Shown: in pieces, positions 1 to 64,000 of the stretch | How the letters are laid out: each line of letters starts with the position of its first letter | Position numbering within the stretch: the stretch's first letter is position 1 | Assembly: GCA_903851385.1 (NCBI GenBank) | Contig: CAINOC010000036.1 | Coordinates: forward strand, 13,273-77,272 | Source: an uncultured Chlorobiaceae bacterium | GTDB lineage: Bacteria > Bacteroidota > Chlorobiia > Chlorobiales > Chlorobiaceae | Length of the DNA stretch: 64,000 nucleotides | Direction of reading: 5' to 3' | The notes under the pieces: model-generated | What the model saw: only the letters and a program-made list of their open reading frames with translations | Database searches by the model: none | Told to the model about the DNA's origin: nothing | Position numbers and translations under genes: made by a program

Positions 1-13
1 ACCAAGGGCAACT

Positions 14-133
14 GTAGGCAGTAGGCAAAAATGTAAGTTACAGCAAAATTCCAACTTCCACCACTATTGATATTACTGCTGACTGCCCCACTGGAAACTG
101 CTAACTATTTCCAGTCAGCACTCAGTCCTCAGT
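14..133. repeat. 7-nt-period degenerate repeat module (GTAGGCA x2; ACTGCYN-type units; CAGYMCT units)
   Basis: GTAGGCAGTAGGCA at 14-27; ACTGCTG-ACTGCCC-C-ACTGGAA-ACTGCTA-ACT at 75-106; CAGCACT-CAGTCCT-CAGT at 116-133. Confidence 0.7.
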
Positions 134-234
134 ACATAAAAAGCCTACGAGCCTCAATAGACACCAAAAGACAAAAAAATAATAACACCAAATCCCTATA
201 TTATCACTACAATCGGTGCATGCAGATTTGCGAC

Positions 235-283
235 ACTGCCCACAGCCTACTCAAGACTGCCAACTGATTTCAACCTCAGCACT
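235..283. repeat. 7-nt-period repeat arm abutting the first start codon
   Basis: ACTGCCC-ACAGCCT-ACTCAAG-ACTGCCA-ACTGATT in register at 235-269, then CTCAGCACT at 275-283 directly before ATG 284. Confidence 0.7.
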
Positions 284-820
284 ATGTTTAAAACTCTAGC
301 CATCTTCCTAACAATACAGTTCCTGTTGTTCGTTACCCCTGCGTCCTCATATTCAGCTGAACCAAGCAAATTACAGGATACTTCACCTAGCTTCAAAGGT
401 GTTATCGGTCCAAGCTACCCCCTGGTTCAGGACTCCTACTTCACCGATGACTTTGGCAACATTCTCATGACCATCAACGTTCTTGGTCAGGCCAACCATC
501 AAGGTCAGGTCATTGTACAGGAAGACGCCGACCTTGCTACCCTTATCACTACGGTAGGTGGTATAAGCCCCTATGCGAACCCGAAAAAAATCATAGTCAT
601 CCGCAAATATCCCGACCCGGATGGCACACAATTCTATAAAGTAAACCTTAAAAAATTCTTAAAAAACGGTGACCGTTCATCATTCGTTGTCCTTAAACCG
701 AACGACACAGTCATCATCCCCGAAGATAATGGGATCTCTCTGGCAACCATCTCCTCGGTAATATCTCTCTTCTCAAATGGAATCAGCACTTACTACATTT
801 TAAAGCAGCTCGGCAAGTAA
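284..820 (+). CDS. SLBB-domain polysaccharide export protein (short, Wza/OPX-like)
   Basis: Signal peptide; SLBB-like segment INVLGQANHQG...GGISPYAN...IIVIR...LKPNDTVIIP; C-terminal hydrophobic helix; directly upstream of wzc. Confidence 0.75.
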   Translation: MFKTLAIFLTIQFLLFVTPASSYSAEPSKLQDTSPSFKGVIGPSYPLVQDSYFTDDFGNILMTINVLGQANHQGQVIVQEDADLATLITTVGGISPYANPKKIIVIRKYPDPDGTQFYKVNLKKFLKNGDRSSFVVLKPNDTVIIPEDNGISLATISSVISLFSNGISTYYILKQLGK

Positions 821-848
821 CAGGGTAAAACAAACCACGTAGACCATC

Positions 849-3269
849 ATGCCCGATACCCAGACCTCTGGTACCGACAAAAAACTGAATAAGGCCTCTA
901 AACCTACTCTCAATAAGGGCCACCTGCAGCCAAACATTCAGGAGTACTTCGTTGAGCCCATCAAGGAACTCGACATTGAAGAAGTTCTCAATGTCATCAA
1001 CCGTCGCAAATTCGGCATCGTTTTTTTTCTAATCATTTCCGTCGCTGTCGCTTGGCTTTTACATAAGGCCGAAGTTCCCGACTATTATGCGGAATCTATA
1101 ATTCTGATAGACAATCCATTCGGAAATAACCCCGTTGATGCAGCCCTTGGCACCACAGGTGAGTCCGATGCCAAAGCGGTTAAAAAAGACGTAGAGCTTT
1201 TAACCTCAATGCCCATTACCCAGATCGCCGTTCGCGAACTCCTTAAAACCACTAAACGCGACTCGCTCGAATTCTTCGGTAAAAGACAATACCGATCATC
1301 GCTCGACGACATCCTTATTTTGATGTCACCCTTTTCTGACAAACGGTCAGCGCAAACCATTAACCTCAATGGACCTCTATATCCCGATCAATTTATTCGG
1401 ATAATGGCTATGAAGTTCAGCAATCGTATAAAGGTTGACCCGGTGCGCGAAACCAGTCTCATCAAAGTCTCCGTTCGAAGCCCTTTTCAGGATGAAGCCG
1501 TCTATCTGACCAACACCCTGTGCGCGGCTTACAAAAACGCTGACATTTCACGTAAGTCTGAAAAATACAAGCAGTCAAGCGCATTTATTGCAGAAATGCT
1601 CCAAAACCAGCAGAAATTCGTTGCCCAAACCGATAGTCTCCTATCCAGATATATGGAGACCAACAAAATGTATGAGAATTCTGGCAATGTTGGCCAACTT
1701 CTCTCAAAAGTCACCGAAATCGATTCCAAAGTTAACGACCTCAAGACAGAAAGCCGTATAACTCAAAACAGCCTTGACTTTCTCCAGTCAAAACTCTCTG
1801 AGGCCGACCGGATCCTCAGTACACGCATAGCCAAAACCGTAAACGCCAAGCTCTCTGCCATTCTCGAGGATATTAAAGATCAGCAAAAACAATACGTAAA
1901 GCTTATTGCCGAAAAAGGTATCGATGACGCCGATACCAGAAACAAAAAGCAGCAGCTCGATGCCGCACAAGCCCGTTATGAAAACTTGAGCCGCAGCCAG
2001 ATAGCAGGCGAAATCAACTACACTGGACGCACAAAAAAATACAGCTTTGACCTCATCGCCGAAAAACTCGAGACAGAGCGGAAATTCAATCTCCTCAATA
2101 ACAGTGCCATTGAATACGAAAAGCTTAAAAACAGCTACGAAGCCAAGGTCAACCTTCTTCCTAAAAAGCAGCAGGACTACGCCAAACTTCAGCGCGACCG
2201 AGACGTGGCAGGTAAAACCTACACATTCCTCAAAGAAAAGCTTGATGAAAGTCGTATCCTGCTTGGTTCGGAGGTTGGTAACGTCTCCATCATCGGCAGC
2301 GCTTTTCGCCCTTTTTTCCCGGCAAATTCCAGTCCACTTAAAAATCTGCTTATCGGTCTGCTTGTTGGCGGACTGCTCGCATTCATCTACACTCTACTTA
2401 GTGAATATCTGGACGACAGTATTCAGGACGCAACCTTTTTAAAAAACCAGGGCTTCACCATTCTTACACAAATTCCTTTCGTTACAGACATTTACAATGG
2501 TTCGAAGGCAATCACTGATACAAACACAAAAAATGCAGATAATCCCGGCACTGATACATTTTCTTCTGTTCCTTTAATCACGGACCGCCTTTCCTCCTGG
2601 TATGCCGAAAGCTTTCGTACCCTTCGAACCGCCATCAGTTACTACAGCATAGACAACCCCTTACATTCTATTATTATCACAGGTGTTTCAGCCGCCGAAG
2701 GCAAATCCTCCGTTTGTGCAAACCTTGGTATAGCCCTTGCCCTCAATGGCCGAAGAACTATCATTATTGACTGCGATCTCCGCCTTGCATCCCAGCATAA
2801 AATCTTTAAAATAAAACGGGAGAATGGTCTCAGCGACTACCTCTATTCCGACCTTAAAATTATCGATGACAGTTATATTAAGCCTACCCATGTCACGAAC
2901 CTGAGTGTTATTACAGCGGGTAAAAAAATTCCAAATCCCAACGAGTTCCTCTCATCACAAAAAATGCAGGAGCTTATCTTACATCTTGAGACAAAATTTG
3001 ATATAGTCCTTATTGATAGCCCTCCGCTTTTCCTCAGCGACGCAGCCCAGCTAGCCCAAACCGTCGATGGCATACTGATCACTTCAAGGGTGAACTACAC
3101 TCCACGCAAACCTATTAAAGATCTTGCTGATGACCATTTAATCTCCTCAAATATCATTGGAGTTGCTCTTATTGGCTCCCCCAAGAATACCTATGGCTAT
3201 GGCTACGGCAAATACAGTCAACACAAATATGGTTATGGCAATAGGGGCAGTTATTATGGAAAAGAATAA
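849..3269 (+). CDS. wzc: Polysaccharide co-polymerase / BY-type tyrosine kinase (Wzc/GumC family)
   Basis: Two TM helices flanking a coiled-coil region; Walker A EGKSS, A' IIIDCDLR, B VLIDSPP; Tyr-rich tail YGYGYGKY...YGYG...YY. Confidence 0.93.
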   Translation: MPDTQTSGTDKKLNKASKPTLNKGHLQPNIQEYFVEPIKELDIEEVLNVINRRKFGIVFFLIISVAVAWLLHKAEVPDYYAESIILIDNPFGNNPVDAALGTTGESDAKAVKKDVELLTSMPITQIAVRELLKTTKRDSLEFFGKRQYRSSLDDILILMSPFSDKRSAQTINLNGPLYPDQFIRIMAMKFSNRIKVDPVRETSLIKVSVRSPFQDEAVYLTNTLCAAYKNADISRKSEKYKQSSAFIAEMLQNQQKFVAQTDSLLSRYMETNKMYENSGNVGQLLSKVTEIDSKVNDLKTESRITQNSLDFLQSKLSEADRILSTRIAKTVNAKLSAILEDIKDQQKQYVKLIAEKGIDDADTRNKKQQLDAAQARYENLSRSQIAGEINYTGRTKKYSFDLIAEKLETERKFNLLNNSAIEYEKLKNSYEAKVNLLPKKQQDYAKLQRDRDVAGKTYTFLKEKLDESRILLGSEVGNVSIIGSAFRPFFPANSSPLKNLLIGLLVGGLLAFIYTLLSEYLDDSIQDATFLKNQGFTILTQIPFVTDIYNGSKAITDTNTKNADNPGTDTFSSVPLITDRLSSWYAESFRTLRTAISYYSIDNPLHSIIITGVSAAEGKSSVCANLGIALALNGRRTIIIDCDLRLASQHKIFKIKRENGLSDYLYSDLKIIDDSYIKPTHVTNLSVITAGKKIPNPNEFLSSQKMQELILHLETKFDIVLIDSPPLFLSDAAQLAQTVDGILITSRVNYTPRKPIKDLADDHLISSNIIGVALIGSPKNTYGYGYGKYSQHKYGYGNRGSYYGKE

Positions 3270-5226
3270 TTTCCTAAAAAGTATAAAGAGTCTGCTTCAA
3301 GGCCAAAAGAAGGTTTTGGCGTTTTTTTTTGACATTACGGCATCTCTATTCAGTGTCTGGGTGGCCATCTCGTTCCGGTACGATTGTGTTCGTCTTCCTG
3401 AACGTCAAGAGTGGATAGTCTACCTTCTCGCCCCTTTACTTATGTTGCCAATTTTTATTACCAAAGGTCTTTACCGTGCAATCTACCGCTATCATGGTCT
3501 TGACGCTTTCATCACCATCCTGAAAGCAGTATTTATTTATGCTTTTTGTTTGATTGTGGTGCTTTTATTTCTCCATATCCCAGGTATTCCCCGATCGATT
3601 GTCTTCCTGCAGCCAATCATTATTCTCCTTATAACATTATTCAGCAGGGCTTGTATTGGCTACTGGTTTTCGTTAAAGAACAACAAAAGAAATAACAAAA
3701 ATATCACCTCACCCCCTGAACAAGTATTAATCTATGGGGCCTGTTTATCAGGCGTACAGCTGCAAAATGTCATCTCCAGCCACCCCAATTTCGACTTTGC
3801 CGGCTTCATTGACGATGACACCTCTCTCTCTGGCCGCACAATCAACGGTCACATGGTCTATAGCCCAAGCGAAGCGTTGCCGCTCATTCAACGCCATAAC
3901 ATCAAAAATATTTTTCTGGCCAGTCCCAGAATTACTCGTTTTAGAAGGCTGGAGATTGTCGAATACTTTAAGAACTATCACGTAAATCTTCGCTTCCTGC
4001 CAAACATTAAGGACCTCACCGAAGGCAAAGTCACCTTCTCCGAAATTAAAAAAATAGATATTGAAGACCTCCTTGGCCGCGACACTATGCCACTCAGCGA
4101 CCCGTTAACGATAAACACCATAAGCGGCAAAGTCATTATGGTAACCGGTGCAGGGGGTAGTATTGGGAGTGAACTTTCCCTGCAGATTCTTGCCCTCCAA
4201 CCCACCAAACTGCTTCTTGTTGATAATGCCGAATACAGCCTCTTTAATCTCCACAACCGCCTGATTGAGTTAAAGGTTAAAAATAATTTTAGCACACTCA
4301 TCGTACCACTCCTTGCTGACATTACAAATGAGGATCACATCTCGAATATCATTCGCATCTACCAGCCATCTATCATTTACCATGCTGCAGCCTACAAGCA
4401 TGTCCCGATGGTTGAATACAATATTTCTGAAGGTGTCCGCAACAACGTTCTCGGCACCCTCAGTATTGCCAAAGCCGTTCGTCAGCATAGAACACCAGCC
4501 CTGATACTAGTTAGCAGCGATAAAGCAGTCCGTCCAACTAACGTCATGGGCGCCAGCAAGCGCCTCTGCGAACTCATACTCCAAGCATTCTCCGCTGAAC
4601 CAGGAAACACAACCAGCATAAGTATGGTTCGATTCGGGAACGTTCTCGGCAGCAGTGGTTCCGTCGTTCCACTCTTTCGTACTCAAATCAGCCATGGAGG
4701 ACCAATCACCATTACCCATAAAGAGATTACTCGTTACTTCATGACTATCCCCGAAGCAGCCCAGCTCGTTATCCATGCTGGCAGCATGGGCAATGGAGGT
4801 GATGTCTACCTGCTTGATATGGGCGAACCTGTTAAAATCATCGACTTGGCCCATCGTATGGTCACTCTCTCAGGTCTTTCGGTTCGCGACCAAAACACAC
4901 CAGACGGTGATATCGAAATTAAAGTCATTGGCCTGCGTCCCGGCGAAAAACTCTACGAAGAACTGCTTATAGGCAACAATCCGTCTCCCACAGCCCACCC
5001 CCGAATCTTTAAGGCTAACGACCACTTCATACCCTGGTCTATACTTGAGCCAGAACTCAACAACCTTATGCACTACATCAAAACCGACAACATAAAAGGC
5101 ATAAAGCAAATACTGAAAAAACTTATTCCCGAATACAAACCTAGCCTTGCCATTACCGACCACTTACAAAGCGAAGCCGAAAGCACAACTAAAAAAATAC
5201 CCATAACCCCCCACCAGAAAAACTAG
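3256..5226 (+). CDS. Membrane-anchored UDP-GlcNAc 4,6-dehydratase (CapD/PglF/WbpM family)
   Basis: 4 N-terminal TM helices; TGAGGSIGSEL, HAAAYKHVP, SSDKAV, VRFGNVLGSSGSV, GLRPGEKLYEEL. ATG 3256 preferred over the ORF-track start, which lies inside wzc. Confidence 0.93.
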   Translation: MEKNNFLKSIKSLLQGQKKVLAFFFDITASLFSVWVAISFRYDCVRLPERQEWIVYLLAPLLMLPIFITKGLYRAIYRYHGLDAFITILKAVFIYAFCLIVVLLFLHIPGIPRSIVFLQPIIILLITLFSRACIGYWFSLKNNKRNNKNITSPPEQVLIYGACLSGVQLQNVISSHPNFDFAGFIDDDTSLSGRTINGHMVYSPSEALPLIQRHNIKNIFLASPRITRFRRLEIVEYFKNYHVNLRFLPNIKDLTEGKVTFSEIKKIDIEDLLGRDTMPLSDPLTINTISGKVIMVTGAGGSIGSELSLQILALQPTKLLLVDNAEYSLFNLHNRLIELKVKNNFSTLIVPLLADITNEDHISNIIRIYQPSIIYHAAAYKHVPMVEYNISEGVRNNVLGTLSIAKAVRQHRTPALILVSSDKAVRPTNVMGASKRLCELILQAFSAEPGNTTSISMVRFGNVLGSSGSVVPLFRTQISHGGPITITHKEITRYFMTIPEAAQLVIHAGSMGNGGDVYLLDMGEPVKIIDLAHRMVTLSGLSVRDQNTPDGDIEIKVIGLRPGEKLYEELLIGNNPSPTAHPRIFKANDHFIPWSILEPELNNLMHYIKTDNIKGIKQILKKLIPEYKPSLAITDHLQSEAESTTKKIPITPHQKN

Positions 5227-5238
5227 AAAGAAAGTAAA

Positions 5239-5495
5239 GTGCTGAGTATCGAGTGAACAGCCAAGAGAGTAATCAGTCAGCAGTAGGCAGTCTTAATTAC
5301 ACGCTGTCATCAATCTCTGCACTCATCACTAAGAAAGTTGCCAACTGCCAACTTTTCTTCATTTCACTCATCACACATCGCCTTACGTAGGCTGGGGTGA
5401 TTCCTGAACCCCAACAAAACAAAAGTTATCTCTCTTGATTTCAGAAATGATCGCGAACTGCCGACTGTCATTTCTCTTGTTTTCAACTGCCAACT
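5239..5495. repeat. 7-nt-period repeat module with nested complementary arms
   Basis: Purine-rich arms GTGCTGAGT...GAGTGA (5239-5256) and CAGTCAG-CAGTAGG-CAGT (5274-5291); roughly complementary arms CACTCATCAC (5320-5329, 5365-5374), TGCCAAC x2 (5339-5352), ACTGCCG-ACTGTCA (5457-5470), AACTGCCAACT (5485-5495). Confidence 0.75.
5387..5415 (+). repeat. GTAG-family REP-like palindrome
   Basis: GTAG followed by the hairpin GCTGGGGT-gattcctga-ACCCCAAC (7 of 8 stem pairs). Confidence 0.55.
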
Positions 5496-5506
5496 ATCTT
5501 TCTTCC

Positions 5507-7288
5507 ATGATTTTCCCTCTCCTCTTCCGTCTCTGGTTCCATATGTCAAAAAGGCGTAGAAAGCAAATATTCCTTCTCTTGATCTTAATGTTCGCAGCCT
5601 CATTCGCCGAAATCCTAAGCATAGGAGCCGTCCTCCCATTTCTCGCAGTCCTTACAAACCCCGACCGCATATTCCAGCTTCCATCAGCAAAACCATTCAT
5701 CAACCTTATAGGAATCACCTTTTCAAGTCAGCTCTTGCTCCCGCTCACCATCGGGTTTGGAGTAGCCGCCTTCATATCCGGAGCAATGCGTCTCCTCCTC
5801 CTCTGGGCCAGCACACGCATCTCCTATGCAACAGGGGCTGACCTCAGTATCAGCATCTACCGCCGAACTCTCTACCAGCCTTATTCAATACATGTATCCC
5901 GCAACAGCAGTGAAGTTATAAACGGTATCTCAGGTAAAGCGAGTAGCGTCATTGGGGCAATAATATTGCCATCTTTGACGATCATCAGTTCGGCCATTAT
6001 GTTAATTGTAATCCTAATGGCTCTGGTGTCAATAGATCCGGTAATCGCTTTGGTGGCTTTTGGAGGATTTGGCTTGATATACGCCATCATTATCCGCCTT
6101 ACCCGAGGCAGGATGTTAATTAATAGTCAAAGCATTGCCCGTGAATCAACACAGCTCATCAAATCATTACAGGAAGGGTTGGGTGGTATACGCGATGTTC
6201 TTATTGACGGCTGCCAGACAGTATATTGCGAAATCTACCGCAACGCAGATCTCCCTTTGCGCCGGGCCCAGGGCAATAGCAATTTTATCAGTCAAAGTCC
6301 ACGCTTTGGCATCGAAGCTCTCGGAATGATGCTCATCGCAGCCTTGGCATATCTCCTTGCCCACCAGCCCGATGGAGTAGCTAAAGCGATTCCGGTTCTT
6401 GGGGCTCTGGCCCTTGGCGCTCAGCGTTTGTTACCAGTACTCCAGGGCTCGTATGCGTCATGGTCCAGCATTCAAAGCGGACAAGTCTCTTTGAAAGACA
6501 CCCTCGAACTGCTCGACCAACCACTACCCGAATATGTCGACCAGCCACCCGCGAAACCCATCCCATTTCACCAGCAACTCACCCTTAAACAACTCTCATT
6601 TCGCTATACGCCCCAAACGCCATGGGTACTCAAGAACCTTGATCTTACAATTAAAAAGGGCAGTCGTATTGGCTTCATAGGTCTTACCGGCAGCGGTAAA
6701 AGCACCCTGCTCGATGTCATTATGGGATTGCTCCAGCCAAACGAGGGAACCGTTGAAATCGATAATCAAATAATCACAATACACAATACCCGCCAGTGGC
6801 AGGCCCATATCGCTCATGTACCCCAAGCCATCTTTTTAGCCGACAGCACCATCCAGGAAAACATAGCCTTTGGAGTACCAATAAATAAAATTGACCTGAC
6901 CCTCGTAAAACAAGCCGCTGAGAAGGCTCAAATTGCAGATATCATCGAAACCTGGCCCAAAAAATACAACACCTTCGTAGGCGAACGCGGCATCCGCCTC
7001 TCCGGCGGTCAACGCCAACGCATAGGTATAGCAAGGGCCCTTTACAAACAAGCCGACGTAATAATCTTCGACGAAGCCACCAGCGCCCTTGATAATAAAA
7101 CCGAAGCAGCAGTAATGCAATCCATAGAATCTCTAGGCAAAGACCTGACCCTACTGATCATAGCACATAGATTAACCACCCTGCAGAATTGTGATCAGAT
7201 AATAGAATTAGCTAACGGAGGGATAAAACGAATAGGAACATATCAAGAAATAGTTGGAGAGCAAAACATTATCACCAGCGACTCTTAG
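5507..7288 (+). CDS. ABC-type lipid-linked oligosaccharide flippase (PglK/WlaB/HepA-like TMD-NBD half transporter)
   Basis: Multi-TM N-half; Walker A GLTGSGKST, signature LSGGQRQR, Walker B IIFDEATSALD, H-loop IIAHRL. Confidence 0.9.
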   Translation: MIFPLLFRLWFHMSKRRRKQIFLLLILMFAASFAEILSIGAVLPFLAVLTNPDRIFQLPSAKPFINLIGITFSSQLLLPLTIGFGVAAFISGAMRLLLLWASTRISYATGADLSISIYRRTLYQPYSIHVSRNSSEVINGISGKASSVIGAIILPSLTIISSAIMLIVILMALVSIDPVIALVAFGGFGLIYAIIIRLTRGRMLINSQSIARESTQLIKSLQEGLGGIRDVLIDGCQTVYCEIYRNADLPLRRAQGNSNFISQSPRFGIEALGMMLIAALAYLLAHQPDGVAKAIPVLGALALGAQRLLPVLQGSYASWSSIQSGQVSLKDTLELLDQPLPEYVDQPPAKPIPFHQQLTLKQLSFRYTPQTPWVLKNLDLTIKKGSRIGFIGLTGSGKSTLLDVIMGLLQPNEGTVEIDNQIITIHNTRQWQAHIAHVPQAIFLADSTIQENIAFGVPINKIDLTLVKQAAEKAQIADIIETWPKKYNTFVGERGIRLSGGQRQRIGIARALYKQADVIIFDEATSALDNKTEAAVMQSIESLGKDLTLLIIAHRLTTLQNCDQIIELANGGIKRIGTYQEIVGEQNIITSDS

Positions 7289-7321
7289 CATTTTGAATAT
7301 CCACCCAATTTTTTAATCAGT

Positions 7322-8029
7322 ATGTTTTTAAATAATCACCCGGTTTTTGCGCTTGTGCCAGCTCGAGGAGGATCAAAAGGGATCCCAAGAAAAAATATGT
7401 CCGATTTACAGGGTAGTCCTTTAATTGCATACACATTACGAGCCGCGTTTGCAGCAAAAATGATTGATAATGTTTGGGTCTCTTCAGATGATACGGAGAT
7501 TTTATCATTTGCACTGTCATTAGGTGCCCTTGTTATTGAAAGACCTTCAGAATTTGCCACTGATGATGCCTCGGCGGTTGATGTTGTAATGCATTTTCTA
7601 TCGGCACTTCCAAATAATCTTCGCACTCAAGATCCATTAATTGTTTATTTACAGCCAACATCTCCACTGCGTACAGCAAAACATATTGATAGTGCACTAG
7701 AGTTACTCATTGATAAGATGGAGAGTTGCTTGGTAAGTGTAGTCGCCTTGAGTAAATCGCTTTACAAATCATTCGGATTGGATTCCAATGGAAAGTTACA
7801 ATCTCTTTTTGATGAGAGGCTGTCAAATGAACGACGTCAGGATTTACCACTAATGTATATCCCAAATGGGGCAATCTATATATTTAAGGCTTCTGATTTT
7901 GACAAACGTAATGGGTTTCCATCGAATGGAAGTATTCCATTTATTATGCCTGAGCTTGAAAGTATAGATATTGATACTCCTGAAGACTTTGTAAAAGTTG
8001 AAAAACTATTAAAAGAAAATCATGGGTGA
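7322..8029 (+). CDS. neuA: Acylneuraminate cytidylyltransferase (CMP-sialic acid synthetase)
   Basis: PARGGSKGIPRKN, LQPTSPLR, NGAIY, SIDIDTPEDF; first gene of the neuABC run. Confidence 0.92.
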   Translation: MFLNNHPVFALVPARGGSKGIPRKNMSDLQGSPLIAYTLRAAFAAKMIDNVWVSSDDTEILSFALSLGALVIERPSEFATDDASAVDVVMHFLSALPNNLRTQDPLIVYLQPTSPLRTAKHIDSALELLIDKMESCLVSVVALSKSLYKSFGLDSNGKLQSLFDERLSNERRQDLPLMYIPNGAIYIFKASDFDKRNGFPSNGSIPFIMPELESIDIDTPEDFVKVEKLLKENHG

Positions 8030-9071
8030 ATTTAGTATTGCGGGAAGGCTAATTGGCGACCAACATCCCCCTTTAGTAATTGCCGAAATCGGAATAAATC
8101 ATGAGGGTAGTCTAAATACTGCCATTATGATGGCGGATGCTGCCATTGATGCTGGAGCTGAGATAATAAAGCACCAGACGCATGTTGTGGATGATGAGAT
8201 GTCAGAAGAAGCAAAATTTGTTATTCCTGCTAATTCAGATGTTTCGATATATGAAATAATGTCGCGATGCTCACTGTCGGAGACTGACGAATATAAGCTG
8301 ATGCTACATATTCAGTCTCGCGGTGCAATATTTCTTAGTACGCCATTTTCCCGAGCTGCAGCTGATCGGCTCTTACGTTTTAATGTGCCTGCATATAAAA
8401 TAGGATCAGGTGAGTGCAATAATTATCCCTTGTTAAAGCATATCGCTAGGTTTGGTAAGCCCATTATTCTTAGTACAGGCATGAATTCGATAAGCACTAT
8501 TCGACCATCTGTTGAAATATTTCGTTCGGCCGGAGTACCGTTTGCTCTTTTACACTGCACTAACATCTACCCGACTCCTCCTGAACTTGTCCGTCTCGGT
8601 GCGATGCAACAGCTTAAAGCAGAGTTTCCTGATGCGGTTGTTGGTCTTTCAGATCACACAATCTCAAATCATGCTTGCTTCGGGGCTGTGGCCTTAGGTG
8701 CTTCAATCATAGAGCGACATTTCACCGATAGAATGGATCGGCTAGGGCCTGATATTGTTTGCTCTATGGACCCACTGTCCCTAACAGATCTTATTCAAGG
8801 TTCGCAAGTGATTTTCAGTGCCCGTGGTGGTGAAAAAACTTCTTTAATCGAAGAGGCACCAACGAAAGCTTTTGCATTTACATCTGTAGTCGCGACGAAA
8901 AATATTGAAGCAGGGGAGCTTCTTAGTCAAGATAATATATGGGTGCGTCGGCCAAGTGGTGGAGATTTTTCGGCTGTAAATTTCGAATTTTTATTAGGCC
9001 AAAAGGTTATTCAGGCTTTATCTAGTGGCGAGCGTCTTACTAAAGAACATTTATCGAAAAGCGATGATTGA
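8022..9071 (+). CDS. neuB: N-acetylneuraminate synthase
   Basis: IAEIGINHEGS, KHQTH, STPFSRAAA, KIGSGECNNYPL, HCTNIYPTP, GLSDHT, ERHFTDRMDR.GPD, C-terminal SAF/AFP domain; closely resembles the Neisseria SiaC/Campylobacter NeuB1 type (from recall). Confidence 0.93.
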   Translation: MGEFSIAGRLIGDQHPPLVIAEIGINHEGSLNTAIMMADAAIDAGAEIIKHQTHVVDDEMSEEAKFVIPANSDVSIYEIMSRCSLSETDEYKLMLHIQSRGAIFLSTPFSRAAADRLLRFNVPAYKIGSGECNNYPLLKHIARFGKPIILSTGMNSISTIRPSVEIFRSAGVPFALLHCTNIYPTPPELVRLGAMQQLKAEFPDAVVGLSDHTISNHACFGAVALGASIIERHFTDRMDRLGPDIVCSMDPLSLTDLIQGSQVIFSARGGEKTSLIEEAPTKAFAFTSVVATKNIEAGELLSQDNIWVRRPSGGDFSAVNFEFLLGQKVIQALSSGERLTKEHLSKSDD

Positions 9072-10218
9072 TGGAAATCGTAAAATAGTGTTTCTCACTG
9101 GTACGCGTGCAGATTTTGGTAAACTCAAGCCGTTGATACAAAAAATTCAGGATGACGCTTCTTATGAGGTACATATATTTGTTACAGGTATGCATATGCT
9201 AGCTAAATATGGCTACACTTGTGAAGAAGTTGAACGAGCAGGCTTTAGAAATATTTTCAAATACATCAATCAAAATTCATCCGATGGTATGGACTATGTT
9301 CTTGCCAAAACAATTGTTGGTCTATCTGACTATGTTAGAGAAATTAACCCTGACTTGATTATTGTGCACGGTGACCGTGTTGAAGCCTTGGCAGGTGCAA
9401 CAGTTGGCGCATTGAATAATATATTGACCGCTCACATTGAGGGTGGTGAGGTTTCGGGCACTGTTGACGAAATGATAAGGCATGCAATTACAAAACTAGC
9501 ACATATTCATTTAGTATCTAATGAGCAAGCAAGGATGCGACTTGTACAACTCGGCGAGCTTGCTGATTCAATTCATGTTATTGGATCCCCGGACGTTGAT
9601 GTCATGAATTCCAATACCCTCCCGTCACTACAAGAGGTCAAACGTCACTATCAAATAAATTATATCTCTTATGCTGTGATGGCATTTCATCCTGTTACAA
9701 GTGAACGAAAAGACCTAAAACGACAAATAAGTATTATCGTTGACCAGTTGATCAAATCGCATAGAAATTATATTGTTATATATCCCAATAATGACCATGG
9801 TACAGAAGTTATTTTTGAAGAATACCAGAGAGTGATTGGTCTCCAGCGCTTTCGCTTATTTCCTTCTATGCGCTTTGAATACTTTCTTTCATTACTAAAA
9901 CATGCAGACTTTATAATCGGCAACTCCAGCGCTGGTGTTCGAGAGGCGCCTAATTTTGGGGTACCTACAATAAATTTAGGCTCTCGTCAATTTCATAGGG
10001 TTTCATGTCCTTCAGTGATGGATGTTCCTATACAATCAGAATCCGTTGAAACCGCAATTTCAGAAATAAGCTTAGTGCCTCGGCAGTCCTATAAGCTTTT
10101 CGGTAATGGTAGTAGCGCGTTGCTGTTTCATAAAATTCTCTCTACTAAAGCCTTTTGGCTAACACATACTCAAAAATATTTTGTCGATCAGAAAATATCA
10201 AAAGAATCAAAATTATAG
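9064..10218 (+). CDS. neuC: UDP-N-acetylglucosamine 2-epimerase (hydrolysing)
   Basis: TGTRADFGKLKP, VTGMH, VHGDRVE, HIEGGE.SGTVDE, GNSSAG.REAP. Confidence 0.93.
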   Translation: MIDGNRKIVFLTGTRADFGKLKPLIQKIQDDASYEVHIFVTGMHMLAKYGYTCEEVERAGFRNIFKYINQNSSDGMDYVLAKTIVGLSDYVREINPDLIIVHGDRVEALAGATVGALNNILTAHIEGGEVSGTVDEMIRHAITKLAHIHLVSNEQARMRLVQLGELADSIHVIGSPDVDVMNSNTLPSLQEVKRHYQINYISYAVMAFHPVTSERKDLKRQISIIVDQLIKSHRNYIVIYPNNDHGTEVIFEEYQRVIGLQRFRLFPSMRFEYFLSLLKHADFIIGNSSAGVREAPNFGVPTINLGSRQFHRVSCPSVMDVPIQSESVETAISEISLVPRQSYKLFGNGSSALLFHKILSTKAFWLTHTQKYFVDQKISKESKL

Positions 10219-10236
10219 CGAAAAGAGCACTCACAC

Positions 10237-11226
10237 ATGGATCATGAAAAAGTTTTAAAATTAATTGAAGAAGCTAAAGCTTTTGATGCTCAAATCGATG
10301 AGCGGATTTCCAATGGACACATACCTGATCTTCGTAATTGTAAACCATGTGATTGGTTTGAAAACAATCCATGGCGTAGGCCAGCTTATGTTGAGCTTTC
10401 ATTTGGCGAACAATTCAGTCTTATCCGCGATGCAATTAACGAACATGTTGAAAATAAGGGGAGGGAAGAAAAGGTTCGCATATTAGAAGTTGGATGTGGT
10501 CCAGGGTATCTTTCACTCGAATTGTCGCGTTCAGGATTTGATGTTACGGGATTGGATTTGAGTTCAAAATGTATTGAGGTAGCTGAGTGTTTTGCAGCCA
10601 AGGATGATGAGATAGCTGTTAGAGGCGGACTTAGATATGTTGTGGCTGATTTCTTTGATGCCCATTCATTAACAGTAGGTAGTTTTGACGCCGTTGTATT
10701 TCTTGGTTCAATGCATCATTTTAGTGATATAGCATCAGTCCTGGATCATGTCAGTGAATTATTAAAGTCTAGGGGAATAATTATAGCTCATGAACCTGTA
10801 CGCGACAGAGTAACTCATGGTAACGCAGTTTTTGTATCATTATTGCGGGTTTTATTATCTCTTCAAGGCGGTTTTTTTAAAAAATATACGATCCCTGTTG
10901 ATGCTGATGCGAGAAAGCAGGAGTTTGAGCGTCTATTCTCGGAGATGCGGTATGAGTCATCTGAGGGGGAAAATTTTCAGTCAGTTAACGATAATGAAGC
11001 AGGATACGCTGAAATGAGGCCTGCCCTTGATGCTCAGTTTGATTTGCTTGAATTCTCTTGGCGATATGCATTCTTTCATGAGTTCATCGGTGGATTAAGA
11101 TTCAATGACCATCAAAACATTGAACTTGCGTCCTACTTACGCGAAATTGATCGCGAGCTTTGTCGTCTTGGTGTGCTTTCAGCTACTGAATTTTTTTATG
11201 TTGGACGTAAATTTTCTGATAGATAA
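10237..11226 (+). CDS. Class I SAM-dependent methyltransferase
   Basis: ILEVGCGPG, VTGLDLS, FDAVVFLGSMHH. Confidence 0.85.
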   Translation: MDHEKVLKLIEEAKAFDAQIDERISNGHIPDLRNCKPCDWFENNPWRRPAYVELSFGEQFSLIRDAINEHVENKGREEKVRILEVGCGPGYLSLELSRSGFDVTGLDLSSKCIEVAECFAAKDDEIAVRGGLRYVVADFFDAHSLTVGSFDAVVFLGSMHHFSDIASVLDHVSELLKSRGIIIAHEPVRDRVTHGNAVFVSLLRVLLSLQGGFFKKYTIPVDADARKQEFERLFSEMRYESSEGENFQSVNDNEAGYAEMRPALDAQFDLLEFSWRYAFFHEFIGGLRFNDHQNIELASYLREIDRELCRLGVLSATEFFYVGRKFSDR

Positions 11227-11243
11227 AACAATAACATGTAATC

Positions 11244-12452
11244 ATGATCAAAACATATTACGGCTTGCCCGAAGAAGTTATATTTTGTAAAGACTGCGTA
11301 ATATCAAATCAGCGACCGAGTTCAACTGTAGAGTTCAAACATACAAAGAACGAAAAGAAGGATACAATTGGTTTTGCTGATGATGGAGTGTGTGATGCGT
11401 GTCATTATCAAAAAGTAAAAGCGAAGGACATTAGTTGGGAAAAACGAAATAAATCATTAATTGACTTGCTCGATAAACATCGTCGAAGTGATGGTGGGTA
11501 TGACGTAATTGTCCCTGGTAGTGGCGGTAAAGATAGTGCTTACACATCTCATATTCTTAAGTATAAGTATGGTATGAATCCGCTTACAGTAACATGGGCA
11601 CCTCACAAATATACTGAGATTGGTTGGAAAAATTTTGAGAACTGGATTCATATAGGTGGCCATGATAATATTTTATTTACTCCAAATGGTCGTTTACATC
11701 GATATTTGACTCAACAGGCATTTCTCAATCTTTTGCACCCATTTCAGCCGTTTATTGTAGGACAACGAATTATTGGGCCATTAATGGCTGCAAAATTTGG
11801 TGTAAAGTTGGTAATGTATGGAGAAAACCAAGCAGAGTATGGCAATAACCCTGATGACAACTTAACGCCAACAATGGATAAGAAATTTTTCTCAGTTAGT
11901 AATCCTGAAGACATGATTCTTGGTGGTAAGTCGGTGAAAAATATCATTGCTGAAAAACAGTTTTTGCTAAACGATTTTGCTCCTTACATCCCCCCTACAG
12001 CAGAATACCTCGAAAGTAAGGGTGTCGAAGTGCATTACCTTGGTTACTACTTAAAATGGGATCCTCAAGAGTGTTACTATTACGCCGTTGAAAATACAGG
12101 CTTTCAGGCTAACAGTGAGCGGACAGAGGGGACGTATTCAAAATATAGCAGTATAGATGATCAAATAGATATGTTTCATTACTATACGACACTTATCAAG
12201 TTTGGTATAGGCCGTGCCACATATGATGCTGCTCAAGAAATTAGAAATGGTAAGATTACGCGAGAAGAGGGTGTGAGTCTCGTCAAAAGATATGATGAAG
12301 AATTTCCGTATAAATATTTTCATGCTTTTCTCGAATATATAGATATAACTGAAGAATTATTTTACAAGACTATAGATCGGTTTCGTTCACCTCATTTGTG
12401 GAATCATGAAAATGGAGTGTGGAAATTGCGTCATGCAGTTTGGAGTATTTAA
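11244..12452 (+). CDS. N-acetyl sugar amidotransferase (WbuX/PseA/WbpG family)
   Basis: CxxC at FCKDC and CDAC; PP-loop PGSGGKDS; followed by HisF/HisH-like genes. Confidence 0.9.
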   Translation: MIKTYYGLPEEVIFCKDCVISNQRPSSTVEFKHTKNEKKDTIGFADDGVCDACHYQKVKAKDISWEKRNKSLIDLLDKHRRSDGGYDVIVPGSGGKDSAYTSHILKYKYGMNPLTVTWAPHKYTEIGWKNFENWIHIGGHDNILFTPNGRLHRYLTQQAFLNLLHPFQPFIVGQRIIGPLMAAKFGVKLVMYGENQAEYGNNPDDNLTPTMDKKFFSVSNPEDMILGGKSVKNIIAEKQFLLNDFAPYIPPTAEYLESKGVEVHYLGYYLKWDPQECYYYAVENTGFQANSERTEGTYSKYSSIDDQIDMFHYYTTLIKFGIGRATYDAAQEIRNGKITREEGVSLVKRYDEEFPYKYFHAFLEYIDITEELFYKTIDRFRSPHLWNHENGVWKLRHAVWSI

Positions 12453-12453
12453 C

Positions 12454-13224
12454 TTGAGAAATATTCGACTTATAGCGAGATTAGATGTTAAAGGTCAAAA
12501 TTTGATCAAGGGTATTCATTTGGAAGGTCTTCGAGTTATTGGATCACCTAATGAATACGCATTACGCTATTATTGTCAGGGCGCAGATGAGCTGATATAT
12601 ATGGATTGTGTTGCAAGTCTTTATGGTCGCAACCATCTGAGCGAAATAATTAGAAAGGCTGCAGAAAATATCTTTATACCGATGACTGTAGGAGGGGGAA
12701 TTCGATCAGTTGACGATGCAACTCAGATTCTTCGTGCTGGAGCAGATAAAGTTGCAGTAAATACTGCTGCAGTTTCTAACCCTCAACTTATTAGAGATAT
12801 TGCTCGATCATTTGGCAGTCAGTGTATGGTACTTTCAATTGAAGCCAAGCAGATATCTGCAAATCGCTGGGAAGTTTATACCGACAATGGGCGTGAACGC
12901 ACTGGATTAGATGTTGTTGAGTGGGTTAAGCGTGGGGTAAATTTGGGAGCTGGCGAAGTTTTGCTCACTTCCGTTGATCGAGAGGGTACCAGAAAAGGCT
13001 TCGATATAGAGCTACTTAAGGCTGTTACTGCTCAAGTTTCTGTTCCAGTAATTGCCAGCGGAGGTATGGGAAAAGCGGAGGATTTAGTAGAAGTGGTGGA
13101 GCTGGGGAGTGCTGACGCGGTTGCTATGGCTGATATTTTACATTATAAGAGATCTAATATTGTTGAAATTAGGGCTATTGCTCAAGCCGCAGGTTTGGGA
13201 GTGAGGCACTATGAGCAAGACTAA
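12454..13224 (+). CDS. HisF-like cyclase subunit of a sugar amidotransferase complex (WbuZ-like)
   Basis: RLIARLDVKG, GADELIYMD, GGGIRS, SVDREGT, ASGGMG; TTG start at 12454 after GGAG. Confidence 0.88.
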   Translation: MRNIRLIARLDVKGQNLIKGIHLEGLRVIGSPNEYALRYYCQGADELIYMDCVASLYGRNHLSEIIRKAAENIFIPMTVGGGIRSVDDATQILRAGADKVAVNTAAVSNPQLIRDIARSFGSQCMVLSIEAKQISANRWEVYTDNGRERTGLDVVEWVKRGVNLGAGEVLLTSVDREGTRKGFDIELLKAVTAQVSVPVIASGGMGKAEDLVEVVELGSADAVAMADILHYKRSNIVEIRAIAQAAGLGVRHYEQD

Positions 13225-13858
13225 AGTAACTGTGATTGATTACGGTGTTGGGAATCTCTTGAGTGTGCAGAGAGGATTTGAATATTTTGGTGCCTCTGTT
13301 ATTGTAACTGCAGATCCAAAAAAAATTCTTGAAGGGAGCCGAGTTGTGCTACCGGGAGTAGGGGCTTTTGGTAAAGCCATGCAAGCTCTTGAAGATCGAG
13401 GATTTGTTGAGACGATTCATGAGATTGTTAACCGACAAATTCCTCTCTTAGGTATTTGCTTAGGGATGCAAATGTTGTTGGATGAAAGTGAAGAGTTTGG
13501 CATAACCAAAGGACTCGGCTTAATCCCTGGTCGAGTCGTTTCTTTACCAACAGTTACATTATCGGGTGAAACACTGAAAATTCCTAATATTGGGTGGAAT
13601 TCCCTGTTACCATCTAATCAATCAAGTGATTGGAATAAAACATTGTTACAAAATATCAGTTCAGGAGATGCTGCTTATTTTGTTCACTCATTCATGGCGG
13701 TTCCCATTAATCGTTCTGATCGTATTGCGGATTATCTCTATGGTGGTCAAAAAATTTCAGCGGTAATTGGTTACAATCAAATAACAGGGTGCCAGTTTCA
13801 TCCTGAAAAGAGCGGAAAGGTTGGCTTAAAGATTCTGAAAAGATTTCTTTTACAGTAA
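13211..13858 (+). CDS. HisH-like glutamine amidotransferase (WbuY-like)
   Basis: DYGVGNL, LPGVGAF, GICLGMQ (catalytic Cys), YFVHS, QFHPEKS (His/Glu). Confidence 0.9.
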   Translation: MSKTKVTVIDYGVGNLLSVQRGFEYFGASVIVTADPKKILEGSRVVLPGVGAFGKAMQALEDRGFVETIHEIVNRQIPLLGICLGMQMLLDESEEFGITKGLGLIPGRVVSLPTVTLSGETLKIPNIGWNSLLPSNQSSDWNKTLLQNISSGDAAYFVHSFMAVPINRSDRIADYLYGGQKISAVIGYNQITGCQFHPEKSGKVGLKILKRFLLQ

Positions 13859-14186
13859 TAATATTCATAGTTACAATATTATTTCCGGGCGCGATACAAT
13901 TGCATGTCAATACTTTTGAGATATTAGACTAAGTATTGCTCAAAATATTGTAATTTAATATATGTAAGCAATCAACAAAAATTCTTTCCATAATCCATTC
14001 CGAAGACCTCAAGTATATGACTAAGAGCTTGTTCGTAAATAAGCAGAATTTTACCATAGCTACTGATTTCGTTCTTTCCACCTAGAATAAAATTATGCAA
14101 ATAAAAAATAATTGGTAAAACTGATGCTATTTTAGTAGTAAAGTGCAATTTGATTTATTTACGAATAAAAAATTAAAGATGCCTTC

Positions 14187-15194
14187 ATGGTTTTAAGTTC
14201 GTTTTTTTTATTTGTTGTCTTTATGATATTTATACTAGTGGCTGTTGGCGTATTTGATTATCTATTGTCTTTTGCGTATAGATACTTGCTTAATACAGCG
14301 AGTTATCAGAAGGCTCTTAGTATTAGATATGTTTATCAATTCATATCATTATTTAATGTTTATTATTATTTGTTTAGACCAAATAGAATAATATGTATTT
14401 TAACTGAGGGTTATACGTTGAATATTGTATCAAAAAATGTTTTACTTCGCATTATGTTTTTTGTTGGTCGAATTATTTCATATACCAATAGTGTAAGTAA
14501 GAGTCAATACATAAATTCACATATATCATTAATAAAATCAGGAAAATACCCTTTGGGTATTTATGATAATTTTTTAAATATAATTAATGGTCAAACTGTT
14601 GCTGTTGTTGGCCCTGCTTACAGCGTTAAAGAAGATGGAGCTGAGATTGACGGATATGATATTGTTATAAGGACTTCGTATGGGTTTTATAGTGAGCTTG
14701 ATCCAAAAATTTATGGAGTAAGAACCGATGTGTCTTTTTTTAATAACGAGGCATCTGATCTTTATGGTGAACAGTTCTTTGAGAAAATATCAAAAATACT
14801 TTTCATAGTATTTAAGTTAAACTTATTCCCTTTTCAAAATAATATGGTTTTAAAGAATAAAGCAAAATTCTCTGAAGATTATAAAATATTTGATCCTGGT
14901 GGAGCAAATCAAATTCCCATTATAATCCAAGACCTTTTGCATTATAATCCAAAAAAAATTAAAGTGTTTAAGTCTGATCTTTATACCAATTCTGTATTGT
15001 GTGATAATATAGATATTAAAAATAATATTATAATTCCATTGACTGTACATGATTGCTTTAGTCAAATTCTTTTTTTAAAGTTTATAAAAAAAGTGACAAA
15101 TAATATGGTTGAGTTTGATGAGATATTAGATGACCTGATAAATGATTCAGTATTCGAGTATGCGCGTAAACTTGAAAGTAATTATAAGTTATAA
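14187..15194 (+). CDS. AT-rich putative GT29-like (sialylmotif-L) glycosyltransferase
   Basis: TVAVVGPA...DGAEIDGYDIVIRT resembles sialylmotif L; N-terminal hydrophobic segment; very AT-rich (bases 14521-14580: 11 of 60 are G+C). Confidence 0.55.
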   Translation: MVLSSFFLFVVFMIFILVAVGVFDYLLSFAYRYLLNTASYQKALSIRYVYQFISLFNVYYYLFRPNRIICILTEGYTLNIVSKNVLLRIMFFVGRIISYTNSVSKSQYINSHISLIKSGKYPLGIYDNFLNIINGQTVAVVGPAYSVKEDGAEIDGYDIVIRTSYGFYSELDPKIYGVRTDVSFFNNEASDLYGEQFFEKISKILFIVFKLNLFPFQNNMVLKNKAKFSEDYKIFDPGGANQIPIIIQDLLHYNPKKIKVFKSDLYTNSVLCDNIDIKNNIIIPLTVHDCFSQILFLKFIKKVTNNMVEFDEILDDLINDSVFEYARKLESNYKL

Positions 15195-15241
15195 AAAATA
15201 GGTCATTTGTCCAATTGATTCAAAATATACATTTCCCTAAA

Positions 15242-16240
15242 ATGCTTACTAATACATCTATTCTAATAACCGGTGGCACCGGCTCTTTTGGCCAAACATT
15301 TGTTCCCCTAACCCTTGCCAAATATAACCCTCGTCGCCTTGTCATTTACTCCCGAGACGAAATGAAACAGTGGGAAATGGCCAAACTTTATGGCAACGAC
15401 CCAAGAGTACGTTTTTTCATAGGCGATGTACGCGATAAAGATCGCCTTGCCCGTGCTCTTACAGGTATTGATTATGTCGTTCACGCAGCAGCAACTAAAA
15501 TCGTTCCCACAGCCGAGTACAACCCATTTGAGTGCGTCAAAACAAATGTCATTGGAGCCATGAACCTCATTGACGCTAGTATAGATCAGGGTGTTAAACG
15601 TGTTGTGGCCCTTTCAACTGACAAGGCAAGTAGTCCGGTGAATCTTTATGGCGCAACCAAACTAACTTCCGACAAACTTTTTATAGCTGGTAATTCATAT
15701 TCAGGCACAAAAGACACTCGTTTTGCCGTTGTACGTTACGGAAACGTTATGGGCTCAAGGGGATCGGTGATCCCTTTCTTTCTTGCCCTTGCGGATCAAG
15801 GTGTTTTACCCATTACCGATGAGCGGATGACTCGCTTCATGATAACACTTGAGCAGGGAGTCGAACTTGTTTGGCATGCCTTCGAGGATACAGTTGGTGG
15901 TGAAATCTATGTTAAAAAGATTCCATCCATGACACTGGTGGATATTGCGCGTGCCGTTGCACCAGATGCGCACTATGATATAGTAGGTATTCGTCCTGGT
16001 GAAAAACTGCATGAACAGATGATTAGCTTTGAGGATGCTCCGCATACTTATGAATATACAAGCCATTACAAAATATTGCCAGCAATCCACAATTGGAGCC
16101 GTGACCCTGAGAGAATCAACGGAGGGAACCCCGTTGGTCTTGACTTTACCTACCGTTCAGACAACAACACACAATGGATGAGCATTGATGCATTACGTTC
16201 TTGGATTCAGGTGAACCGTGAACATATTGGCAAGATCTGA
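15242..16240 (+). CDS. pseB: UDP-N-acetylglucosamine 4,6-dehydratase (inverting)
   Basis: ITGGTGSFG, SRDEMKQ, HAAATKIVP.AEYNP, STDKA..P.NLYGATK, RYGNV.GSRGSV, RPGEKLHE. Confidence 0.95.
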   Translation: MLTNTSILITGGTGSFGQTFVPLTLAKYNPRRLVIYSRDEMKQWEMAKLYGNDPRVRFFIGDVRDKDRLARALTGIDYVVHAAATKIVPTAEYNPFECVKTNVIGAMNLIDASIDQGVKRVVALSTDKASSPVNLYGATKLTSDKLFIAGNSYSGTKDTRFAVVRYGNVMGSRGSVIPFFLALADQGVLPITDERMTRFMITLEQGVELVWHAFEDTVGGEIYVKKIPSMTLVDIARAVAPDAHYDIVGIRPGEKLHEQMISFEDAPHTYEYTSHYKILPAIHNWSRDPERINGGNPVGLDFTYRSDNNTQWMSIDALRSWIQVNREHIGKI

Positions 16241-16245
16241 CCACT

Positions 16246-17424
16246 ATGATTCCCTACGGACGTCAAAATATTAACCAGGCCGATATCGACGCGGTCGTTA
16301 AGGTTCTGCAGTCAGAATTTATAACCCAAGGCCCCGTTGTCCCGGCTTTCGAAAAAGTCGTTGCCAGTTATTGCAGCGCGCTGCATGCAGTAGCAGTCAA
16401 CAGTGCTACTAGCGCATTGCACATCGCATGTCTTGCCTTGGGTGTCTGTAAGGGTGATATTGTCTGGACAACGCCCATAACTTTTGTGGCCAGTGCCAAT
16501 TGTGCACTGTATTGCGGTGCAATGGTGGATTTTGTGGATATAGATCCGAAAACGTACAACCTGAGCGTTGAACGCCTAGAGGAAAAGCTTGTAAAGGCTG
16601 AAAAGGCGGGCACTTTGCCCAAAGTCGTTATTCCTGTGCATCTGTGCGGTCAACCTTGTGATATGGAAGGTATTAATTCCCTCAGTAAATACTATGGCTT
16701 TAAAATTATTGAAGATGCCTCACACGCAATTGGAGGGCGCTATAAAGATGAACCTATAGGCAACTGCCGATATAGTGACATCACTATTTTTAGCTTTCAT
16801 CCCGTCAAAATAATCACGACAGGGGAGGGTGGGATGACGTTAACCAATAACAAGCAATTGGCAAAAAGCATGCGCCTCTTGCGTTCTCATGGCATTACAA
16901 CTGATCCTGCAGATATGCATCCTCGGCCTGAGGGAGAATTTTGGAATTACCAACAGATAAATCTCGGGTATAACTACCGCATGACAGATATTCAGGCAGC
17001 GTTGGGGCTAAGTCAAATGCAACGGCTTAATGATTTTGTTTCTAAGCGTCATACTATCGCAAAGCAATACAATCAAATGTTATCTGCCCTGCCAGTAGTT
17101 CAACCTTGGCAGCATCCTGATAGCTATTCAAGCTTCCATCTTTATGTTATTCGCTTGAAACTCGATGAAATCAACAAGACACACAGGGAAGTCTATGAGA
17201 TGCTCAGGGCTGCAGGGGTACTCGTTAACCTTCATTATATACCTGTTTATCGCCAGCCATATTATGAGCAAATGGGATTTTGTGCGGGTTACTGTGCTGA
17301 AGCGGAGCAATATTATTCAGAGGCGATTAGCCTGCCTATGTATCCGGGACTTAGCGAGCTTCAGCAGGATTATGTGGTGACAGTAATTGAAAATGCGTTA
17401 AATGGTCAGGATAATCATGATTAA
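16246..17424 (+). CDS. pseC: UDP-4-amino-4,6-dideoxy-N-acetyl-beta-L-altrosamine transaminase
   Basis: MIPYGRQ, NSATSALH, EDASHA, FSFHPVKIITTGEGG (PLP Lys), GYNYRMTDIQAALG. Confidence 0.93.
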   Translation: MIPYGRQNINQADIDAVVKVLQSEFITQGPVVPAFEKVVASYCSALHAVAVNSATSALHIACLALGVCKGDIVWTTPITFVASANCALYCGAMVDFVDIDPKTYNLSVERLEEKLVKAEKAGTLPKVVIPVHLCGQPCDMEGINSLSKYYGFKIIEDASHAIGGRYKDEPIGNCRYSDITIFSFHPVKIITTGEGGMTLTNNKQLAKSMRLLRSHGITTDPADMHPRPEGEFWNYQQINLGYNYRMTDIQAALGLSQMQRLNDFVSKRHTIAKQYNQMLSALPVVQPWQHPDSYSSFHLYVIRLKLDEINKTHREVYEMLRAAGVLVNLHYIPVYRQPYYEQMGFCAGYCAEAEQYYSEAISLPMYPGLSELQQDYVVTVIENALNGQDNHD

Positions 17425-18475
17425 TAAGTTGTTAAGCAACATCCCCGGCTCAGCTGGGATGATAATTAACAGTCGTATCGGCTGTAAGGAATTATGGGAT
17501 CAGACTTTCAACAGCCTACCTTATAAGTCGGTTGCATACTCGAATACCAGCCTTGATTATCAGTTAGCATATCAGCAGGGGCATGGCGGGAGCTGGTTTG
17601 ATTTTTCGTCAGTTATTTATTCGGATAATAAACCGGTCGCTTTATGGCCTCTGACTATCTCAATAAAAGATAATGCGGCAAGATTGACATCTCAGGGTAG
17701 TCCTGTTTTGGCTCCGGTTTTTCTTGCGGATTGTCCGGCCGTGTCCCGCAAGCGGATTATAAAAATTTGCATTGAACTAGCTAATGCTCTTGCAATTGCT
17801 TATAAAATAAGCGAATGGGAAAGTGGCGAATCATTTTCCCGTTCAATCGGCATGAGCGAATGGCATATTCAATCCATGGGAAGAGACTCTCTCTGCCATG
17901 TGTTTCATGAACTTTATATTGACCTTGGGTTAGATATTGCCGAAATAAAAAGAAATTTTCGTAAAAGATTTAAATCACTTGTTGTTTCCGGTTCTAAGTT
18001 ATGGGCGGTCGGTGTTCTTGATGGCCAGAATGATGGGGAGATATGGTCAGAGTTTCGTGATTTGCACCATAAGGTCTCAGGCAGAGTCACCCGATCTGAT
18101 GAAACATGGATGATGCAATATCAGGATATTCTATTCGGGCGTGCTTTTTTGGTCTGGTTAAGAAACAGCTGTGGTGAAATGGTAGGGGGAGGACTTTTTA
18201 ACTTTACGGATGATGAGGGAGTTTATGCCGTTGGGGCATATGATCGTACCCTTTTTGATAAACCTTTGGGGCATGTTGTTCAATATAGAGCCATTGAAGA
18301 GCTGAAAAAACGCAATGTAAGCTGGTATAAAATAGGTGTTAGACCCTATGCTTCAGACAATCCAAAACCCACTGAGAAGGAAATATCAATTGGAGAGTTC
18401 AAGCAGGGTTTCTCATCCCACTGTTTTCCGCACTATCGCCTGACACACAACGTTGTTCAACAACAAGAGGCTTGA
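17417..18475 (+). CDS. FemAB-like / GNAT-fold acyl or aminoacyl transferase
   Basis: C-terminal FemAB-like block (YIDL...IKRNFRKRFKSLV; YAVGAY..., FKQGF); embedded in the pse block. Confidence 0.65.
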   Translation: MINKLLSNIPGSAGMIINSRIGCKELWDQTFNSLPYKSVAYSNTSLDYQLAYQQGHGGSWFDFSSVIYSDNKPVALWPLTISIKDNAARLTSQGSPVLAPVFLADCPAVSRKRIIKICIELANALAIAYKISEWESGESFSRSIGMSEWHIQSMGRDSLCHVFHELYIDLGLDIAEIKRNFRKRFKSLVVSGSKLWAVGVLDGQNDGEIWSEFRDLHHKVSGRVTRSDETWMMQYQDILFGRAFLVWLRNSCGEMVGGGLFNFTDDEGVYAVGAYDRTLFDKPLGHVVQYRAIEELKKRNVSWYKIGVRPYASDNPKPTEKEISIGEFKQGFSSHCFPHYRLTHNVVQQQEA

Positions 18476-18683
18476 GACTGGAGATGGGCTTACATTTTCT
18501 GTGGCCTGAACACATGAATTTGACCTGAGATTATGTTGAAAACAGTTTGGAACGAGTTGCGCCGCTGCCTGTTCACCAAGACATTTTGTCATCATTGTTA
18601 ACAAGACGTTTTATGTATTCAACAGCAAGCTGCATTACATTACTCTGAGTAACGATGCGTTTAAATATTATCGATATAGTTAG

Positions 18684-19568
18684 GTGACAGTTCTGGAAGA
18701 GACGAAGCTTGCTCTTGGTACAGCTCAATTTGGTTTGCCATACGGCATTGCAAATCAAACCGGCCAGGTAAGCAGGGAGGATGTCTCTGCGATGCTGCAA
18801 CTTGCAGCATCCAATGGAATTGATACCCTTGATACGGCGATTGTCTATGGAGAGAGTGAAGTTGCTCTTGGGCATGCAGGTACTCAGGGTTTCAAGTTGG
18901 TGACAAAGCTGCCGGCACTGCCGAATGACTGCCCTCATGTTCTTACTTGGGTTATGGAGCAGGTTGGCGCCTCATTTACTCGTCTCGGGGTGAGCTCTTT
19001 TTATGCTTTGTTGCTGCATCGTCCGGAGCAACTGCTTGGTCCGCTTGGAAAAGAGTTGTATGAAGCATTATATGCCTTGAAAGAGCGCGGCAAAGTGCAA
19101 AAAGTCGGTGTTTCCATCTATAACCCTCTTGAACTGGATGAACTGACCCGACTATTTCATTTTGATCTTGTGCAAGCTCCTTTTAATATTATTGATAGTC
19201 GTCTCCATCGGACAGGCTGGCTTCAACGGCTCAAGGATGATGAGGTTGAAATTCATACCCGTTCAGCTTTTTTGCAGGGTTTGCTACTTATGCCGGAAGA
19301 GAACATGCCGTCAAAATTCACTCCCTGGAGTAATTTATTTCAGAGATGGTATACCTGGCTTGCAGAACACCATATCTCTGCAGTTCAGGCTTGTCTGGAA
19401 TTTTCACTCTCCTTTCCCGAAATTGATCGGGTTATAGTTGGCGCCGACAGCCTCAATCAGCTTGATGAAATTATTAAAGCTGCCCGCATGACAATTCCTG
19501 ACAATCTTCCTGATCTTTATTGTGAGGCAGAAAACCTTATTAATCCTGCACGCTGGTCCTGTTTATGA
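18684..19568 (+). CDS. Aldo/keto reductase
   Basis: LALGTAQFGLPYG, DTAIVYGESE, LLLHRP, GVSIY, VQAPFN, IHTRS.FLQGLL; GTG start. Confidence 0.88.
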   Translation: MTVLEETKLALGTAQFGLPYGIANQTGQVSREDVSAMLQLAASNGIDTLDTAIVYGESEVALGHAGTQGFKLVTKLPALPNDCPHVLTWVMEQVGASFTRLGVSSFYALLLHRPEQLLGPLGKELYEALYALKERGKVQKVGVSIYNPLELDELTRLFHFDLVQAPFNIIDSRLHRTGWLQRLKDDEVEIHTRSAFLQGLLLMPEENMPSKFTPWSNLFQRWYTWLAEHHISAVQACLEFSLSFPEIDRVIVGADSLNQLDEIIKAARMTIPDNLPDLYCEAENLINPARWSCL

Positions 19569-21592
19569 AAATCGTTGCCCTTGTTCAGGCCCGCATGGGT
19601 TCAACTCGCCTGCCAAATAAGGTTATGAAACTTATCGGTGGCATACCAATGATTGAGTTGTTGTTAGAAAGGTTATCAAAGTCAAACGAGCTTGACCAAA
19701 TTGTTGTAGCTACTTCAGTCGATAAACGCAATCAACCGCTGGTTTCCCATATAAGAAAGCTTGGTTATGCCTGTGAGCAGGGAAGTGAAAATGACGTTCT
19801 CGACCGCTATGTAGAGGCAGCTAAAGCCCACAATGCGGATGTGGTTGTCCGGATAACCGGTGACTGCCCGCTTGTCGATCCAGAGCTTGTTGACGAATGT
19901 ATTCGCGGGTTCAAGGCTGCCGGAGTTGATTACTATAGCAATGCCAATCCCCCCTCATATCCTGATGGTCTTGATGTAGAGGTTTTCAGTTATAAAGCTC
20001 TTGAAAAGGCGGCAAAGGAAGCCGAGGAGCCGTTTGAACGTGAGCATGTTACTCCTTATCTGCGCAAGTCCGCTCTTTTCAGTATTGCTTCAATGGAGCC
20101 TGTCGAGGATTTGTCTTCACTGCGCTGGACTGTTGATGATCCTGTAGACTTTGTTGTAATTGAAAGTGTGTTCCGGCATTTTCATCCGCGCACGGATTTC
20201 GCATGGAGGGAAGTGCTTGATCTCCAGCATCAACAGCCAGAAATATTCAGCATTAACAGGAATACCCCTCGTAACGAAGGAGCGACTATGGGTACCGGTC
20301 AGAAATTATGGAAACGCGCGAAGCAAATCATCCCTGGCGGCAACATGTTGCTTTCCAAACGAGCTGAAATGTTTCTTCCTGATCAATGGCCGGCCTATTT
20401 CAGTAAGGCCAAAGGCTGTAAAGTGTGGGATATGGACGGAAAAGAATATATCGATATGTCCATCATGGGAATTGGTACCAATATTCTTGGTTATGGTCAT
20501 CCGGAAGTCGACGACGCAGTGAGAGCAACTATTGATGCTGGTAACATGTCAACCTTCAATTGTCCGGAAGAGGTCTATTTGGCAGAGAAGTTGATTGAGC
20601 TGCATCCTTGGGCCGACATGGCTCGCCTTGCCCGTTCTGGGGGCGAAGCCAATGCAATAGCAATTCGTATAGCTCGTGCAGCTTCAGGCAAAGATAAAGT
20701 AGCTATTTGTGGCTATCATGGTTGGCACGACTGGTATCTTTCGGCAAATCTTGGTGACGACAAAAGTCTGGACGGACATTTATTACCAGGGCTTGAGCCT
20801 AATGGTGTTCCAAGAAGCTTGCGAGGCACTGTATTTCCTTTCAATTACAACAACATTGCTGAACTTGAAGCGCTGGTTAACACACATGATATCGGTGTGA
20901 TCAAGATGGAAGTTGTTCGTAACGCCGGACCTGAGGACAACTTTCTGCAAAAAGTTCGCCAGCTTGCTACAGATCGAGGTATTGTGCTGATTTTTGATGA
21001 GTGCACCTCGGGTTTCCGCGAAACTTATGGAGGTCTTCACAAAAAGTATGGGGTTGAGCCCGATATGGCCATGTTTGGTAAAGCCTTGGGTAATGGATAT
21101 GCTATCACAGCCACGATTGGTAGGCGCGAAGTCATGGAAGCTGCACAAACCACATTCATTAGCAGCACCTTCTGGACAGAGCGCATCGGCCCCACTGCCG
21201 CACTCAAAACGCTTGAAGTTATGGAACGGGTCAAATCTTGGGAAACAATCACCAAAACAGGTTTGATTATCCGACAAGGCTGGCAGCAACTTGCCGATAA
21301 GCATGATCTTAAGTTAAATGATTGGGGATTGCCTGCGCTTACAGGGTTTTCTTTTTTAGCGACCAATGCGCTTGCTTACAAGACCCTTGTTACCCAGGAA
21401 ATGCTTGCTAAAGGCTATCTTGCTGGTAACAGTGTCTATGTTTGTACTGAACATACTTCGGTTGTCGTGGCTGATTTCCTTGAAGCGCTTGATCCAATAT
21501 TTGCTCTTATCAAAGAGTGCGAAGAAGGACGGGATGTAATGAGCCTGCTGAAAGGCCCGATATGCCATGGTGGTTTTAAACGATTGAATTGA
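19565..21592 (+). CDS. SpsF-type cytidylyltransferase fused to a class III aminotransferase
   Basis: N-domain QARMGSTRLPNK, GSENDVLDRY, RITGDCPL, REHVTP, RWTVD; C-domain IPGG, DMDGKEYID, SGGEAN, GYHGWHDW, FDECTSGFR, FGKALGNG. Confidence 0.88.
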   Translation: MKIVALVQARMGSTRLPNKVMKLIGGIPMIELLLERLSKSNELDQIVVATSVDKRNQPLVSHIRKLGYACEQGSENDVLDRYVEAAKAHNADVVVRITGDCPLVDPELVDECIRGFKAAGVDYYSNANPPSYPDGLDVEVFSYKALEKAAKEAEEPFEREHVTPYLRKSALFSIASMEPVEDLSSLRWTVDDPVDFVVIESVFRHFHPRTDFAWREVLDLQHQQPEIFSINRNTPRNEGATMGTGQKLWKRAKQIIPGGNMLLSKRAEMFLPDQWPAYFSKAKGCKVWDMDGKEYIDMSIMGIGTNILGYGHPEVDDAVRATIDAGNMSTFNCPEEVYLAEKLIELHPWADMARLARSGGEANAIAIRIARAASGKDKVAICGYHGWHDWYLSANLGDDKSLDGHLLPGLEPNGVPRSLRGTVFPFNYNNIAELEALVNTHDIGVIKMEVVRNAGPEDNFLQKVRQLATDRGIVLIFDECTSGFRETYGGLHKKYGVEPDMAMFGKALGNGYAITATIGRREVMEAAQTTFISSTFWTERIGPTAALKTLEVMERVKSWETITKTGLIIRQGWQQLADKHDLKLNDWGLPALTGFSFLATNALAYKTLVTQEMLAKGYLAGNSVYVCTEHTSVVVADFLEALDPIFALIKECEEGRDVMSLLKGPICHGGFKRLN

Positions 21593-23110
21593 ATGACTTC
21601 GATGAATATTGCCATTCGTATCGATGCTTCAAGCCAAATCGGAACCGGACATTTTATGCGTTGCTTAACTTTAGCCGATGCGTTGAGCCTGCGAGGGGCA
21701 CAAATTCGCTTTATCAGCCGTAATTTACTAGAGCACTTGCAGGATTTGTTGCTGAATAAGGGTTATGAATTCATGATGCTTAAGAAGCAAACAAATGAAA
21801 CGTCTAGTGATGACTTGGCTCATTCTCATTGGCTGGGGGCTACTCAGCAATACGATGCAGATGAGGCGCTTAAACTCCTCTCAGATAGAATCTGGGATTG
21901 GCTGGTTGTTGATCATTACGCATTGGATGCTCGCTGGGAGTCAGCACTTCGAAAATCAGCAAAGCGAATTTTGGTTATTGACGATCTTGCTGATCGTATG
22001 CATGACTGCGATATATTGCTCGATCAGAATTATTATGCAGATAAGGAAACACGCTACACAGGGAAGGTTCCTGCAAACTGCCAGCTATTGCTTGGGCCGC
22101 GTTATGCTCTTCTTCGAGAAGAATTCCGTCAATGGCGTCAGCAGGTTAAACCTCGCACCGGACTAGTAAAAAGAATCCTTGTGTTTTTTGGTGGCGTTGA
22201 TGCCGATAACTTCACAGGATTAACCATTGAAGCACTGGCTGGTCTTGGTCTGAGCGGGGTGCATATTGATGTAGTCATAGGGGCACAACATCCTTATCGT
22301 GAACAGATTGAATCAGCGTGTTTAGAATATATGTTTTCCTGTTATGTACAAACTGATCGAATGGCAGAGTTGATGGCAAAAGCAGACTTGGCTATTGGAG
22401 CAGGAGGTTCCGCGACTTGGGAGCGTTGTTGTTTAGGATTACCAGCATTTGCAATCTGCACAGCTTCAAATCAGAGCAAGCAGGTTGCCGATGCTGCCAG
22501 CAGAGGGTTGCTGTACACATCTGAAATAAATGACGGCTTAAAGACTTTGATCAAGCGTCATTTACCTGCACTCATAGACAATAGCCACTTGATTAAATTC
22601 ATCTCAAATAATGACTTGCAAACTGTTGATGGTAGAGGTGTTTCGCGAGTCATCAGAAACATGGGTTGCAGCAGGATTGAAATTCGAATTGCAACAGAAG
22701 GTGACTCGGAGAAAATTTTCGAGTGGCGTAATCACCAAACAGTCAGGGCTGTGTCGCGTAACAGTGAGGTAATCAGTTGGGAGGATCATCAGAAATGGCT
22801 TGCTGAAGTCCTGTCATCTCAAGTACAAGCGTTGCTTATTGGGTATAGTAATGGCTTGGAAATAGGTGTGGTTCGATTTGATAGCAGGGATTATGAAGCT
22901 GAAGTTTCGATCTATCTTGTTCCTGGTATAAAAGAATCTGGATTAGGAAGCGACCTTTTACAGATTGGTGAGCAGTGGTTTACAACTCACTTTCCCCAAA
23001 TTCAAAAAATCTTTGCTTGTGTTCTCGGAGATAACAGCCGTTCTAACCATCTGTTTTTGGGGGCAGGCTATCGGGTTGAGTCAACCTCTTACATTAAAGA
23101 GCTCGCATGA
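21593..23110 (+). CDS. pseG: PseG UDP-sugar hydrolase fused to a PseH-like GNAT N-acetyltransferase
   Basis: RIDAS.QIGTGH.MRC, VDHY, VIDDLADR, FFGGVD, GAGGSATWERC; C-terminal GNAT domain (IFEWRNH..VR...). Confidence 0.88.
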   Translation: MTSMNIAIRIDASSQIGTGHFMRCLTLADALSLRGAQIRFISRNLLEHLQDLLLNKGYEFMMLKKQTNETSSDDLAHSHWLGATQQYDADEALKLLSDRIWDWLVVDHYALDARWESALRKSAKRILVIDDLADRMHDCDILLDQNYYADKETRYTGKVPANCQLLLGPRYALLREEFRQWRQQVKPRTGLVKRILVFFGGVDADNFTGLTIEALAGLGLSGVHIDVVIGAQHPYREQIESACLEYMFSCYVQTDRMAELMAKADLAIGAGGSATWERCCLGLPAFAICTASNQSKQVADAASRGLLYTSEINDGLKTLIKRHLPALIDNSHLIKFISNNDLQTVDGRGVSRVIRNMGCSRIEIRIATEGDSEKIFEWRNHQTVRAVSRNSEVISWEDHQKWLAEVLSSQVQALLIGYSNGLEIGVVRFDSRDYEAEVSIYLVPGIKESGLGSDLLQIGEQWFTTHFPQIQKIFACVLGDNSRSNHLFLGAGYRVESTSYIKELA

Positions 23111-24165
23111 CTATGATTGATGGGTTCAAAATAGCTGACAGGATGATAGGGAAAAACCATTCTCCTTTCATCATAGCAGAAATGTCTGGCAACCATAACC
23201 AGTCACTTGATCGGGCATTGGAAATCGTTGAAGCTTTAGCAATGTCCGGTGCTCACGCCTTGAAAATTCAGACCTATACTCCTGAAACAATGACTCTTGA
23301 TCTGGATGAGCGTGAGTTTCATATCAGTGACCCAAATAGTTTATGGGCAGGCACATCGCTATATAAGCTTTACAGCGAAGCATATACTCCATGGGAGTGG
23401 CACAAGCCGATTTTTGATCGGGCACACGAACTAGGTCTGATTCCGTTTAGTACGCCTTTTGATGATACAGCAGTCGACTTTCTTGAAACTCTTGATGTGC
23501 CATGTTATAAGATAGCCTCGTTTGAGAACACAGATATACCTCTTATTCGTCGGGTGGTTGCCACAGGAAAGCCAGTGATTATTTCAACAGGCATGGCAAC
23601 CGTTGCCGAACTGGACGAAACAGTTCGAGCAGCACGCGAAGCTGGCTGCAAAGACTTGATTCTGCTCAAGTGTACTAGCACCTATCCAGCTACTGCAGAT
23701 AACACTAATATTTTAACTATCCCACATCTTCGTAATCTCTTCGATTGTGAAGTAGGGCTATCCGATCACACTATGGGTGTTGGGGTTTCAGTTGCCAGTG
23801 TTGCACTTGGTGCAACTGTTATCGAGAAACACTTCACTCTTAATCGTGCTGATGGAGGTGTAGACAGTGCATTCTCAATGGAGCCAGCTGAAATGGCCCA
23901 ACTCGTGTTAGAAACAGAACGAGCATGGCAGTCCCTCGGTCAAGTTAGCTATGGTACTACAGAAGCTGAAATAAAGTCTCTTCAATATCGCCGATCACTC
24001 TATGTGGTAAAAGACCTTAAAGCAGGAGATGTTCTCACTCATGACAATGTGCGCGCAATTCGACCGGGATTAGGTATAGCGACTAAGTATATTGATGTGG
24101 TTATAGGAAAAACAGTGAAGCAGAATGTGACGCGAGGAACAGCTATGTCTTGGGCAATCTTGTGA
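23107..24165 (+). CDS. pseI: Pseudaminic acid synthase
   Basis: IAEMSGNHNQS, KIQTYT, AYTPWEWH, KIASFE.TD, KCTSTYP, GLSDHT, EKHFTL.R.DGGVDS.FS, SAF domain. Confidence 0.93.
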   Translation: MTMIDGFKIADRMIGKNHSPFIIAEMSGNHNQSLDRALEIVEALAMSGAHALKIQTYTPETMTLDLDEREFHISDPNSLWAGTSLYKLYSEAYTPWEWHKPIFDRAHELGLIPFSTPFDDTAVDFLETLDVPCYKIASFENTDIPLIRRVVATGKPVIISTGMATVAELDETVRAAREAGCKDLILLKCTSTYPATADNTNILTIPHLRNLFDCEVGLSDHTMGVGVSVASVALGATVIEKHFTLNRADGGVDSAFSMEPAEMAQLVLETERAWQSLGQVSYGTTEAEIKSLQYRRSLYVVKDLKAGDVLTHDNVRAIRPGLGIATKYIDVVIGKTVKQNVTRGTAMSWAIL

Positions 24166-24234
24166 GATCGAGAACATGAGCCACGATTCAATATTATGAG
24201 TTTTCATTCAATCTATTAAATCCCAAAAGGTAAT

Positions 24235-25242
24235 ATGATGCTTCAAAAGTTAAAACAAAGCCTGCACTTACTTGCCCCTGCATCTATATTATCACAAACA
24301 GAATTTGGTAAGCTGACAGGGGAATTTTCCTTGAAAGCTTTGGATGTGGGAGCAAGAGGTGGCTTTGATACTTTACTGACTCCTATTGCTGATATCGTCG
24401 AATTCATTGGTTTTGAACCTGATGAAGCGGAAGTTAAACGACTCGAAGCTGATCGTTTATCGAAAGGTCCCTGGGCAAGCGTTCGGTACTTGCCAGTGGC
24501 ATTAGGTAATACTGCTGATTCTAGATTGTTGTTTTTGACGCAGAGTCCTGGTTGTTCCTCTTTGTTGCCATCCAACCCTTATATGTACACTCGTTATGGT
24601 AGGGAGGAACTTTTCACGGTGGTTGGCACCACCGAAGTGGCGACTGTTATGCTTGATGATGCGGCGAGTAAGTATTCATTCCAAGAGGCTTCATATTTAA
24701 AGATAGATATTCAGGGTGCTGAACTGGAAGTTCTTAAAACAGGCCAAAAGCTTCTTTCAGACTCTATTGTTGCTATTCGTGCGGAGGTCGAGTTCCAGCA
24801 AATTTATAAAGATCAACCGCTTTTTCGAGATATCGATACTTTTCTTTCGGAGCAAGGTTTTCACCTCGTTGACTTTCATCAACCTGTCACTTGGCCTTTG
24901 CAAGCTTCTGGGGCTTCTTTAAAGAGTCCTTTTGTGATTGGTCGTGATTGCTTGGGCGAACTGATTCATGCAGATGCTTTGTATTTTCGGAACCTTGATG
25001 ATTTTTCCGATGCCAATGAGAACGGGATTTCCGTTTGTATAAAAGCGGCCATGATTGCTCTTGCTTATGGACGCCTTTCTTATGCTGCCGTATTATTTAG
25101 TAAAAAGCGGGTTAAAGAGTATCTCGCAAATGCTTATGGTGTCGATGTTGAGAAAGCGATGGAAGAAGCAAAGTTGATGATGATTAAGCACAACAAAAGA
25201 AATCGATTATTGTCATTGGTCCGTCTTATCCTTGGTAGATAA
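24235..25242 (+). CDS. FkbM-family methyltransferase
   Basis: LDVGARGG, GFEPD, LKIDIQGAELEVL, EVEF..IYK.QPLF. Confidence 0.85.
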   Translation: MMLQKLKQSLHLLAPASILSQTEFGKLTGEFSLKALDVGARGGFDTLLTPIADIVEFIGFEPDEAEVKRLEADRLSKGPWASVRYLPVALGNTADSRLLFLTQSPGCSSLLPSNPYMYTRYGREELFTVVGTTEVATVMLDDAASKYSFQEASYLKIDIQGAELEVLKTGQKLLSDSIVAIRAEVEFQQIYKDQPLFRDIDTFLSEQGFHLVDFHQPVTWPLQASGASLKSPFVIGRDCLGELIHADALYFRNLDDFSDANENGISVCIKAAMIALAYGRLSYAAVLFSKKRVKEYLANAYGVDVEKAMEEAKLMMIKHNKRNRLLSLVRLILGR

Positions 25243-25443
25243 TGTTAAAGATATCCTTTTCATTATGCTTGTAATCAAAAGAGACCGGGTGAGTGAATAA
25301 ATTGCATTGAGCGCAGTTCAAATTCTTCCTTAAGGAATAATTAGTTGAATATTGGGTTATTAGTATGTATTCGAGGGGCAGGTGAAAGGCTAAGGCCCGC
25401 TATAGAGAGACAGAAGTTGCGTCATCCCCTAAAAGAAATTTTT

Positions 25444-26565
25444 ATGAGTAAGTTGAGAGTTCTTGCTCCACTTACCCAGATTCCTCTAGTGTTATCTAAA
25501 GAGATAAGGTTTTTCTTGCCTTCATATCCAATTCCAAATTCAAAAGCATTTGCAGTCGTTCATGAGCTCTGTGCTGCCGGGATATCAAGGAGTATGATTT
25601 GGATCCCAGGGCCTTCTGAACAATATACAGTAACTAGCTTCACACGCTTGTTGTTTCGTCTTCCAAGGGCCTTGTTTTTCTTGCTTATTGTAGTGAGTCG
25701 TGCTCCTGGTCTTGACTGCATTGATCTTCAAATATTACTTGGTAGGGAGGTTTTTCGACACTTCTTGTATCGTCATCCAATGGTTAAACCAATCATCATC
25801 AGCGATGTGAGTCCTGGTCTTCACATGCTCTGGAGTGCAGCAACAATAGCAGGATGTGGCGCACTGTGGTGGCAAGACGATTATCATCATATCGAATCAC
25901 TGCCATACCCTGTTGTAGCAGCAGCTGTACTGAATCATGGCGGTTATGAGGCTGTTTTGCGATCATCGCCATTAGCAATGATTGTTTCTCGCCCATCAGT
26001 CATACTTAAGCCCATTCGTCCAATTCCCGATCACCCGAGAGTAGGAATTGCCACAAATAACTTTATTGTTGCAAGTTCGGAACAGCGAGAGCTTCTGGAT
26101 CAGATTCGTCAAGCATTTGGTGTCGCCGAGCTTTATATTCGCCTTCACCCGAACAGCAAGCTTGTACCCGCTGACTTTCCAGAGCATTGGATAACAATAG
26201 CTCCAGTTGATGAGTCCTTCGAGCAGTTTGCCTCAAAAATAGATATTGTTGTTGTTGGAAATTCTGCAGTTCAGTTAAGACTTATTTGCGAAGGGGTGCC
26301 GGTGCTGCATATTTCAGGGTTAGACCCTCATGGTTATGACTTATATGGATATTGCAAAAGGGGGTTTACATACGGTGCTGAAATAATAGGTAATAACATC
26401 TTGTCTGATATCACCACTTATTTTAACAACTCAGAATCTCAAGTTCGACTTGCTGATTATGTTGGAGTTAGTGATAATGTCAAATTGGAAGGACTTTCAC
26501 AACTGAATTATTGTTTATATGGAGCTCCTCGAAGACCATATAGACCAAAGGTGCTTGTTTTATGA
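25444..26565 (+). CDS. Hypothetical protein, putative CMP-ulosonate-dependent GT-B transferase
   Basis: C-half has IRLHP and VVGNSAVQL..ICEGVPV, resembling the HP and NST motifs of KpsS/sialyltransferase-like folds. Confidence 0.45.
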   Translation: MSKLRVLAPLTQIPLVLSKEIRFFLPSYPIPNSKAFAVVHELCAAGISRSMIWIPGPSEQYTVTSFTRLLFRLPRALFFLLIVVSRAPGLDCIDLQILLGREVFRHFLYRHPMVKPIIISDVSPGLHMLWSAATIAGCGALWWQDDYHHIESLPYPVVAAAVLNHGGYEAVLRSSPLAMIVSRPSVILKPIRPIPDHPRVGIATNNFIVASSEQRELLDQIRQAFGVAELYIRLHPNSKLVPADFPEHWITIAPVDESFEQFASKIDIVVVGNSAVQLRLICEGVPVLHISGLDPHGYDLYGYCKRGFTYGAEIIGNNILSDITTYFNNSESQVRLADYVGVSDNVKLEGLSQLNYCLYGAPRRPYRPKVLVL

Positions 26566-27773
26566 CAGCTCAAAACCCCACTATTGCCTTTCTTCTTTCA
26601 ATGTCTCTCGATCCTATTGCGGGAGGGGTTCAAAGAACTACCTGGCAGCTAGGGCACTATTTCGCTCAACAAGGTTGGGAAGTTTTATTTATATCATTGG
26701 CTTTGGATGGTCATAAGACTCCCTTAGCCGGTAGTTTGCATTTTCCAAGTGAAGATATCAATGGAGATTCCAGACTTCTCAAGCGCTTTCTTGCTTCGAC
26801 CTTTCAAAATCAACCTCCCGATGTTGTCATTAATCATACTGAGTTGCTTTCAGTCTCTGATAAAGTATTGTTTGAATTACGCCAAACAGAATTTTCATAT
26901 AGAATAGTATCCTGCTTTAGGAATAATCCTTCTATGTTTAAAGATAATCATCGATCTCTTGTTCGTCATCTGTTGCGCAACAAACGTTGGTTCCTTTTTT
27001 TAATTGATCACCCACTGGGTTGGAGGATTGTGTTACTATGGCATCGATTGAAAAATCGGCATGTGTTTTACCAGGTTTTATCACGCTGTGATCGGTATAT
27101 GCTTCTTTCACCGACGTTCATTTCTGAATTGCGCTGGTATGTTCCAGGTTTGGACCAATCTAAAATTGTTATCATTCCGAATGCTTTCCAGATGCCGGAC
27201 ATAAGTGTTTTACCGACAAAGCGCAAGCACCTCTTGTTTGTTGGCCGGTTGGAGCAGGCACAAAAAAATATTCTTATGTTGCCGAATATCTGGCAGAAAG
27301 TTCAGCACCGTCTTCCAGAATGGGAGCTTCATATCGTTGGTGATGGACCCGACAGGGCAGAGCTCGAATCGAAAATCGAGAAGGTGTCTCTTGAGCGGAT
27401 TTACCTGCATGGGAAGATGGACCCGACAGATCATTATCGTGCTGCAAAAGTTTTTCTCATGGTTTCTTTTTTTGAGGGGTTTGGGAATACGCTGATTGAA
27501 GCGCAAATGCATGGTGTTGTGCCAGTTGCCTTTCGAAGCTATTCAGCAGTGGAGTGGATGTTGAATGATGGAGTCGATGCAGTGCTTGTTCCTCCCTTTG
27601 ATGTAGATCGTTATGCAAATGCATTGGTTCAGTTGGCCACAGATGAAGATAGGTGGACTTGTATGAGTGCTGCGGCAGTATCTAATGCACAACGTTTCTC
27701 CGAAAAAGTTGTCGGAGATATCTGGTTTAAAGTTCTGTCAGATGTGATGAACGAGCCTCTTGTATCATCGTAA
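26562..27773 (+). CDS. GT4 glycosyltransferase
   Basis: GGVQR, LFVGRLEQAQK, IVGDGP, FEGFGNTLIEAQMHG. Confidence 0.88.
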   Translation: MTAQNPTIAFLLSMSLDPIAGGVQRTTWQLGHYFAQQGWEVLFISLALDGHKTPLAGSLHFPSEDINGDSRLLKRFLASTFQNQPPDVVINHTELLSVSDKVLFELRQTEFSYRIVSCFRNNPSMFKDNHRSLVRHLLRNKRWFLFLIDHPLGWRIVLLWHRLKNRHVFYQVLSRCDRYMLLSPTFISELRWYVPGLDQSKIVIIPNAFQMPDISVLPTKRKHLLFVGRLEQAQKNILMLPNIWQKVQHRLPEWELHIVGDGPDRAELESKIEKVSLERIYLHGKMDPTDHYRAAKVFLMVSFFEGFGNTLIEAQMHGVVPVAFRSYSAVEWMLNDGVDAVLVPPFDVDRYANALVQLATDEDRWTCMSAAAVSNAQRFSEKVVGDIWFKVLSDVMNEPLVSS

Positions 27774-29059
27774 TGAGACCTAATCGTTTTACAAGACGCT
27801 CGTCTGTTCCACCTATTTCTGATAGGGACACTATGCACAGAAGACTATATATCAGTAAAAAGCGTTCTTTTCAGCAAAATATTTTTGCGGCTTTGGTTTG
27901 GCCATTTCTTTTTGCTGCTGAGGACGTGTTCACCTTCCCGAAGCGGCGAGCCTTTATGGGTTTTGTTATATTTTCTGCTTTTGCAGGATTGACTTTAATT
28001 CCAGGATCTGGTAGTGATGCATACACCGTTGCGAGCCAGATTTACTACGGACCTGTCGTCACTAAGGAGCCGATAATTGCATTTTTGGTACATATGGCAA
28101 GTTTTTCAGGTTTTGGGTTTCACTTCTACTTTATGCTCTTGGGCCTGATCTATGCATCAGTCTTATATTGGTCTGCCCGTCTTTTTTTTTACAATCTGCC
28201 GGTGAATAAAACGTACAGCACTGCTGCCTTGGTGTTTATGCTCGCATTTTTTCTCAATCACCCTGTTTTTGATGCATTAAATGCAAGGTATCAGTTGGGT
28301 ATATGGGTCATGCTTTTGTCTACATTTTTGATGCTTGACGGGCGATGGCAACTATCTCTCTGTATTGCTGTATTGGGAATAATGATTCACTTTGGTCATT
28401 CGCTATTCTCACTTGCCTTAGTGCTGCTTCTTTTAAGTCGAAGACTTGGGAGAGGGCAGATTATATTTGCTTATGTACTGCTTTTAGTAGCATTTTTCAT
28501 GCCTTCATCGTTGACGCTATCTTTCTCTGATAGTATTGCTCAAAAATTGGGTGGTTCTTTTTCCGAGAAAGTCTCAAATACTGTTAAACTTGCCGAACAT
28601 AATCAATTATTAAGTACGGGTGATAGTTCGGGGGGGTATGATTCATGGTTCCTCGAATGGTTTACAACTCCAATATTTTATTCCCTTTTCATCTCGGGCC
28701 ATCTGTTATGGTGGAAGATTCGAAAATATCCCAAAGATCCACAATTTCAGTTGTGGATTCTTATCATTCTTATGTGGGCATTACAATTTGCTATGAGAGG
28801 GGAGCCTGAGGGAGCCGGTAGAGTAGAACGTAATATTTTGGCTCTTCTCCTTATGTGGCATGCTCGTTGGTTCGTCTATCGAAGATCAGGTGAGTTTGTT
28901 GCGCTTTTAATTAATATCGCTCCAATGATTTTTTATTTTATTGTTGCATATCGCAGGTCGGTTAATGATGCCCGTATAGGTGCATTTTTGCCCTCATTTT
29001 ATAGTTATTTCACTATTGCAATGCCAACTGTTGAGGATGTCTTTTCATGGTTTCATTGA
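27773..29059 (+). CDS. wzy: Wzy/EpsG-like polysaccharide polymerase
   Basis: About 10 predicted TM segments; SD-Y loop, R-Q and HF motifs; start could be ATG 27833. Confidence 0.65.
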   Translation: MRPNRFTRRSSVPPISDRDTMHRRLYISKKRSFQQNIFAALVWPFLFAAEDVFTFPKRRAFMGFVIFSAFAGLTLIPGSGSDAYTVASQIYYGPVVTKEPIIAFLVHMASFSGFGFHFYFMLLGLIYASVLYWSARLFFYNLPVNKTYSTAALVFMLAFFLNHPVFDALNARYQLGIWVMLLSTFLMLDGRWQLSLCIAVLGIMIHFGHSLFSLALVLLLLSRRLGRGQIIFAYVLLLVAFFMPSSLTLSFSDSIAQKLGGSFSEKVSNTVKLAEHNQLLSTGDSSGGYDSWFLEWFTTPIFYSLFISGHLLWWKIRKYPKDPQFQLWILIILMWALQFAMRGEPEGAGRVERNILALLLMWHARWFVYRRSGEFVALLINIAPMIFYFIVAYRRSVNDARIGAFLPSFYSYFTIAMPTVEDVFSWFH

Positions 29060-29104
29060 TGGTTGATTATTTACTATTGGCAATACCTGTCAAAACACAC
29101 ACAG

Positions 29105-30220
29105 ATGAGTTTGTTTAACAAGCTCCGTATCTTCGCTCGTAACGCTATAGGGTATTCAACAAAACGAAAAATTATAGTTATTGAATCCGATGATTGGGGA
29201 GCTATAAGAATGCCATCAAGGCAGGCTTTTGAATCAATAAATAAAAAAGGGCTTGACTCATCGGGAGATTCTTTTCGTTATAACAAGTATGATACTCTGG
29301 CTGATAAAAATGATTTAACGCAACTGCTTGAAACGTTATTCTCATTTCGAGATAAACAAGGGAATCATCCAGTCATTACCGCTCTTACTATTGTTGCTAA
29401 TCCTGACTTTGATAAGATTCGTGACAGTGAATTTAACGAATACTATTATGAACCCTTTACAACGACCTTGGAACGTTACTACGGCTCCGATACCCCATTT
29501 CCTTTGTGGATAGAAGGATTTCAAAACAAGGTATTTCTTCCTCAGTTTCATGGCCGCGAACACTTGAATGTAGCGGTTTGGATGAAGGCTCTGAAGCGGA
29601 ATGACATTGAAGCACGTTTTGCCTTTGATCACGAGTTATGGGGTTTTAACAATCAGCATCCCTTAGGTATTACGTTTCAGTCAGCTTTTGAACTGGAATC
29701 TTTGGATCAACTTTCACTTCAAGCTCAAATTCTACAGGATGGGTTAAGGCTTTTTGAACAATTGTTTGGTTACCGTGCATCATATTTGGTTACACCGAAT
29801 AGTCCGTTTAATAAACAACTTGAAGCTGTTGTTGCTAATGAAGGAATACGCTTTATATTTGCCTCGAAAATACAGAATGAACCAATTGGCCCAGGGATAA
29901 CCAGAAAATGCTTTCATTATCCGGGTCAACAAAACCTGTATGGACAATATTATCTATCACGTAACTGTTTTTTTGAACAAAGCGAACCCGGAAAAGATTG
30001 GGTTGACAGTTGCCTGAATGAGATAAGTATGGCGTTTTGTTTCCACAAGCCAGCGGTTATTAGTTCACATCGTGTTAATTACATTGGTGCTCTTGATCCG
30101 TCAAATAGAAAACAAGGTTTGCTTCAGCTTAGAGAGCTCTTAACTAACATTCTTAAAATTTGGCCTGATGTTGAATTTATGAGTTCTGCTGATCTTGGCG
30201 AATTGATTGCTCAGTCATAA
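29105..30220 (+). CDS. Polysaccharide deacetylase-like protein (paralog 1)
   Basis: IESDDWG, QFHGREHLN, ISSHRVNY (NodB-like Asp-Asp/His motifs). Confidence 0.65.
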   Translation: MSLFNKLRIFARNAIGYSTKRKIIVIESDDWGAIRMPSRQAFESINKKGLDSSGDSFRYNKYDTLADKNDLTQLLETLFSFRDKQGNHPVITALTIVANPDFDKIRDSEFNEYYYEPFTTTLERYYGSDTPFPLWIEGFQNKVFLPQFHGREHLNVAVWMKALKRNDIEARFAFDHELWGFNNQHPLGITFQSAFELESLDQLSLQAQILQDGLRLFEQLFGYRASYLVTPNSPFNKQLEAVVANEGIRFIFASKIQNEPIGPGITRKCFHYPGQQNLYGQYYLSRNCFFEQSEPGKDWVDSCLNEISMAFCFHKPAVISSHRVNYIGALDPSNRKQGLLQLRELLTNILKIWPDVEFMSSADLGELIAQS

Positions 30221-31356
30221 TGAGTGTAAGCACCATTAGGTCAGGCATTACCCGCAATCTTATCAATATTCCAGGTTGGCGGTCTAATAGGAAAATTGTA
30301 GTTATCGAGTCAGATGACTGGGGTAGTGTCCGAATGGACTCAATAGATGCTTATGATTATTTCCTCACAAAAGGTTTGCCTGTAGATAACTGTCCATATA
30401 ACAGTTACGATGCTCTTGAGTGCAACGAAGATCTTAAGCGGTTGTTCGAAGTGCTTGGATCTGTCATAGATTGTAACGGTAATCCTGCAGTGCTGACAGC
30501 TAACGCTGTAATGGCAAATCCTGATTTTGAAAAGATTCGCGAGAGTGGATTTCAGAAATACTACTATGAGCCGTTTACCAAAACACTTGAACGTTATCCT
30601 GCTCATGATCAGGTTTATAGCCTGTATCAGAAAGGGATAAAAGAAAATCTTTTCAAACCGCAATTTCATGGACGAGAGCATCTGAATGTTACGCGTTGGA
30701 TGCGAGCATTGCTTGGTGGTGATGGCTATGCTTTTATGGCTTTTAAATGGAACATGTTCAGTTTGTACACTGGTGTTAATTCGAGTTGTCGCAGTGAATA
30801 TCTGGATGCATTTGCTATGGAAAGTCTTGAAGATCAGCTCCAGTTAAGAGCAATAATCGCTTCAGGGTTACAGCTTTTTCATCAGTTAATGGGCTATCAT
30901 TCGCGGACCTGTATTGCTCCTTGTTACACATGGAATTCTGATGTTGAAGAGGTTCTCTCTGTCAATGGAGTAACAGCATTACAAGGGATGATAATACAGT
31001 GGGTGCCGGTCTATGGAGCTGAGGGCTTACACCAAAAAAAATATCATTATACTGGTCAACGAAACCAACAGACACAGTGCTATCTTGTTAGAAATTGCTT
31101 TTTCGAACCAACACTAACAAATGGAACGGATCCTGTGCCTGATTGCCTTGCTCGAATCCAGACTGCATTCTATTGGCATAGGCCCGCCATCATCTCTTCT
31201 CACCGCCTGAATTATATGGGTTTTTTAAATTCATCCAACAGAGACAAAAACCTGAATCATCTTAAAAAATTGTTGCTTGCTATTAAAAAGTACTGGCCTG
31301 ATGTGGAGTTTTTCTCGTCTGATCAGTTAGGTGATCTGGTTACAGGTGTTGAATAA
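30220..31356 (+). CDS. Polysaccharide deacetylase-like protein (paralog 2)
   Basis: Same motifs as paralog 1: IESDDWG, QFHGREHLN, ISSHRLNY, WPDVEF. Confidence 0.65.
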   Translation: MSVSTIRSGITRNLINIPGWRSNRKIVVIESDDWGSVRMDSIDAYDYFLTKGLPVDNCPYNSYDALECNEDLKRLFEVLGSVIDCNGNPAVLTANAVMANPDFEKIRESGFQKYYYEPFTKTLERYPAHDQVYSLYQKGIKENLFKPQFHGREHLNVTRWMRALLGGDGYAFMAFKWNMFSLYTGVNSSCRSEYLDAFAMESLEDQLQLRAIIASGLQLFHQLMGYHSRTCIAPCYTWNSDVEEVLSVNGVTALQGMIIQWVPVYGAEGLHQKKYHYTGQRNQQTQCYLVRNCFFEPTLTNGTDPVPDCLARIQTAFYWHRPAIISSHRLNYMGFLNSSNRDKNLNHLKKLLLAIKKYWPDVEFFSSDQLGDLVTGVE

Positions 31357-31362
31357 GCTGTT

Positions 31363-33267
31363 ATGTGCGGAATAGCAGGCTATTTTTATCTATCAGGAAA
31401 GCATATTGAGGACTCATCCACAATTTTGCGAATGCTGCAACTCCAGAAACATCGTGGCCCAGACGATTCAGGTGTGCGTGCGTTTAATATTCGAGATGCT
31501 CGATCACAAGAACTTTCAGCAATTGAAACGGTCAGCCTCAGCGAGAGGTTTAATGGGGTACTCGGTTTTAACCGGCTAAGTATTCTTGACCTCTCCCAAA
31601 ATGGCCATCAGCCGATGTGTAGTAGAGATGGTCTGGTTATTCTTGTTTTTAATGGTGAGATATATAATGCCTTCGATTTTAAGGATGAGTTGATTGCAGA
31701 TGGAGTAAGATTGAAAAGTACAACAGATACTGAAATCATTCTTAACCTCTATCTCAAATATGGCTTTGACAGCATGGTCAGTCGGTTGAACGGAATGTTT
31801 GCTCTTGTTATTGTCGATCTACGCGAAAGCAAAATTTTTATCACGCGTGACCGTTTTGGCATTAAACCGATGTATTATTATAGTCAGAACGATTGCTTTG
31901 CCTTTTCATCAGAACAAAAAAGTTTTTTTGCGCTAAAAGAATTCAATGCAGAACTGAATACCTCTCTGCTTGATGAGTACCTGTTGTTCCGCACTACGGA
32001 AAGCAATACGTTACTCAAATATGTTACCCCACTTGAACCTGGTACTTATACCATTTATTCCCCTGAAAAGGGATTTTCAACGGTAAGGTATTTTGATGTA
32101 AATGATTATCAGCGTCATGCAAATTCTCGTATAACGCTTCAATTATCAAAAGAAAACTTAAAAAGTACATTTCGTGCCAGCGTACAACGGCAGATGCTCA
32201 GCGACGTTAAGCTTGGATGCCAGTTGTCAGGTGGGATTGATTCTTCGCTTGTAACATGGCAGGCAAAAGAATGCATGAAAGATGATTTACTTGAAAGTGT
32301 TTCAATTATTTTTGAAGACAAGCGTTTTAGCGAAGAGATCTATATTGACCAAGTCGCTTCTCGAAACAGCATTAAAGCTCACAAGTTTCTGCTTGACGGA
32401 GGTTCTTATATTGAGGCATTTAATAATGCTGCATGGCATTATGAAGCCCCTTTAAATCACCCGAATACACTTGGCATTTACCTTCTTTCAAAAAAATCAA
32501 AAGAATATGTAACTGTTCTTTTGAGTGGGGAAGGAGCTGATGAGGTATTTGGGGGGTACGAAAGGTTTGCCAGCCTTAACAATCCTTTTGCACTTCGCAC
32601 TATGATGTCTGGATTGAAGCGAAACAGGCATAGTCCTCTCTCTTTTTTAACGAACTATACTGATCCAGCGTATCGTGCAGTGATGGCTTCAGCATTTATA
32701 ACTACGCATATGGCCAAAGTACTTCGGCCTGATTATACTATGCAAAGTGGTATTGAAAAAAGAGTAGCACTCTACAAAAGTTTATCAGGTTCATTGTTTG
32801 ATCGTCAGGTTAAATATGAAATGAAAACATATCTTCCAGATTTGCTGACTCGGCAGGATACAATGTCAATGGCTCATTCTATTGAAAATAGAGTTCCATT
32901 TCTCGATAATTTGCTAGTTGATTATGCGTTTTCCATTCCAGAAAAACATTTGCTTGGTGATCAACAGTCTGTTATTGAAACAAAATATCTTTTGAAAGTC
33001 TTTACAGCTGATATTTTTGGAAAGGAATTTGCATTCCGAAAAAAAATGGGTTTTGGCATACCTTTGCGATCGTTCCTGAGTGATCAAAAATTTAAGGTAT
33101 GGCTTTACGATGAAATTTTACCAGGGATCAGACAACGAGGGCTTCTTGAGGTCAAGTCAGTAAGGGAATGGGTAAAGAATCTTAATTCGATAAGTGGAAT
33201 TGAGTTAGAGGCACTATGGATTGCACTCTCCTTGGAAGTATGGATGCAAAAGTTTAAGATACAATGA
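31363..33267 (+). CDS. asnB: Asparagine synthase-like glutamine-dependent amidotransferase
   Basis: N-terminal CGIAG, HRGPDD, FNGEIYN, RDRFGIKP, LSGGIDSS, LSGEGADE.FGGY, RVPFLD. Confidence 0.92.
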   Translation: MCGIAGYFYLSGKHIEDSSTILRMLQLQKHRGPDDSGVRAFNIRDARSQELSAIETVSLSERFNGVLGFNRLSILDLSQNGHQPMCSRDGLVILVFNGEIYNAFDFKDELIADGVRLKSTTDTEIILNLYLKYGFDSMVSRLNGMFALVIVDLRESKIFITRDRFGIKPMYYYSQNDCFAFSSEQKSFFALKEFNAELNTSLLDEYLLFRTTESNTLLKYVTPLEPGTYTIYSPEKGFSTVRYFDVNDYQRHANSRITLQLSKENLKSTFRASVQRQMLSDVKLGCQLSGGIDSSLVTWQAKECMKDDLLESVSIIFEDKRFSEEIYIDQVASRNSIKAHKFLLDGGSYIEAFNNAAWHYEAPLNHPNTLGIYLLSKKSKEYVTVLLSGEGADEVFGGYERFASLNNPFALRTMMSGLKRNRHSPLSFLTNYTDPAYRAVMASAFITTHMAKVLRPDYTMQSGIEKRVALYKSLSGSLFDRQVKYEMKTYLPDLLTRQDTMSMAHSIENRVPFLDNLLVDYAFSIPEKHLLGDQQSVIETKYLLKVFTADIFGKEFAFRKKMGFGIPLRSFLSDQKFKVWLYDEILPGIRQRGLLEVKSVREWVKNLNSISGIELEALWIALSLEVWMQKFKIQ

Positions 33268-34274
33268 TCGCAATACATCATGCCAACTCAAGCTTTAGTG
33301 ACCGCTGGATAGCATATTGTGATGCCAATCACATAGCATATAAAATTGTTGACTGTTACCGATCAGATATTATACATGAGCTTGATGACTGCGATGCTCT
33401 CATGTGGCATATTAGTCATCAAAATCCAAAAGATATTTTATTTGCTAAGCAACTCATGTACTCAGTTCAGGCTGCGGGGAAAAAAGTTTTCCCGGATTTT
33501 AATACGATATGGCATTTTGATGATAAGGTAGGGCAGAAATACCTACTTGAAGCAATTAAGGGGCCGTTAGTTCCAACATGGGTCTTTTATACTAAAAAAG
33601 AGGCATTGGCATGGGCAAAAACAGCAAGTTTTCCAAAAGTTTTCAAGTTGCGTGGTGGTGCTGGGTCGGCAAATGTCAGGCTTGCTAAAACAAAGTCTGA
33701 GGCTCAGCATTTGATTAATAAGGCGTTTTGGAATGGGTTTAGTCAATACGATGCTGTTGGAAATTTAAAAGAAAGGATGAGAAAATATCAATTAGGCAAA
33801 ACTGAATTATTTGATGTTTTGAAAGGTTTTATACGGATTCTATATCCTACAAGACATGCGTATATTGCAGGGCGCGATCGAGGATATATATATTTCCAGG
33901 AGTTTATTCATGAAAACAATTATGATATCAGAGTAATTGTGATTGGTGATAAAGCGTTTGCAATTAAGCGTATGGTAAGAGATAATGATTTTCGTGCTTC
34001 AGGAAGTGGAGATATCAAGTATGAAAAAAATAATTTTGACGACGCAACAATTCAGTTATCTTTTGAATTGTCTGATAGACTGCAATCAGAATGTGTAGCG
34101 TTTGATTATATATATCAGAACAAGAAGGCATTACTAGTTGAAATCAGTTATGGATTTGTAAAGGAAGTATATGATCCATGTGTGGGATATTGGGATAAAA
34201 AAATGAACTGGTACCAAGGCCCATTTAACCCCTATGGTTGGATGGTAGAAGCCGTACAGGGTATGCTTGGATAA
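33264..34274 (+). CDS. ATP-grasp (RimK-like) ligase
   Basis: FDDKVGQKYL, VFKLRGGAGS.NV, YFQEFI, DIRVIVIG, DFRASG, EISY. Confidence 0.8.
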   Translation: MIAIHHANSSFSDRWIAYCDANHIAYKIVDCYRSDIIHELDDCDALMWHISHQNPKDILFAKQLMYSVQAAGKKVFPDFNTIWHFDDKVGQKYLLEAIKGPLVPTWVFYTKKEALAWAKTASFPKVFKLRGGAGSANVRLAKTKSEAQHLINKAFWNGFSQYDAVGNLKERMRKYQLGKTELFDVLKGFIRILYPTRHAYIAGRDRGYIYFQEFIHENNYDIRVIVIGDKAFAIKRMVRDNDFRASGSGDIKYEKNNFDDATIQLSFELSDRLQSECVAFDYIYQNKKALLVEISYGFVKEVYDPCVGYWDKKMNWYQGPFNPYGWMVEAVQGMLG

Positions 34275-34351
34275 TATAAATGATGATTAATCGGAATCAT
34301 AAATAAATTGCAAAAGGAATTTTTATTGTTTAATACAATGATAAAATAAGT

Positions 34352-35377
34352 ATGGCTAAAATATTTATTGATCCACGAGCTAGATTAGTGTATGCATCAT
34401 TCTATCTAAAAGGTTTGTTTGAAATTTATGGAGAAAAAAATGTAAAATATTCGATGAAATATTTTAAGGATTTAAAACAAAATGGAAACTCATTCGCATT
34501 TGATCAATATTTTGCATTTATCGTATATGAAAATAATAAGTTATATAAAATAATTGTAGATTACCGAGATAAAATCGAGATAAATAAAGAGGCTTATGAT
34601 TGGTGTGATTCTTATGGTAAAGTAAATTACAATATAATTGCTATTGATAAAAATGATAAAAAAATTATTCCAATCGGTCCGGGTTTTGGTATTAAAATTT
34701 ATGGCGTAAGTAAGACGATATATTATTGTATATCCAATTATATTAAATGTTTCTTATACTTACATGTATCTGCAAGAGTTTTTTTATCAGGCTACATTTG
34801 GCAATTAAAGCGATTACCATATAGTTTATATAAGCCGGTATCTGGAGATAAAAATTATTTGTTTTTTGTTTCAAGTTTATGGGATCATGCTAATTGCATC
34901 GAAAAAACAAATTTATTCAGAGCAACTTATATTCGATATTGTAAAAGTATTGGCATAAAGTTTGAAGGTGGAATATTTGCTAAACCATATCAAGTTGAAT
35001 ATAGTAAATATAGCGACATAGTTTATTCTAAATACATAATGTTGGTTGAGTATATAAAAAAAGTAAAAGTTTCGACTCTATCTTTTAATACACCATCAGT
35101 ATGGGATTGTCATGGATGGAAGCTTGGTGAATTTTTAGCTTTAGGGAAAGCAATAATATCTACACCATTATCAAATGAAATGCCAGTTCCTATGACTCAT
35201 GGCATGAATATTCATTTTGTTTATGACGAAGACGATCTTAAAAAGGGTATACATAAGATTTTAAATAATGATGCTTATAGACAGAAATTAGAGAATGGTG
35301 CTTATGACTATTATAATCACCATATAAAGCCAGAAATAGTTATTAAAAATTTATTATCCAACGTTGCTGTTGTTTAA
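34352..35377 (+). CDS. AT-rich hypothetical protein, probable glycosyltransferase
   Basis: C-terminal HGWKLGEFLALGKAIIS resembles the GT-B nucleotide-binding helix. Confidence 0.5.
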   Translation: MAKIFIDPRARLVYASFYLKGLFEIYGEKNVKYSMKYFKDLKQNGNSFAFDQYFAFIVYENNKLYKIIVDYRDKIEINKEAYDWCDSYGKVNYNIIAIDKNDKKIIPIGPGFGIKIYGVSKTIYYCISNYIKCFLYLHVSARVFLSGYIWQLKRLPYSLYKPVSGDKNYLFFVSSLWDHANCIEKTNLFRATYIRYCKSIGIKFEGGIFAKPYQVEYSKYSDIVYSKYIMLVEYIKKVKVSTLSFNTPSVWDCHGWKLGEFLALGKAIISTPLSNEMPVPMTHGMNIHFVYDEDDLKKGIHKILNNDAYRQKLENGAYDYYNHHIKPEIVIKNLLSNVAVV

Positions 35378-35488
35378 AAAACAAATTAGAATCAACTAAC
35401 AAGTATGATAGTTGACGGTATAAATTGCTTTTATTAAGGAAGGTTTCAGGAAAATATATCGCATAGCGATTTAAATAATAACATATGT

Positions 35489-36568
35489 ATGATTAAACAA
35501 CTTGTTATTGTCATTCCATCGCTTGGAATAGGAGGAATGGAGCGAGTCATGTCAGAACTTGTTAATCATTTTTCTCTTAAATCTGATTTGAAAGTACATC
35601 TTGTGTTGTACGGAATAAATCGTGATATCTTATATGATCTCCCTGAAAATATTGTAATTCATATACCTCTCTTTAAATTCAATAATAACTTTAGAATTTG
35701 GAATACATTAAAGACTCTTTGTTTTCTCCGAAGTCAAATCCAGTCACTAAAACCTGATAAAATATTAAGTTTTGGTGAATATTGGAATAGTTTTGTGTTG
35801 TTGGCTCTTTATGGGATGAAATATCCAGTATTTATTTCAGATAGATGTCAGCCTAATAAGCGTTTTGGACTCTTACATGATAGACTCCGAAAATGGCTTT
35901 ACCCCTGTGCGAAAGGGATTATTACCCAGACCAGTCAGGCCGAAGTAATTTACAGATTACTTTTTAAGAAATCTATTATAAAAACCATTGGAAATCCGAT
36001 TCATTTCGTTAACACCAACGAGGTTATAGAAAAAGAAAATATTGTACTTACAGTTGGACGGCTTATAGATACTAAGCACCATGATGAGCTTATAAAGCTT
36101 TTTACAAGGATTAACAAGCCAGGCTGGAAATTGGTAATTGTTGGTGGAGACGCTTTAAAACAAAAGGGGTTTATTCGTCTTCAAGAACTTATTAATGAGC
36201 TTGATGTAAGTGATAGAATTATTCTTGCTGGTATCTGCAAAAATGTTGAAAAATATTATCTTCAAAGCAAAATATTCGCATTTACATCAAGTTCCGAGGG
36301 TTTTCCAAATGTTATTGGAGAGGCAATGTCTGCTGGTTTGCCTGTCGTTGCGTTTGATTGCATAGCTGGACCATCTGATATGATTACTGATGGGGTTGAT
36401 GGTTTTCTCGTTCCATTATTTAATTATGATCTTTTTAGCGACAAGCTGTTGATGTTGATAGAAAGGGAAGATATTCGAATAGAGTATGGTACAAAAGCAC
36501 AATCTAGCATCATGAAATATAATATGCGATATATAGGAGATGAGTATTATAAATTTATTTTTTCATAA
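35489..36568 (+). CDS. GT4 glycosyltransferase
   Basis: SLGIGGMER, IGNP, VGRLIDTK, EGFPNVIGEAMSAG.PVV. Confidence 0.9.
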   Translation: MIKQLVIVIPSLGIGGMERVMSELVNHFSLKSDLKVHLVLYGINRDILYDLPENIVIHIPLFKFNNNFRIWNTLKTLCFLRSQIQSLKPDKILSFGEYWNSFVLLALYGMKYPVFISDRCQPNKRFGLLHDRLRKWLYPCAKGIITQTSQAEVIYRLLFKKSIIKTIGNPIHFVNTNEVIEKENIVLTVGRLIDTKHHDELIKLFTRINKPGWKLVIVGGDALKQKGFIRLQELINELDVSDRIILAGICKNVEKYYLQSKIFAFTSSSEGFPNVIGEAMSAGLPVVAFDCIAGPSDMITDGVDGFLVPLFNYDLFSDKLLMLIEREDIRIEYGTKAQSSIMKYNMRYIGDEYYKFIFS

Positions 36569-36595
36569 ATAAAAAAAATGGCTGTTCTTTAGTTT

Positions 36596-37738
36596 ATGAA
36601 GTTACTTATTAACGCGTCTAATATTTATGCAACAGGTGCAACACAAGTTACAATTTCCTTTTTACATGAGATTATCAGCATTCCTTCCAATAAATATTAT
36701 ATTCTTCTAAGTAAGAAAATAGCTGGTGAAATTGAAAATATTCAATTCCCTGAAAACTTTTATTTTTTTGAAGTTCCATACCATCCAATGAGTTCTGGAT
36801 TTATACGCTCTGCTAAAACGAGAAAATTGCTAAAAAAATTTGAAGTTGAAATAAACCCTGATGTTGTATTTACAATATTTGGGCCGTCATACTGGAAGCC
36901 TAAAGTTCCGCATTTACAAGGATTTGCATATGCACATTATATTTATCGTGACTCTCCTTATTGGGAAACTATTAATAAATGGCAATTACTTAAAGTAATA
37001 TTATTACGTTTCATACATTTGAGATATTTTAAAAATACTGGAAAGTATTATGTTTGTGAAACTCAAGATGTATCTGATAGAGTTGTTTCTCTACTAAAAA
37101 TATCGCCCAAAAATGTTTACACTGTAAATAATAATTATAGTTCTGCATTTTATAATTTTACCACTAACATATCCCTCAATTTATTAAAGAAAAAAGAGCA
37201 TAACGAATATCGCTTATTATCACCGTGCTCTTTTATGACGCACAAAAACTTAAAAATAATTAACAAAGTAGTCGGCGTTATAAAACAAAGACTACCTGAT
37301 TGGAATGTTATATTTGTCTTAACTATTGATAGTGATGCATTCGATATAAATTTTACTAAAGAAGCTAAAGAATCAATTATAAATATAGGAAGAATTCCTG
37401 TTAATCTTTGCCCCCAAATATATTCTGAATGCGATGCTTTGTTTTTGCCAACGTTATTGGAGTGTTTTTCTGCTAGCTATCCTGAAGCAATGTTCATGGA
37501 GAAGCCCATATTAACATCTAATTTATCTTTTGCAAGATCTATCTGTAAAGACGCCGCTTTATATTTTGATCCTTTAGATGTTGATGATATAGTTAATAAA
37601 ATAATAATATTAATAACTAATGAATCTAAAAAAAATGAACTAATAAAAAAAGGGCAAATTCAGTTAACTAATTTTGATAATGCTTCTCTCAGAGCATCTA
37701 AATACCTTAACATATGTAAACAAATATCAAGATTATGA
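36596..37738 (+). CDS. GT4-like glycosyltransferase
   Basis: HKNL, FLPTLLECFS..YPEAM, FDPLD. Confidence 0.85.
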   Translation: MKLLINASNIYATGATQVTISFLHEIISIPSNKYYILLSKKIAGEIENIQFPENFYFFEVPYHPMSSGFIRSAKTRKLLKKFEVEINPDVVFTIFGPSYWKPKVPHLQGFAYAHYIYRDSPYWETINKWQLLKVILLRFIHLRYFKNTGKYYVCETQDVSDRVVSLLKISPKNVYTVNNNYSSAFYNFTTNISLNLLKKKEHNEYRLLSPCSFMTHKNLKIINKVVGVIKQRLPDWNVIFVLTIDSDAFDINFTKEAKESIINIGRIPVNLCPQIYSECDALFLPTLLECFSASYPEAMFMEKPILTSNLSFARSICKDAALYFDPLDVDDIVNKIIILITNESKKNELIKKGQIQLTNFDNASLRASKYLNICKQISRL

Positions 37739-38397
37739 TTGATTCGCGTTACAGGCCTACAAAAATAGAATTATATGGATTTATTGGTGTTATAAAGATT
37801 GTATACTACTTAATTCTTACAAAAATTTTTTATCCTACAGCAAGGCTTATACGGTTTCCCTTCGATGTACGTGGAAAAAAATACATAAACTTTGGGTCAA
37901 ATATAACAATAGGTAAATATTGTAGAATTGAGGCATACCCCTATTTGCACAAAGGCTCAATCATTGAATTTGGTAAAAATGTTGAAATAAATGATTTCGT
38001 TCATATAGCAGGGCTTGTTAAAGTAAAGATCTGTGATAATGTCTTAATTGCAAGTAAAGTTTATATATCAGATCTAAACCATGGTTTGTTTGATGGAGGT
38101 CAGACTGATACTTTCCCTGAAGAAATTTCTGGTAATCGACCAGTTTATGGTAAAGAAATTATTATACATGATAATGTTTGGATCTGCGAATCTGTATCAG
38201 TATTGCCAGGCGTAACAATTGGCAGGTGTTCCGTAATTGGTGCAAATTCAGTAGTTACAAAAGATATACCATCATATACAATTGCTGTAGGTGTTCCAGC
38301 TAAACCAATAAAAAAGTTTAATTTTGATCTAAATAAATGGGAAGCAATTATAATTTATTTTCTTTTTGTAGGTTTCAATTTATTTAAAAGTATATAA
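37735..38397 (+). CDS. Hexapeptide-repeat (LbH) O-acetyltransferase
   Basis: SDLNHG, IHDNVWI, LPGVTIG..SVIGANSVV, VGVPAK. Confidence 0.88.
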   Translation: MIDSRYRPTKIELYGFIGVIKIVYYLILTKIFYPTARLIRFPFDVRGKKYINFGSNITIGKYCRIEAYPYLHKGSIIEFGKNVEINDFVHIAGLVKVKICDNVLIASKVYISDLNHGLFDGGQTDTFPEEISGNRPVYGKEIIIHDNVWICESVSVLPGVTIGRCSVIGANSVVTKDIPSYTIAVGVPAKPIKKFNFDLNKWEAIIIYFLFVGFNLFKSI

Positions 38398-38461
38398 ATT
38401 TTAATTATATGACAAATAAATAATATTTTTTACTTTTTTTGGAGTTTATTAAAAAATAATT

Positions 38462-39448
38462 ATGTTAAAAAATAAAAAAATATTACTTTTCGTACCAGGT
38501 GGTGAAGGGATATATGGTTTTGAAATTAAAAAAAAGATTCAATCCCAAGGTGCTTATGTAAATGTATATAATGAAAGGCCATCAACAACAGTTCTTGGTA
38601 AAATATTTACAAGAGTATCAAAGAATATTTCAGATATTCCATTTAATTATTATATAAATAAAGTTATTGCTGAGAATATTGAAATTCAGTATGACTATGT
38701 TTTGGTAATTAGAGCTGAAGCTTTTCACCCCTCCTCTGTTAAAGCGTTAAGGAAAGCATTTCCTTTGGCGAAGTTTATTCTTTATTTATGGGATTCTATA
38801 GTTAATACTGATACATCTACAATAATACCATATTTTGATAAAGCGCTTTCTTATGATATCTGTGATGTAAATGAAAACCAATTATTATCATATCGTCCTA
38901 CTTTTTATCTCGATCAATATAAAAATATAGCTGATAAATATTATAATGAATTTGACTTGTTCTTTTTTGGTACAATCCATTCTGATAGACTTGAAGTTCT
39001 CGATAAAATTAACTTACAGCTTCATAAGCAAGGTTTAGTTCTTTATTCCTATATGTATTTCCCTGGTCGTATTATGTATTATAAGAAATATATAAACGAT
39101 AAAAATATTCGAAAATACTCTTTAAGTAAATTTCAACTCACTCTTCTTAATCTTGATCAGACTATTAATATTGTTTTAAGATCTAAAGCCTCTCTTGATA
39201 TACAGCATCCTGCGCAATCAGCTTTGACTTTAAGACCTATAGAAATGCTAGGTTCTAAACGAAAACTTGTAACAACAAATCAAAGTATTAAGTCTTATGA
39301 CTTTTATAATGAGCAGAATATTTTAGTTATTGATCGAAATAATCCTGTTTTTGATAAAGAATTCTTTTCTGTTCCATATAGGCCAGTTCCTGTGGATGTT
39401 TATAATAAATATTCATTGCAATCATGGTTAAGTGATGTTTTTTCATAA
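38462..39448 (+). CDS. AT-rich polysaccharide biosynthesis protein, probable glycosyltransferase
   Basis: YLWDS, FFGTIHSDR, LDIQH..Q.ALT.RPIEML...RKLVTTN; position in the GT run. Confidence 0.55.
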   Translation: MLKNKKILLFVPGGEGIYGFEIKKKIQSQGAYVNVYNERPSTTVLGKIFTRVSKNISDIPFNYYINKVIAENIEIQYDYVLVIRAEAFHPSSVKALRKAFPLAKFILYLWDSIVNTDTSTIIPYFDKALSYDICDVNENQLLSYRPTFYLDQYKNIADKYYNEFDLFFFGTIHSDRLEVLDKINLQLHKQGLVLYSYMYFPGRIMYYKKYINDKNIRKYSLSKFQLTLLNLDQTINIVLRSKASLDIQHPAQSALTLRPIEMLGSKRKLVTTNQSIKSYDFYNEQNILVIDRNNPVFDKEFFSVPYRPVPVDVYNKYSLQSWLSDVFS

Positions 39449-39496
39449 CTACAGATTCATTTCATTCAAAGTGATAGCCTATTATTTTTCTTTTAA

Positions 39497-40135
39497 ATGA
39501 ATTTTAAATACACAAATATCAAGCGAGCAATAGACTTATTATGTTCTTTTATTGCTATTCTTTTATCTGGATCAATTATTCTTATTTCTGCATTCCTTGT
39601 TTGGCTTGAAGATCCATCAGATTCTCCTTTTTTAAAACAGCAGAGAATTGGACTTCATGAGAACCCTTTTTTCTTATTTAAAATAAGAACTATGACATCT
39701 GAGCGCTTACGCGATGGCAGAAAACTTACTGACTCAGAACGTTTGCTCAGAACAGGCCGGTTATTTCGAAAACTGAGCATTGATGAATTACCGCAATTGT
39801 TGAATCTTATCAGGGGAGAGATGAGTTTTATCGGCCCTCGTCCTATGCCTGTTGTTTATCTTCCATATTTTACCCCAAAAGAGAGAATCCGTCACCAGGT
39901 TCGTCCTGGTATGAGTGGACTTGCACAGGTAAATGGACGAAATTTTCTCTCTTGGGAGCAGAAGTTTGCGTTTGATGTCAAATATGTCGAGAACATTAGT
40001 TTCAGTCTCGATGTAGTTATTTTTGTAAAAACTCTTTTACGTTTGGCATTCCCTTTTGATGTTGGCATTAGGGGAGAAAACCTTTCAAACACTTCACTCC
40101 ATGAAGAACGTAAACCGTGGACTCCCCAAAATTGA
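39497..40135 (+). CDS. Priming phosphoglycosyl transferase (PglC/WcaJ-like)
   Basis: KRAID, FKIRTM, RKLSIDELPQL.N...GEMS.IGPRP, RPGMSGLAQVNGRN, KFAFDVKYV. Confidence 0.92.
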   Translation: MNFKYTNIKRAIDLLCSFIAILLSGSIILISAFLVWLEDPSDSPFLKQQRIGLHENPFFLFKIRTMTSERLRDGRKLTDSERLLRTGRLFRKLSIDELPQLLNLIRGEMSFIGPRPMPVVYLPYFTPKERIRHQVRPGMSGLAQVNGRNFLSWEQKFAFDVKYVENISFSLDVVIFVKTLLRLAFPFDVGIRGENLSNTSLHEERKPWTPQN

Positions 40136-40178
40136 CCATAACTGTATGATTGAATGTATGTTCCGGGGTTTATTATAA

Positions 40179-41243
40179 ATGCACCTTAATTCTAAGCACT
40201 GGGAACAGGGCTCCAACTTTTTTTTGCCTGATTTATCACTTGACGATGACTCCCTAAGGCTTGGGTTTAAGGGTAGCTTCGTAGGTTTGGGGCGATTTGC
40301 CCTCTTAGAACTCCTTCGATTCGGCTTCGATATGCGTGGATGGAAGCGCTTGTGGATTCCTTCTTATTATTGTGAAGATGTTGTACTAAGTCTCCAGGGT
40401 AATCCAGTGATCATTAAAAGGTATCCCTGTGGGCCGGTAGGTGAAGATGTTGTTCCTGAAGCTCAAGTTGGAGACGTTCTTCTTCGTGTTTCATTTTTTG
40501 GTTGGGGTCTGAAACCGCTTGATCTTAATTTTGGCGGAGATGTTATTGAGGATCACTCTCACTATCCTCATGGTGGGTTGTCATCAAAGGCGAATTTTGT
40601 ATTTGCTTCTCTTAGAAAGGCCTTTCCCGTTCCCGATGGAGGTGTGTTCTGGTCGCCTCAAAGACACGCAATTCCAGCAGCTCCGCCTATACATTTACGT
40701 CATGAGGCAGCTGTACTTAATCGTCTTGCAGCCATGGTGATGAAGCGGGCCTACCTGCAGGGTTTTATTACTGATAAATCCTCTTACCGACAACTCGAAA
40801 TAGCATCCGAAAAACTCTTATTGGAGGGAAATCTTTCTGGAATATCGTCTTGGTCAAAAGTTATGCTTGAACATCTCCCCTATGAAGCCTTGCGGGTAGC
40901 AAGGGTTCATAATTACAGCGCGTTCCGTATTGCTATGGCAAGGTTTGATAAGTTGGAAGTGCTTGGTCCGGAAATACTTGATGCTCCAGCAATGGCAATT
41001 GTTCGTCTGGGCAATGTGATGTTGCGAGATGCACTTCGTGCTCGGTTAAATGAAGAGAATATTTATACAGCCGTGTTATGGCCAATAAGAGATATTAATG
41101 CAGTATGGTATCGTAAGGAAGATCTGGATTTTTCAAATGAAACACTTGCTGTGCACGTCGATATGCGCTATTCACCTGATGACATGAGTAAAGTAGCCGG
41201 CCGGATTGGCGCTCTTGCTGAAGCTCTATTCTCTGAACAATGA
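40179..41243 (+). CDS. Divergent PLP-dependent (DegT/DnrJ-like) protein
   Basis: IPSYYCEDV, IEDHSH, FASLRKAFPVPDGG (putative PLP Lys), RVHNY, VHVDMRY. Confidence 0.55.
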   Translation: MHLNSKHWEQGSNFFLPDLSLDDDSLRLGFKGSFVGLGRFALLELLRFGFDMRGWKRLWIPSYYCEDVVLSLQGNPVIIKRYPCGPVGEDVVPEAQVGDVLLRVSFFGWGLKPLDLNFGGDVIEDHSHYPHGGLSSKANFVFASLRKAFPVPDGGVFWSPQRHAIPAAPPIHLRHEAAVLNRLAAMVMKRAYLQGFITDKSSYRQLEIASEKLLLEGNLSGISSWSKVMLEHLPYEALRVARVHNYSAFRIAMARFDKLEVLGPEILDAPAMAIVRLGNVMLRDALRARLNEENIYTAVLWPIRDINAVWYRKEDLDFSNETLAVHVDMRYSPDDMSKVAGRIGALAEALFSEQ

Positions 41244-42304
41244 GCTTGTCACGATTTTTAAGGGCTGATGATCCTTCATGGATGCAGGCTCTGGGTCAAT
41301 GCGAATACGACATCTATCATCTTCCAGCGTATGCATCGCTTGAGGCCGTCTGGATAAAAGCTGAGCCAGTAGCATTCCGGTTTGATAACGATCAGTATAC
41401 CATGCTCTTGCCGCTTTTACTACGGCCAACTCCCGGAGGTTTCGGGTTTGATGCGGTTACCCCGTATGGATACTCGTCGCCAGTTTTCACGAATGGGGCC
41501 CCATTGGAGTTTATGATTGAGGCACTTCGCGCTTATCAGACTGCAGCTTTAGAAATAGGTCTCATAACAACATTTATGCGTCTGCACCCTATTTTGCTTG
41601 AGGACCTGCGGGGTATTGCAACGGTGTCTGCTGGTAGTTGGACCCAAACAGCACGAGGTGTCACGGTAACTATGCCTTTGGTTGGAGATCATGATATCTG
41701 GATTAGAAAAGTGGCTGGGGGGCACCGCTTGGCTATACGTCGCTTGCTTCGCTATGGCTCCCAGTTTATTATTGATTCAGATCAGGCATGGAATGCGTTT
41801 CCCGATATTTATCGTAGCACAATGGAGCGGGTTGGTGCTACAAAAAGCTATTATTATTCGGACGAATATCTTGCTGGTTTTCGTCACAAGCTTTCGGATT
41901 ATGTACACTGTGGAGCGGTTATTGATTCTTCTGGTGTAGTAATGTGTGCCGGGTTGTTTACAAGTGTTTCAGGAATTCTCCAGTACCACTTGAGTGGCAC
42001 AAAGAAAGAGTATGCCAAACATGCGCCAATGAAGCTTCTGTTGTCAAGTATGCGAAACTGGGCGCAAGAGCATAAAATAAAACATTTTCACCTTGGTGGT
42101 GGATTAGGTAGTGTCAAAGACTCACTCTATGAATTTAAACAGCAATTCGGAGGAGAAACACTGACGTTTCGAACGGTTTCAGTAGTACATGATGAAGAAG
42201 CTTATATGCGTGAATGTTTGAATTGGTGCGCACATGCGCTGGTTGGATCAGTCGAATCCAATGGTTTTTTTCCACCCTATCGTGCTCCGTATGGTAATTC
42301 GTAA
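41240..42304 (+). CDS. GNAT/FemAB-like N-acyltransferase
   Basis: DIYHLPAY, TPYGYSSP, FMRLHP, QYHLSGT, HLGGG, LYEFKQQF. Confidence 0.75.
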   Translation: MSLSRFLRADDPSWMQALGQCEYDIYHLPAYASLEAVWIKAEPVAFRFDNDQYTMLLPLLLRPTPGGFGFDAVTPYGYSSPVFTNGAPLEFMIEALRAYQTAALEIGLITTFMRLHPILLEDLRGIATVSAGSWTQTARGVTVTMPLVGDHDIWIRKVAGGHRLAIRRLLRYGSQFIIDSDQAWNAFPDIYRSTMERVGATKSYYYSDEYLAGFRHKLSDYVHCGAVIDSSGVVMCAGLFTSVSGILQYHLSGTKKEYAKHAPMKLLLSSMRNWAQEHKIKHFHLGGGLGSVKDSLYEFKQQFGGETLTFRTVSVVHDEEAYMRECLNWCAHALVGSVESNGFFPPYRAPYGNS

Positions 42305-42314
42305 TAGATCGGTT

Positions 42315-43547
42315 GTGAAAAAACTCCTAGTTTTAGGCGGTTCAGAAAAGTCGATTCCTTTAGTTCGTTATGCGATCTCTAAAGGCTATCATGTAGTGCT
42401 TTGCGACCGTGATTCTGATAACCCCTGCAGAAATTTCGTCACTCTATTCGTTCAGGTGAGCACCACTGATCTTTACGGTGTTTTGGAGGTTGCGCGCAAT
42501 CATGCGGTAGATGGTATTGTATCGTTTGGTTCTGATGTAATGGCAGCTACGTCAGCCTTTGTTGCTCAAGCGCTTGGGTTGCCATCAAATCCTTACGAGT
42601 CTGTGCTTGCCATGGGGCGCAAAGATCTATTTCGTGCTTTTTTATCATCACATGGCTTTAACTCTCCAAAGGCTACTTCTTTCTCATCGGTTGAGGATGT
42701 ATTGCTTCAGTCCAATCAATTTCAGCTTCCGGTGATGGTGAAGCCTGTTGACTCAGCAGGAAGCACAGGTGTTTCCAAGGTTATGGAATGGTCATCGTTG
42801 TCTACTGCTTTTGATATTGCCATCAGGGCATCACCGACTCAACAGGTGATTGTCGAAGAGTACATTCAGATGAGTAATGCCCACATGATTGCAGGTGATG
42901 CATTTGTTCAGGACGGTCAAGTAGTATTTTGGGGGCTTATGAATAGTCATCGATCTTCAAGTGAATACCCGTTTCTTCCTACTGGAACAAGTTATCCAGT
43001 TGCACTTGATCAGGAGCAGGAAATGACCGTAAAAAGAACAATTCAGTCAATTGTTGATGCGTTAGGGTTTCGCTTAGGGGGGATAAATTTGGAGTTGATG
43101 TATGACGAGTCCGATAATCTCTATATCATTGAGCTTGCGGCCCGTAATGGAGGGAATTATATTCCTGAACTCCTTAAACAAGCTACAGGGGTAGATCTGA
43201 TTGCAGCCTTGGTGAATGCTTCTATTGGAGAGTCGGTAGATGTCGAATCTCTTCAAAATGGAAGGTGTGTTGCAACGTATATGATACAGTCTCAAAAAAA
43301 AGGCACGTTTCAGGGTGTTATTCTGGCGGATGAAATAAAAGGTAACGTTTACCAGACCATCCTTAATGTTAAGATTGGTGATTTCATTCATGCCTTTGAT
43401 CGTGCCACTCATGCTATAGGCATCTTGTTTCTTCGCTTCGATTCAGTGGCTGAGCAGGAGATAAAACTGAGGAGTATAAGAGATTTTGTCACTGTAATTG
43501 TTGAAGAGCCAGTAATTGAGACAGGAAAATTCTCTAAAGCTATTTGA
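42315..43547 (+). CDS. ATP-grasp domain protein
   Basis: LLVLGG, RKDLFR, VMVKPVDSAGSTGV, VEEYI, IELAARNGG; GTG start at 42315. Confidence 0.82.
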   Translation: MKKLLVLGGSEKSIPLVRYAISKGYHVVLCDRDSDNPCRNFVTLFVQVSTTDLYGVLEVARNHAVDGIVSFGSDVMAATSAFVAQALGLPSNPYESVLAMGRKDLFRAFLSSHGFNSPKATSFSSVEDVLLQSNQFQLPVMVKPVDSAGSTGVSKVMEWSSLSTAFDIAIRASPTQQVIVEEYIQMSNAHMIAGDAFVQDGQVVFWGLMNSHRSSSEYPFLPTGTSYPVALDQEQEMTVKRTIQSIVDALGFRLGGINLELMYDESDNLYIIELAARNGGNYIPELLKQATGVDLIAALVNASIGESVDVESLQNGRCVATYMIQSQKKGTFQGVILADEIKGNVYQTILNVKIGDFIHAFDRATHAIGILFLRFDSVAEQEIKLRSIRDFVTVIVEEPVIETGKFSKAI

Positions 43548-43676
43548 TTCGAAGCTTTTGGATTAAAGTGATATTATTCGTTCTTAAGTAGTTTTCTTGT
43601 GTTGCTGGCCGTTGATTAGGGATGGAAGTTAGTGTAGCTTATCTGTTCCAAAAAATAAATTAGTTTTGGTATAGGT

Positions 43677-45605
43677 ATGCAACCAGCAAGTAATCTTTTT
43701 TATCGAGCAGAAATTGACGGCCTTCGAGCTATAGCTGTTTTAGCTGTTATTTTTTGCCATGCAGGTGTTTCGGGCTTTTCTGGCGGTTTCGTAGGTGTTG
43801 ATATTTTCTTCGTTATTTCTGGATTTCTTATTACTTCCATTATTCTCAAAGAAATTCATATTGGTGAATTTTCCATTGCTAGGTTTTACGAACGTCGTAT
43901 CAGAAGGATTTTCCCAGCCTTATATCCGGTAATTCTTGCCACCTTTATCGGTGCTTGGTACCTTTTTCATGTCGTTCCATTCAAGCAATTTGCCGAAAGT
44001 ATTGCCACAACAGCTCTTTTTTGTTCGAATATTTTGTTCTGGCTTAAAGCAGGTGATTATTTCGGAGCTTCTTCTGCTGAAATGCCATTACTGCACACTT
44101 GGTCGCTGGCCGTCGAAGAACAATTTTATATTGTGTTCCCGCTTTTTCTCGTTGCCATTAACCAATTTTTAAAAAGAAAATATTTCCCATGGATAGTTGC
44201 TATGGCTATTATTTCTTTTGCGGTAAGTGTATATGGGGTGAGCGAAAATAAGTCAGCGACGTTTTATCTTGCTCCAACCCGAGCCTGGGAGTTATTGGTA
44301 GGTTCTATTATAGCATTGAATGTCATTTCTTCGATCAAAAACGACTTTCTGAGAAGCAGTATCGCGGTACTTGGTATTGTTTTTATTGGGTATAGCGTCT
44401 TTTCTTATACCGAAGCTACACCATTTCCTGGGACTGCAGCGTTACTTCCTGTTTTAGGTACAGGTTTACTTCTTTTCAGTGGTCAAGGTGGTTCATCAGT
44501 TGTTGGTCAAATTCTCTCTTTTCGCCCTTTGGTTTTTACCGGTCTCATTTCATATTCACTGTATCTTTGGCATTGGCCATTGCTTGTATTTTCGAAATAC
44601 TATCTAATGAGAGTATTGACTCCAGCGGAAACTGTCGGAGCAATTGTTCTGACTTTTATTGTTTCATATTCCTCATGGAAATTTATTGAGCAACCTTTTC
44701 GTGGTAAAAACCCGGTATTTGCTAACCGTAGCTGTTTGTTTGCTGTTGCTGGTTTGTTTATGACAGTCACTGTAGTAGCCGGAATTATTGTATTTAAAAA
44801 AAATGGTGTACCTGCTCGTTTTGCCGATAATCCAATGATATTCGCTGTAGAGAATGATCCTGTTTGGAAGCCCGAAATGTGGGCAGAGGGTGACTTGGTT
44901 GGCAAGAATGTCAAAGCAGTGCGACTTGGCCAAGAAAAGGTTTCACCATCATTTGTCTTATGGGGTGATTCTCATGCAGGTGCGTTATCTCCTGGTTTAT
45001 CAAGCGTAGCAAAACGTCATGGGAGTTCTGGGTTAATTATTAGCAGAGGAGGTTTCCCGCCGTTGCTTTTGAACGGAACAAAAACGCAAAGTTATTCAAA
45101 GCAGGAGTTCGAGGATATTCTTCGTTTTATCGCAGCTCATAGAGAGCTTAAGACTGTTATTTTGGCTGCATCTTGGGGAGGCGACCAGGAACGAGATGAA
45201 TATGAGAGTTCAATACAGCGGACGGTGAATAAACTGCTCAGTATGGATCGTGATGTTGTGCTAGTAGCTGATGTGCCAAGGATGAAGTACGATATACCTC
45301 ATGCCATGTTTATGGCCTATCTGACAGGTCGTGTACTTCAGGATATTTTACCATCACAGTTAGAAGATTTATTACCAACAAGAGCCGAATACCTAAAGTA
45401 TAACTATGGAGCTCTTAAGGTTTTTAAAAAAATTGCAGCGAACCCCAGAGTCAGGATTGTCTATCCCGATTCCATGCTGCTTGATAACAATAGGTATCGT
45501 GTTTTTAAGGACAATCAGCTTTTTTACATTGATTCTGGTCATTTATCCTCAGCCGGTTCAAAATATGTGTCTCCCGTCTTTGAGCCGATATTCCAAAGTG
45601 AGTAA
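43677..45605 (+). CDS. Acyltransferase-3 / SGNH fusion O-acyltransferase (OafA/OatA-like)
   Basis: YRAEIDGLRAIAV, GFVGVD.FFVISGFLIT, RRIRRIFP, HTWSLAVEEQFY; C-terminal GDSHA...DSGH. Confidence 0.92.
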   Translation: MQPASNLFYRAEIDGLRAIAVLAVIFCHAGVSGFSGGFVGVDIFFVISGFLITSIILKEIHIGEFSIARFYERRIRRIFPALYPVILATFIGAWYLFHVVPFKQFAESIATTALFCSNILFWLKAGDYFGASSAEMPLLHTWSLAVEEQFYIVFPLFLVAINQFLKRKYFPWIVAMAIISFAVSVYGVSENKSATFYLAPTRAWELLVGSIIALNVISSIKNDFLRSSIAVLGIVFIGYSVFSYTEATPFPGTAALLPVLGTGLLLFSGQGGSSVVGQILSFRPLVFTGLISYSLYLWHWPLLVFSKYYLMRVLTPAETVGAIVLTFIVSYSSWKFIEQPFRGKNPVFANRSCLFAVAGLFMTVTVVAGIIVFKKNGVPARFADNPMIFAVENDPVWKPEMWAEGDLVGKNVKAVRLGQEKVSPSFVLWGDSHAGALSPGLSSVAKRHGSSGLIISRGGFPPLLLNGTKTQSYSKQEFEDILRFIAAHRELKTVILAASWGGDQERDEYESSIQRTVNKLLSMDRDVVLVADVPRMKYDIPHAMFMAYLTGRVLQDILPSQLEDLLPTRAEYLKYNYGALKVFKKIAANPRVRIVYPDSMLLDNNRYRVFKDNQLFYIDSGHLSSAGSKYVSPVFEPIFQSE

Positions 45606-45760
45606 GCTTGTACCCAAGAAGTCATCTTCATGATATCTACAATGAAAATACTGTCGAGAGAGTATACCATACTTGTTAATTTCTTTTTATTGATGTACTT
45701 TTTATAAGAAAAGGTTAACCAGAACCTTAAGAAGGCTAATGTAATTTCCTCATTTGTAGC

Positions 45761-47152
45761 GTGAAATCTTTTTTTTATCTGATTCTTGTAGTTATATCCT
45801 TTTCAATTTTTGGGTGCTCTCCTGAACCTGAGAAGAAAGATGATGGCCGTGTTGCCGCTATCGTCAATAGTATAGAAATTACCAAGCGTGAAGTACATAA
45901 CTTGTATGAACGTACTGCTACTCCTAGTGTCAGTGCAGAGGTTCGCCGTAATCAGGAACGCGCTATTTTAGCTGGTTTGGTTCGCGGTGAACTGCTAGCT
46001 CAGAAGGCTGTAGCTGAGAATTTGGATCGTTCTCCTGAGTCTGTACTGACATTGTACGAAGCCCGTCGTCAGGTTCTTGCCGTAATGGCTGAAAAGAGTA
46101 TGCTTGCTTCAGTTAAACCTCTCTCTGATGATGCATTGCAATTTGTTGTTAAACAAAACCCCCTTATTTTCGGTGAGCGTAAGTTGCTAGTTTATGAGCA
46201 GGTCTTGATGCCTGTCGTGGATGTTCCTTTTCTTCAGTCTCTTAATCATGCAGTGGATAAAGGCGCTTCGCTTTCGCAGCTGGTAGATTCTATCAAAGCT
46301 AAAAAACTGCAGTATCAAGAGGTTACGCAAACGCAGTCAACCGATCAGATGCAGCCGGCTATTGCTCGTATTTTGAGCAATGCAAAGCCGAATGCGCCTA
46401 TTATTATGCGTGTTGAAGATAAGTTTGCCATGGTGTTGATGTTGCGGAGTGCACTCCCTATTCCACTTGTTGGGGATGCAGCGTTGCAGACTGCACGCAA
46501 CATTACCAACACACAACTCCGTAATCAGGAATTCGCCAAAAAAATGAAGGATGTTGTTGATGCATCCAAAATTACCTATTTCGGTGAGTATGCCCCTGGT
46601 GCCGTTGTCCAAAAAGGAGCTGGGCAATTGGTTCCATTGCCTACAGTTGATACAAACAGGGTAGTCGAAGAGAAATCACAAAGCCTTGAGGTTGGAGTTG
46701 CAATTGGAGTGGCATATATGTTTGCCGTGTTGTTGCTGACATTCTGGATGCGGCTCTTTCTTGGTAAGTTCTGGCAGCCTTTTATGTCGCATAAGTCGAA
46801 GAAGGGCAAATCTGTTGAAGGTGAATCGCATAGAGAAGATCATCATGATGATGAAATATTGAATCCGGTATATAAGCCACCTGTTTATATCCGGAGTTTT
46901 CTTTTCTTTGATGCTGTTGGAATTATTCTTACTCTTGGCTATCAAATGATTCTGTTATGGGGAAAAACTCCGGAATGGATTACTGGTTTATCGGTACTTT
47001 CCGGTCTTTTGCTCGGTGTTGTTTTCAGTTATATCTTTTCTCTCGCCCTTTTTAGGAAGTTGACGCAGAATATGCGTTTTCTACCTCTCCTCTTCTTTTC
47101 TTTTTGTGTTGTTGCTGCTGTAATTGCCTCCAAGCGCCTTATCGGCTTATGA
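45761..47152 (+). CDS. EpsD-like (SurA/PPIase-family) lipoprotein with C-terminal multi-TM extension
   Basis: Lipobox SIFGC; VNSIEIT, LVRGELLAQKA...LDRSP...ARRQVLA; about 3 extra TM helices after residue ~310; GTG start. Confidence 0.65.
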   Translation: MKSFFYLILVVISFSIFGCSPEPEKKDDGRVAAIVNSIEITKREVHNLYERTATPSVSAEVRRNQERAILAGLVRGELLAQKAVAENLDRSPESVLTLYEARRQVLAVMAEKSMLASVKPLSDDALQFVVKQNPLIFGERKLLVYEQVLMPVVDVPFLQSLNHAVDKGASLSQLVDSIKAKKLQYQEVTQTQSTDQMQPAIARILSNAKPNAPIIMRVEDKFAMVLMLRSALPIPLVGDAALQTARNITNTQLRNQEFAKKMKDVVDASKITYFGEYAPGAVVQKGAGQLVPLPTVDTNRVVEEKSQSLEVGVAIGVAYMFAVLLLTFWMRLFLGKFWQPFMSHKSKKGKSVEGESHREDHHDDEILNPVYKPPVYIRSFLFFDAVGIILTLGYQMILLWGKTPEWITGLSVLSGLLLGVVFSYIFSLALFRKLTQNMRFLPLLFFSFCVVAAVIASKRLIGL

Positions 47153-48012
47153 GCCTCAAACCACAGTCTTCATGGCTATCTTGGTTCCTGTTTGTTGCTG
47201 TTTTGCTGCATTCGGTAGTTAAGTACTCTTTCTCGCCTGAGATTCAAGGTGACTTGTTGTTGTTGTACCCGACACTCTTAGCGGTTTTATGGATGGAGCG
47301 CAATAGCATATTCGAAACCTTTCGCAGCAGTGCCTTAGGTCATCCTGTGTTGGGATTTGTGCTTTTTATAGTAGGATCTTTTTTCGCTGTAGCTGGTGGG
47401 GTGGCGCCTTCATTAGTTGCTGAAGTTTTAGGGTTGTTTTTTATTGCTGCAGGATTTGTTGCATCTTTCGCTCCTTCCAATTATCTTCGTTCATCATTAT
47501 TCATTGCTTTTGCTGGTATTGTTATAGTGATCCTTGGCTCTATTGGCCCTTCGCTCTTATCGTCCGAACTGGCCGTTACGTTAGCTGCACTTTCAGCCAA
47601 AGTACTCAGCGCTACAATTCTGCCTGTTGTCGCAAACGGAGTCACCCTCTATTTTGGTCAATATAGTGCCACTGTGACCAAAGACTGTTCAGGGATGAAT
47701 TCCATTTTTTCATTGACAGCACTTTCTATTCTTTACCTCCGTGAGGGAGTGAATCGTAAACCATGGCATATTGCCTTGATGGTCGCAAGTATCATTCCAG
47801 TGGCGGTGCTTACCAATTTTATGAGAGTGATGCTTGTGGTACTTGCCACTTGGTACGTGGGTGATTGGTTTGCCCAGAGCATTTTCCATGAGACCATTGG
47901 TGTTGTAGCTTTTGTCCTGGCACTTCTGCTCCTGACATTTATCGATAGGTTATTGCTTTTTGCAAACTCTCTTGTAAAGCCTAATGATGGGAGCACTCAT
48001 GCGCCTGACTAA
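47149..48012 (+). CDS. Exosortase (EpsH family)
   Basis: About 8 TM helices; catalytic triad motifs DCSGMNS (Cys), TNFMRV (Arg), FHETIG (His). Confidence 0.9.
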   Translation: MSLKPQSSWLSWFLFVAVLLHSVVKYSFSPEIQGDLLLLYPTLLAVLWMERNSIFETFRSSALGHPVLGFVLFIVGSFFAVAGGVAPSLVAEVLGLFFIAAGFVASFAPSNYLRSSLFIAFAGIVIVILGSIGPSLLSSELAVTLAALSAKVLSATILPVVANGVTLYFGQYSATVTKDCSGMNSIFSLTALSILYLREGVNRKPWHIALMVASIIPVAVLTNFMRVMLVVLATWYVGDWFAQSIFHETIGVVAFVLALLLLTFIDRLLLFANSLVKPNDGSTHAPD

Positions 48013-48661
48013 ATACTCCCTTCTTGCTATAGTCTTTAGCCTTATCCTCATTTCATCTGAGATATTGGTTCAAATTAGGCAGCAACCTTTTAAGGGGGCA
48101 AAACCTGACTTGCAAAGCATCATAACGCAGCACCCCCAAGGCTGGGAGTCTATACCTGGTTCATCTGTAGATCCCAGTACAAACACTCCATACGATCTGG
48201 TTGCAACTCAAATCTATAAACGTGCTGATGGCAAAGAAGCCTCTATCGTTATGACTTGGAGCTTCGACGGCTTCCACCGGGCAGGGCACGCTCAGGAAGT
48301 GTGCTATAACTCACAAGGCTTTACTGTCTCAACCCCTCGGAATAGCTCAGTGATGGTAGGAGCTCAAAAGCTTGATGTCGTTACATTTGAAGGTCGCTAT
48401 GGCGATATGACTGAAGACGTCATCTATTGGAGAGTCACCGGCGGAATACACGACGCAACACTCCAGGAAAACATCCCCATGACACAGCGATTTAAAGAAG
48501 TCCCCCGAATCCTTATCGGTGATATTCCCAGCAACCTGATGGTCCGTGTATCCACCTGGCGCCCTGCCACCGACCCACCATCCACCGTCCACATCGACTA
48601 CATCAAATCCTACCTCCAATCCGTCTCACCCAACACCCGCCACTTCCTCACCGGTCTCTAA
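47999..48661 (+). CDS. epsI: EpsI-family exosortase-associated protein
   Basis: N-terminal TM; Y...QIYKR.DG, HAQEVCYNSQGF, VIYW, LMVRVST; overlaps the exosortase 3' end. Confidence 0.8.
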   Translation: MRLTKYSLLAIVFSLILISSEILVQIRQQPFKGAKPDLQSIITQHPQGWESIPGSSVDPSTNTPYDLVATQIYKRADGKEASIVMTWSFDGFHRAGHAQEVCYNSQGFTVSTPRNSSVMVGAQKLDVVTFEGRYGDMTEDVIYWRVTGGIHDATLQENIPMTQRFKEVPRILIGDIPSNLMVRVSTWRPATDPPSTVHIDYIKSYLQSVSPNTRHFLTGL

Positions 48662-48702
48662 ACCCCATCCCCGTCATTCCCATTTCCAGCAAGGAATCCG
48701 TC

Positions 48703-48798
48703 TACATATTCCGGCCAACCTCGAACACTAATTCCGGAAAAGGTCGAACAATTTTTTACCCTGACCGGAAAAGATGTTCGATATTGCCGGAATAAGCA
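48703..48798. mobile_element. 96-bp IS21-family-like miniature element (MITE / internally deleted IS)
   Basis: Ends TACATATTCCGGC and (reverse complement) TGCTTATTCCGGC, 11 of 13 identical; repeated units ATTCCGG-N6-TCGAACA at 48708 and 48731 and an inverted copy TGTTCGA...CCGGAAT at the right end; no ORF; no clear target duplication. Confidence 0.65.
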
Positions 48799-48872
48799 AT
48801 TTTAGCGCTGAAAACAAGGGCTGAGTGTGTAATTTGCCCATTTCCATCACCCAAAAAAGCTTACAATGTGAA

Positions 48873-48953
48873 CAGTCAGCATCAAATCCTGACTTTTTTT
48901 CATTATTAACTCAGTATTTTAAACTGCCGATTGCCCACTGTCAACTGCTAACT
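48873..48953. repeat. 7-nt-period repeat arm at the right edge of the polysaccharide locus
   Basis: CAGTCAGCA at 48873-48881; ACTGCCG-ATTGCCC-ACTGTCA-ACTGCTA-ACT at 48923-48953, ending 9 nt before ATG 48963. Confidence 0.75.
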
Positions 48954-48962
48954 CTAGAGTTC

Positions 48963-49727
48963 ATGCTTCTTCTCAACAAAATCCTTCCCTTGTTCTTTCT
49001 TCCCTTAGGATTCACCCTCTTATGTTTGCTCGCTGGTCTTGTTCTGCGCAAAAGGTTATTCCTCTGGTTTGGTGTTCTCGTACTATGCCTGTTCAGTATA
49101 CCCATCGTTAGTGATGCGCTGATGCGACTGGTTGAAGGTCCGGCAAGGCGGTCACCGCTTAGTGCAGTTAATAAAGCCGATGCTATTGTGGTGCTGAGTG
49201 GAATGCTTCATCAGATTAACGGCGCTCCATTGGGTGAGTGGGGTAGGACGGTTAATAGGTTTGAAGGAGGAATCGACCTTTTCAAAGCCGGTAAAGCTCC
49301 TGTTATTGTCTTTACACGTGGCCAGCTCCCATGGCAAACTTATGGTGTTCCCGAAGGTGACTTGTTGGCCAAGAGGGCGATACTGCTTGGCGTTCCACAA
49401 CATGCGATCCGTTTAACCGAAAATGTAGGCAACACCGCTGAAGAATCAATAGCTGCCGCAAAGTTGCTCGATGTTGGGAATGGTAGCGCAAAGAGGATTA
49501 TTCTTGTCACCAGCGCCTTTCATATGCCAAGGGCTCGTTTTCTATTTGAACAGGCTGGCTTTAAGGTTATTCCTTTCAGGGTGGATTATCACGCGGCTGA
49601 TACTCATGAGTTAACGGTTTTAAATTATCTGCCCAATGGAGAGTCGCTTGCTGAATCAGAAACAGCTTTGCGTGAAATGATCGGTTGGGTCTTTTATAGG
49701 GCCAAAGGATTTCTTAAAGTACCATAA
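48963..49727 (+). CDS. YdcF/DUF218 family protein
   Basis: 2 TM helices; DAIVVLSG, NTAEES, LVTSAFHMPRA, LREMIG. Confidence 0.88.
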   Translation: MLLLNKILPLFFLPLGFTLLCLLAGLVLRKRLFLWFGVLVLCLFSIPIVSDALMRLVEGPARRSPLSAVNKADAIVVLSGMLHQINGAPLGEWGRTVNRFEGGIDLFKAGKAPVIVFTRGQLPWQTYGVPEGDLLAKRAILLGVPQHAIRLTENVGNTAEESIAAAKLLDVGNGSAKRIILVTSAFHMPRARFLFEQAGFKVIPFRVDYHAADTHELTVLNYLPNGESLAESETALREMIGWVFYRAKGFLKVP

Positions 49728-49768
49728 GGTATTTGCAAAGCCGGATTTTAACTATAAATGGATGTCTC

Positions 49769-50218
49769 ATGAAAAAGGTTCATGGTATTTTTGCGGTTTT
49801 TCTGTTACTGATACTGAACACCCCTTTATGGGCGCAAGACTACAAAAATGTTGAAGTGAGCAAGGTTCTTATTTCATCGGTCACAAGTAACGGTACTCCG
49901 CTCAAATATCTTCAAACGGCTCAACCGGAAGTAACGGTGCTTGTCGTTCGTGTTCCTCCTGGTGGCTCAACCGGCTGGCACAAGCATCCTGTGCCCGTTT
50001 ACGCCTACATGCTTGAAGGGACGCTCAACGTTGAAATTAAGGGCACTCAAACCTGTGCATTTAAAAAGGGTGATGCGATTCTTGAAGTGATGAATACCTT
50101 GCATAACGGATATAATTCAGGGAGCGAAACCGCAACTCTTGTGGTATTTTACTCTGGTGCAGTTGGTGTGCCGAATGTTGTAAAGGAAAAGGTTGAGGCA
50201 AATCCCGCCCGGCCTTGA
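49769..50218 (+). CDS. Secreted cupin-domain protein
   Basis: Signal peptide; PGGSTGWHKHP, YMLEG, EVMNTLHNG. Confidence 0.85.
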   Translation: MKKVHGIFAVFLLLILNTPLWAQDYKNVEVSKVLISSVTSNGTPLKYLQTAQPEVTVLVVRVPPGGSTGWHKHPVPVYAYMLEGTLNVEIKGTQTCAFKKGDAILEVMNTLHNGYNSGSETATLVVFYSGAVGVPNVVKEKVEANPARP

Positions 50219-50239
50219 TTGGAATATCTTTTTTAAATC

Positions 50240-51553
50240 ATGCGGGAATTAATGCCGGAAAGCAATAGAGCTGTTGGTCTTGATATAGGAACAACCAGGG
50301 TATCCATTGTGGTTGCTGAAAAAGATGAATTCGGCAAACTTAAAGTTATCGCTACAGGCTCTTCCCATTCAGATGGCCTCCGGAGAGCAACGGTTGTAAA
50401 TATCAACAAGACATTTGCCGCTATTAAAACCGCTGTTGCCGATGTAGAACGTGAGGCCTCTCTGGTGATTCACGGCGTCAATGTTGCCCTCTCAGGAGCG
50501 CATGTCCATTGTATGCAAAGTAGTTCCGAAATCAGTATCAACCAGACTAGTATTGTAAATGAGTCGGATGTACATCGGTTTCTGGAAAAGGCGATGGTCA
50601 ATATCCAGAATCTTGATGTCAATCATGAAGTGATTCATGTCATTCCACAGGAATTTATTGTTGACGATCAAGACAGGCTTCTTGATCCCATAGGTATGTC
50701 CGGAACTACCATGAGAGGCACCGTCTATATTGTGGTTGGCTTGAAAACCAGGATCCGCAATATCCGGCAGTGCGTTGAGAGAGCAGGCCTTAAGATAGGT
50801 GCACTTACCTTTAAGTCCGTTGCGTTGGGTATTGCTGTGATAAAAGAGCGTGAGAAGAAAGGTGGTGTCCTGGTTATTGATATCGGGGGAGGTACCACTG
50901 AAGTTGCGGTCTTCATTCGAGGTGCTATTCATTATTCCGAAGTGATCAACGTTGCAGCCAATGACATTACCCATGATATTGCCCATGGAGTGAAGGTCCA
51001 TGATGAGGTTGCTGAGGAGCTGAAAATTCAGTATGGCTATTCAGATACTCGATTGAGCAGAAAGGATGAGGATATTGTGATAAAAGACGGTGAGGGTCAT
51101 TCGCAAAAAACATTTCCCAGGAGTTCGCTGACTATGATTATTGAGGCTAGAATGATGGAAATCTTTGAGCTTGTTCGTGACGCAGTCATGGTCTCGGGCT
51201 ATTATGAAGAAATTAATGCTGGTGTCATTCTTACAGGTGGAGGTGCGCTGTTGCTGGGAGTGGTAGAGCTTGCTCGGCTTGTTTTTGGTCTTGACGTCCG
51301 TATCGGTTATCCGGAAGCAGTTTCAGCCGGTATCCAAGGTACTCTTTATGGCCCCATGGACGCTACGGTAATGGGTCTTGTGGCTCATGTTTATGAAAGC
51401 AATTACTCAGGGGATCATAGTTTCGCTACGGAAAGAGATGCGCCTGAGAAACTTCCCCCTGAACCGGTTGATGATATTCTTGTTGTGCAGGAACCCTGTG
51501 TCGCATGGAAAAAAGTTGTTGATGGACTTCAGGACTGGTGGGCAAAGCTATGA
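50240..51553 (+). CDS. ftsA: FtsA-like actin-fold protein (outside the dcw cluster)
   Basis: VGLDIGTT, HVIPQEFIVD, IDIGGGTT, DITHDIA, AEELK, VILTGGGA, C-terminal amphipathic helix WKKVVDGLQDWWAKL; start may be 50252. Confidence 0.85.
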   Translation: MRELMPESNRAVGLDIGTTRVSIVVAEKDEFGKLKVIATGSSHSDGLRRATVVNINKTFAAIKTAVADVEREASLVIHGVNVALSGAHVHCMQSSSEISINQTSIVNESDVHRFLEKAMVNIQNLDVNHEVIHVIPQEFIVDDQDRLLDPIGMSGTTMRGTVYIVVGLKTRIRNIRQCVERAGLKIGALTFKSVALGIAVIKEREKKGGVLVIDIGGGTTEVAVFIRGAIHYSEVINVAANDITHDIAHGVKVHDEVAEELKIQYGYSDTRLSRKDEDIVIKDGEGHSQKTFPRSSLTMIIEARMMEIFELVRDAVMVSGYYEEINAGVILTGGGALLLGVVELARLVFGLDVRIGYPEAVSAGIQGTLYGPMDATVMGLVAHVYESNYSGDHSFATERDAPEKLPPEPVDDILVVQEPCVAWKKVVDGLQDWWAKL

Positions 51554-53382
51554 AATCCATTACAGATTCAGATCTGTTTGATACTCTTCGAAAAGTGTTT
51601 GGGTTTCGTGAATTTCGCCCCAATCAGGAGCAGATAGTAAGAGCCATCCTTGAAAACAGGGATGTTTTTGCCGTTATGCCCACTGGTGGTGGTAAATCCC
51701 TCTGCCACCAGCTTCCTGCTGTTCTCCTTCCAGGTACCTGCATGGTCATCAGCCCGCTTATCTCACTGATGAAAGACCAAGTTGATGGAGCAAGGGCAAA
51801 CGGTATCCGGGCAGCGTTCCTCAACAGCTCTCTTGACCCCGAGGAGCGCGACGCTGTGATGCAGCAGCTTCTCTCAAACTCTCTTGACCTGCTCTATGTC
51901 GCCCCGGAACGGTTTGCCCTCGAAGCGTTCAAAAAAATGCTTGGCCGGGTGAACATCAGTATGGCCGTCATCGACGAGGTTCACTGTATTTCAGAGTGGG
52001 GTCACGATTTCCGGCCCGACTACCTCTCGCTTTCCTCTCTGGTAACCATGTTTCCCGATCTCCCTGTAGCCGCATTTACAGCTACAGCGACTCACCTTGT
52101 GCAGCAGAACATCCTCGATAAACTCGCACTTCGTAATCCTCTCATTGTCAGGGCCTCCTTTGACCGTCCGAATCTCTCCTACGATGTCCGGTTAAAAGAT
52201 AAAGTTGACGCCCAGCTTGTTGCACTTCTTAAGAAGAGCACAGGGAAAGCCGGTATAATCTACCGTACAAGCCGCAAAAGTGTTCATGAAACAGCAGAAA
52301 TGCTTAAGGGAAAAGGGTTTCGAGCCCTCCCTTATCACGCAGGTCTCAGTGATCATGATCGTAAACGCAATCAGGAAGCATTTATTCGCGATGAAGTGGA
52401 CGTTATTGTAGCCACCATCGCCTTCGGAATGGGTATTGACAAGTCCAATATCCGTTTCGTCATTCATGCCGACTTCCCCAAAAGTATTGAAAATTACTAT
52501 CAGGAAACCGGCAGGGCAGGACGCGATGGTGAAGCCGCACATTGTACCCTTCTTTTCTCTCCGAGTGATATCAGCAAACTGCGCTTCTTTATTGACACAA
52601 TGACGGACGAAACTGAACGCAAAAGGGCGCTTGATGCTCTTTCGAAAGTGATTTCCTTTGCCTCAACTTCAATCTGCCGTCGTCGAAGCCTGCTTGACTA
52701 TTTCGGAGAACACTACCCGCATGATAACTGCAGCTCCTGCGACATCTGTCTAGGTACCCGCGAACGGGTTGATTGCACCCGTGATGCCCAGATGCTCCTT
52801 TCAGCCATTGTCCGCACCGAAGAGAGGTTTGGAGCAATGCATATTGTCGATATCGTTCTAGGAAGCAATACCCAGAAAATCCGTGATTTTGGTCATGATC
52901 GATTGAAAACCTATGGAATCGGAAAAGGATGCAGTAAAAAATACTGGCGACAGCTCGTCGATGAGCTTCTCGCGCAAAAAGTTATCGAAAAATCAGATGG
53001 GCCCTTCCCGGCGCTCTTGCTTTTGCCGAAAGCTGTCAAGATTCTTAAGAATGAAGAGAGGGTTGAAATCGTAAAGGTCGTAGAAAAAATAAAGGCAAAG
53101 GAACAAAACAGAACTCTTGAGGCCACAGAAACACCGTATGATCAGCAGCTTTTTGAACTACTGAGGGTTCTTCGCAAAGAGATCGCTCAAGAGCAGGGAA
53201 TACCACCATATATGGTTTTTTCAGACCCTTCTCTTCATCAGATGGCATCAATTTACCCTCGGAGCGCCGACACCATGGTGACGGTTACCGGTGTTGGTGA
53301 AGTCAAACTCCAGCGCTATGGCCGTCAGTTTCTCCGCCTCATCGCACGCTACTGCACCGACCACCCTGAGCGGGCAGCATAA
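51550..53382 (+). CDS. recQ: ATP-dependent DNA helicase RecQ
   Basis: MPTGGGKSLC, DEVHCISEWGHDFRP, ATIAFGMGIDK, YYQETGRAGRDG, Zn ligands CRR...C..CD.C, RQC and one HRDC domain. Confidence 0.95.
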   Translation: MKSITDSDLFDTLRKVFGFREFRPNQEQIVRAILENRDVFAVMPTGGGKSLCHQLPAVLLPGTCMVISPLISLMKDQVDGARANGIRAAFLNSSLDPEERDAVMQQLLSNSLDLLYVAPERFALEAFKKMLGRVNISMAVIDEVHCISEWGHDFRPDYLSLSSLVTMFPDLPVAAFTATATHLVQQNILDKLALRNPLIVRASFDRPNLSYDVRLKDKVDAQLVALLKKSTGKAGIIYRTSRKSVHETAEMLKGKGFRALPYHAGLSDHDRKRNQEAFIRDEVDVIVATIAFGMGIDKSNIRFVIHADFPKSIENYYQETGRAGRDGEAAHCTLLFSPSDISKLRFFIDTMTDETERKRALDALSKVISFASTSICRRRSLLDYFGEHYPHDNCSSCDICLGTRERVDCTRDAQMLLSAIVRTEERFGAMHIVDIVLGSNTQKIRDFGHDRLKTYGIGKGCSKKYWRQLVDELLAQKVIEKSDGPFPALLLLPKAVKILKNEERVEIVKVVEKIKAKEQNRTLEATETPYDQQLFELLRVLRKEIAQEQGIPPYMVFSDPSLHQMASIYPRSADTMVTVTGVGEVKLQRYGRQFLRLIARYCTDHPERAA

Positions 53383-53471
53383 TGGTTTTGAATGCTGATA
53401 GCTTGCTGCGTATGAAATGAATGGTTTTCACTGGAAATAAATCCCAATTCATATATTAAATTGAAACGCTT

Positions 53472-53487
53472 TCATGAATATTCATGA
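53472..53487. promoter_or_regulatory. Perfect 16-bp palindrome, candidate operator
   Basis: TCATGAATATTCATGA in the recQ-DUF3127 intergenic region. Confidence 0.35.
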
Positions 53488-53554
53488 TGCCCTGTTCTGA
53501 ATGGTTTCTCATAGAACGGGGCTTTTTAGTAACAGGGTAGACGATAATAGTGTT

Positions 53555-53920
53555 ATGCAGCTTACAGCGAAACTCTCAGCAATTCTTCCTGAACAAACAG
53601 GTGCCGGAAAGAACGGTCCATGGAAAAAACAAGACATTATTGTTGAAACTGATGGGCAATACCCAAAAAAAGTCTGTATCTCTTTGTGGGGAGAGAAGTT
53701 TGACCGAAATCTTTTGAATGTTGGTAACAGGCTGACGATCTCTTTTGACATTGAAAGCAGGGAGTTCAACGGAAAATGGTACACCGATGTAAAAGCATGG
53801 AAGGTTGAGTCTGCCATTCAAACAGGTTCATCTCACTCTCAGCAGCCGGGCTCATATAAACCACCGGTTTATGAACATGAAGGCGGGAGCACCATTGTTG
53901 ACGATGATTGCCCGTTTTGA
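53555..53920 (+). CDS. DUF3127 OB-fold protein with SSB-like acidic tail
   Basis: WKKQDIIVET..QYPKKVC...WG, FDIESREFNGKWYTDVKAWK, tail VDDDCPF. Confidence 0.8.
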   Translation: MQLTAKLSAILPEQTGAGKNGPWKKQDIIVETDGQYPKKVCISLWGEKFDRNLLNVGNRLTISFDIESREFNGKWYTDVKAWKVESAIQTGSSHSQQPGSYKPPVYEHEGGSTIVDDDCPF

Positions 53921-53967
53921 GAAAAGGTTAGTTAATATTCAATTTCATTTCCCTTTTCATTATCGAC

Positions 53968-54540
53968 ATGTATTTATTTTTTGATACAGAGACAACGGGG
54001 TTGCCAAAAAACTGGCGAGCTCCTGTAACCGATTTCAACAACTGGCCAAGGCTTGTTCAGTTGGCTTATTTATATTGTGACGGTGATGGCAATACCCTGA
54101 GTTCCGGGGATTATATCATTAAGCCCGAAGGATTTGTAATTCCTGAAAGTGCTTCAGGCATTCACGGGATATCAACAGAACGGGCGAAGTTGGAAGGTGT
54201 TTTACTGCGCAATGTACTCCGGGAGTTCGAAAAGCTGGTTGGTGAAGCAGAAGTTCTTGTGGCTCACAATATGTTGTTTGATGAAAAGATTGTTGGCAGT
54301 GAACTGATCAGGGCCGGAATGCCGAACAGCTTGCTTGCAAAGAAGAAAATATGCACAATGGAAAGAGCTACTGATTTTTGTGCCATTAAAGGCCCTTACG
54401 GCAACAAGTGGCCGAAGTTGACGGAACTGCATCATACATTGTTTGCGGTGGGATTTGAAGAGGCGCATAATGCAGCTCTTGATATTCAAGCCACTGCAAA
54501 ATGTTTCTGGGAATTGAAGAAAAGAGGAGTAATCAGCTAA
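53968..54540 (+). CDS. DEDDh 3'-5' exonuclease (DnaQ-like)
   Basis: FDTETTG, VAHN..FD, AHNAALDI. Confidence 0.9.
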   Translation: MYLFFDTETTGLPKNWRAPVTDFNNWPRLVQLAYLYCDGDGNTLSSGDYIIKPEGFVIPESASGIHGISTERAKLEGVLLRNVLREFEKLVGEAEVLVAHNMLFDEKIVGSELIRAGMPNSLLAKKKICTMERATDFCAIKGPYGNKWPKLTELHHTLFAVGFEEAHNAALDIQATAKCFWELKKRGVIS

Positions 54541-54548
54541 TCTCAAAT

Positions 54549-55307
54549 ATGCGACTTTCTGGCAGGATTGCGCTCGTTACTGGAGCAGCAGGTGGAATTG
54601 GCAGGGCGGTGGCTCTTTGTTTTGCCAGTGAGGGAGCAGTTGTCATTGTAAGCGATATTAATGCTGCAGGCTGCTCTGAAACACTTCAACTCCTTGAACA
54701 GGCAGGGGGAAATGGCATCTCTGTGCTTGCTGATGTCATGCATGAAGATGAAATCCAGTCACTGTACTGCAAGATCGTAGACCGGTTTTCTAGACTTGAT
54801 ATAGTGGTAAATATTGCCGGTGGAGATTGTGAGCCGGCTGCGGGTGTCGAGGATATCGACTACGGAAAGATGAGTGCCAATCTTGATCTGAACCTTAAGT
54901 CATGTATTCTCTCTTGCCGTGAGGCCGCAAGAGTTATGAAGCCCCAGGGTTTTGGTAAGATTGTAAATATGAGTTCGCTTGTGTATCGAGGGAGCCCGAA
55001 TCAGTTTTCTTATTCTGCCGCAAAAGGCGGTATTTTCGCCTTTACACGTTCACTTGCATTGTCACTTGGTTGCTATGGCATAACGGTTAATGCACTTGCG
55101 CCAGCTCTTGTTGCAGTTCCTGCTTTTGTTAATGCTCTTGGTCTTGAACGGTGGGAGATGCTTCAGAAGGATTGCGCAGCACGATATCCCCTTGGACGGG
55201 TCGCAACACCAGACGATGTTGCCCGCTGTGCACTGTTTCTCGCTTCAGACGACGCGGCGTTTATTACAGGTCAGATACTTGAGATTTCCGGTGGAGCAAG
55301 GTTGTAG
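54549..55307 (+). CDS. Short-chain dehydrogenase/reductase
   Basis: TGAAGGIG, NIAG, YSAAK, VNALAPA, ITGQILEISGG. Confidence 0.9.
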   Translation: MRLSGRIALVTGAAGGIGRAVALCFASEGAVVIVSDINAAGCSETLQLLEQAGGNGISVLADVMHEDEIQSLYCKIVDRFSRLDIVVNIAGGDCEPAAGVEDIDYGKMSANLDLNLKSCILSCREAARVMKPQGFGKIVNMSSLVYRGSPNQFSYSAAKGGIFAFTRSLALSLGCYGITVNALAPALVAVPAFVNALGLERWEMLQKDCAARYPLGRVATPDDVARCALFLASDDAAFITGQILEISGGARL

Positions 55308-55344
55308 ATGTGAAACAGGTAAATAAAATTTCTTTATAGAGTTA

Positions 55345-58300
55345 ATGACCATAAGAACAGGCATTGATAGAGTGAAACCAATAACGGGCACCCCCCGCGA
55401 AATACCGTTTAATTATACCTCTGCCGGCGACAGTCAGGCGATATCGTTTTTGCTGGGACCGAATATCGTTCGGATTCTTGACGAACTGCGTGATCTGCGG
55501 GTTACAGGCCGCTCGGCACGTTTGCTCATGGGTATTATCGGAGAGATTCTTATTCATCGCCGCAATCCCTACCTTTTTCAGGAACTTGTTGATTCTGCCG
55601 CTCGTCGAAAGCGTCTTTTTGAAAGGGCATTTCACGAGCTTGATATCATCTCTGATATGGCAAATGGTGAAATTCGGGTATCAGCTATTGTTGTTGCGGT
55701 GCGAGAGCAACTTGAGCGCTTCCGCTCTGCAGTTGAAAAAACACCGGAGCTTCGCCGTCGTATGAAGAGGGAGCTGGGAGCGGTTGCAGGAGTTAAAAAT
55801 GTCCTTTTTGACCCATTTTCCCTTGCAGCTCACGCTACTGATGCTACTGACTGGAGGCTTCATCTTCCAGTTGCTGTTGTTACCCCTGATCAGGAGTCGC
55901 AGGTGGCACCTCTCATTACAGCAATTGCCGGGCTTGGCCTCCACATCATTCCCCGCGGTGCAGGAACGGGGCTCACGGGTGGAGCTGTTCCTTTGAGATC
56001 GAGGTGTGTGATCATCAACATGGAAAAAATGAACCACATCAAGGGTATCTCGGTTCGGGATTTTCAGCTTGAAAACGGTCAGATATCCCAGGCTTCAGTC
56101 ATTGAAGTTGAAGCTGGAGTGGTCACTGAAAAGGCGATGGAGGAGGCTGACGAGCATGGGCTTGTATTTGCTACCGACCCGACAAGTGAATGGTCTTGCA
56201 CCATAGGTGGCAATATTGCCGAAAATGCGGGCGGCAAGATGGCTGTACGATGGGGCACCTGTATTGATAACCTGCTGGAGTGGAGGATGGCAATGCCGTC
56301 CGGTGAAAACTGGACGGTAAAACGTGTTGATCACCGTCTAAGGAAAATCCTGCATGAGGATACCGTTATTTTCGAGGTATGGAATCAATCGGGCAAGCGA
56401 ATTGATCGCATTGAGCTGCTTGGAACCGATATCCGCAAAAAAGGACTGTGGAAAGATATTACCAATAAAGCGCTTGGTGGAGTGCCGGGCCTTCAGAAAG
56501 AGGGAACTGACGGGGTGATTACCTCGGCTGTTTTTGTGCTTTATCCAAAGTATCCTGAAAAGAGAACTCTCTGTCTTGAGTTTTTCGGGCCTGACATGGA
56601 TGAGGCAAGCCGGGTGATTCTTGAGCTTTCTAAAATCTTTCCGCTCTATTCGGAGAATAAAGAAGCTCTGCTGGCGCTGGAGCATTTTGATGATGAATAT
56701 ATAAGGGCTATCGACTACAAGGTAAAGGCACCAAGGGCTCAGACTCCGAAAGCCGTGCTTCTCATCGATATAGCCGGTAATTCATCCAGAGAGGTTGAGA
56801 GCGGTATTGAACGTTTACAAACTCTCCTCAAGCATCATCCCAATACCATGATGTTTCTGGCAAGAGACAATGCTGATGCTGTTCGTTTCTGGGCAGATCG
56901 TAAAAAACTTGGTGCGATTGCAAGGAGAACCAATGCGTTTAAGCTCAACGAGGACATTGTCATCCCTCTTGAAGCGCTTGCCGTTTTTTCCCGATTTATC
57001 GACGAGCTCAATATTACTGAGGAACGATATGCGCAGCATTGCTTTGTAGAACGTTCACGCACTATTTTTGCTACGACAGACGTTAACGAAGATGGTGGGC
57101 GGTTTGCCTCTAAAATTCCAGCAGGACTTGAGCTTTGCCGTCTATTCGATGAAAAAATTTTACTGGCGCCTGAAGATTCACTGCGTTCTCTTGAAATTGT
57201 TCAAGAACTTGGCAATGAACTTGGCGAACTGGTGCAGGGGTATCCTGAAATGCAGGAGGCCTTTGAAAAAGCATATACGTATGTTCGCGACAGGCGTATA
57301 GTGCTTGCTACACACATGCATGCAGGCGATGGCAATGTTCATGTCAATGTACCGGTGCTTTCCAATGACAGGCCGATGCTTGAACGAGCCGACAAGGTGA
57401 TTGACAATGTCATGGAAAAAGTTGTTTCACTCGGCGGCGTCGTGTCGGGAGAGCACGGTATCGGTGTAACCAAGCTGAAGTACCTCGATCCTGCTATTGT
57501 TGAACAACTTTCAATATATCGTCGCAAGGTGGATCCTAAAGGGATTATGAATCCCGGAAAGCTTGAAGATTATGAGGCTCTTGACCACATTTTTACTCCG
57601 TCGTTCAATTTGCTTGAACTAGAGGCGCATATACTCAGGCGAGCCCAGATTGAAGAGCTTTCAAAAAAGGTTGACTACTGCATACGGTGTGGTAAGTGCA
57701 AGACTGATTGCTGTGTTTACTATCCCTCTCGGGGAATGTTTTACCATCCGAGAAACAAGAATCTTGCGATTGGCTCATTGATTGAAGCGCTGCTTTTTGA
57801 TGCCCAGCGTGAGCGTTCTACTGATTTTGAGTTACTGAAGTGGCTGGAAGAGGTTGCCGATCACTGTACAATTTGCCATAAATGCCTTAAGCCTTGTCCG
57901 GTGGATATCGACAGTGGTGAGGTTTCGGTGCTGGAGCGTGAAATTCTTTCAGAATGGGGGTACAAACACTCTTCACCCATCACAGAACTGACCTTGAGAT
58001 ATCTCGATAGTCGTTCCCCTGTTTTTAATGCGATATTCCGCAGAACTGTTCTCAGGATCGGCGGTGCAGTTCAGCGTGCAGGAAATAAACTTTCAGCATC
58101 AATGCAGCCGGAACTTGATTCGCCGGATCTTTATCCTTTAAGGCTTCTTCGTTCGCCCGTGCCGCCAGTGCCCGAAGAGACCCTGCGCGATATTCTTCCA
58201 GAGTGTGCTTCTGACCAGGTGATTGTTTTTGAGCCTTCCGGAGAGGTAAAAAGTAACGTTTTTTATTTTCCCGGCTGTGGTTCCGAGCGCATGAATTCTT

Positions 58301-59001
58301 CAATCTCGATGGCGGCAATTCATGTGCTGCTTGAGCTTGGTGTAAGGATTGTGTTGCCGCCACCGTTTCTCTGCTGTGGATTTCCTGCTCATGTCAATGC
58401 CAAGACAGATCAGTATTCAAGTATTGTCCTTCGAAATACCGTGATGTTCAGTCAGATTAGGGAGATGTTTTCCTACCTTGATTTTGATGCTTGCGTTGTC
58501 ACATGCGGCACCTGTATGGAGGGGCTTGATGCTATTGAAACCGGCAAGCTTTTCGGAGGGAAAATTATTGATATTGCAGCATATGCTCTTGAAAAAGGTC
58601 TGAAGCTGGATGGCAATAGAGAATACCTTTACCATGCTCCCTGCCATGATTCTCTTTCCGGTAAAGCGCGTCAAACTCTTAGTAATATTGGAGGCTTCGG
58701 GAATATAACTGCAGTGCCGCATTGCTGCTCAGAGGCTGGTACACTGGCATTGTCACGGCCCGATATTACCGATTCCATGCTGCACCGCAAAAGAGATGCC
58801 ATTAATGCAGTTATGCACGGAAAAGAAAACGCAGTCATATTGACCAATTGCCCATCCTGTGTACAGGGACTTGGGAGAAATCTTGATCTTGGTATTAAAC
58901 CTCGGCATATTGTTGTTCAGCTGGCTGAAATACTTTCAGGTACTGGATGGGTGGATATCATGAAAAAACAGGTACAAAATGGATCAGTACTCACCTTTTA
59001 G
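55345..59001 (+). CDS. Large FAD-linked oxidase / Fe-S oxidoreductase (GlcD+GlcF-like fusion)
   Basis: PRGAGTGLTGG, IGGNIAENAGG, HAGDGNVH, SGEHGIG, MNPGK; CIRCGKC and CTICHKCLKPCP; Cys-rich CCG motifs. Confidence 0.85.
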   Translation: MTIRTGIDRVKPITGTPREIPFNYTSAGDSQAISFLLGPNIVRILDELRDLRVTGRSARLLMGIIGEILIHRRNPYLFQELVDSAARRKRLFERAFHELDIISDMANGEIRVSAIVVAVREQLERFRSAVEKTPELRRRMKRELGAVAGVKNVLFDPFSLAAHATDATDWRLHLPVAVVTPDQESQVAPLITAIAGLGLHIIPRGAGTGLTGGAVPLRSRCVIINMEKMNHIKGISVRDFQLENGQISQASVIEVEAGVVTEKAMEEADEHGLVFATDPTSEWSCTIGGNIAENAGGKMAVRWGTCIDNLLEWRMAMPSGENWTVKRVDHRLRKILHEDTVIFEVWNQSGKRIDRIELLGTDIRKKGLWKDITNKALGGVPGLQKEGTDGVITSAVFVLYPKYPEKRTLCLEFFGPDMDEASRVILELSKIFPLYSENKEALLALEHFDDEYIRAIDYKVKAPRAQTPKAVLLIDIAGNSSREVESGIERLQTLLKHHPNTMMFLARDNADAVRFWADRKKLGAIARRTNAFKLNEDIVIPLEALAVFSRFIDELNITEERYAQHCFVERSRTIFATTDVNEDGGRFASKIPAGLELCRLFDEKILLAPEDSLRSLEIVQELGNELGELVQGYPEMQEAFEKAYTYVRDRRIVLATHMHAGDGNVHVNVPVLSNDRPMLERADKVIDNVMEKVVSLGGVVSGEHGIGVTKLKYLDPAIVEQLSIYRRKVDPKGIMNPGKLEDYEALDHIFTPSFNLLELEAHILRRAQIEELSKKVDYCIRCGKCKTDCCVYYPSRGMFYHPRNKNLAIGSLIEALLFDAQRERSTDFELLKWLEEVADHCTICHKCLKPCPVDIDSGEVSVLEREILSEWGYKHSSPITELTLRYLDSRSPVFNAIFRRTVLRIGGAVQRAGNKLSASMQPELDSPDLYPLRLLRSPVPPVPEETLRDILPECASDQVIVFEPSGEVKSNVFYFPGCGSERMNSSISMAAIHVLLELGVRIVLPPPFLCCGFPAHVNAKTDQYSSIVLRNTVMFSQIREMFSYLDFDACVVTCGTCMEGLDAIETGKLFGGKIIDIAAYALEKGLKLDGNREYLYHAPCHDSLSGKARQTLSNIGGFGNITAVPHCCSEAGTLALSRPDITDSMLHRKRDAINAVMHGKENAVILTNCPSCVQGLGRNLDLGIKPRHIVVQLAEILSGTGWVDIMKKQVQNGSVLTF

Positions 59002-59164
59002 ATATTGATACTGCTTAATTTTCGTAAATATATCTTGATCAGATAAAATTACAGCAATACTTTTTTTTTGATATTCTCTGAGATTCCTAAAAAAGTACAA
59101 TATACGAATGTTTGTTAATTAGACATACTTCTGAATTTCACCATTTAATAACAGGAAAAGAACT

Positions 59165-59647
59165 ATGAGAAAATCAATCTGGCTTGCAGCAGGAATTGCA
59201 GGGCTATTTTTAGGTAATCCCCTTACTGATGCACAAGCAGAAGTCGGTATTCGTATCGGGGATGTTCGTTTAGGCATTGGCGACAGGCCTCACTTTGTTA
59301 TCGATACACGTCCGAGCTTTATTTACCTCCAGGATCAGGGCTTTTCAGTATCAGTAGGTAGTCCTTACGATATAATTTATTACGGAGACTTGTATTATCT
59401 CTATCGTGATGGTAGCTGGTACCGTTCTTCACACTACCGAGGACCGTGGGATGTAGTTCGGGAACGTAATCTTCCTTCCAAAATAAGAGGCCGTCGCTGG
59501 GATGATCTCAGGAGATATCGTGACATTGAGTACCGCAGGCATGACCGCAGTTACTGGGAAGACAGAGACCGCAATGATCGGGAGCGTTATGACAGAGAAC
59601 CACGCCGTGATGATCGCCGTAGGGATGAGAGGGATCGAAGACCTTAA
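59165..59647 (+). CDS. Secreted hypothetical protein with Arg/Asp-rich tail
   Basis: Signal peptide ending AQA; aromatic-rich core; low-complexity R/D/E C-terminus. Confidence 0.7.
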   Translation: MRKSIWLAAGIAGLFLGNPLTDAQAEVGIRIGDVRLGIGDRPHFVIDTRPSFIYLQDQGFSVSVGSPYDIIYYGDLYYLYRDGSWYRSSHYRGPWDVVRERNLPSKIRGRRWDDLRRYRDIEYRRHDRSYWEDRDRNDRERYDREPRRDDRRRDERDRRP

Positions 59648-59675
59648 GTGATCCGTTAGCTTAAAGACCGTTAAG

Positions 59676-59705
59676 AGGGAGCTGACACATTAGCTCCCTT
59701 TTTTT
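59676..59705 (+). terminator. Rho-independent terminator
   Basis: AGGGAGCT-gacacatt-AGCTCCCT followed by a T run. Confidence 0.8.
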
Positions 59706-59871
59706 ATGGCGCCACACTCCATCCCTAACATTATTGCTCATCCATCCATTGGTAACACTGGATTATCCGGAGAATTACTGCCCCTTTTCTGATATGCATC
59801 GAATAAATCCCTGATAGTCGTACATTTAAGAAAGAATAGTAGATAGACATAATAAAAACGAGGGGAGTGCA

Positions 59872-60045
59872 ATGAGTATTTCGTCAAAACTGCAACTTGC
59901 TGCGGATGCAATAGAGGATGCAAAAAAACGCCTCAACAGAGCCAAAGATGATGCTGATGATGATTATGAGATACGTCAGGCTTTGAAAATTCTTGAGGAT
60001 GCTCTTGACTACATTCGCGGAGCATCTTCAGAACTCCAGAAGTAG
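59872..60045 (+). CDS. 57-aa helical hypothetical protein (below the ORF-track cutoff)
   Basis: MSISSKLQLAADAIEDAKKRLNRAKDDADDDYEIRQALKILEDALDYIRGASSELQK; strong RBS GAGGGGAG; 9 nt before the next gene. Confidence 0.7.
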   Translation: MSISSKLQLAADAIEDAKKRLNRAKDDADDDYEIRQALKILEDALDYIRGASSELQK

Positions 60046-60054
60046 CAGGGGAGA

Positions 60055-60639
60055 ATGAGCTCTATTGAAAAACCAGCGACAGTTATTGGCGTTGATCTTG
60101 ATGGCGTCTGTGCAGATTTTTACGGGCGAATGAGGGAGATTGCTTCTGAGTGGTTTGAATGTCCGCTTGATCAGCTTTCCGGAGAGGTATCCTACGGTAT
60201 GACCGAGTGGGGTGTTGCCGGAACAAGCCAGTATGAAAGTCTGCACCGTTTCGCTGTGACGCAGCGGGAACTTTTTAAAACCATGCGGATGATTCCCGGA
60301 GCCCGAAAATACCTTCGTATGCTTTCCGATGAGGGGTATCGTATCCGGATTATTACCCACAGACTTTTTATTCATTATTTCCATGCCTCGGCCGTTCAGC
60401 AGACTGTTGAATGGCTTGACAGTCACGGAATTCCATATTGGGATCTCTGTTTTATGAAGGAAAAGGCGCAGGTTGGTGCCGATATCTATGTCGAAGATGC
60501 GCCCGACAATGTTACTCAACTCAGGGAAAAGGGATTGTATACCATTTGCTTTGCAAACAGCACCAATCTCCATATCAGCAGCCCGAGAGCTGCATCATGG
60601 AAGGAGGTGTACGATATGGTGAGGATGTACCGGCCTTAA
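60055..60639 (+). CDS. 5'(3')-deoxyribonucleotidase-like HAD phosphatase
   Basis: GVDLDGV, IITHR, K...ADIYVEDAP. Confidence 0.82.
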
Positions 60640-60640
60640 A

Positions 60641-61822
60641 TCAGCGTGTTACGTAAAAACAGGCAAACTTGAGATAGCTTGTTTCCGGCATGGCAAGCAG
60701 TACTGGATGATCGAAGGGCTGTGAGTTTTTGTGAATTAACCTGAGTTGACACCCAGCCGAAAGAGCCGCCTGATGCACAGATTGCAGAAAGTCCTCTTCT
60801 GAAACATGATGACTGCACGAGGCTGTTGCCAGAAACCCCCCGCTTTTCACTAACTGAAGCCCAAGCTTATTAAGTCTTTTGTAGGCCTTAAGGGCACCAG
60901 GAAGGTTTTTACGGCTTTTGGTGAAGCTTGGCGGATCCAGAACAACAAGATTAAATGACTCCTTCGACTCAACCATCTGATCGAGGGTATCAAATGCATC
61001 TGCTGCTACGAGGCTGTATTCTCTGAATTGATTCAGCTGAGCATTACGATCTGCTCTCTGCAGTGCTTCCTTGGATGCATCAATAAGAATGGCAGAATGG
61101 GCCCCTCCGTAAAGTGCATTAAGCGCAAAGCCACCGTCATTGGTAAAAACGTCAAGTACCTCAGCGTTTTCAGCAAACTTTCTGATAATTCTGCGGTTTT
61201 CACGCTGGTCAAGGAAAAAGCCGGTTTTCTGTCCCTCAAAAAGATTAACCTCATACGTTATTCCAGCATCGTGGATAGTCTGTACTGTTTCTGACTTTTC
61301 TCCACGGACAATATCTTTGTAAAGCGGCAGGCCCTCAAGCTCTCTCAACGGAGATTCATTGCGAACGATAATAACCGTCGGATTCAATAATTCCTGCAAG
61401 ACATCACAGATCAGCTGAATATGAATATCCATACCGGCTGAAAAAGCCTGTAACACGATTGCCTGATTGAAGCGGTCAACAATCAACCCGGGGAGACCAT
61501 CCGATTCGCCATGAACAAGACGATAGGCATTAGTTTCATCATTTCTGTAGATTATTTCACGAAGCTTGAGGGCTTCAAGAAATTTTTTTCTGAAGAACTC
61601 CTTGTCCGGTTGTTCATCTTTGCTGCTTATCAGTCTTACAGAGATCAGAGAGTGAGGGTTGTAAAAACCTGTTCCCAGAAACTTTTTGTCGTGGGTAAAG
61701 AGCTTTACGGTTTCACCGGAGGCTATATCTCGCGGAACGCTTGCCAGTTCATTGCTGAATACCCATAAATGGCCTTTCTGGATTCTGTGGTGTTCTTTTG
61801 GTCTAAGATAGAGGGATTGCAT
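60641..61822 (-). CDS. PUA-domain class I SAM-dependent rRNA methyltransferase (RlmI/YccW-like)
   Basis: [49 protein letters not shown]. Confidence 0.88.
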
Positions 61823-62048
61823 TGCTTATTAATGGCTTGTAGTTTTGATGGTGTTATATTTTACTTTAACATCAGTTTGAATGTAAAATGCAACTGTTTC
61901 GTTCATGATGAAAGGCCTGTTCAGTTGAAAGCTTCGAACCTGCCGGATTAAGAACCTGATGCAATGTGCAGCAAAAGCGATGATTCTCAAAGGAAAATAA
62001 ATGCATGTGGTACGGAATTGAGACTGAAAAATATTAAGGATTGAAACG

Positions 62049-62906
62049 ATGAAGCGAAAGGGAATAGTGTTGTTGGTAATGTTCATGCTGATTTTGGGCG
62101 GAGGGTGTGCTGATTTCAGAACAGTGGGACGCCAGGAATTAACAGGTGAACAGGTTGCACTGACTGCTGAACAAGCTGCATTGTTTCGTGAAGTTGCCAA
62201 GGCATCTCCGATTATCCAGTCGCTCGATGGCTACGCAGATGTCTGGATAAAAACCCCGAAACGTCAGAATCGTGTTTTCTGTAACATTCGGGTCAACAGG
62301 GGACGTGAAGCCCGTCTTATTGTCAGCGCTGGATTGCTCGGATGGCCGGTTGCGGATATGTTTTTCAGCACAGATTCACTCTATGTGCATGATATGCTTA
62401 ATAACCGCCTTTTTCTCGGTAGTAATAACGATCTGAATCTTGAAAAAATTATTGGAGTGAATTCCGGATTTCCGCTTCTGTCGGAAACTCTTTTAGGAGT
62501 GATAAATATCACCGAGCCGTTAAGCGCAATAAGTTCTGTTAAACAAGGTTCAGAAACCTTAATATTTACCATTGCCACTCGTGGGGGCAGTAAAGATGTA
62601 GTTATCAATCCAGCCAACAGGACACTTTCTGCTCTTCTTATAAAGAACCGTCAGGGAAAACCAACAACTGAAATCCATTTCAAGAATTACGAGACAATAG
62701 TGATTAATGGACAAAGTACTCTCGTTCCCAAAGAGATTGAGATGGTTCTCTATAACAGCGGTGCTAATGGTATTGGTGAACATCAGTTGGTGATAGCTTA
62801 CGATGAACGGGTGTTTAATAAGATCGAGACTTCCCTCAGATTTTCGATGCCGAAAAATGTCAAGGTGGTCAATCTTGATGATGCGGATATTCTGCCATGG
62901 ATGTGA
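62049..62906 (+). CDS. DUF4292-like lipoprotein
   Basis: Lipobox LGGGC; beta-rich LolA/LolB-like pattern. Confidence 0.6.
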   Translation: MKRKGIVLLVMFMLILGGGCADFRTVGRQELTGEQVALTAEQAALFREVAKASPIIQSLDGYADVWIKTPKRQNRVFCNIRVNRGREARLIVSAGLLGWPVADMFFSTDSLYVHDMLNNRLFLGSNNDLNLEKIIGVNSGFPLLSETLLGVINITEPLSAISSVKQGSETLIFTIATRGGSKDVVINPANRTLSALLIKNRQGKPTTEIHFKNYETIVINGQSTLVPKEIEMVLYNSGANGIGEHQLVIAYDERVFNKIETSLRFSMPKNVKVVNLDDADILPWM

Positions 62907-62928
62907 GCTTGGCAGTCATTACATACAC

Positions 62929-62959
62929 AAAACAGGGCACCACAGTAGTGCCCTGTTTT
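62929..62959. terminator. Bidirectional terminator between convergent genes
   Basis: AAAACAGGGCAC-cacagta-GTGCCCTGTTTT, perfect 12-bp stem. Confidence 0.85.
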
Positions 62960-62991
62960 GTGTAGCATCGAAAGGAAATGGTGACGGCTGA

Positions 62992-63591
62992 CTATGCAGC
63001 GCTGAAGTTTTTGGCGGCAAACTCCCAGTTCAGCAGGTTATCAATTACAGATGCTACATAATCTGGGCGACGATTCTGAAAGTCAAGATAGTAAGCGTGC
63101 TCCCACACGTCAATGGTCAGTATTGGTTTCTGGCCGCTTGTTGCAGGGGTTTGTGCGTTACCTGTTTTAACTACTTTCAGCGTTCCGTTGTCGAGTACAA
63201 GCCATGCCCATCCACTACCAAATTGAGTTGCCGCAGCACTCTTGAGCTCTTCTTTGAACTTGTCGAAACTTCCGAAATCCTGAGTAATTTTTGCTGCGAG
63301 TTCCCCTGAAGGCTCCCCTCCACCATTGGGAGTAATGCTATTCCAGTAAAAAGAGTGGTTCCATGCCTGAGCGCCATTATTGAAAACTCCCACTTTCTCT
63401 GGGTCTGTGGCGGTCTTGGCAATCACCTCTTCAATGCTTAAGTCATCAAGAGGAGTCCCGGCAATCAGGTTGTTGTAGTTAGTTATATAGGCGACATGGT
63501 GCTTTCCATAGTGAAAGCCGATTGTTTTTGCGGAAATAAATGGCTCAAGTGCGTTTTCTGCATATCCAAGAGGAGGTTGCTGATAAGACAT
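62992..63591 (-). CDS. sodB: Fe-superoxide dismutase
   Basis: HYGKHH, NGAQAWNHSFYW (Fe-type Gln), FGSGWAW, DVWEHAYY. Confidence 0.93.
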   Translation of the reverse strand: MSYQQPPLGYAENALEPFISAKTIGFHYGKHHVAYITNYNNLIAGTPLDDLSIEEVIAKTATDPEKVGVFNNGAQAWNHSFYWNSITPNGGGEPSGELAAKITQDFGSFDKFKEELKSAAATQFGSGWAWLVLDNGTLKVVKTGNAQTPATSGQKPILTIDVWEHAYYLDFQNRRPDYVASVIDNLLNWEFAAKNFSAA

Positions 63592-63635
63592 AACGTATTG
63601 TAATTTAGAGTTTAAAAGTACCTGTACCTGCGATT

Positions 63636-63659
63636 CAAATTGCTTAAACTTGCAATTTG
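63636..63659. promoter_or_regulatory. Inverted repeat upstream of sodB, candidate operator
   Basis: CAAATTGC-N8-GCAATTTG, 45-68 bp upstream of the sodB start. Confidence 0.35.
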
Positions 63660-63759
63660 GCGATTAAGTTCACAATTTGTGTATTAAGTTGTAAAAATTA
63701 CTAAAATTCATTTTCACTACTTTACGTTGATCAAAAATAATAAAGGAGTCTCCGGGCAA

Positions 63760-64000
63760 ATGACATTGCGCGATATCTTCCGGGCATCTTTTTTTTGCCT
63801 TGTTCTCGGTTTTATACTTTTAGGGTGCACAGAAAAAAAATCTTTCACCCTTGACAAGGACGATATCCGTTTTGTAGGGTTCTATAGCGATTATCTTCTT
63901 CTCTCAGGAGTCCCTGGTGAAAAGGATACTGTTGTGCTTAATGCTCCCAACTCTGATGATATTAACGCCCTGCTTGTGCGTCACGCTCTTACCCGTGAGA
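63760..64000 (+). CDS. Partial lipoprotein (runs off the window)
   Basis: MTLRDIFRASFFCLVLGFILLGCTEKK... with lipobox LLGC; open to the window end. Confidence 0.65.
   Translation, partial: MTLRDIFRASFFCLVLGFILLGCTEKKSFTLDKDDIRFVGFYSDYLLLSGVPGEKDTVVLNAPNSDDINALLVRHALTRE

Follow-up and report, generated by a model that had tools for sequence, protein, structure and literature searches.

STRR-like heptamer arrays in a Chlorobiaceae genome are linked to gene 3' ends with a marked strand polarity

Heterocystous cyanobacteria reportedly carry heptamer repeats termed short tandemly repeated repetitive (STRR) sequences, described in 1990 by Mazel and colleagues. STRRs are dispersed in hundreds of mostly intergenic copies with several unit types per genome, are restricted to particular lineages and have no known function. 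Several of the published units share an ACTG core when rotated or complemented. REP/BIME and Correia-type repeats are also dispersed extragenic elements; they follow the 3' ends of genes and are co-transcribed, and their stem-loops affect mRNA stability, termination or RNase III processing. These repeats are unique palindromes mobilized by RAYT or other transposases and are not tandem repeats. Among dispersed heptamer repeats, including the STRRs, known since 1990, and the TAACTGA and Geobacter arrays described below, we know of none with an accepted function.

TAACTGA direct repeats have been found in marine Beggiatoaceae and in some Cyanobacteria and Bacteroidetes, and most of these arrays are in the forward orientation and end about 1 nt before start codons (MacGregor 2015, PMC4679880). 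The ORF-bearing 23S rRNA intervening sequence (IVS) of Coxiella has a stem built from tandem heptamers that differ in number from strain to strain, and RNase III cuts this stem at the first repeat (Warrier et al. 2016, PMC4990558). Geobacter metallireducens carries paired, ORF-less heptanucleotide arrays of about five tandem units with the consensus MTYCTGA. The Geobacter arrays are multicopy, intergenic and mostly arranged as inverted pairs, with a GGGACCG family at 49 sites, and they were interpreted as binding sites of a global regulator, with no stop-codon positional rule reported (Aklujkar et al. 2009, PMC2700814).

We analyzed a window of 64,000 nt (C36:13273-77272) from the genome of an uncultured Chlorobiaceae bacterium (2.98 Mb, 45.7% GC, 120 contigs). 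The nearest relatives of the DUF218 protein encoded in the window are from uncultured Chlorobiaceae MAGs (80-87% identity), which identifies the organism as a green sulfur bacterium. The window starts with the end of a DegT-type aminotransferase gene (DegT_DnrJ_EryC1, E=6.5e-96; ends at 24, stop TAG 22-24), which is followed by a Wza-like SLBB gene (284-820, SLBB_2 match), a Wzc-like kinase gene, a CapD/Polysacc_synt_2 gene (3157-5226, stop TAG 5224-5226) and an ABC transporter gene (from ATG 5507). CMP-sugar and NeuB genes and many others are located further 3', followed by an EpsI/DUF3485 gene (47984-48661), the DUF218 gene (from ATG 48963), a cupin gene and FtsA. The start codons at 284, 5507 and 48963 are backed by relatives that align from residue 1-2, and from residue 2 in the case of ATG 5507.

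Tandem heptamers were found in three spacers of the window (1-283, 5227-5506 and 48662-48962), the same three sites for which a shared degenerate heptamer vocabulary had been predicted. The first site lies between DegT and Wza and is therefore inside the sugar locus, not at its edge. We used a tolerant array scanner that accepts three units with 15/18 or 17/21 matches, or two units with 11/12 or 12/14 matches. The scan detected six arrays in the window, all within these three spacers, and none in about 10 other spacers of at least 80 nt, which agrees with the reported absence of the motif elsewhere. The modules contain no ORF, again as described. Of the proposal that they form one family, the shared vocabulary was upheld, but two types of unit are involved, ACTGCCN and ACTCAGC, and these usually occur together. 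The exact shared strings occur at the positions given for them, CAGTCAGCA at 112, 5274 and 48873 and AACTGCTAACT at 96 and 48943. CAGTCAGCA is the reverse complement of the junction between a unit ACTGCTG and a following ACTG, and its reverse complement is also present at 77. At default stringency, the only period-7 repeat that TRF reported in the window was TGCCAAC x2 (5339-5353, x2.1), and the window copies are therefore degenerate.

In the first spacer, two reverse-oriented ACTGCCT units (GTAGGCAGTAGGCA, 14-27, minus strand) enclose the DegT stop codon TAG 22-24. Three arrays follow on the plus strand. The first is a degenerate ACTGCCN-type array with a linker (ACTGCTG, ACTGCCC, CACTGGA, AACTGCT and AACTATT, 75-109), of which the scan detects 75-88, and the second is a degenerate ACTCAGC array (AGTCAGC, ACTCAGT, CCTCAGT and a final AC, 113-136), detected at 113-133. 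The third consists of seven units in an unbroken 7-nt register (ACTGCCC, ACAGCCT, ACTCAAG, ACTGCCA, ACTGATT, TCAACCT and CAGCACT, 235-283) and abuts ATG 284 of the Wza-like SLBB gene. This array represents the composite (ACTGCCN)n-ACTGATTTC-(ACTCAGC)n in minimal form, and its stretch 255-283 reads GACTGCCAACTGATTTCAACCTCAGCACT.

The second spacer opens with AAAGAAAGTAAAGTGCTGAGT (5227-5247, minus strand), which begins at the first base after the CapD stop TAG 5224-5226 and is, in reverse complement, an array tail (ACT..CTTTCTTT) together with about 1.5 units of ACTCAGC. Next to it is a reverse array (5271-5291, minus strand; reverse complement ACTGCCT, ACTGCTG and ACTGATT) that includes CAGTCAGCA. 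The plus strand carries TTGCCAACTGCCAACT with a ACTTTTCTTC tail (5338-5360), which holds the TRF repeat and is covered by 41 BLAST hits in the genome. It also carries the forward units ACTGCCG and ACTGTCA (5457-5470), seen in the sequence and in the array scan, and a last unit with a pyrimidine tail (ACTGCCA, ACTATCT and TTCTTCC, 5486-5506) that abuts ATG 5507. A REP-type palindromic element, CGTAGGCTGGGGTGATTCCTGAACCCCAAC (5386-5417, plus strand), composed of GTAG and then an 8-bp stem, is located in the same spacer and is separate from the heptamer arrays. The genome contains 47 copies of this element at 95% identity or more, and a gene for a REP-associated tyrosine transposase (C17:6011-6538; NF047646, E=2e-57) lies between inverted REP copies.

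The third spacer holds a short reverse remnant seen in the sequence, CAGTCAGCA (48873-48881, minus strand), with the reverse complement TGCTGACTG, from ACTGCTG followed by ACTG. Five degenerate units (ACTGCCG, ATTGCCC, ACTGTCA, ACTGCTA and ACTCTAG, 48923-48957, plus strand) are located upstream of ATG 48963 of the DUF218 gene. The last 20 nt or so before this ATG (GACTGCCAACTATAGAGTTCATG) are conserved in four species. A second conserved block is located about 100 nt upstream of the ATG, just 5' of the variable arrays (48800-48860, plus strand), and is shared by the window and the related sequences L001 and L002; the stretch of a third relative, L004, in the alignment covers only the last part of the block. 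Its conserved columns are around ATTTTAG.GCTGAAAACA.GGG.TGAGTGTGTAATTTG.CCATTTCCATCACCC. The block may be the promoter or leader of DUF218.

The arrangement of arms described in the original prediction was recovered in the window. Purine-rich arms (14-27, 5239-5247 and 5271-5291) precede pyrimidine-rich arms, and the gaps of 0, 11 and 9 nt between the pyrimidine-rich arm and the ATG were confirmed at three genes. The runs at 5486-5506 and 48923-48957 end 0-9 nt before their ATGs, the exact distance varying with the extent of pyrimidine tail included. SD-like motifs were found before 23% of well-scoring ATG genes of the genome, compared with 14% of random 17-mers. SD-like motifs are thus rare genome-wide, and the absence of an SD at the window starts is normal for this organism.

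In the whole genome, the tolerant scan detected 243 arrays, compared with 26 in a reversed-sequence control. Spacers make up only about 15% of the genome, but 73% of the arrays were intergenic (outside predicted genes). Rotations of (ACTCAGC)n were the most over-represented 10-mers genome-wide, followed by ACTGCCAACT. TRF reported period-7 arrays of ACTCAGC (71), AACTGCC (46), ACTGCCC (22) and ACTGCCG (15). The longest arrays share a syntax in which (ACTGCCN)n is followed by a short linker, such as ACTGATTTC, then by (ACTCAGC)n and often by ACT(T/A)TCTTTC. This tail was present on roughly a third of ACTCAGC arrays, a qualitative figure because the script missed overlapping matches. The pyrimidine-rich strand is free of stop codons in every frame, and TGA occurs in each of the three frames when ACTCAGC is read in reverse. 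Many contigs of the genome terminate in arrays, and the arrays account for many contig breaks in these metagenome-assembled genomes. Within the genus, (ACTGCCN)x3 was found in 6 of 25 genomes and (ACTCAGC)x3 in 16 of 61, with heavy loads in G000, G019 and G055. (ACTGCCN)x3 was absent from all 16 genomes that represented other families in the order. The three window sites are thus degenerate, ORF-less members of a dispersed heptamer-array family that is patchily distributed in the genus. Among the papers searched, none reported heptamer repeats in Chlorobiaceae.

Heptamer arrays had also been expected to flank four-helix-bundle (PF05635/TIGR02436) genes, and this was borne out across the order. 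In 14 Chlorobiales genomes, 16 of 19 such genes had a period-7 array within 200 nt, and 11 of the 19 had arrays on both sides, with a background elsewhere of 0.10 per kb. Most of these arrays are inverted; in the mRNA sense the G-rich arm is the 5' one, and the units vary by locus. The only clear PF05635 gene in the genome of the window (C93:19495-19881; TIGR02436, E=6e-35) carries ACTCAGC arrays; a second PF05635 match was weak, and the window spacers contain no PF05635 ORF. We rejected a dependence of the arrays on a resident four-helix-bundle gene: G019 is array-rich and has no PF05635 match at E of 1e-3 or better, so the arrays need no such gene. The best reading is that the window elements are of the same kind as the inverted heptamer arms that bracket PF05635 genes, minus the gene. 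This result connects arrays that lack an ORF with the heptamer arms of four-helix-bundle/IVS cassettes.

Convergent spacers held 0.79 arrays per kb, co-directional spacers 0.40 and divergent spacers 0.16 (convergent versus divergent, p=3e-8). Among arrays starting at most 10 nt after a stop codon, 44 were antisense to the gene ending there and 3 were sense. The antisense arrays read GCUGAGU or NGGCAGU, the purine-rich sequence, in the mRNA of the upstream gene. Our dicodon-scored gene caller scores the A/C-rich CapD gene wrongly and frequently sets starts too far 3', and the key polarity tests were therefore redone without gene calls; the stop-codon polarity was then 37 versus 5 of the 243 arrays (random points, 4.7%). 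Of the 32 arrays in convergent spacers, 27 were antisense to whichever gene was nearer. The median distance to the upstream stop in co-directional spacers was 7 nt for antisense arrays and about 75 nt for sense arrays. The junction stop-A(A)GAAAGT-(GCTGAGT)n recurs at many genes. Where neighboring arrays were in opposite orientations, the purine-rich array came before the pyrimidine-rich one in 16 cases and after it in 1. The window obeys the stop rule: GTAGGCAGTAGGCA encloses the DegT stop, and AAAGAAAGTAAAGTGCTGAGT begins immediately after the CapD stop. Both patterns were replicated in samples from the genomes of two related species. In G055 (292 kb, 119 arrays), the stop polarity was 19 versus 4 and the arm order 12 versus 1; in G019 (698 kb, 109 arrays), the stop polarity was weaker, at 16 versus 7, and the arm order was 13 versus 4.

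No corresponding link to gene starts was found, contrary to the expectation that the arrays end at ATGs. Measured from the pyrimidine-rich 3' end, an ATG opening at least 100 codons was located within 30 nt of 15 of the 243 arrays (6%), compared with 8.9% for random intergenic points. The distance to the next start did not differ between sense and antisense arrays (median 56 versus 60.5 nt). The start-proximal forward pattern, of the kind seen for TAACTGA, holds only at the three window sites. An element that marks start codons or replaces the SD was rejected as a property of the family, given the lack of a start-codon excess, the poorest array density in divergent spacers and the rarity of SD motifs. 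The family is linked to gene 3' ends, not to 5' ends.

The two strands of the arrays were predicted to fold very differently. For eight units, the purine-rich strands gave -28.9 kcal/mol (reverse complement of ACTCAGC), -19.8 kcal/mol (ACTGCCA) and -28.0 kcal/mol (ACTGCCG), with each unit contributing six pairs, some of them G.U wobbles. The pyrimidine-rich strands gave only -2 to -4 kcal/mol and are essentially unstructured in the prediction. This asymmetry was present in 125 of 125 real arrays of at least 28 nt (p=3e-22). Since the purine-rich strand folds on itself, the orientation that adjoins stop codons is a self-sufficient hairpin former. Gene 3' regions with antisense arrays folded better than array-free ones (z -1.5 versus -0.56, p=0.006). 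A longer stem is predicted where a complementary arm follows the purine-rich arm. In the window, 14-27 is predicted to pair with 235-250, and 5239-5291 with 5457-5506; the whole-spacer folds of the first two spacers, including 5227-5506, gave z=-2.65 and -2.2, and the fold of the third was no better than its shuffles (z=+0.41). Some neighboring opposite arms differ in unit type and are unable to pair.

A simple terminator scan of the three spacers found no canonical stem plus U-tract, and an Rfam search of the window gave no family match. Nothing convincing was found in the spacers as a canonical promoter or terminator. The purine-rich arrays form long predicted stems, and the ACT(T/A)TCTTTC tail offers only a C-interrupted U-tract. 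The original prediction had proposed RNA stems that act on the next gene. The stems are plausible, given the arm order of 16:1 and the spacer folds, but are more fittingly assigned to the 3' end of the upstream gene than to the next start.

The foldable strand after stops, the fixed arm order and the density gradient point to selection on the transcript, not on the DNA. We give about an even chance to a function of the arrays in RNA that depends on their orientation, as a 3' hairpin after the upstream gene. An array after a stop codon would form a stem-loop, alone or with a downstream complementary arm, and this stem-loop could end the 3' end of the upstream cistron, protect it or mark it for RNase III processing; the heptamer-built stem of the Coxiella 23S IVS is a precedent for such processing. 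Shine-Dalgarno sequences are seldom used in this organism, and the C/A-rich, G-poor version would give the next gene a leader free of structure. Where operons are densely packed, as in the polysaccharide locus, a single element takes up the entire spacer and therefore touches both the stop and the ATG. Hairpin formation cannot explain all copies, as co-directional spacers contain 55 sense and 31 antisense arrays and many arrays occur in a single, pyrimidine-rich orientation.

The main rival explanation, which we regard as possible though distinctly less probable, takes the arrays to be simple-sequence DNA that is neutral or selfish, a dispersed MITE-like or slippage-prone composite that spreads and decays in tolerant spacers and is of no use to the cell. 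Array length appears to be free at one site. At the DUF218 upstream site, the alignment of three related species (L001, L002 and L004) shows a range from about 1.5 to more than 20 units, with about 1.5 units in L001 and long (AACTGCC)n and (ACTCAGC)n arrays in L002 and L004. A copy-number difference of this kind between species at the same site is as would be expected from replication slippage, and the large differences argue that array length is under little constraint. The heavy degeneration of the window copies, the patchy distribution within the genus, the many assembly breaks within arrays and a higher-order tandem of about 78 nt at C116 and C44 fit the same explanation, as do neighboring genes that have no common function and are similar in length to other genes. 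The polarity would then reflect the positions and orientations that are tolerated, for example a stop-free strand kept away from the end of the coding strand, or the avoidance of promoters. However, the 44:3 stop bias and the 16:1 arm order, with the patterns seen in three species, are hard to explain without strand-specific selection, and the favored orientation is exactly the one in which the RNA folds.

A less probable explanation, which we consider unlikely and which was the main idea of the original prediction, is that small cassettes recombine or join at the arrays. Direct or inverted arrays would let toxin-antitoxin pairs, four-helix-bundle genes and glycan genes be gained, lost or exchanged, and the window sites would be 'empty'. 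Two other sugar loci, C93 and C74, are array-dense and hold PIN/VapC, ParE and MNT-HepT toxin-antitoxin pairs, as well as the four-helix-bundle gene, separated by arrays. Arrays 401-1500 nt apart were in the same orientation in 32 of 37 cases and could drive deletion or duplication by homologous recombination, and the bracketing of 16 of 19 four-helix-bundle genes in the order by period-7 arrays also fits this explanation. At the three orthologous junctions examined, however, the predicted gain or loss of cassettes was not seen: there was only array-length change upstream of DUF218, and other members of the genus had no heptamers at the CapD-ABC junction or at the one upstream of Wza. No recombinase was found beside the arrays, which speaks against a role as recombination sites. 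Arrays also occur 3' of housekeeping genes such as frr and nuoA, and array-adjoining genes were not shorter than others (median 242 versus 264 aa, p=0.26). The proposed marking of glycan-locus junctions failed as well. Mapped genome-wide, the motif is scattered over spacers, an outcome that the original prediction had itself taken to count against it, and 92 of 1224 spacers of at least 80 nt hold arrays. Taking as glycan-like those spacers that adjoin genes similar to the glycan genes of the window, 6 of 52 held arrays, compared with 86 of 1172 others (p=0.28), and 3 of 36 held arrays when the window was excluded. A locus-specific marker was therefore rejected, and in annotation the heptamer arrays should not serve as glycan-locus boundary markers.

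[quoted passage not shown]

The reading of the arrays as RNA elements acting at the 3' end of the upstream gene can be extended, in a form that we regard as speculative and rather unlikely as a whole. Wobble-asymmetric arrays would be a distinct class of orientation-dependent RNA elements derived from simple-sequence repeats. In one direction, they would fold into a hairpin with no fixed register, which would close or process the upstream cistron at the stop codon, and in the other direction they would provide a structure-free leader, with slippage tuning the length of the stem. STRRs, TAACTGA repeats, Geobacter arrays and four-helix-bundle/IVS arms would be versions of one principle, and the four-helix-bundle (Avd-like) protein might bind or spread arrays, as RAYT does for REPs.

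Compared with known systems, the window elements differ from integron-like cassette sites in that neither gene gain or loss nor a recombinase was found at the three junctions sampled. Compared with REP/RAYT, the heptamer arrays are not palindromic units, and a true REP family with its RAYT coexists in the same genome with a different sequence. The unit sequences also differ from those of the Geobacter arrays, although both are ORF-less, multicopy, intergenic heptamers. IVS and four-helix-bundle cassettes share with the window elements a G-rich arm 5' and a C-rich arm 3' in the mRNA sense and stems of tandem heptamers, but the window elements have no ORF, are not in rRNA and use one unit pair common to about 240 sites in this single genome. 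The TAACTGA repeats, with 2-6 or more copies, are likewise short intergenic 7-nt arrays with an ACTG core, a patchy spread and an orientation relative to genes. In contrast to them, the arrays described here show no start-codon enrichment, and their dominant rule is the reverse orientation directly after stops.

The resemblance to STRR-type arrays that had been predicted was supported, with 7-nt tandem units, many dispersed and mostly intergenic copies and several unit types in both. The units ACTGCCN and ACTCAGC and the phylum differ, and the published unit sequences of STRR1-3 were not matched. To our knowledge, neither the stop-abutting polarity nor the wobble-based strand asymmetry has been reported for STRRs. 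The window repeats are thus an STRR-like element in a new phylum with a new positional rule, and this Chlorobiaceae genome offers a clean, testable form of such a rule for dispersed heptamer repeats.

The spacer between the CapD/Polysacc_synt_2 gene (window 3157-5226) and the ABC transporter gene (ATG at 5507) was found to carry a REP-type palindrome, TGTAGGTTGGGGTGATTCCTGAACCCCAAC, comprising GTAG and an 8-bp stem (window 5386-5417). This palindrome has 47 near-identical copies genome-wide, about half of which are extended by a conserved tail of ~110 nt. A gene encoding a REP-associated tyrosine transposase (NF047646, E=2e-57) was identified on another contig of the genome (C17:6011-6538), with inverted copies of the palindrome on both of its sides. 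At the CapD-ABC junction of a relative (locus L039 of genome G015), we found a different, GC-rich repeat, GTACGGGCAGGGTCCCCCTGCCC ... TACGGGCGGGGTCTCCCCGCCCC, together with a single ACTCAGCAC unit. Because the repeats at this junction differ between the window and the relative, the junction is a general landing place for repeats.

We also observed that the coding strand of the first 6 kb (window 1-6000), and of the CapD gene above all, is strongly A/C-rich, with a GC skew of about -0.2 and an AT skew of up to +0.15 across the 6 kb. Under a dicodon model derived from this genome, the CapD gene received such a low score that antisense ORFs ranked above it, yet it has a Pfam match at E=5e-113.

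Heptamer arrays, the dispersed tandem 7-nt repeats built from ACTGCCN and ACTCAGC units, were found between nearly all neighboring genes in two further sugar-nucleotide/EPS loci (C93:12500-20045 and C74:100-6900), where they were co-oriented with the genes. Interspersed in these loci were PIN, ParE, and MNT-HepT toxin-antitoxin pairs as well as the only four-helix-bundle gene of the genome. On two other contigs (C116:15-302 and C44:18695-18864), a composite of (ACTGCCN)3, spacer, (ACTCAGC)4, and spacer was tandemly repeated with a period of ~71-78 nt, forming a higher-order repeat. A long open frame leading into a Sel1-like repeat protein contains, in its 5' portion, a 161-nt array of ACTCAGC/CCTCAAC units (C32:3086-3246). 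Since all three frames of the forward strand of the heptamer array are free of stop codons, the arrays could, judging from their sequence, be translated as 7-residue repeats.

In several relatives within the genus (loci L030, L032, L033, L034, and L035), the Wza-like gene is preceded, at a distance of 100-250 nt, by a conserved motif of ~26 nt, GCTGTGACTGAAGGATGCGGAGCTTT. This motif, which may be a locus-leader regulatory element, was not present in the window.

The heptamer units flanking four-helix-bundle (PF05635) genes in Chlorobiales (L087-L105) varied by locus and genome, and included GTAGGTT, AGTGCTG, GTTGTCA/ACTGACA, TCAAGGT/AACCTTG, AATGATG, and TTAAGAG/TTAACTC, among others. One unit pair flanking these genes, CAACTGA, is a near match to TAACTGA, the known 7-nt direct repeat of Beggiatoaceae.

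Follow-up and report, generated by a model that had tools for sequence, protein, structure and literature searches.

Why are the silent codon positions of conserved capsule-export genes so rich in A and C on one strand, and what determines that this excess ends where the variable sugar cassette begins? The question is raised by a 64,000-nucleotide stretch of contig C36 from an uncultured Chlorobiaceae bacterium (hereafter the window), for which a preliminary description had proposed that the skew peaks at gene ends near junctions.

Extent of the skew block and its junction with the sugar cassette

The A/C excess at silent codon positions is a property of the whole conserved capsule-export block of at least 20 kb, and not of gene ends. 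Within the window, the block (positions 1..7288, plus strand) has a raw GC skew of -0.14 to -0.29, which turns positive beyond 7288. It includes plus-strand genes for a wza-like polysaccharide export protein (284..820; Pfam SLBB_2, an SLBB domain; AC3, i.e., A+C at third positions, 0.63; GC3 skew -0.50), a wzc-like chain-length/tyrosine-kinase protein (849..3269; Pfam GNVR and AAA_31; AC3 0.58, GC3 skew -0.47), a capD-like nucleotide-sugar dehydratase/epimerase (3157..5226; Pfam Polysacc_synt_2, 5e-113; AC3 0.58), whose real start is probably slightly downstream of the listed ORF start, and, as the last conserved flank gene, an ABC exporter (5507..7288; Pfam ABC_tran and ABC_membrane, with transmembrane and nucleotide-binding domains; AC3 0.64-0.65). 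These four genes range from 0.58 to 0.64 in AC3 and from -0.41 to -0.50 in GC3 skew; together with at least 13 kb further upstream, the A/C-rich flank spans GC3 skews of -0.34 to -0.62. The block reaches the start of the contig, giving a total length of at least 20.5 kb. From there to 7288, AC3 is 0.58-0.73, except in two low-GC inserts and in the contig's first gene (AC3 0.53, GC3 skew -0.17). The maximum occurs 8.5 kb away from the junction. The strand-referenced skew of the block (-0.37) is the maximum for the genome and is matched only by contig C119 (+0.34). On the plus strand, C and A are higher and T and G lower than in the genome as a whole, in keeping with the direction proposed previously (T>C and G>A on the plus strand, which on the minus strand amounts to a bias of deamination type). 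The only minus-strand gene in the block, which lies upstream, has a GC3 skew of +0.20. Because the block genes in the window are all on one strand, evidence from both strands comes mainly from relatives.

The block ends in a spacer of 33 bp between the ABC stop and the next gene (7289..7321), across which GC content and skew polarity both flip: the GC3 skew changes from -0.41 in ABC to +0.31 in the next gene, and GC3 drops from 0.50 to 0.26. That next gene, encoding a neuA-like cytidylyltransferase (7322..8029, plus strand; Pfam CTP_transf_3; GC3 0.26, AC3 0.43), opens a variable low-GC cassette. The cassette has the marks of horizontal acquisition, with GC3 of 0.17-0.43 (genome mean, 0.46) and a gene content that varies among relatives; past the ABC stop, we found no similarity between this cassette and those of relatives. 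Other public contigs with the ABC protein represent the same strain and the same cassette (1 SNP in 2 kb).

Relatives also carry orphan ABC 3' fragments 8-21 kb downstream (L001:19338-19577, G073:C20:69031-69462, and in G015 and G093), and the closest relative shifts along ABC, so that its identity is mosaic. Such a mosaic flank gene with flank-gene remnants is the pattern of cassette exchange via flanking homology. The composition break 33 bp past the ABC stop, the mosaic identity, and the orphan fragments uphold the earlier suggestion of a recombination arm; to judge from these sequence comparisons, the ABC flank does behave as one, which is ordinary for polysaccharide loci.

Within-gene profile of ABC and the heptamer arrays

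The ABC product from ATG 5507 has 593 aa, matching the form recorded in public assemblies, and orthologs are present in 56 of 121 family genomes. The four hand counts of A+C third positions given previously were exact on recount (35/40 at 5591-5710, 17/40 at 5942-6061, 32/40 at 7022-7141, and 32/41 at 5101-5223 in the capD tail). In our profile, a 5' peak (5588..5860, plus strand; 29-34/40) is followed by a low-skew middle (5900..6480, plus strand; 17-25/40) and a 3' peak over the signature and Walker B region (6850..7140, plus strand; up to 36/40). For comparison, 40-codon non-overlapping windows across the genome have a mean A+C of 18.4 (sd 3.95), and a count of at least 32 is found in only 25 of 18,271 (0.14% tail). 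The U-shaped profile is significant, as its heterogeneity exceeds that of synonymous-codon shuffles (P(var)=0.0002) and the amino-acid-expected profile is flat. Shuffles of this kind also revealed heterogeneity within capD (P(var)=0.0013) and none in wzc, wza, neuA, or neuB, and third-position A+C has no general U-shape in genes genome-wide. The assertion that the skew is synonymous stands for the ABC peaks, with A+C at codon positions 1/2/3 of 0.55/0.47/0.88 in the 5' peak, where positions 1 and 2 are unenriched, and 0.47/0.60/0.80 in the 3' peak. It fails for the low-complexity C-terminal tail of capD (5101..5223, plus strand), which is A/C-rich at all three positions (0.80/0.68/0.78), so that its excess is not a synonymous skew.

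The GC3 skew of ABC orthologs spans +0.06 to -0.58, and the skew is therefore lineage-specific rather than intrinsic to the gene. In the window, the peaks extend from 80 to 350 bp past the start of ABC and from 440 to 150 bp ahead of its stop. The U-profile is seen in all three ortholog groups, and in each of them its peaks fall on the segments of the protein that are most conserved (amino-acid identity to orthologs of 0.84-0.89 in the 5' peak segment). In the orthologs L022, L036, and L037, the 3' peak reaches 0.88-0.95 over 60 codons. Third-base identity of the 3' peak to the moderate-skew orthologs (M-group) is 0.48, against a composition expectation of 0.45; the 3' peak therefore arose convergently.

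Such convergence over conserved segments could reflect selection on the transcript, either for C-rich, G-poor, unstructured RNA (Rho-loading or repeat-associated 3' regions) or for codon choice at conserved residues. Highly expressed genes do not share the A/C preference (AC3 of 0.43 in EF-Tu and 0.31-0.54 in ribosomal proteins), and translational codon selection is therefore not the cause of the block-wide skew; moreover, ATA, GTA, and CTA codons abound in the peaks, unlike optimal-codon usage. We consider transcript selection an unlikely account of the local peaks in ABC and at gene 3' ends upstream of CA-oriented arrays, although part of the array data described below agrees with it. Within-gene changes of skew might instead be recombination tracts from donors of differing strand histories. 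The mid-gene tract has a third-base identity of 0.68-0.70 to L022/L023 where 0.37 is expected (z ~9), and it has recent ancestry in common with these two closest relatives. The nearest relative varies along ABC as mosaic inheritance would require, but the 3' peak, at composition-expected identity in the M-group, has no shared donor there, and a U-shape is common to the three ortholog groups. As an explanation of the profile, mosaic inheritance accordingly has a low probability in our judgment.

A heptamer-repeat module occupies the intergenic region between capD and ABC (5227..5506), with a GT-type copy, AAGTGCTGAGT, 3' of the capD stop and CA-type copies 5' of the ABC start: TGCCAAC twice (5339-5353), AACTGCCGACTG, and CAACTGCCAAC. 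In public assemblies of this strain, the contigs break off ~100 bp before the ABC start. Such modules had been linked to diversification of the locus, but they are not specific to it: the genome has 148 arrays (~1 per 20 kb) in four unit families (CAGCACT, AACTGCC, ACTGCCG, and ACTGCCC), and the 3 arrays in the 64-kb window equal the expected number. Only 25 of the 148 lie within ORFs of at least 150 aa, and several are at contig ends. As dispersed, mostly intergenic arrays of 7-nt units, they are a known repeat class (LSSR/STRR) spread genome-wide and do not mark the locus. Array density has no predictive value for the skew at block scale.

At short range, the previously suggested regression on heptamer distance proved positive, in that third positions within 300 bp of arrays are A/C-enriched genome-wide. 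The effect is one-sided, extending ~300 bp 5' of CA-oriented arrays, with the largest rise in C and the largest fall in G. In a strict test, the shift came from the 3' ends of co-oriented genes (+0.105, with 17 of 18 positive) and was +0.02 in 7 anti-oriented genes; this result and the changes in C and G agree with selection on transcripts. Against such selection, anti-oriented genes near arrays were also A/C-enriched in a looser analysis, and arrays follow gene 3' ends at equal frequency in both orientations. An isolated A/C3-rich gene in the window (47984..48661, plus strand; AC3 0.61, GC3 skew -0.43), 5' of a CA-type module at ~48873-48953, is consistent with the genome-wide effect. Our literature searches found no description of these heptamer units in Chlorobiaceae, nor of one-sided silent-site A/C enrichment beside heptanucleotide arrays.

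The reversal in related species and its possible origins

The skew also flips at the ABC 3' end in five related species (G058, G064, G068, G019, and G087). In G058, a complete genome with its origin near 0 and terminus near 1.5 Mb as judged by skew, the reversed domain covers ~448-513.8 kb (~65 kb), includes housekeeping-like genes on both strands, and ends at the ABC stop codon, after which the strongest positive skew follows. Plus-strand genes at 472-513 kb have skews of about -0.28 and minus-strand genes of about +0.11, and opposite-strand genes on contig C119 likewise have mirror-image skews. The asymmetry therefore belongs to the DNA strand and not to the coding strand. Silent sites are hit hardest and codon positions 1 and 2 are little affected, as in replication-type asymmetry, and the G058 domain is negative within a positive replichore (0 to 1.4 Mb), out of agreement with fork direction.

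That the transition pressure is of replication type follows from the composition and the relatives. The explanation that we favor, and hold to be probable on balance, is a replication-type strand asymmetry in the conserved flank, likely from inversion or re-insertion, plus two smaller local effects. Strand-biased transition pressure on the minus strand (C>T and A>G) would have left this strand G+T-rich and the plus strand A+C-rich, with the third-position A/C excess being the coding-strand view of the asymmetry. The polarity of the block is opposite to that of the DNA on its right, as would be expected if the flank were, now or repeatedly in the past, oriented against the local fork direction, by inversion of the segment, or its re-insertion, in connection with rearrangement at the cassette junction. 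We infer such reorientation against local forks as the likeliest history. The skew would switch at the ABC stop because conserved resident DNA there meets recently imported low-GC cassette DNA. The first overlay would be the reproducible modulation within ABC, with its peaks at the two segments where the protein is most conserved, and the second may be the one-sided silent-site enrichment beside CA-oriented arrays.

Some observations sit awkwardly with inversion or re-insertion. Silent sites among these species are at composition expectation, i.e., saturated, and a single inherited inversion should have ameliorated, whereas the skew of the block is the strongest of the genome. The G058 domain begins gradually on its left, at 420-450 kb, in DNA colinear with contig C6 of the present genome, and stops sharply on its right; no inverted repeats joining its two edges were found, so that the two sharp breakpoints, synteny breaks, or inverted repeats of a simple segmental inversion are not seen there. 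In the regions of the present genome that are syntenic to the housekeeping-like part of the G058 domain, the reversal is weak. The convergent U-profile of ABC in lineages with saturated silent sites is likewise not covered by this baseline model.

The shape of the domain recalls mammalian replication initiation zones, with their upward skew jumps and N-domains, in its sharp minus-to-plus jump and gradual decay outward; unlike them, it belongs to a bacterial chromosome whose ordinary origin and terminus are situated elsewhere, and it has no initiator-binding sites at the jump. A minus-to-plus switch is the sign of an origin, and the ABC/cassette junction might send a polar DNA process both ways in most generations, for example from a secondary or recombination-dependent replication start or a restart site, and so keep the upward jump. 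This would suit the sharp right edge and the gradual left return over DNA colinear between species, the G058 amplitude, which is largest beside the junction on both sides, and the persistence of the flip in six species with mutually saturated silent sites. A single origin is nevertheless the norm for bacterial chromosomes, and the junction, an unconserved spacer of 33-40 bp, contains no tRNA, no Rfam match, and no DnaA-box cluster (TTWTNCACA occurs once in 64 kb against 8.6 expected, and not at the junction). An oriC at the junction was rejected, given the absent DnaA-box cluster and a spacer of just 33 bp. The amplitude also exceeds the genome norm, beyond what fork direction alone explains, and the syntenic housekeeping-like DNA here is only weakly reversed. 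We regard such a polar process as quite unlikely. The fuller proposition is also unlikely: that the skew jump at the boundary is origin-like, conserved in one clade of Chlorobium species, and kept up actively, with an outward polar, strand-asymmetric process each generation (a secondary or recombination-dependent start or a restart at a fragile junction), and that CA-oriented arrays separately impose a polar gradient of strand-biased silent substitutions over ~300 bp 5'.

The model of the preliminary description, in which the flanks are repeatedly single-stranded strand-invasion arms, minus-strand deamination writes the skew, and the heptamers complete a dedicated diversification system, is very improbable. 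A recombination arm, the direction of the base shifts, and the genome-wide association of arrays with local A/C skew would all suit it, as would the greater silent-site divergence of the ABC peaks, compared with the mid-gene tract, from the closest relatives. An arm-specific scar is nevertheless hard to reconcile with a domain of at least 20 kb, and ~65 kb in G058, with housekeeping-like genes on both strands. G058 is essentially without arrays (1 in 552 kb) and keeps both the domain and a stronger U-profile (0.66/0.36/0.73), an outcome that the preliminary description itself had named as refuting a repeat-dependent profile. Furthermore, skew is lower in the final 150 bp of ABC, adjoining the junction, than in the internal peak, the capD peak is non-synonymous, and by our own order-of-magnitude estimate the deamination dose per rare event is orders of magnitude below the replication input. 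A dedicated locus-diversification system, or new gene-swapping machine, is thus not supported. Chance or amino-acid composition, suggested by windows picked by eye and the compositional capD tail, is refuted for ABC by the synonymous-codon shuffles and has a negligible probability, given also the flat amino-acid expectation and windows in the extreme genome tail.

Relation to known systems and implications

Replication-associated asymmetry produces G+T-rich and A+C-rich strands, is strongest at silent sites, and makes genes of opposite orientation mirror images. The block matches this asymmetry and its local reversals in strand composition, silent-site maximum, mirror images, and polarity against the replichore. 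Capsule and O-antigen cassette loci, such as the pneumococcal cps locus (dexB-aliA), the E. coli O-antigen locus (galF-gnd), and the Klebsiella K loci, provide the second comparison. The present locus resembles them in its conserved export genes flanking a variable low-GC sugar cassette, its mosaic flank gene, and its far-side remnants, and differs in the reversed strand skew of its flank. The short tandemly repeated repetitive (STRR) sequences of cyanobacteria are a repeat class comparable to the arrays. Heptanucleotide long simple sequence repeats (LSSRs) have been described by Mrazek et al. (2007), as summarised in PMC4679880. Within the scope of that summary, the arrays here are like LSSR/STRR in being numerous short tandem repeats of particular 7-nt units, mostly intergenic, lineage-specific, and skew-oriented, and unlike those described in their four units and their host in Chlorobiaceae.

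Local skew reversals have been interpreted as inversions (e.g., Merrikh and Merrikh, 2018; PMC6220195), an interpretation criticized by Liu and Zhang (2022; PMC9098844). Unlike inversion-type reversals, the one described here stops at the same gene boundary in six silent-site-saturated species, its amplitude is the largest in the genome rather than decaying, and on its other side it fades gradually through DNA colinear between species. A reversal with these properties tests the view of reversals as decaying inversion scars. If the ordinary reading is true, the locus would be a clean case of polysaccharide-locus flanks with a compositional history unlike that of the exchanged cassettes, and a caution against reading third-position skew at such junctions as special mutagenesis. 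The one-sided silent-site bias beside heptanucleotide repeats would offer a first mechanistic entry point to a repeat class that is widespread.

Third-position A/C excess across the export genes

The genome holding the window comprises 2.98 Mb in 120 contigs. At positions 284–7288, the window (C36:13273–77272) carries genes for a wza-like export protein with an SLBB domain, a wzc-like GNVR/AAA_31 protein, a capD-like Polysacc_synt_2 protein, and an ABC exporter; from 7322 onward, these are followed by genes for a cytidylyltransferase, NeuB, a 2-epimerase, and more sugar genes. The nearest ortholog of the ABC gene is found in a Chlorobiaceae MAG (87% amino-acid identity), and orthologs are present in 56 of 121 Chlorobiaceae family genomes. 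Three other public contigs represent the same strain and carry the same cassette (1 SNP in 2 kb).

The four hand counts of third-position A+C in the preliminary description were exact on recount. Genome-wide, non-overlapping 40-codon windows from 2,033 long ORFs contain a mean of 18.4 A+C (sd 3.95), and only 25 of 18,271 reach at least 32; sliding windows at this level occur in 57 genes of unrelated functions, including genes for a TolC-like protein, NuoN, a heptosyltransferase, Ndk, a TonB receptor, and a restriction subunit. The excess had been described as a gene-end phenomenon, but the whole flank is affected: all four genes at 284–7288 have an A+C fraction at third codon positions (AC3) of 0.58–0.64 and a GC3 skew of −0.41 to −0.50, and no general U-shape along genes was found genome-wide. 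Upstream of the window to the start of the contig (C36), GC3 skew is −0.34 to −0.62 in all but two low-GC inserts and the gene that opens the contig (−0.17), and the most extreme gene of the block (AC3 0.73) lies 8.5 kb away from the junction between the ABC gene and the cassette. All genes after 7322 have a GC3 of 0.17–0.43, with mostly positive skew. The gene with the top AC3 is UDP-sugar dehydrogenase-like (named from sequence, not Pfam); its ORF contains a four-copy CGACTGC array (C36:11119–11148, ~2.1 kb upstream of the window start) that is translated within a low-complexity insert (...RLPTADCRLPNE...).

The tail of capD, previously taken as an example of synonymous skew, is A/C-rich at codon positions 1, 2, and 3 alike (0.80/0.68/0.78) and is therefore not synonymous. 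Amino-acid composition is accepted as the cause in this tail but rejected in the ABC gene, for which a flat profile is expected from the amino acids; both ABC peaks (5588–5860 and 6850–7140, around a low-skew middle at 5900–6480) are genuine third-position effects. Within-gene heterogeneity was significant against synonymous-codon shuffles in ABC (P(var) = 0.0002) and capD (P(var) = 0.0013), and none was detected in wzc, wza, neuA, or neuB.

Strand asymmetry and its reversal in relatives

Strand-referenced GC3 skew is coherent along the long contigs of the genome (about 0.10–0.20), with extremes in the left block of C36 (−0.37) and contig C119 (+0.34). The AC3 values of C119 genes form mirror images, 0.20–0.38 on one strand and 0.53–0.77 on the other with two exceptions, indicating that the signal is a property of the DNA strand. 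Translational selection is ruled out by this mirroring with gene orientation and by EF-Tu and ribosomal proteins, which are not A/C-rich (AC3 0.31–0.54). We lean toward an explanation in which the main signal would be a strand asymmetry of the replication type with its polarity reversed, spanning the whole conserved flank and stopping where the imported cassette DNA starts. The last 12 kb of C119 (40.9 kb) are syntenic to 403–415 kb of the complete genome G058, where the skew is merely weak; skew amplitude is thus patchy and species-specific.

Among ABC orthologs from 30 species, AC3 ranges from 0.39 to 0.71 and GC3 skew from +0.06 to −0.58, and GC3 skew was used to divide them into three groups: H, below −0.4; M, from −0.4 to −0.15; and L, above −0.15. 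When sampled every 150 kb, the G058 plus strand shows an excess of G over its first 1.4 Mb and an excess of C between 1.55 and 3.0 Mb, two halves that reflect an ordinary origin and terminus. From ~448 to 513.8 kb, G058 has a strong reversed skew (GC3 −0.23 to −0.28) involving genes of both orientations, including putative housekeeping genes as judged from N-terminal sequences. The right end of this domain is the ABC stop codon, beyond which the strongest positive skew of that genome (+0.23 to +0.29) extends to 670 kb. The skew also flips at the ABC 3′ end in the genomes G064, G068, G019, and G087, and the flank is near-neutral in two more distant species (G089 and G075). The left edge of the G058 domain is gradual, in DNA colinear with contig C6 of the studied genome, where the same trend is weaker. 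No inverted repeats were found joining the two edges of the domain, and its persistence, its amplitude, and its gradual left edge are left unexplained by a simple inversion.

At its far end, the locus carries a 614-aa gene (window 51538–53382) whose size suggests an ABC-type paralog. This gene has intermediate values (GC3 skew −0.24, AC3 0.51) and matches G058:502.9–504.7 kb, one of two tandem genes immediately upstream of the G058 export genes. At the junction itself, we found no oriC-like features (no DnaA-box cluster) and no tRNA or Rfam RNA element, and promoter and terminator scans gave matches at chance level only. The relaxed DnaA-box word TTWTNCACA is depleted in the 64-kb window, with 1 occurrence vs. 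8.6 ± 2.8 expected from shuffles.

Heptamer arrays and the ABC profile

Heptanucleotide repeats are a known but unexplained class (PMC4679880), and our literature search yielded no specific account of heptamer repeats or anomalous skew in Chlorobium. TRF identified 367 arrays of period 7 genome-wide, 148 of which fall in four unit families (CAGCACT, AACTGCC, ACTGCCC, and ACTGCCG); the 3 arrays in the 64-kb window match the expected density. Array orientation tracks the local strand skew. In the spacer at 5227–5506, a G-rich GT-type copy adjoins the upstream stop and G-poor CA-type copies adjoin the downstream start. Several contigs end in long arrays (e.g., C3:10–89 and C24:15–178), and other, independently made public assemblies of this strain (L095 and L097) break at the heptamer module, ~100 bp before the ABC gene begins; such arrays fragment short-read assemblies.

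The proposed dependence of third-position skew on distance to the arrays was borne out genome-wide. With all repeats masked and C36 excluded, third-position A+C on the CA strand rises from a baseline of 0.51–0.53 to 0.56, 0.60, and 0.65 at 300–200, 200–100, and 100–20 bp 5′ of arrays, with little change at codon positions 1 and 2 and an almost flat 3′ side. Four-fold sites near arrays show the same excess (0.653 vs. 0.533, P = 7.5e-20). A strict comparison within genes (ORFs of at least 250 aa, array outside the ORF) showed that the array-proximal 30–270 bp exceeded the rest of the gene by 0.081 (P = 0.0003), and the effect is carried by the 3′ ends of co-oriented genes (+0.105, 17 of 18 positive). 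Adjacent skew is absent from the other tandem repeats used as controls and is thus confined to the heptamer family; no dose-response with array copy number was seen. Array density as a driver of the block-scale skew was rejected, as the two do not correlate at the 15-kb scale, and the array-adjacent skew is therefore a separate, local effect.

The U-shaped ABC profile had also been tied to the heptamers. However, G058 is essentially without arrays (1 in 552 kb) and its ABC gene has the same A/C profile (0.66/0.36/0.73), which contradicts that link; a shared profile in repeat-free orthologs was an outcome that the preliminary description itself had named as refuting. All three ortholog groups show the profile, with an amplitude that follows their overall skew, and the peaks coincide with the protein segments of highest conservation. 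In the 3′ peak, this genome and the M-group orthologs agree at third bases as often as composition predicts (0.48 vs. 0.45), so this peak is convergent rather than inherited, and shared ancestry or gene conversion was rejected as its source. Reversed replication-type asymmetry leaves both the ABC profile and the array-adjacent skew unexplained.

Recombination at the flank

The preliminary description attributed the skew to single-stranded DNA exposed during recombination, as part of a dedicated diversification system. Neither proposal is supported. The recombination itself fared better. Nucleotide similarity with the nearest relative stops at the ABC stop, and the identity of the nearest relative switches along the gene. 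The low-skew middle of ABC has a third-base identity of 0.68–0.70 (expected 0.37) with two loci of relatives, L022 and L023, with which it has recent ancestry in common; the peaks share far less. In addition, orphan ABC 3′ pieces (the last 140–180 codons) occur in relatives 8–21 kb downstream of full copies or standing alone (L001:19338–19577, G073:C20:69031–69462, G015:C21:1622–2155, and G093:C206:254–727), and resemble traces left by cassette insertion or by tandem loci. Overall, the end of similarity, the changing nearest relative, and the orphan fragments indicate that the conserved flank acts as an arm for recombination, as do the flanks of other polysaccharide loci.

Follow-up and report, generated by a model that had tools for sequence, protein, structure and literature searches.

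The locus studied here raises the question of what an aldo/keto reductase (AKR) and an SpsF-type cytidylyltransferase (CT) fused to a class-III aminotransferase (AT) do in the middle of a block of genes for pseudaminic acid (Pse), a surface sugar that resembles sialic acid. Both genes were analyzed within the window, i.e., a 64,000-nucleotide stretch of DNA from an uncultured Chlorobiaceae bacterium, in which all of the features described below are found on the forward (+) strand. The AKR gene (18,684–19,568) is an intact ORF with a GTG start that encodes 294 aa, and its stop overlaps the start of the fusion gene (19,565–21,592; ATG start, 675 aa) in an ATGA at 19,565–19,568. The fusion consists of the CT domain (residues 1–240; 19,565–20,284) and a glutamate-1-semialdehyde (GSA)-aminomutase-like PLP aminotransferase domain (residues 241–675; 20,285–21,592). 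An earlier note on this DNA had described an AKR adjoining such a fusion with an ATGA overlap, and both ORFs and both domains were confirmed by ORF and profile searches.

Gene Content of the Pse Block

The AKR and fusion genes are placed between pseB and pseC (15,215–17,424) followed by a FemAB-family gene (17,402–18,475) on the one side, and a pseG::GNAT fusion with a PseH-like GNAT domain followed by pseI (21,593–24,165) on the other. Profile searches placed PseB (TIGR03589, 522 bits), PseC (TIGR03588, 553 bits), PseG (309 bits) and PseI (498 bits) of the window above their NCBIfam equivalog cut-offs, while the GNAT domain scored 52.7 bits against the PseH profile, under the cut-off of 93.1. 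The FemAB-family protein (TIGR04421, 308 bits versus a cut-off of 250) is a candidate aminoacyl transferase for the sugar amino group. No gene reached the cut-off of 205.7 when the whole genome was scanned for PseF (TIGR03584). The canonical six-enzyme CMP-Pse set (PseB, PseC, PseH, PseG, PseI and PseF) is thus incomplete at the level of equivalogs, with the PseH-like GNAT domain below threshold and PseF absent. The earlier note had called PseF missing, which holds genome-wide as far as the cut-off is concerned, but two sub-threshold NeuA/PseF-like CTs are present. One of them (7,322–8,029; TIGR03584, 160.7 bits) lies outside the cassette, in a neighboring Neu/Leg-type block with NeuB-type and NeuC genes downstream, and the other is located on another contig (C115).

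Aldo/Keto Reductase and Aminotransferase

The AKR matches Aldo_ket_red (PF00248) over residues 8–273 with 105 bits (cut-off, 24). Its catalytic tetrad (D50, Y55, K75 and H112) is invariant in 21 members of the AKR clade (alignment A2), and lines up with the IolS (1pyf) motifs DTAxxYG, TK and H. All of the longer AKR homologs that were found carry a fused CT, PseC, NeuB or AT domain, and, judging by sequence, the AKR belongs to a clade that is dedicated to nonulosonic-acid pathways. Assignment to the KidO-like regulators (NF011432) was rejected, given a score of 146.4 bits against a cut-off of 244 and an intact tetrad.

In the fusion protein, residues 276–581 match Aminotran_3 (PF00202; 142.1 bits). 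The PLP lysine K506 (FGKALGNG) is near-invariant and the pyridine-nitrogen-binding aspartate D478 is invariant (alignment A1). Within the cluster, conservation is highest in the AT half: its mean identity to the 120 closest homologs is 90%, versus 75% for the CT half, and in syntenic loci it is 88–94% identical, versus 64–88% for the neighbor genes. The best sequence matches in the PDB are the aminomutase 2cfb (153 bits) and 7lld (117 bits), and GabT and FumI are also among the relatives. The fold and the PLP-binding residues are common to the AT of the window, HemL, and the GenB-type C-6′ aminotransferases (7lld). Unlike HemL, this AT is fused to a CT, lies inside a sugar operon, and scores far under the HemL equivalog cut-off (TIGR00713; 183 versus 527 bits); since the genome also has its own, separate HemL-like gene (G000:C106:19929-21059), a second HemL was rejected. 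All of the catalytic residues of the AKR, CT and AT are kept, and both the AKR and the AT look active. The present labels “glutamate-1-semialdehyde aminomutase”, “glycosyltransferase family protein”, and “KidO” are misleading for the genes of this cassette.

Cytidylyltransferase Domain and the Role of PseF

Residues 4–171 of the fusion match CTP_transf_3 (PF02348) with 114.7 bits, and R10, S13, R15, K19, D100, E160, H161, D191 and D195 do not vary among 12 diverse CT domains (alignment A3); the N-terminal nucleotide-binding motif (R10, S13, R15 and K19) and the acidic residues are present. The closest solved chain is a “cytidylyltransferase” (6oew; E-value, 3.8 × 10−38), and the predicted model of the domain has a pLDDT of about 90–97. 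Against the PseF profile (TIGR03584), the domain scored 28 bits in the genome scan, with no match at an E-value of 1 × 10−8. Genetic evidence places SpsF-type CTs at the CMP-activation step of the Leg pathway of Bacillus subtilis (SpsF; PMC7439481) and of the Pse pathway of Caulobacter crescentus (FlmC; PMC7591256). Like the CT of the window, both are non-PseF enzymes of the CTP_transf_3 type, a likeness that is drawn from their descriptions; they are described solely as cytidylyltransferases, with no mention of a fused aminotransferase or a partner AKR in these two papers. It is thus quite probable that CMP-nonulosonate synthesis in the Pse block falls to the CT domain, and we infer for it a PseF-like role outside the PseF family. 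The domain could instead serve to bind the CMP-sugar.

The distribution of PseF was compared in a sample of 121 Chlorobia genomes, with PseF scored by its cut-off and a close fusion defined as at least 77% identical. Five genomes have PseI together with a close fusion, and none of these has PseF above the cut-off, while PseF is present in 7 out of 10 PseI-positive genomes without the fusion. This complementarity supports, for the Chlorobia lineage, the suggestion of the earlier note that the CT domain replaces PseF. The suggestion does not extend to all relatives, however: a genuine PseF (260–307 bits, above the cut-off) fused to an AKR directly adjoins CT::AT in two loci (L103 and L104) and in genome G063, which argues that the CT is not merely a stand-in for PseF, and not always the sole activator. 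In the syntenic loci of other phyla, no further CT was found within 10 kb.

Distribution and Domain Permutations of the Module

More than 8000 database proteins match the fusion, and the best 120 of these are almost all 675 aa long and 82–95% identical across phyla; such same-length homologs rule out an assembly artefact. The gene order pseB-pseC-AKR-CT::AT-pseG(::GNAT)-pseI persists in relatives whose identity ranges from 90% to as little as about 31%, and was observed in Verrucomicrobiota, Myxococcota, Janthinobacterium, Endozoicomonas and Alphaproteobacteria, as well as on a Pseudosulfitobacter plasmid. Candidate carriers in culture are Janthinobacterium sp. CG3, Pseudosulfitobacter pseudonitzschiae SMR1 and L. 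pneumophila Sg6/12. In the search of genome contigs for related loci, about 15 among the 80 matches listed were informative, HemL genes crowding the list. One of the related loci (L010) has the order pseB-AKR-CT::AT-epimerase-neuB with no pseC, pseG or pseH nearby, suggesting that the AT may act on a different intermediate in such relatives.

The domains of the module are joined in various ways. The AKR is fused to the CT beside a separate AT gene (L100), to both the CT and the AT (P0290), to the AT alone (P0143), or to PseC (P0286, P0291 and P0306). In some relatives, a Gfo/Idh/MocA oxidoreductase (GFO) is found in place of the AKR, either as GFO::CT::AT (P0175) and GFO::AT (P0233) fusions, as a gene adjoining GNAT::CT::AT (L097), or, in the archaeon Halorussus, as one of three separate genes for GFO, CT and AT. 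A sister module composed of CT::AKR and an SDR occurs in two loci (L101 and L102); SDR partners were found only with this CT::AKR type, and there is no SDR in the block of the window. Across phyla, the CT thus recurs together with a dedicated oxidoreductase, either an AKR or a Gfo/Idh/MocA enzyme, the third enzyme being an SDR or an AT. Many of these fusions unite genes that lie side by side in any case, which indicates a shared pathway and is not proof of consecutive steps.

Genes for acyl transfer often accompany the module. Within the Chlorobia sample, FemAB (TIGR04421) is found only in three fusion-positive genomes (G000, G053 and G063), and it is also present in L012, L029, L031 and L104, while extra GNAT, formyltransferase and ATP-grasp genes lie beside the module in L014, L098 and L100. 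In L016, L018 and L023, the module is conserved with neither FemAB nor an extra acyltransferase.

Comparison with Known Systems

In the synthesis of 8-amino-Kdo in Shewanella, KdnB and KdnA oxidize a hydroxyl of a 2-keto-3-deoxy sugar acid and transaminate it, and the sugar is CMP-activated. The logic is the same as that considered here for the window, with other enzyme families, an eight-carbon sugar, and no fusion to a cytidylyltransferase.

The closest parallel in architecture is the EpaA/EpaB pair of Acinetobacter baumannii prophages, which converts Pse5Ac7Ac to 8-epi-Pse5Ac7Ac, as seen by NMR (PMC12053666). EpaA unites a CTP_transf_3 and an Aldo_ket_red domain in one protein and has one partner enzyme, and, as in the window, the pair supplements a Pse pathway that is otherwise complete. 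The CT::AKR relatives with an SDR, which have the EpaA architecture, carry the same invariant CT and AKR residues as the window, and their AKR domains are 27–36% identical to its AKR; EpaA itself is likened to the window by architecture only. The differences are that the partner in EpaAB is an SDR, whereas that in the window is a class-III AT, that the domain order of EpaA is CT::AKR, and that the outcome demonstrated for EpaAB is C8 epimerization, not amination. A search of a phage collection for an EpaA-like AKR, with the AKR as a query, returned unrelated Gram-positive AKRs only.

The ElaABC system (A. baumannii KL49/Vibrio vulnificus) also combines an oxidoreductase, a cytidylyltransferase and a second enzyme: a Gfo/Idh/MocA protein is proposed to oxidize the C8 hydroxyl of CMP-Leg, and an SDR to reduce the 8-keto sugar (PMC13656337). 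As in the reading put forward below for the window, a 5,7-diacetamido nonulosonic acid is tailored, here through a proposed CMP-8-keto intermediate. In contrast to the window, ElaB is a CT of the PseF/NeuA type rather than the SpsF type, the substrate is legionaminic acid, and the system has an SDR ketoreductase and no aminotransferase. No entry among the PDB sequences searched was recognizable as ElaA. The GFO domain of P0175 and ElaA have the same nearest PDB entry (3EZY), which is the sole link between them. As in the Ela- and Epa-type systems, an oxidoreductase and a CT occur together in a nonulosonic acid locus of the window, where they are translationally coupled; the window differs in having no SDR. 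Since the CT::AKR and SDR sister module has the architecture of EpaA/EpaB, and ElaABC uses an SDR as well, the class-III AT appears to sit where the ketoreductase sits in these systems.

An 8-amino-3,5,7,8,9-pentadeoxy-manno-nonulosonic acid occurs in the O-antigen of Flexibacter/Tenacibaculum maritimum (PMC3210612). No genes have been assigned to this sugar, and the O-antigen paper reports pseB, with no synthase or class-III AT (PMC9796276). In the library of papers searched, no pathway to a triamino nonulosonic acid, no characterized 8-transaminase, and no account of the chemistry of the AT-type module was found.

Proposed Mechanism and Alternative Explanations

Based on analogy and gene architecture, extra amination by an oxidase–transaminase pair is the best-supported mechanism, and it is put forward tentatively. 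The AKR and CT::AT would form one tailoring-and-activation module added to an otherwise complete Pse pathway (PseB, PseC, PseH-like GNAT, PseG and PseI), in which the CT domain would carry out the CMP-activation of the nonulosonate. Acting as an NAD(P)+-dependent dehydrogenase, the AKR would turn one of the secondary hydroxyls of Pse or CMP-Pse into a ketone, most likely at C8 by analogy, with C4 as the alternative, and the class-III AT would place an amino group onto the ketone made by the AKR. Oxidation followed by transamination, if it takes place at C8 as is probable within this scheme, may then lead to a CMP-triamino nonulosonic acid, namely CMP-linked 5,7,8-triamino-3,5,7,8,9-pentadeoxynonulosonic acid (8-amino-8-deoxy-Pse), a proposal that we give a little less than an even chance. 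The new amine could possibly be acylated afterwards, e.g., by a FemAB-family enzyme. Enzymes of the Gfo/Idh/MocA family usually make keto-sugars for transamination, and their presence in place of the AKR in relatives suggests that oxidation comes first. By analogy with EpaAB and ElaABC, epimerization seems less likely for the AT-type module, and would be the job of the SDR-type sister module.

Several other explanations were weighed against extra amination. It is unlikely that plain diamino Pse is activated by the CT while the AKR and AT make or trim an N-acyl or aminoacyl side-chain precursor that is attached by a FemAB, GNAT or ATP-grasp enzyme. The acyl-transfer genes frequently found beside the module, including the FemAB gene of the window, would fit such a role, and class-III ATs often use small amines and omega-amino acids, as their structural relatives GabT and FumI illustrate; but the module is kept in the three loci that lack these genes, and the covalent fusion to a CMP-sugar synthetase, together with the EpaAB and ElaABC parallel, points to the sugar as the substrate. 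Action at an earlier stage, on a UDP-hexose or a free 6-deoxy-hexosamine, which would supply PseI with an altered precursor (for example, if the PseB 4-keto product were aminated a second time or reduced, or if the pair acted on the aldehyde released by PseG), is quite unlikely. The position of the two genes between pseC and pseG, the AKR::PseC fusions, the locus in which the module stands without pseC, pseG or pseH nearby, and the use of amino-aldehydes as substrates by GSA-aminomutase relatives are all consistent with it. However, the genes joined in the AKR::PseC fusions are neighbors whose stop and start codons overlap, so that these fusions may be accidental, an amine at C3 of the hexose would prevent pyranose ring closure of the nonulosonic acid, and a late step is favored by the EpaAB precedent and by the fusion to the CT, the enzyme of the last step.

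AKRs are typically NADPH-dependent reductases, which leaves room for a reversed order of steps. In that case, the AT would remove an amino group or make it migrate, e.g., by swapping amino and oxo groups in a 1,2 exchange like that of GSA aminomutase, and the AKR would reduce the ketone, with a net change of an amine to a hydroxyl or a shifted amine. The closest solved relatives of the AT are aminomutases (2cfb), and, in EpaAB, oxidation might be carried out by the SDR and reduction by the AKR. Such a course is nevertheless very unlikely, as the fresh amination by PseC would be undone in a pathway that N-acetylates both amines, and the Gfo/Idh/MocA enzymes in the place of the AKR fit a dehydrogenase role, as proposed for ElaA. 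Finally, the AT and AKR might be structural or regulatory partners of the CT, the product being ordinary CMP-Pse5Ac7Ac. In E. coli, a set of six Caulobacter enzymes that includes the SpsF-type FlmC and no AKR was enough for the Pse-dependent modification of flagellin (PMC7591256), and KidO, the closest AKR family with a name, is a regulator; but the catalytic residues of both enzymes are all kept, the AT is the part of the cluster under the strongest conservation, and the AKR scores under the KidO cut-off, which makes activation alone highly improbable.

Biological Implications

Nonulosonic acids are found on flagella, capsules and O-antigens, where they influence recognition by the immune system, the adsorption of phages, and serotype. 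ElaABC and EpaAB were linked to C8 epimerization only in 2025–2026, and the AT-type module seems far more widespread than either of them. If the extra amine proposed here is made, it would provide a new attachment point for acyl, aminoacyl and amide cross-links, and the pathway would be a compact three-domain tool for the chemo-enzymatic synthesis of modified CMP-sugars. Chemically, this type of triamino sugar has been seen only in the T. maritimum O-antigen, and the proposed route, if true, would explain the orphan 8-amino sugar of this fish pathogen. By analogy with the known systems, there is some possibility, to be regarded with caution, that the cassette provides the biosynthetic route, so far missing, to 5,7,8-triamino nonulosonic acids. 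The cassette is present in thousands of genomes from many bacterial phyla, and in haloarchaea; in that case, such sugars would be widespread on microbial surfaces and would have been overlooked as a class, to which the O-antigen locus of Legionella pneumophila serogroups 6 and 12 would belong.

Organization of the Locus

In the window, which lies on contig C36 of genome G000 and belongs to a green sulfur bacterium of the Chlorobium type, a large polysaccharide locus starts with Wzc, a PglF-like dehydratase and an ABC exporter, and continues with a Neu/Leg-type block, a pseudaminic acid (Pse) block, and glycosyltransferases with an exosortase module. The Pse block consists of pseB (15215-16240), pseC (16246-17424), a FemAB-family gene (TIGR04421; 17402-18475), an aldo/keto reductase (AKR) gene (18684-19568), a gene for an SpsF-type cytidylyltransferase (CT) fused to a class III aminotransferase (AT) (CT::AT; 19565-21592), pseG::GNAT (21593-23110), pseI (23107-24165) and an FkbM methyltransferase gene (24235-25242). 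As reported in the earlier note, the AKR and fusion genes overlap by ATGA.

The 208-bp spacer between the FemAB and AKR genes is partly conserved in the related genome G053. Positions 18514-18612 of this spacer encode a remnant of a PLP_IMCC1989-family (PF27889) protein, i.e., its last ~33 residues (291–323 of 328), 73% identical to the intact gene of the compared locus L104, which matches the same positions when searched against the whole window by tblastn (E-value, 6e-9). Since the gene is intact in L104, where it lies between FemAB and AKR, and the spacer holds only a remnant, the window lineage has lost it from the cluster together with a methyltransferase.

At 7322-13858, the Neu/Leg-type block comprises a NeuA-like CT (7322-8029), a NeuB-type synthase, NeuC, a methyltransferase and WbuX/WbuZ/HisH, and resembles a second pathway to a nonulosonic acid, one with an acetamidino option; a GT29-like gene also belongs to the block. 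The NeuB-type synthase falls short of the NeuB cut-off (364 versus 399.65 bits), and no LegB or LegC was seen within the block. On contig C115 of the same genome (G000), a third NeuA-like CT (L105, 9624-10376, minus strand), 40% identical to that at 7322-8029, adjoins a DegT-type aminotransferase gene, and the 20 kb examined there yielded no NeuB/PseI homologue. A NeuB/PseI-like match (~207-219 bits, profile positions 2 to ~280) is located at 3032-3913 of contig C94; most of the 121 sampled Chlorobia genomes have equivalents, many of them with 1-2 in-frame stop codons inside, mostly TGA.

Analysis of the AKR and CT::AT Proteins

In the AKR, the Asp-Tyr-Lys-His tetrad (D50, Y55, K75, H112) is intact and invariant in 21 clade members; the protein scores under the cut-off for the regulator KidO. 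In the 675-aa fusion, residues 1 to ~232 form an SpsF-type CTP_transf_3 domain (nearest solved relative, 6oew), which is not matched as a PseF equivalog and whose nucleotide-binding and acidic residues do not vary among 12 diverse relatives. Residues ~246-675 form the class III AT, which is nearest to glutamate-1-semialdehyde aminomutases and retains the PLP lysine K506 and D478. HemL itself was rejected, as the score is far under the HemL cut-offs and a separate HemL exists in the genome. According to the AlphaFold2 model (mean pLDDT, 90; pTM, 0.70), both halves fold confidently, with confidence dropping around residues 231-250, the linker region. Judging by sequence, both proteins look active.

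Distribution and Gene Neighborhoods

A database search yielded >8000 protein matches to the fusion. The best 120 of these are almost all 675 aa long and 82-95% identical, and come, where source names are given, from Chlorobium, Anaerolineaceae, Methylococcaceae, Methylobacter, Gallionella and Nitrosomonadales MAGs. A 50%-identity library yielded 4366 representatives with E <= 1e-30, and full-length fusions were found down to ~32% identity. Over the 120 closest homologues, mean identity is 90% for the AT half versus 75% for the CT half; thus, the uncharacterised AT half is the most constrained. The full-length fusion occurs in only 6 of the 121 Chlorobia genomes; the cassette is accessory and probably horizontally mobile.

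Comparison of the window proteins with fetched loci by tblastn revealed a shared order, pseB-pseC-AKR-CT::AT-pseG(::GNAT)-pseI, in metagenomic contigs and in genomes of Alphaproteobacteria, Verrucomicrobiales, Myxococcaceae, Janthinobacterium, Endozoicomonas and Rhodospirillaceae, as well as on a Pseudosulfitobacter plasmid, where RefSeq names only pseB, pseC, pseG and pseI. In Legionella pneumophila serogroups 6 and 12, the O-antigen locus contains this gene set in unfused form: CapD/PseB, DegT, an aryl-alcohol-dehydrogenase-like AKR, a cytidylyltransferase, a "GSA aminomutase", PseG, GNAT and NeuB (PMC3694923). In the 10-kb flanks of the metagenomic and genomic loci compared by tblastn, no NeuA/PseF-like CT was found; the exceptions are L010/L011, where further sugar clusters are present.

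In L010/L011, a short module (8121-14598) has the order pseB-AKR-CT::AT-RmlD-like epimerase/reductase-divergent NeuB-GT2, with pseC, pseG and pseH absent from it. It sits among a Maf-like (MptE-like) gene and two other sugar clusters that contain a CT, and its product may be a different sugar acid. A variant cluster in L104 and on contig C123 of the Chlorobium genome G063 (L107) reads pseB-pseC-FemAB-PLP_IMCC1989-MTase-PseF::AKR-CT::AT, followed by four methyltransferases, split transketolase genes and a short-chain dehydrogenase (SDR), with no pseG or pseI within 16 kb. The position after pseI, occupied by FkbM in the window, is taken in the Chlorobia relatives G053 (C25:39318-40064; L108) and G027 (C21:10071-10805; L106) by a second, stand-alone SpsF-type CT. 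Both matches contain one in-frame TGA, the same cassette is present in both genomes, and the stand-alone CT is possibly a decaying redundant copy.

The domains are also joined in other ways: AKR::CT followed by a separate AT (L100), AKR::CT::AT (P0290), AKR::AT (P0143, P0173), Gfo/Idh/MocA::CT::AT (P0175), Gfo/Idh/MocA::AT (P0233), and GNAT::CT::AT adjoining a Gfo/Idh/MocA gene, pseB and pseC (L097). On a haloarchaeal Halorussus plasmid, Gfo/Idh/MocA, CT and AT are three separate genes beside a neuB homologue. Because every AKR homologue >516 aa is fused to CT, PseC, NeuB, PseG or AT, this AKR clade is dedicated to nonulosonate pathways. As many fusions join already adjacent genes, they prove a shared pathway, not consecutive steps.

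Role of the CT Domain

The earlier note took the CT as a stand-in for a missing PseF. Among the 121 Chlorobia genomes, PseI is above the cut-off in 15 and PseF in 12. All five genomes having both PseI and a fusion of at least 77% identity (G000, G053, G082, G090 and G027) lack PseF, which is present in 7 of the 10 other PseI-positive ones; given few and related genomes, this is a pattern rather than a statistic. This pattern fits replacement, and SpsF-type enzymes have been placed at the activation step by genetics, both SpsF (PMC7439481) and FlmC (PMC7591256). However, the domain is more than a stand-in: in L103, L104 and G063, a PseF (260-307 bits; cut-off, 205.7) fused to AKR lies directly before CT::AT, whose CT keeps all invariant residues. 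EpaA of Acinetobacter baumannii prophages likewise supplies its own CT to hosts already having PsaC. Thus, the module brings a CT of its own even where another exists. One possibility is that the modified sugar requires a dedicated synthetase, i.e., tailoring takes place on the free sugar; the other is that the CT keeps the CMP-sugar in place for the tailoring enzymes. A role of the CT domain in CMP activation is likely.

Proposed Chemistry and Relation to Known Tailoring Modules

A second fusion group has the order CT::AKR, its AKR being 27-36% identical to that of the window, and is followed by an SDR in both loci inspected; in L102, the pair lies within a full pseB-pseC-pseG-pseI-GNAT cluster without PseF. 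This architecture is that of EpaA (CTP_transf_3 + Aldo_ket_red, 542 aa) and EpaB (SDR), which convert Pse5Ac7Ac to its 8-epimer, as determined by capsule NMR (PMC12053666). The legionaminic acid system ElaABC comprises an oxidoreductase of the Gfo/Idh/MocA family, a PseF-like CT and an SDR: ElaA is proposed, with support from crystal structures and docking, to oxidize the C8-OH of CMP-Leg5,7Ac2, and ElaC to reduce the resulting 8-keto sugar by hydride delivery to one face (PMC13656337). The modules thus follow one general plan: a CT, an oxidoreductase (AKR or Gfo/Idh/MocA) and a second enzyme. In Epa and Ela the latter is an SDR and the outcome is epimerisation, whereas the window module has a class III AT in its place. 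As a minor supporting point, the best PDB match of the P0175 Gfo/Idh/MocA domain is 3EZY, the entry nearest to ElaA according to its authors (PMC13656337).

By analogy, the simplest scheme is that a keto intermediate of the Epa/Ela kind would be aminated by the AT rather than reduced. The earlier note had proposed that AKR and AT act as an oxidase-transaminase pair giving a triamino or epimerised nonulosonic acid. Besides the likely CMP activation, its interpretation finds partial support, in that oxidation of a hydroxyl, most probably at C8, followed by transamination is the best mechanism, put forward tentatively and at slightly under even odds. Competing explanations are that the pair makes a side-chain precursor, acts on an earlier hexose intermediate, catalyzes a reversed or mutase-type reaction, or has no catalytic role. 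No experimental work on the AT-type module was found in the literature searched. An 8-amino sugar of the kind that oxidation and transamination at C8 would give, 5,7-diacylamido-8-amino-3,5,7,8,9-pentadeoxy-manno-nonulosonic acid, is contained in the O-polysaccharide of Flexibacter (Tenacibaculum) maritimus (PMC3210612), and a 2022 genomic study stated that nothing was known of the genes behind it (PMC9796276). Within the Chlorobia sample, the FemAB-family gene is found only in three fusion-positive genomes, and it also adjoins the module in Janthinobacterium, Endozoicomonas and metagenomic loci; speculatively, its product could aminoacylate the new amine.

RefSeq labels the SpsF-type CT of L099 (Halorussus aquaticus plasmid, 8992-9735) a "glycosyltransferase family protein", and fusions elsewhere are called only "aminotransferase class III-fold PLP-dependent enzyme" or "glutamate-1-semialdehyde 2,1-aminomutase", names that conceal the cytidylyltransferase role. 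The window module is classed here as a widespread, AT-containing variant of the Ela/Epa nonulosonate tailoring modules.

Follow-up and report, generated by a model that had tools for sequence, protein, structure and literature searches.

The window analysed here, a stretch of 64,000 nucleotides, carries a pseudaminic acid (Pse) biosynthesis block on the plus strand at 15215-24165. According to Pfam and NCBIfam matches, this block encodes PseB, PseC, a FemAB-like protein, an aldo-keto reductase, a PseF-aminotransferase fusion, a PseG-PseH fusion and PseI. The window PseG scored 309 bits against TIGR03590 (cut-off 153) and lies in the same operon as the target gene of this study, and PseI scored 497.6 bits, which was also above its cut-off. 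An FkbM-family methyltransferase (24235-25242, plus strand; Pfam and NCBIfam matches) is located between PseI and the target. The target itself, an open reading frame on the plus strand at 25345-26565, encodes a 406-aa GT-B protein whose family is unclassified and which is a candidate CMP-pseudaminic acid glycosyltransferase; the gene has a copy number of one in the window's own genome. As the original prediction had stated, it closes the Pse block, in which PseB, PseC, PseF, PseG-H, PseI and the methyltransferase precede it. Its stop codon at 26565 overlaps, as ATGA, the start of a translationally coupled GT4 glycosyltransferase gene (26562-27773, plus strand). The open reading frame at 27773 encodes a membrane protein that resembles Wzy, and the conserved unnamed neighbours at 29063-31356 have the appearance of deacetylases (DDWG...HGREH) and not of glycosyltransferases.

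The start of the target had previously been placed at ATG 25444. A TTG at 25345 was preferred, because the 33 additional N-terminal residues (LLxCLRxxxxRLRPA...) were kept in most of the aligned homologues from several phyla. Moreover, AAGGA lies 8 nt 5' of this TTG. The gene thus probably covers 25345-26565, and ATG 25444 is probably an internal codon. All residue numbers given here refer to the resulting 406-aa frame.

About 190 homologue clusters of the target were found, and every one of them was labelled "hypothetical". The target had no matches in Pfam, NCBIfam or the PDB sequences, and the profile-versus-PDB search gave none either. None of 30 family members matched PF05159 even at E<=1, nor did 10 remote relatives at E<=0.1, and the remotest HMMER relatives of the target likewise had no match. 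The nearest ESM Atlas clusters were likewise without any Pfam 38.1 family. These results agree with the earlier description of the protein as unannotated and as the member of a new family.

[quoted passage not shown] IRLHP corresponds to residues 265-269 (nt 26137-26151) and belongs to the motif R266-L-H268-P269-N-S271 (26140-26157, plus strand), in which the invariant His-Pro follows strand beta2 and is predicted to contact the CMP phosphate. Among 70 remote homologues, H268 and P269 were 100% and R266 was 91% conserved. By chance alone, a protein of about 400 aa would be expected to contain one HP dipeptide; it is the conservation of HP in the family, unlike its mere presence, that is not due to chance. 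GNSAVQL (residues 305-311, nt 26257-26277) and GVPV (residues 317-320, nt 26293-26304) form the GT-B phosphate-binding motif V-G305-N306-S307-A-V-Q-L...G317-V-P-V (26254-26304, plus strand), which comprises strand beta4, a loop, a helix N-terminus and beta5. In the same 70 homologues, the conservation was 84% for G305, 88% for N306, 99% for S/T307, 98% for G317 and 88% for P319. The loop after beta5 (HISGLDPHGYDLYGY; 26323-26340, plus strand) contributes the near-invariant aspartates D327 (98%) and D332 (97%) to this domain. In the N-terminal domain, the conserved polar residues are D154, after the strand at 148-152, and those of W-W-Q177-D-D (25804-25881, plus strand). D154 was kept in 90% and Q177 in 81% of the remote homologues across the superfamily. 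D154 and the Q177 region are candidates for binding the acceptor or the sugar, or for acting as a general base.

The original prediction had also proposed structure prediction and a Foldseek search as a check of the GT-B assignment. The AlphaFold (AF2) model of the target had a pLDDT of 91.9 and a pTM of 0.89, and its predicted fold was unambiguously GT-B; a different fold, which would have spoken against the original prediction, was not obtained. With Foldseek, the model matched many GT-B enzymes at a probability of 1.00. With VIA-align, residues 52-395 superimposed on GT-B structures with Z of 11-13.4, including the polysialyltransferase-CDP complex 5wcn (Z 13.0, rmsd 4.5 A over 254 residues) and UDP-GlcNAc 2-epimerases and NeuC (Z 12.2-13.4). 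The ranking by fold failed to separate transferases from epimerases, the top rows being tied.

The genomic context was compared at 30 loci, which belong to at least five phyla. The target was tied to Pse operons and stood at the 3' end of the PseB/C/F/H/I block. Where the upstream sequence of these loci was long enough, it nearly always directly followed PseI or a PseI-linked amidotransferase module. The order PseI-FkbM-target of the window was also found in L001, L013 and L014; in L010 the FkbM gene is directly 5' of the target, yet PseI lies about 5 kb upstream. On its other side, the target was usually directly 5' of a glycosyltransferase gene, which it overlaps in the window, L004, L005 and L010, and the GT4 homologue is directly 3' of it in L002, L010, L013, L014, L016 and L020. 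PseF was the only cytidylyltransferase common to all loci, no second nucleotide-activation gene being shared, and CMP-Pse was the sole CMP-activated sugar common to all of them. In one relative, L066, a GT38-like protein occupies the slot of the target. It passes the Pfam threshold, is without HP and is dissimilar to the target, and it weakly supports the idea of a variable transferase slot.

Many bacteria carry pseudaminic acid on their capsules, O-antigens and glycoproteins. Judging from fold, motifs and context, which support the original prediction, we consider it reasonably probable that the target is a glycosyltransferase of a new GT-B family which uses CMP-Pse. Its donor would be CMP-pseudaminic acid, or the Pse derivative specific to the locus, as supplied by the upstream genes, and Pse would be added to a surface glycan that is still growing and is probably linked to a lipid. 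The C-terminal domain would bind the CMP moiety, with His268 and Arg266 on the phosphate, together with the helix N-terminus at N306-S307. The N-terminal domain (D154, Q177) would position the acceptor and the sugar, and may supply the general base.

The structural ranking also brings in a different activity, that of a nucleotide-sugar hydrolase/epimerase of the Epimerase_2/NeuC type in Pse biosynthesis, in particular a non-orthologous replacement of PseG (UDP-6-deoxy-AltdiNAc hydrolase). Epimerase_2 enzymes (UDP-GlcNAc 2-epimerase/NeuC) were the best structural match to the target, with Z up to 13.4, and hhalign with a wide profile gave 90% for Epimerase_2. D154 fell on the catalytic Asp of the epimerase 'GD', and H268 on the epimerase His after C-beta2. 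Since the epimerases are equally close, a His at this position is not specific to CMP donors. Furthermore, in five target-bearing genomes PseB/C/F/H/I were present and PseG was undetected anywhere; three of these five are 5-6.8 Mb isolates or a complete chromosome. However, two of the three catalytic carboxylates, an Asp and two Glu (D95, E117 and E131 in E. coli WecB), are missing from the target in the hhalign alignment: Gln177 takes the place of the 'HvEgG' Glu (E117), and there is nothing that corresponds to EExNR. The target is without a Pfam match to Epimerase_2, it was unmatched by the PseG equivalog TIGR03590 in the NCBIfam search, and the hhalign probability was just 18-22% for PseG (0.2-0.5% for GT4). 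Moreover, bona fide PseG occurs together with the target in the window, L002, L010, L016, L019, L020, L021 and Halomonas, so that the co-occurrence spans at least five separate lineages of the protein tree, and six PseI-positive relatives have PseG and lack the target gene. The absence of PseG was unrelated to the presence of the target; it tracked an extra GNAT-like gene in PseG's slot, found in all eight PseG-less loci and in none of the seven PseG-containing loci. At loci where the target and the Pse operon are separated, the target remains beside the assembly genes; in its genomic behaviour it resembles an assembly gene and not a pathway gene. From the co-occurrence, the complementarity with the GNAT-like gene and the phyletic pattern, a role as alternative PseG was largely rejected. 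These results indicated that the target is not a pathway enzyme and is independent of PseG, and we regard a hydrolase/epimerase as improbable. The Pse operons without PseG are a separate puzzle raised by this analysis. It is less probable still that the target is an inactive, or purely structural or regulatory, GT-B-like protein of the polysaccharide machinery. Such a role would fit a family without a characterised member, and some GT-B-like proteins do serve as scaffolds, but about a dozen near-invariant polar residues occupy canonical GT-B active-site positions across very large evolutionary distances, which is typical of enzymes.

Another explanation leaves the target in the same glycan assembly line as a GT-B transferase and gives it a different donor, which would be another CMP- or CDP-activated substrate or a UDP-sugar. 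The enzyme might build the residue bearing Pse or extend the glycan from Pse, and its link to the Pse genes would come only from the joint inheritance of the whole glycan module. The company of the target is in line with this, for it was always accompanied by genes for GT4, deacetylase-like, AsnB-like and Wzy-like proteins and an ABC exporter. Where it is parted from the Pse genes (Halomonas L007, L018), assembly genes of the GT4, Wzy-like and deacetylase-like kinds are still found beside it; in Halomonas, an intact Pse operon is located 18 kb away. In loci of the L006/L009 type, an SDR and a second cytidylyltransferase come right after the target, which makes a different CMP/CDP substrate possible there. 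In addition, enzymes that use CDP-alditol donors are structurally near, namely TarL (with CDP-ribitol, Z 11.7) and TagF (Z 9.7), and the TagF-family profile reached 51-85% in hhalign, although only once HP-bearing divergent members were included; the core TagF-family profiles gave 0.2-1.6%. Against another donor stands the finding that only the cytidylyltransferase PseF is common to all loci. It would also leave most loci without a candidate Pse transferase, as their remaining glycosyltransferases are of GT4, GT2 or DxD GT-A types only. Capsule_synth/KpsS1-type and Maf-type proteins were absent from five genomes carrying the Pse block, and TagB-type proteins were absent from an overlapping set of five genomes. 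Furthermore, the position of the target at the boundary between Pse and assembly genes matches the precedent of nonulosonic acid (NulO) transferases (PMC5420450). A donor other than CMP-Pse is therefore considered unlikely, with a somewhat greater chance than the hydrolase/epimerase.

Enzymes that attach Pse are very poorly known; those described in the literature consulted are KpsS1 (GT118), a polysaccharide enzyme defined biochemically, enzymes of the Maf/FlmG types that act on flagellin, and the genetically defined Tannerella enzymes. If the target uses CMP-Pse, Pse-containing glycans could be predicted from the genomes of Chlorobi, Bacteroidota, Proteobacteria and Verrucomicrobiota, and a new catalyst for the chemoenzymatic synthesis of Pse glycosides would be at hand. 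The family would also provide a data point on the kinship of the HP-motif GT-B lineages, which comprise epimerases and Kdo, sialyl and TagF-type transferases.

The original prediction had likened the His-Pro motif to those of several transferases, KpsS-like ones among them, and the likeness to KpsS held only for the nucleotide-binding half of the protein. With the retaining ulosonic-acid transferases of Capsule_synth (PF05159; KpsS, KpsC, WbbB and KrkA; GT99/GT107/GT118/GT140), the target shares the GT-B fold and, in our reading, the use of a CMP-activated keto-sugar acid as donor. In hhalign, it matched L038, a divergent, Pfam-validated Capsule_synth protein, with a probability of 93-96%. The HP motif aligned with the HP of L038 and KpsC after C-domain beta2, and GNSA aligned on the Capsule_synth INST ('tINStvG...kpV'), giving an (I/G)NS(T/A) phosphate-helix motif. 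The canonical KpsS/KpsC profiles gave 5-69%, the 69% for KpsC being obtained with a wide profile, and the single sequences of E. coli KpsS, KpsC, NeuS, NeuE and NeuC were insignificant. The Capsule_synth QxxxD, which consists of a carboxylate-binding Gln and a nucleophilic Asp, is located about 40 residues before HP (PMC12887879), and it was found 38-42 residues before HP in KpsS, KpsC and L038. In the target family it is replaced by G234-x-A-T-N238-x-F-F, without a conserved Asp, in a region where the alignment is of low confidence. Gln177 of the target stands where Capsule_synth enzymes carry Glu ('fENG'), and the N-terminus of the target has an additional helical region of about 145 residues, which is conserved. 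Among polysaccharide Pse transferases, KpsS1 (GT118) alone has been defined biochemically (PMC12887879). Since the target lacks QxxxD, which provides the nucleophile in the retaining Kdo/Pse transferases, it may work by direct displacement (inverting), as do the GT38/52/80 sialyltransferases.

The bacterial sialyltransferases of GT38, GT52 and GT80 (PDB 5wc6/5wcn) share with the target the GT-B fold, an equivalently placed HP and the lack of QxxxD, and their donors are nonulosonic-acid CMP sugars, which resembles our reading of the target. The target was unmatched by PF07388, PF07922 and PF11477 in the Pfam search. The single sequence of E. coli NeuS gave an insignificant 0.2-3% in hhalign, though HP fell on HP. 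No members of GT52 (PF07922) or GT80 (PF11477) were found among 300 sampled Gammaproteobacteria. The hallmark of the GT-B sialyltransferases is HP together with D/E-D/E-G (Freiberger 2007, as cited in PMC5420450). The corresponding loop of the target's N-domain carries QDD (177-179), which is confined to the close family, D178 and D179 not being conserved in the wider superfamily. Since the KpsS1-type QxxxD is absent and the D/E-D/E-G base motif of the sialyltransferases is not conserved, we tentatively suggest that this family, found in at least five phyla, may have a distinct catalytic arrangement in which His268 would act with D154 and/or D327/D332; the product might be beta-linked Pse.

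The combination of motif and adjacency can mislead, as it did for SpsB of B. subtilis, which carries HP and DEG motifs and is encoded beside CMP-Leg genes, yet is dispensable for Leg transfer (PMC7439481). In Tannerella, by comparison, the Pse and Leg transferases are genetically validated HP-motif GT-B proteins (PMC5420450). Tanf_01245 and TFUB4_00887 of T. forsythia are TagB-like proteins of about 400-445 aa and are GT-B by prediction (PMC5420450). By their description, they contain a TagB/Glyphos_transf domain, whereas the target is without a PF04464 match. The Tannerella transferase genes lie just 3' of the CMP-NulO genes, and in one strain only a methyltransferase gene stands between them (PMC5420450). 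The placement of the methyltransferase in the window, between PseI and the target, parallels that of the Tannerella Leg locus (PMC5420450).

The protein predicted to transfer pseudaminic acid (Pse) carried both motifs claimed for it, ELYIRLHPNSKL and VVVGNSAVQLRLICEGVPVLHI, in the + strand ORF ending at 26565. The predicted start, the ATG at 25444, had to be revised, as the frame was open from a TTG at 25345 and the 33 residues upstream of the ATG (consensus LLxCLRxxxxRLRPA) were kept in most aligned homologues from several phyla. Because of this conservation and of the TTG, with AAGGA located 8 nt 5' of it, the gene most likely spans 25345-26565 and encodes 406 aa. Its stop codon shares bases with the start codon of the GT4 glycosyltransferase gene that comes next (26562). 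An AlphaFold2 model based on a 30-sequence alignment reached pLDDT 91.9 and pTM 0.89. Foldseek and two VIA-align runs concurred on the GT-B fold required by the original prediction (residues ~52-395). The top structural matches were tied: UDP-GlcNAc 2-epimerases and NeuC at Z 12.2-13.4, a polysialyltransferase of bacterial origin in complex with CDP at Z 13.0 (rmsd 4.5 Å, 254 residues) and TarL with CDP-ribitol at Z 11.7. MurG and GT1 enzymes ranked next. By itself, the fold fits a transferase as well as a hydrolase or epimerase.

Neither the protein's own sequence nor its profile had a match in Pfam, NCBIfam or among PDB sequences. A word-indexed search turned up 71 clusters of homologues, and when 1.84 billion representatives were scanned exhaustively with HMMER, 186 matched at E<=1e-3; all those with a name are called hypothetical. 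Despite the absent library matches, these searches indicate that the protein belongs to a real family. The remotest relatives carried no Pfam domain, except for one fusion, the 714-aa P0196, in which a sulfotransferase domain is fused N-terminally. The nearest ESM Atlas clusters were without any Pfam 38.1 family.

Local hhalign was run with a family profile (126 sequences) and a wider superfamily profile (70 remote members). The divergent protein L038, which passes Pfam Capsule_synth, gave 93% with the family profile and 96% with the wide one; in family-profile order there followed TagF-like proteins, HP-bearing members included (51 and 85%), PseG (18 and 22%), KpsC (9 and 69%), Epimerase_2 (6 and 90%), KpsS (5 and 24%), GT4 (0.2 and 0.5%) and the single sequence of E. 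coli NeuS (0.2 and 3%). In all alignments the HP was aligned with an HP or His of the partner, and VGNSAvQL...GvPV with the phosphate-helix motif of the partner, which in Capsule_synth reads tINStvG...kpV. Moreover, D154 was matched to the Asp of the epimerase GD and Q177 to the Glu of HvEgG or fENG. KpsS, KpsC and L038 carry QxxxD 38-42 residues N-terminal to HP, a motif which defines the retaining Kdo/Pse transferases (PMC12887879). The family under study has no counterpart of it, the equivalent stretch being G-x-A-T-N-x-F-F. Since the phosphate motifs align but QxxxD has no counterpart, the family is a lineage of its own among the GT-B enzymes with the "His after C-beta2".

The gene lies in a very large polysaccharide locus. 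Upstream are genes for a Wzc-like kinase, a PglF-like dehydratase and a fused ABC exporter, and a first nonulosonic-acid block with a cytidylyltransferase, a NeuB-type synthase, a NeuC-type epimerase, a methyltransferase and a WbpG/HisF/HisH amidotransferase trio. The last ORF of this block (14187-15194, + strand, 335 aa, low GC) matched Pfam GT29, the eukaryote-type sialyltransferases, below threshold (E 5e-4, 19.9 bits against a cut-off of 23) and matched no PDB sequence; it could be the transferase of the other nonulosonic acid. The Pse block comprises PseB, PseC, a FemAB-like protein (TIGR04421), an aldo-keto reductase, a 675-aa PseF-class-III aminotransferase fusion, a PseG-PseH fusion (PseG part: TIGR03590, 309 bits) and PseI. 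The FemAB-like protein, reductase and aminotransferase fusion (17402-21592, + strand) suggest that the Pse derivative carries unusual N-acylation or some other modification. FkbM, the candidate transferase and GT4 follow in this order, and 3' of them lie a Wzy-like membrane protein and two paralogues of ~380 aa (29063-30220 and 30220-31356, + strand), which have no match in Pfam or NCBIfam and carry DDWG...HGREH motifs like polysaccharide deacetylases. In loci from Chlorobi, Bacteroidota and Halomonas, homologues of the paralogues accompany the candidate transferase, a GT4 and an AsnB-like gene. Further 3' are an AsnB-like protein, an ATP-grasp protein, more GT4s, an initiating Bac_transf and an AT3-SGNH acyltransferase.

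A reference set was run by tblastn against 30 loci, 10 of them taken from species-representative genomes and 20 from metagenomes (Chlorobiaceae, Cyclobacteriaceae, Saprospiraceae, Chitinophaga, Halomonas, Rhizobium and Verrucomicrobiota). In essentially all loci with enough upstream sequence, the homologue was directly 3' of PseI (scores above the TIGR03586 cut-off) or of a PseI-linked WbpG/HisH/HisF module, with PseB, PseC and PseF upstream. The next gene in most loci was a GT4 or DxD GT-A, overlapping in several, and in loci of the L006/L009 type an SDR and a second cytidylyltransferase stood instead. Two exceptional loci are informative. In Halomonas pelophila the homologue, together with GT4, Wzy-like and deacetylase-like genes, adjoins a PseI-like pseudogene fragment just 5' of it (L007:3660-4088, two in-frame TAA), and the intact Pse operon is on the same contig 18 kb away (pseI and pseG 18-20 kb off). 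In L018 it is grouped with a sulfotransferase-like ORF just upstream, an AsnB-like gene and GT4. Separately, NeuB/PseI-like matches of ~210 bits (G000:C94:3032-3913 and many same-genus genomes; profile 2-270 to 2-300 of 327) recurred in many relatives, many with one or two in-frame TGA and single cases with TAG or TAA. These stops could reflect a conserved site of read-through or selenocysteine insertion, a pair of adjacent genes, or a pseudogene.

PseG was absent genome-wide from five genomes bearing the gene together with PseB/C/F/H/I (G001-G005), three of these being isolates of 5-6.8 Mb or a complete chromosome. Taken together with the epimerase-like fold, the absence turned an alternative PseG into a serious rival. 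However, the gene also stands alongside a true PseG in the window, L002, L010, L016, L019, L020, L021 and Halomonas. Moreover, the missing PseG pairs perfectly with an extra GNAT-like gene of ~184 aa (8/8 PseG-less loci, 0/7 PseG loci; L003:6681-7235, N-terminal half of L004:7773-8789, L005:7424-8005, L006:1144-1698, L009:1838-2392; also L022, L024 and L031). It takes the place of PseG before PseH, exactly the position that PseG has where other loci carry PseG-GNAT fusions. At the UDP-sugar hydrolase step it may be a non-orthologous replacement, or the Pse pathway may be a variant one. A maximum-likelihood tree of 26 proteins of the candidate transferase family (backbone unresolved) placed the PseG-context loci in at least five lineages, and the two GNAT-context clades showed no acceleration. 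Furthermore, of 60 genomes related to that of the window, six others had PseI above cut-off and PseG, and none of the six had the gene. Co-occurrence, GNAT complementarity, the tree and these relatives therefore indicated that the protein is neither needed for Pse synthesis nor redundant with PseG, and a hydrolase or epimerase, an alternative PseG included, is improbable. The gene behaves like a variable, acceptor-specific assembly gene. Two relatives without it have other candidates after the Pse block: a 407-aa protein above the Pfam GT38 polysialyltransferase threshold, lacking HP and unrelated (L066:16934-18157), and a 304-aa HP protein with 64% hhalign probability to the wide profile (L069:12784-13698).

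No Capsule_synth/KpsS1-type or Maf-type (MptE-like) protein was found in five genomes with the Pse block and the gene, and no TagB-type protein in a partly shared set of five, among them the window's own genome (99.96% complete). The remaining glycosyltransferases of the loci are GT4, GT2 or DxD GT-A types, which are not known to use CMP-sugars, and PseF is the sole cytidylyltransferase that all loci share. A CMP-Pse-dependent glycosyltransferase of a new GT-B family is the function that we consider most likely, with CMP-Pse as probable donor and a presumably lipid-linked acceptor. A GT-B transferase using a different donor for the same glycan is a less likely reading, though ahead of a hydrolase or epimerase. 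Even among remote members D154, Q177, G234, R266, H268, P269, G305, N306, S/T307, G317, D327 and D332 were conserved, H268 and P269 at 100%. H268, R266, N306 and S307 are predicted to bind CMP, and D154, Q177, D327 and D332 to have catalytic roles; a non-catalytic protein is very hard to credit.

KpsS1 (GT118) is the defined retaining polysaccharide Pse transferase of the HP and QxxxD superfamily (PMC12887879), and the absent QxxxD hints at a different mechanism here. The family has the nucleotide-phosphate site in common with CMP-Kdo/CMP-Pse transferases but lacks their nucleophile. Similar motifs and neighbourhood call for caution, as B. subtilis SpsB has both and yet is dispensable for Leg transfer (PMC7439481). 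In Tannerella forsythia, knockouts showed that adding the Pse or Leg derivative requires TagB-like GT-B proteins with an HP motif, and the transferase genes lie just 3' of the CMP-NulO genes, with only a methyltransferase between them in one strain (PMC5420450). This layout of NulO genes, methyltransferase and transferase is the same as PseI, FkbM and the candidate transferase in the window.
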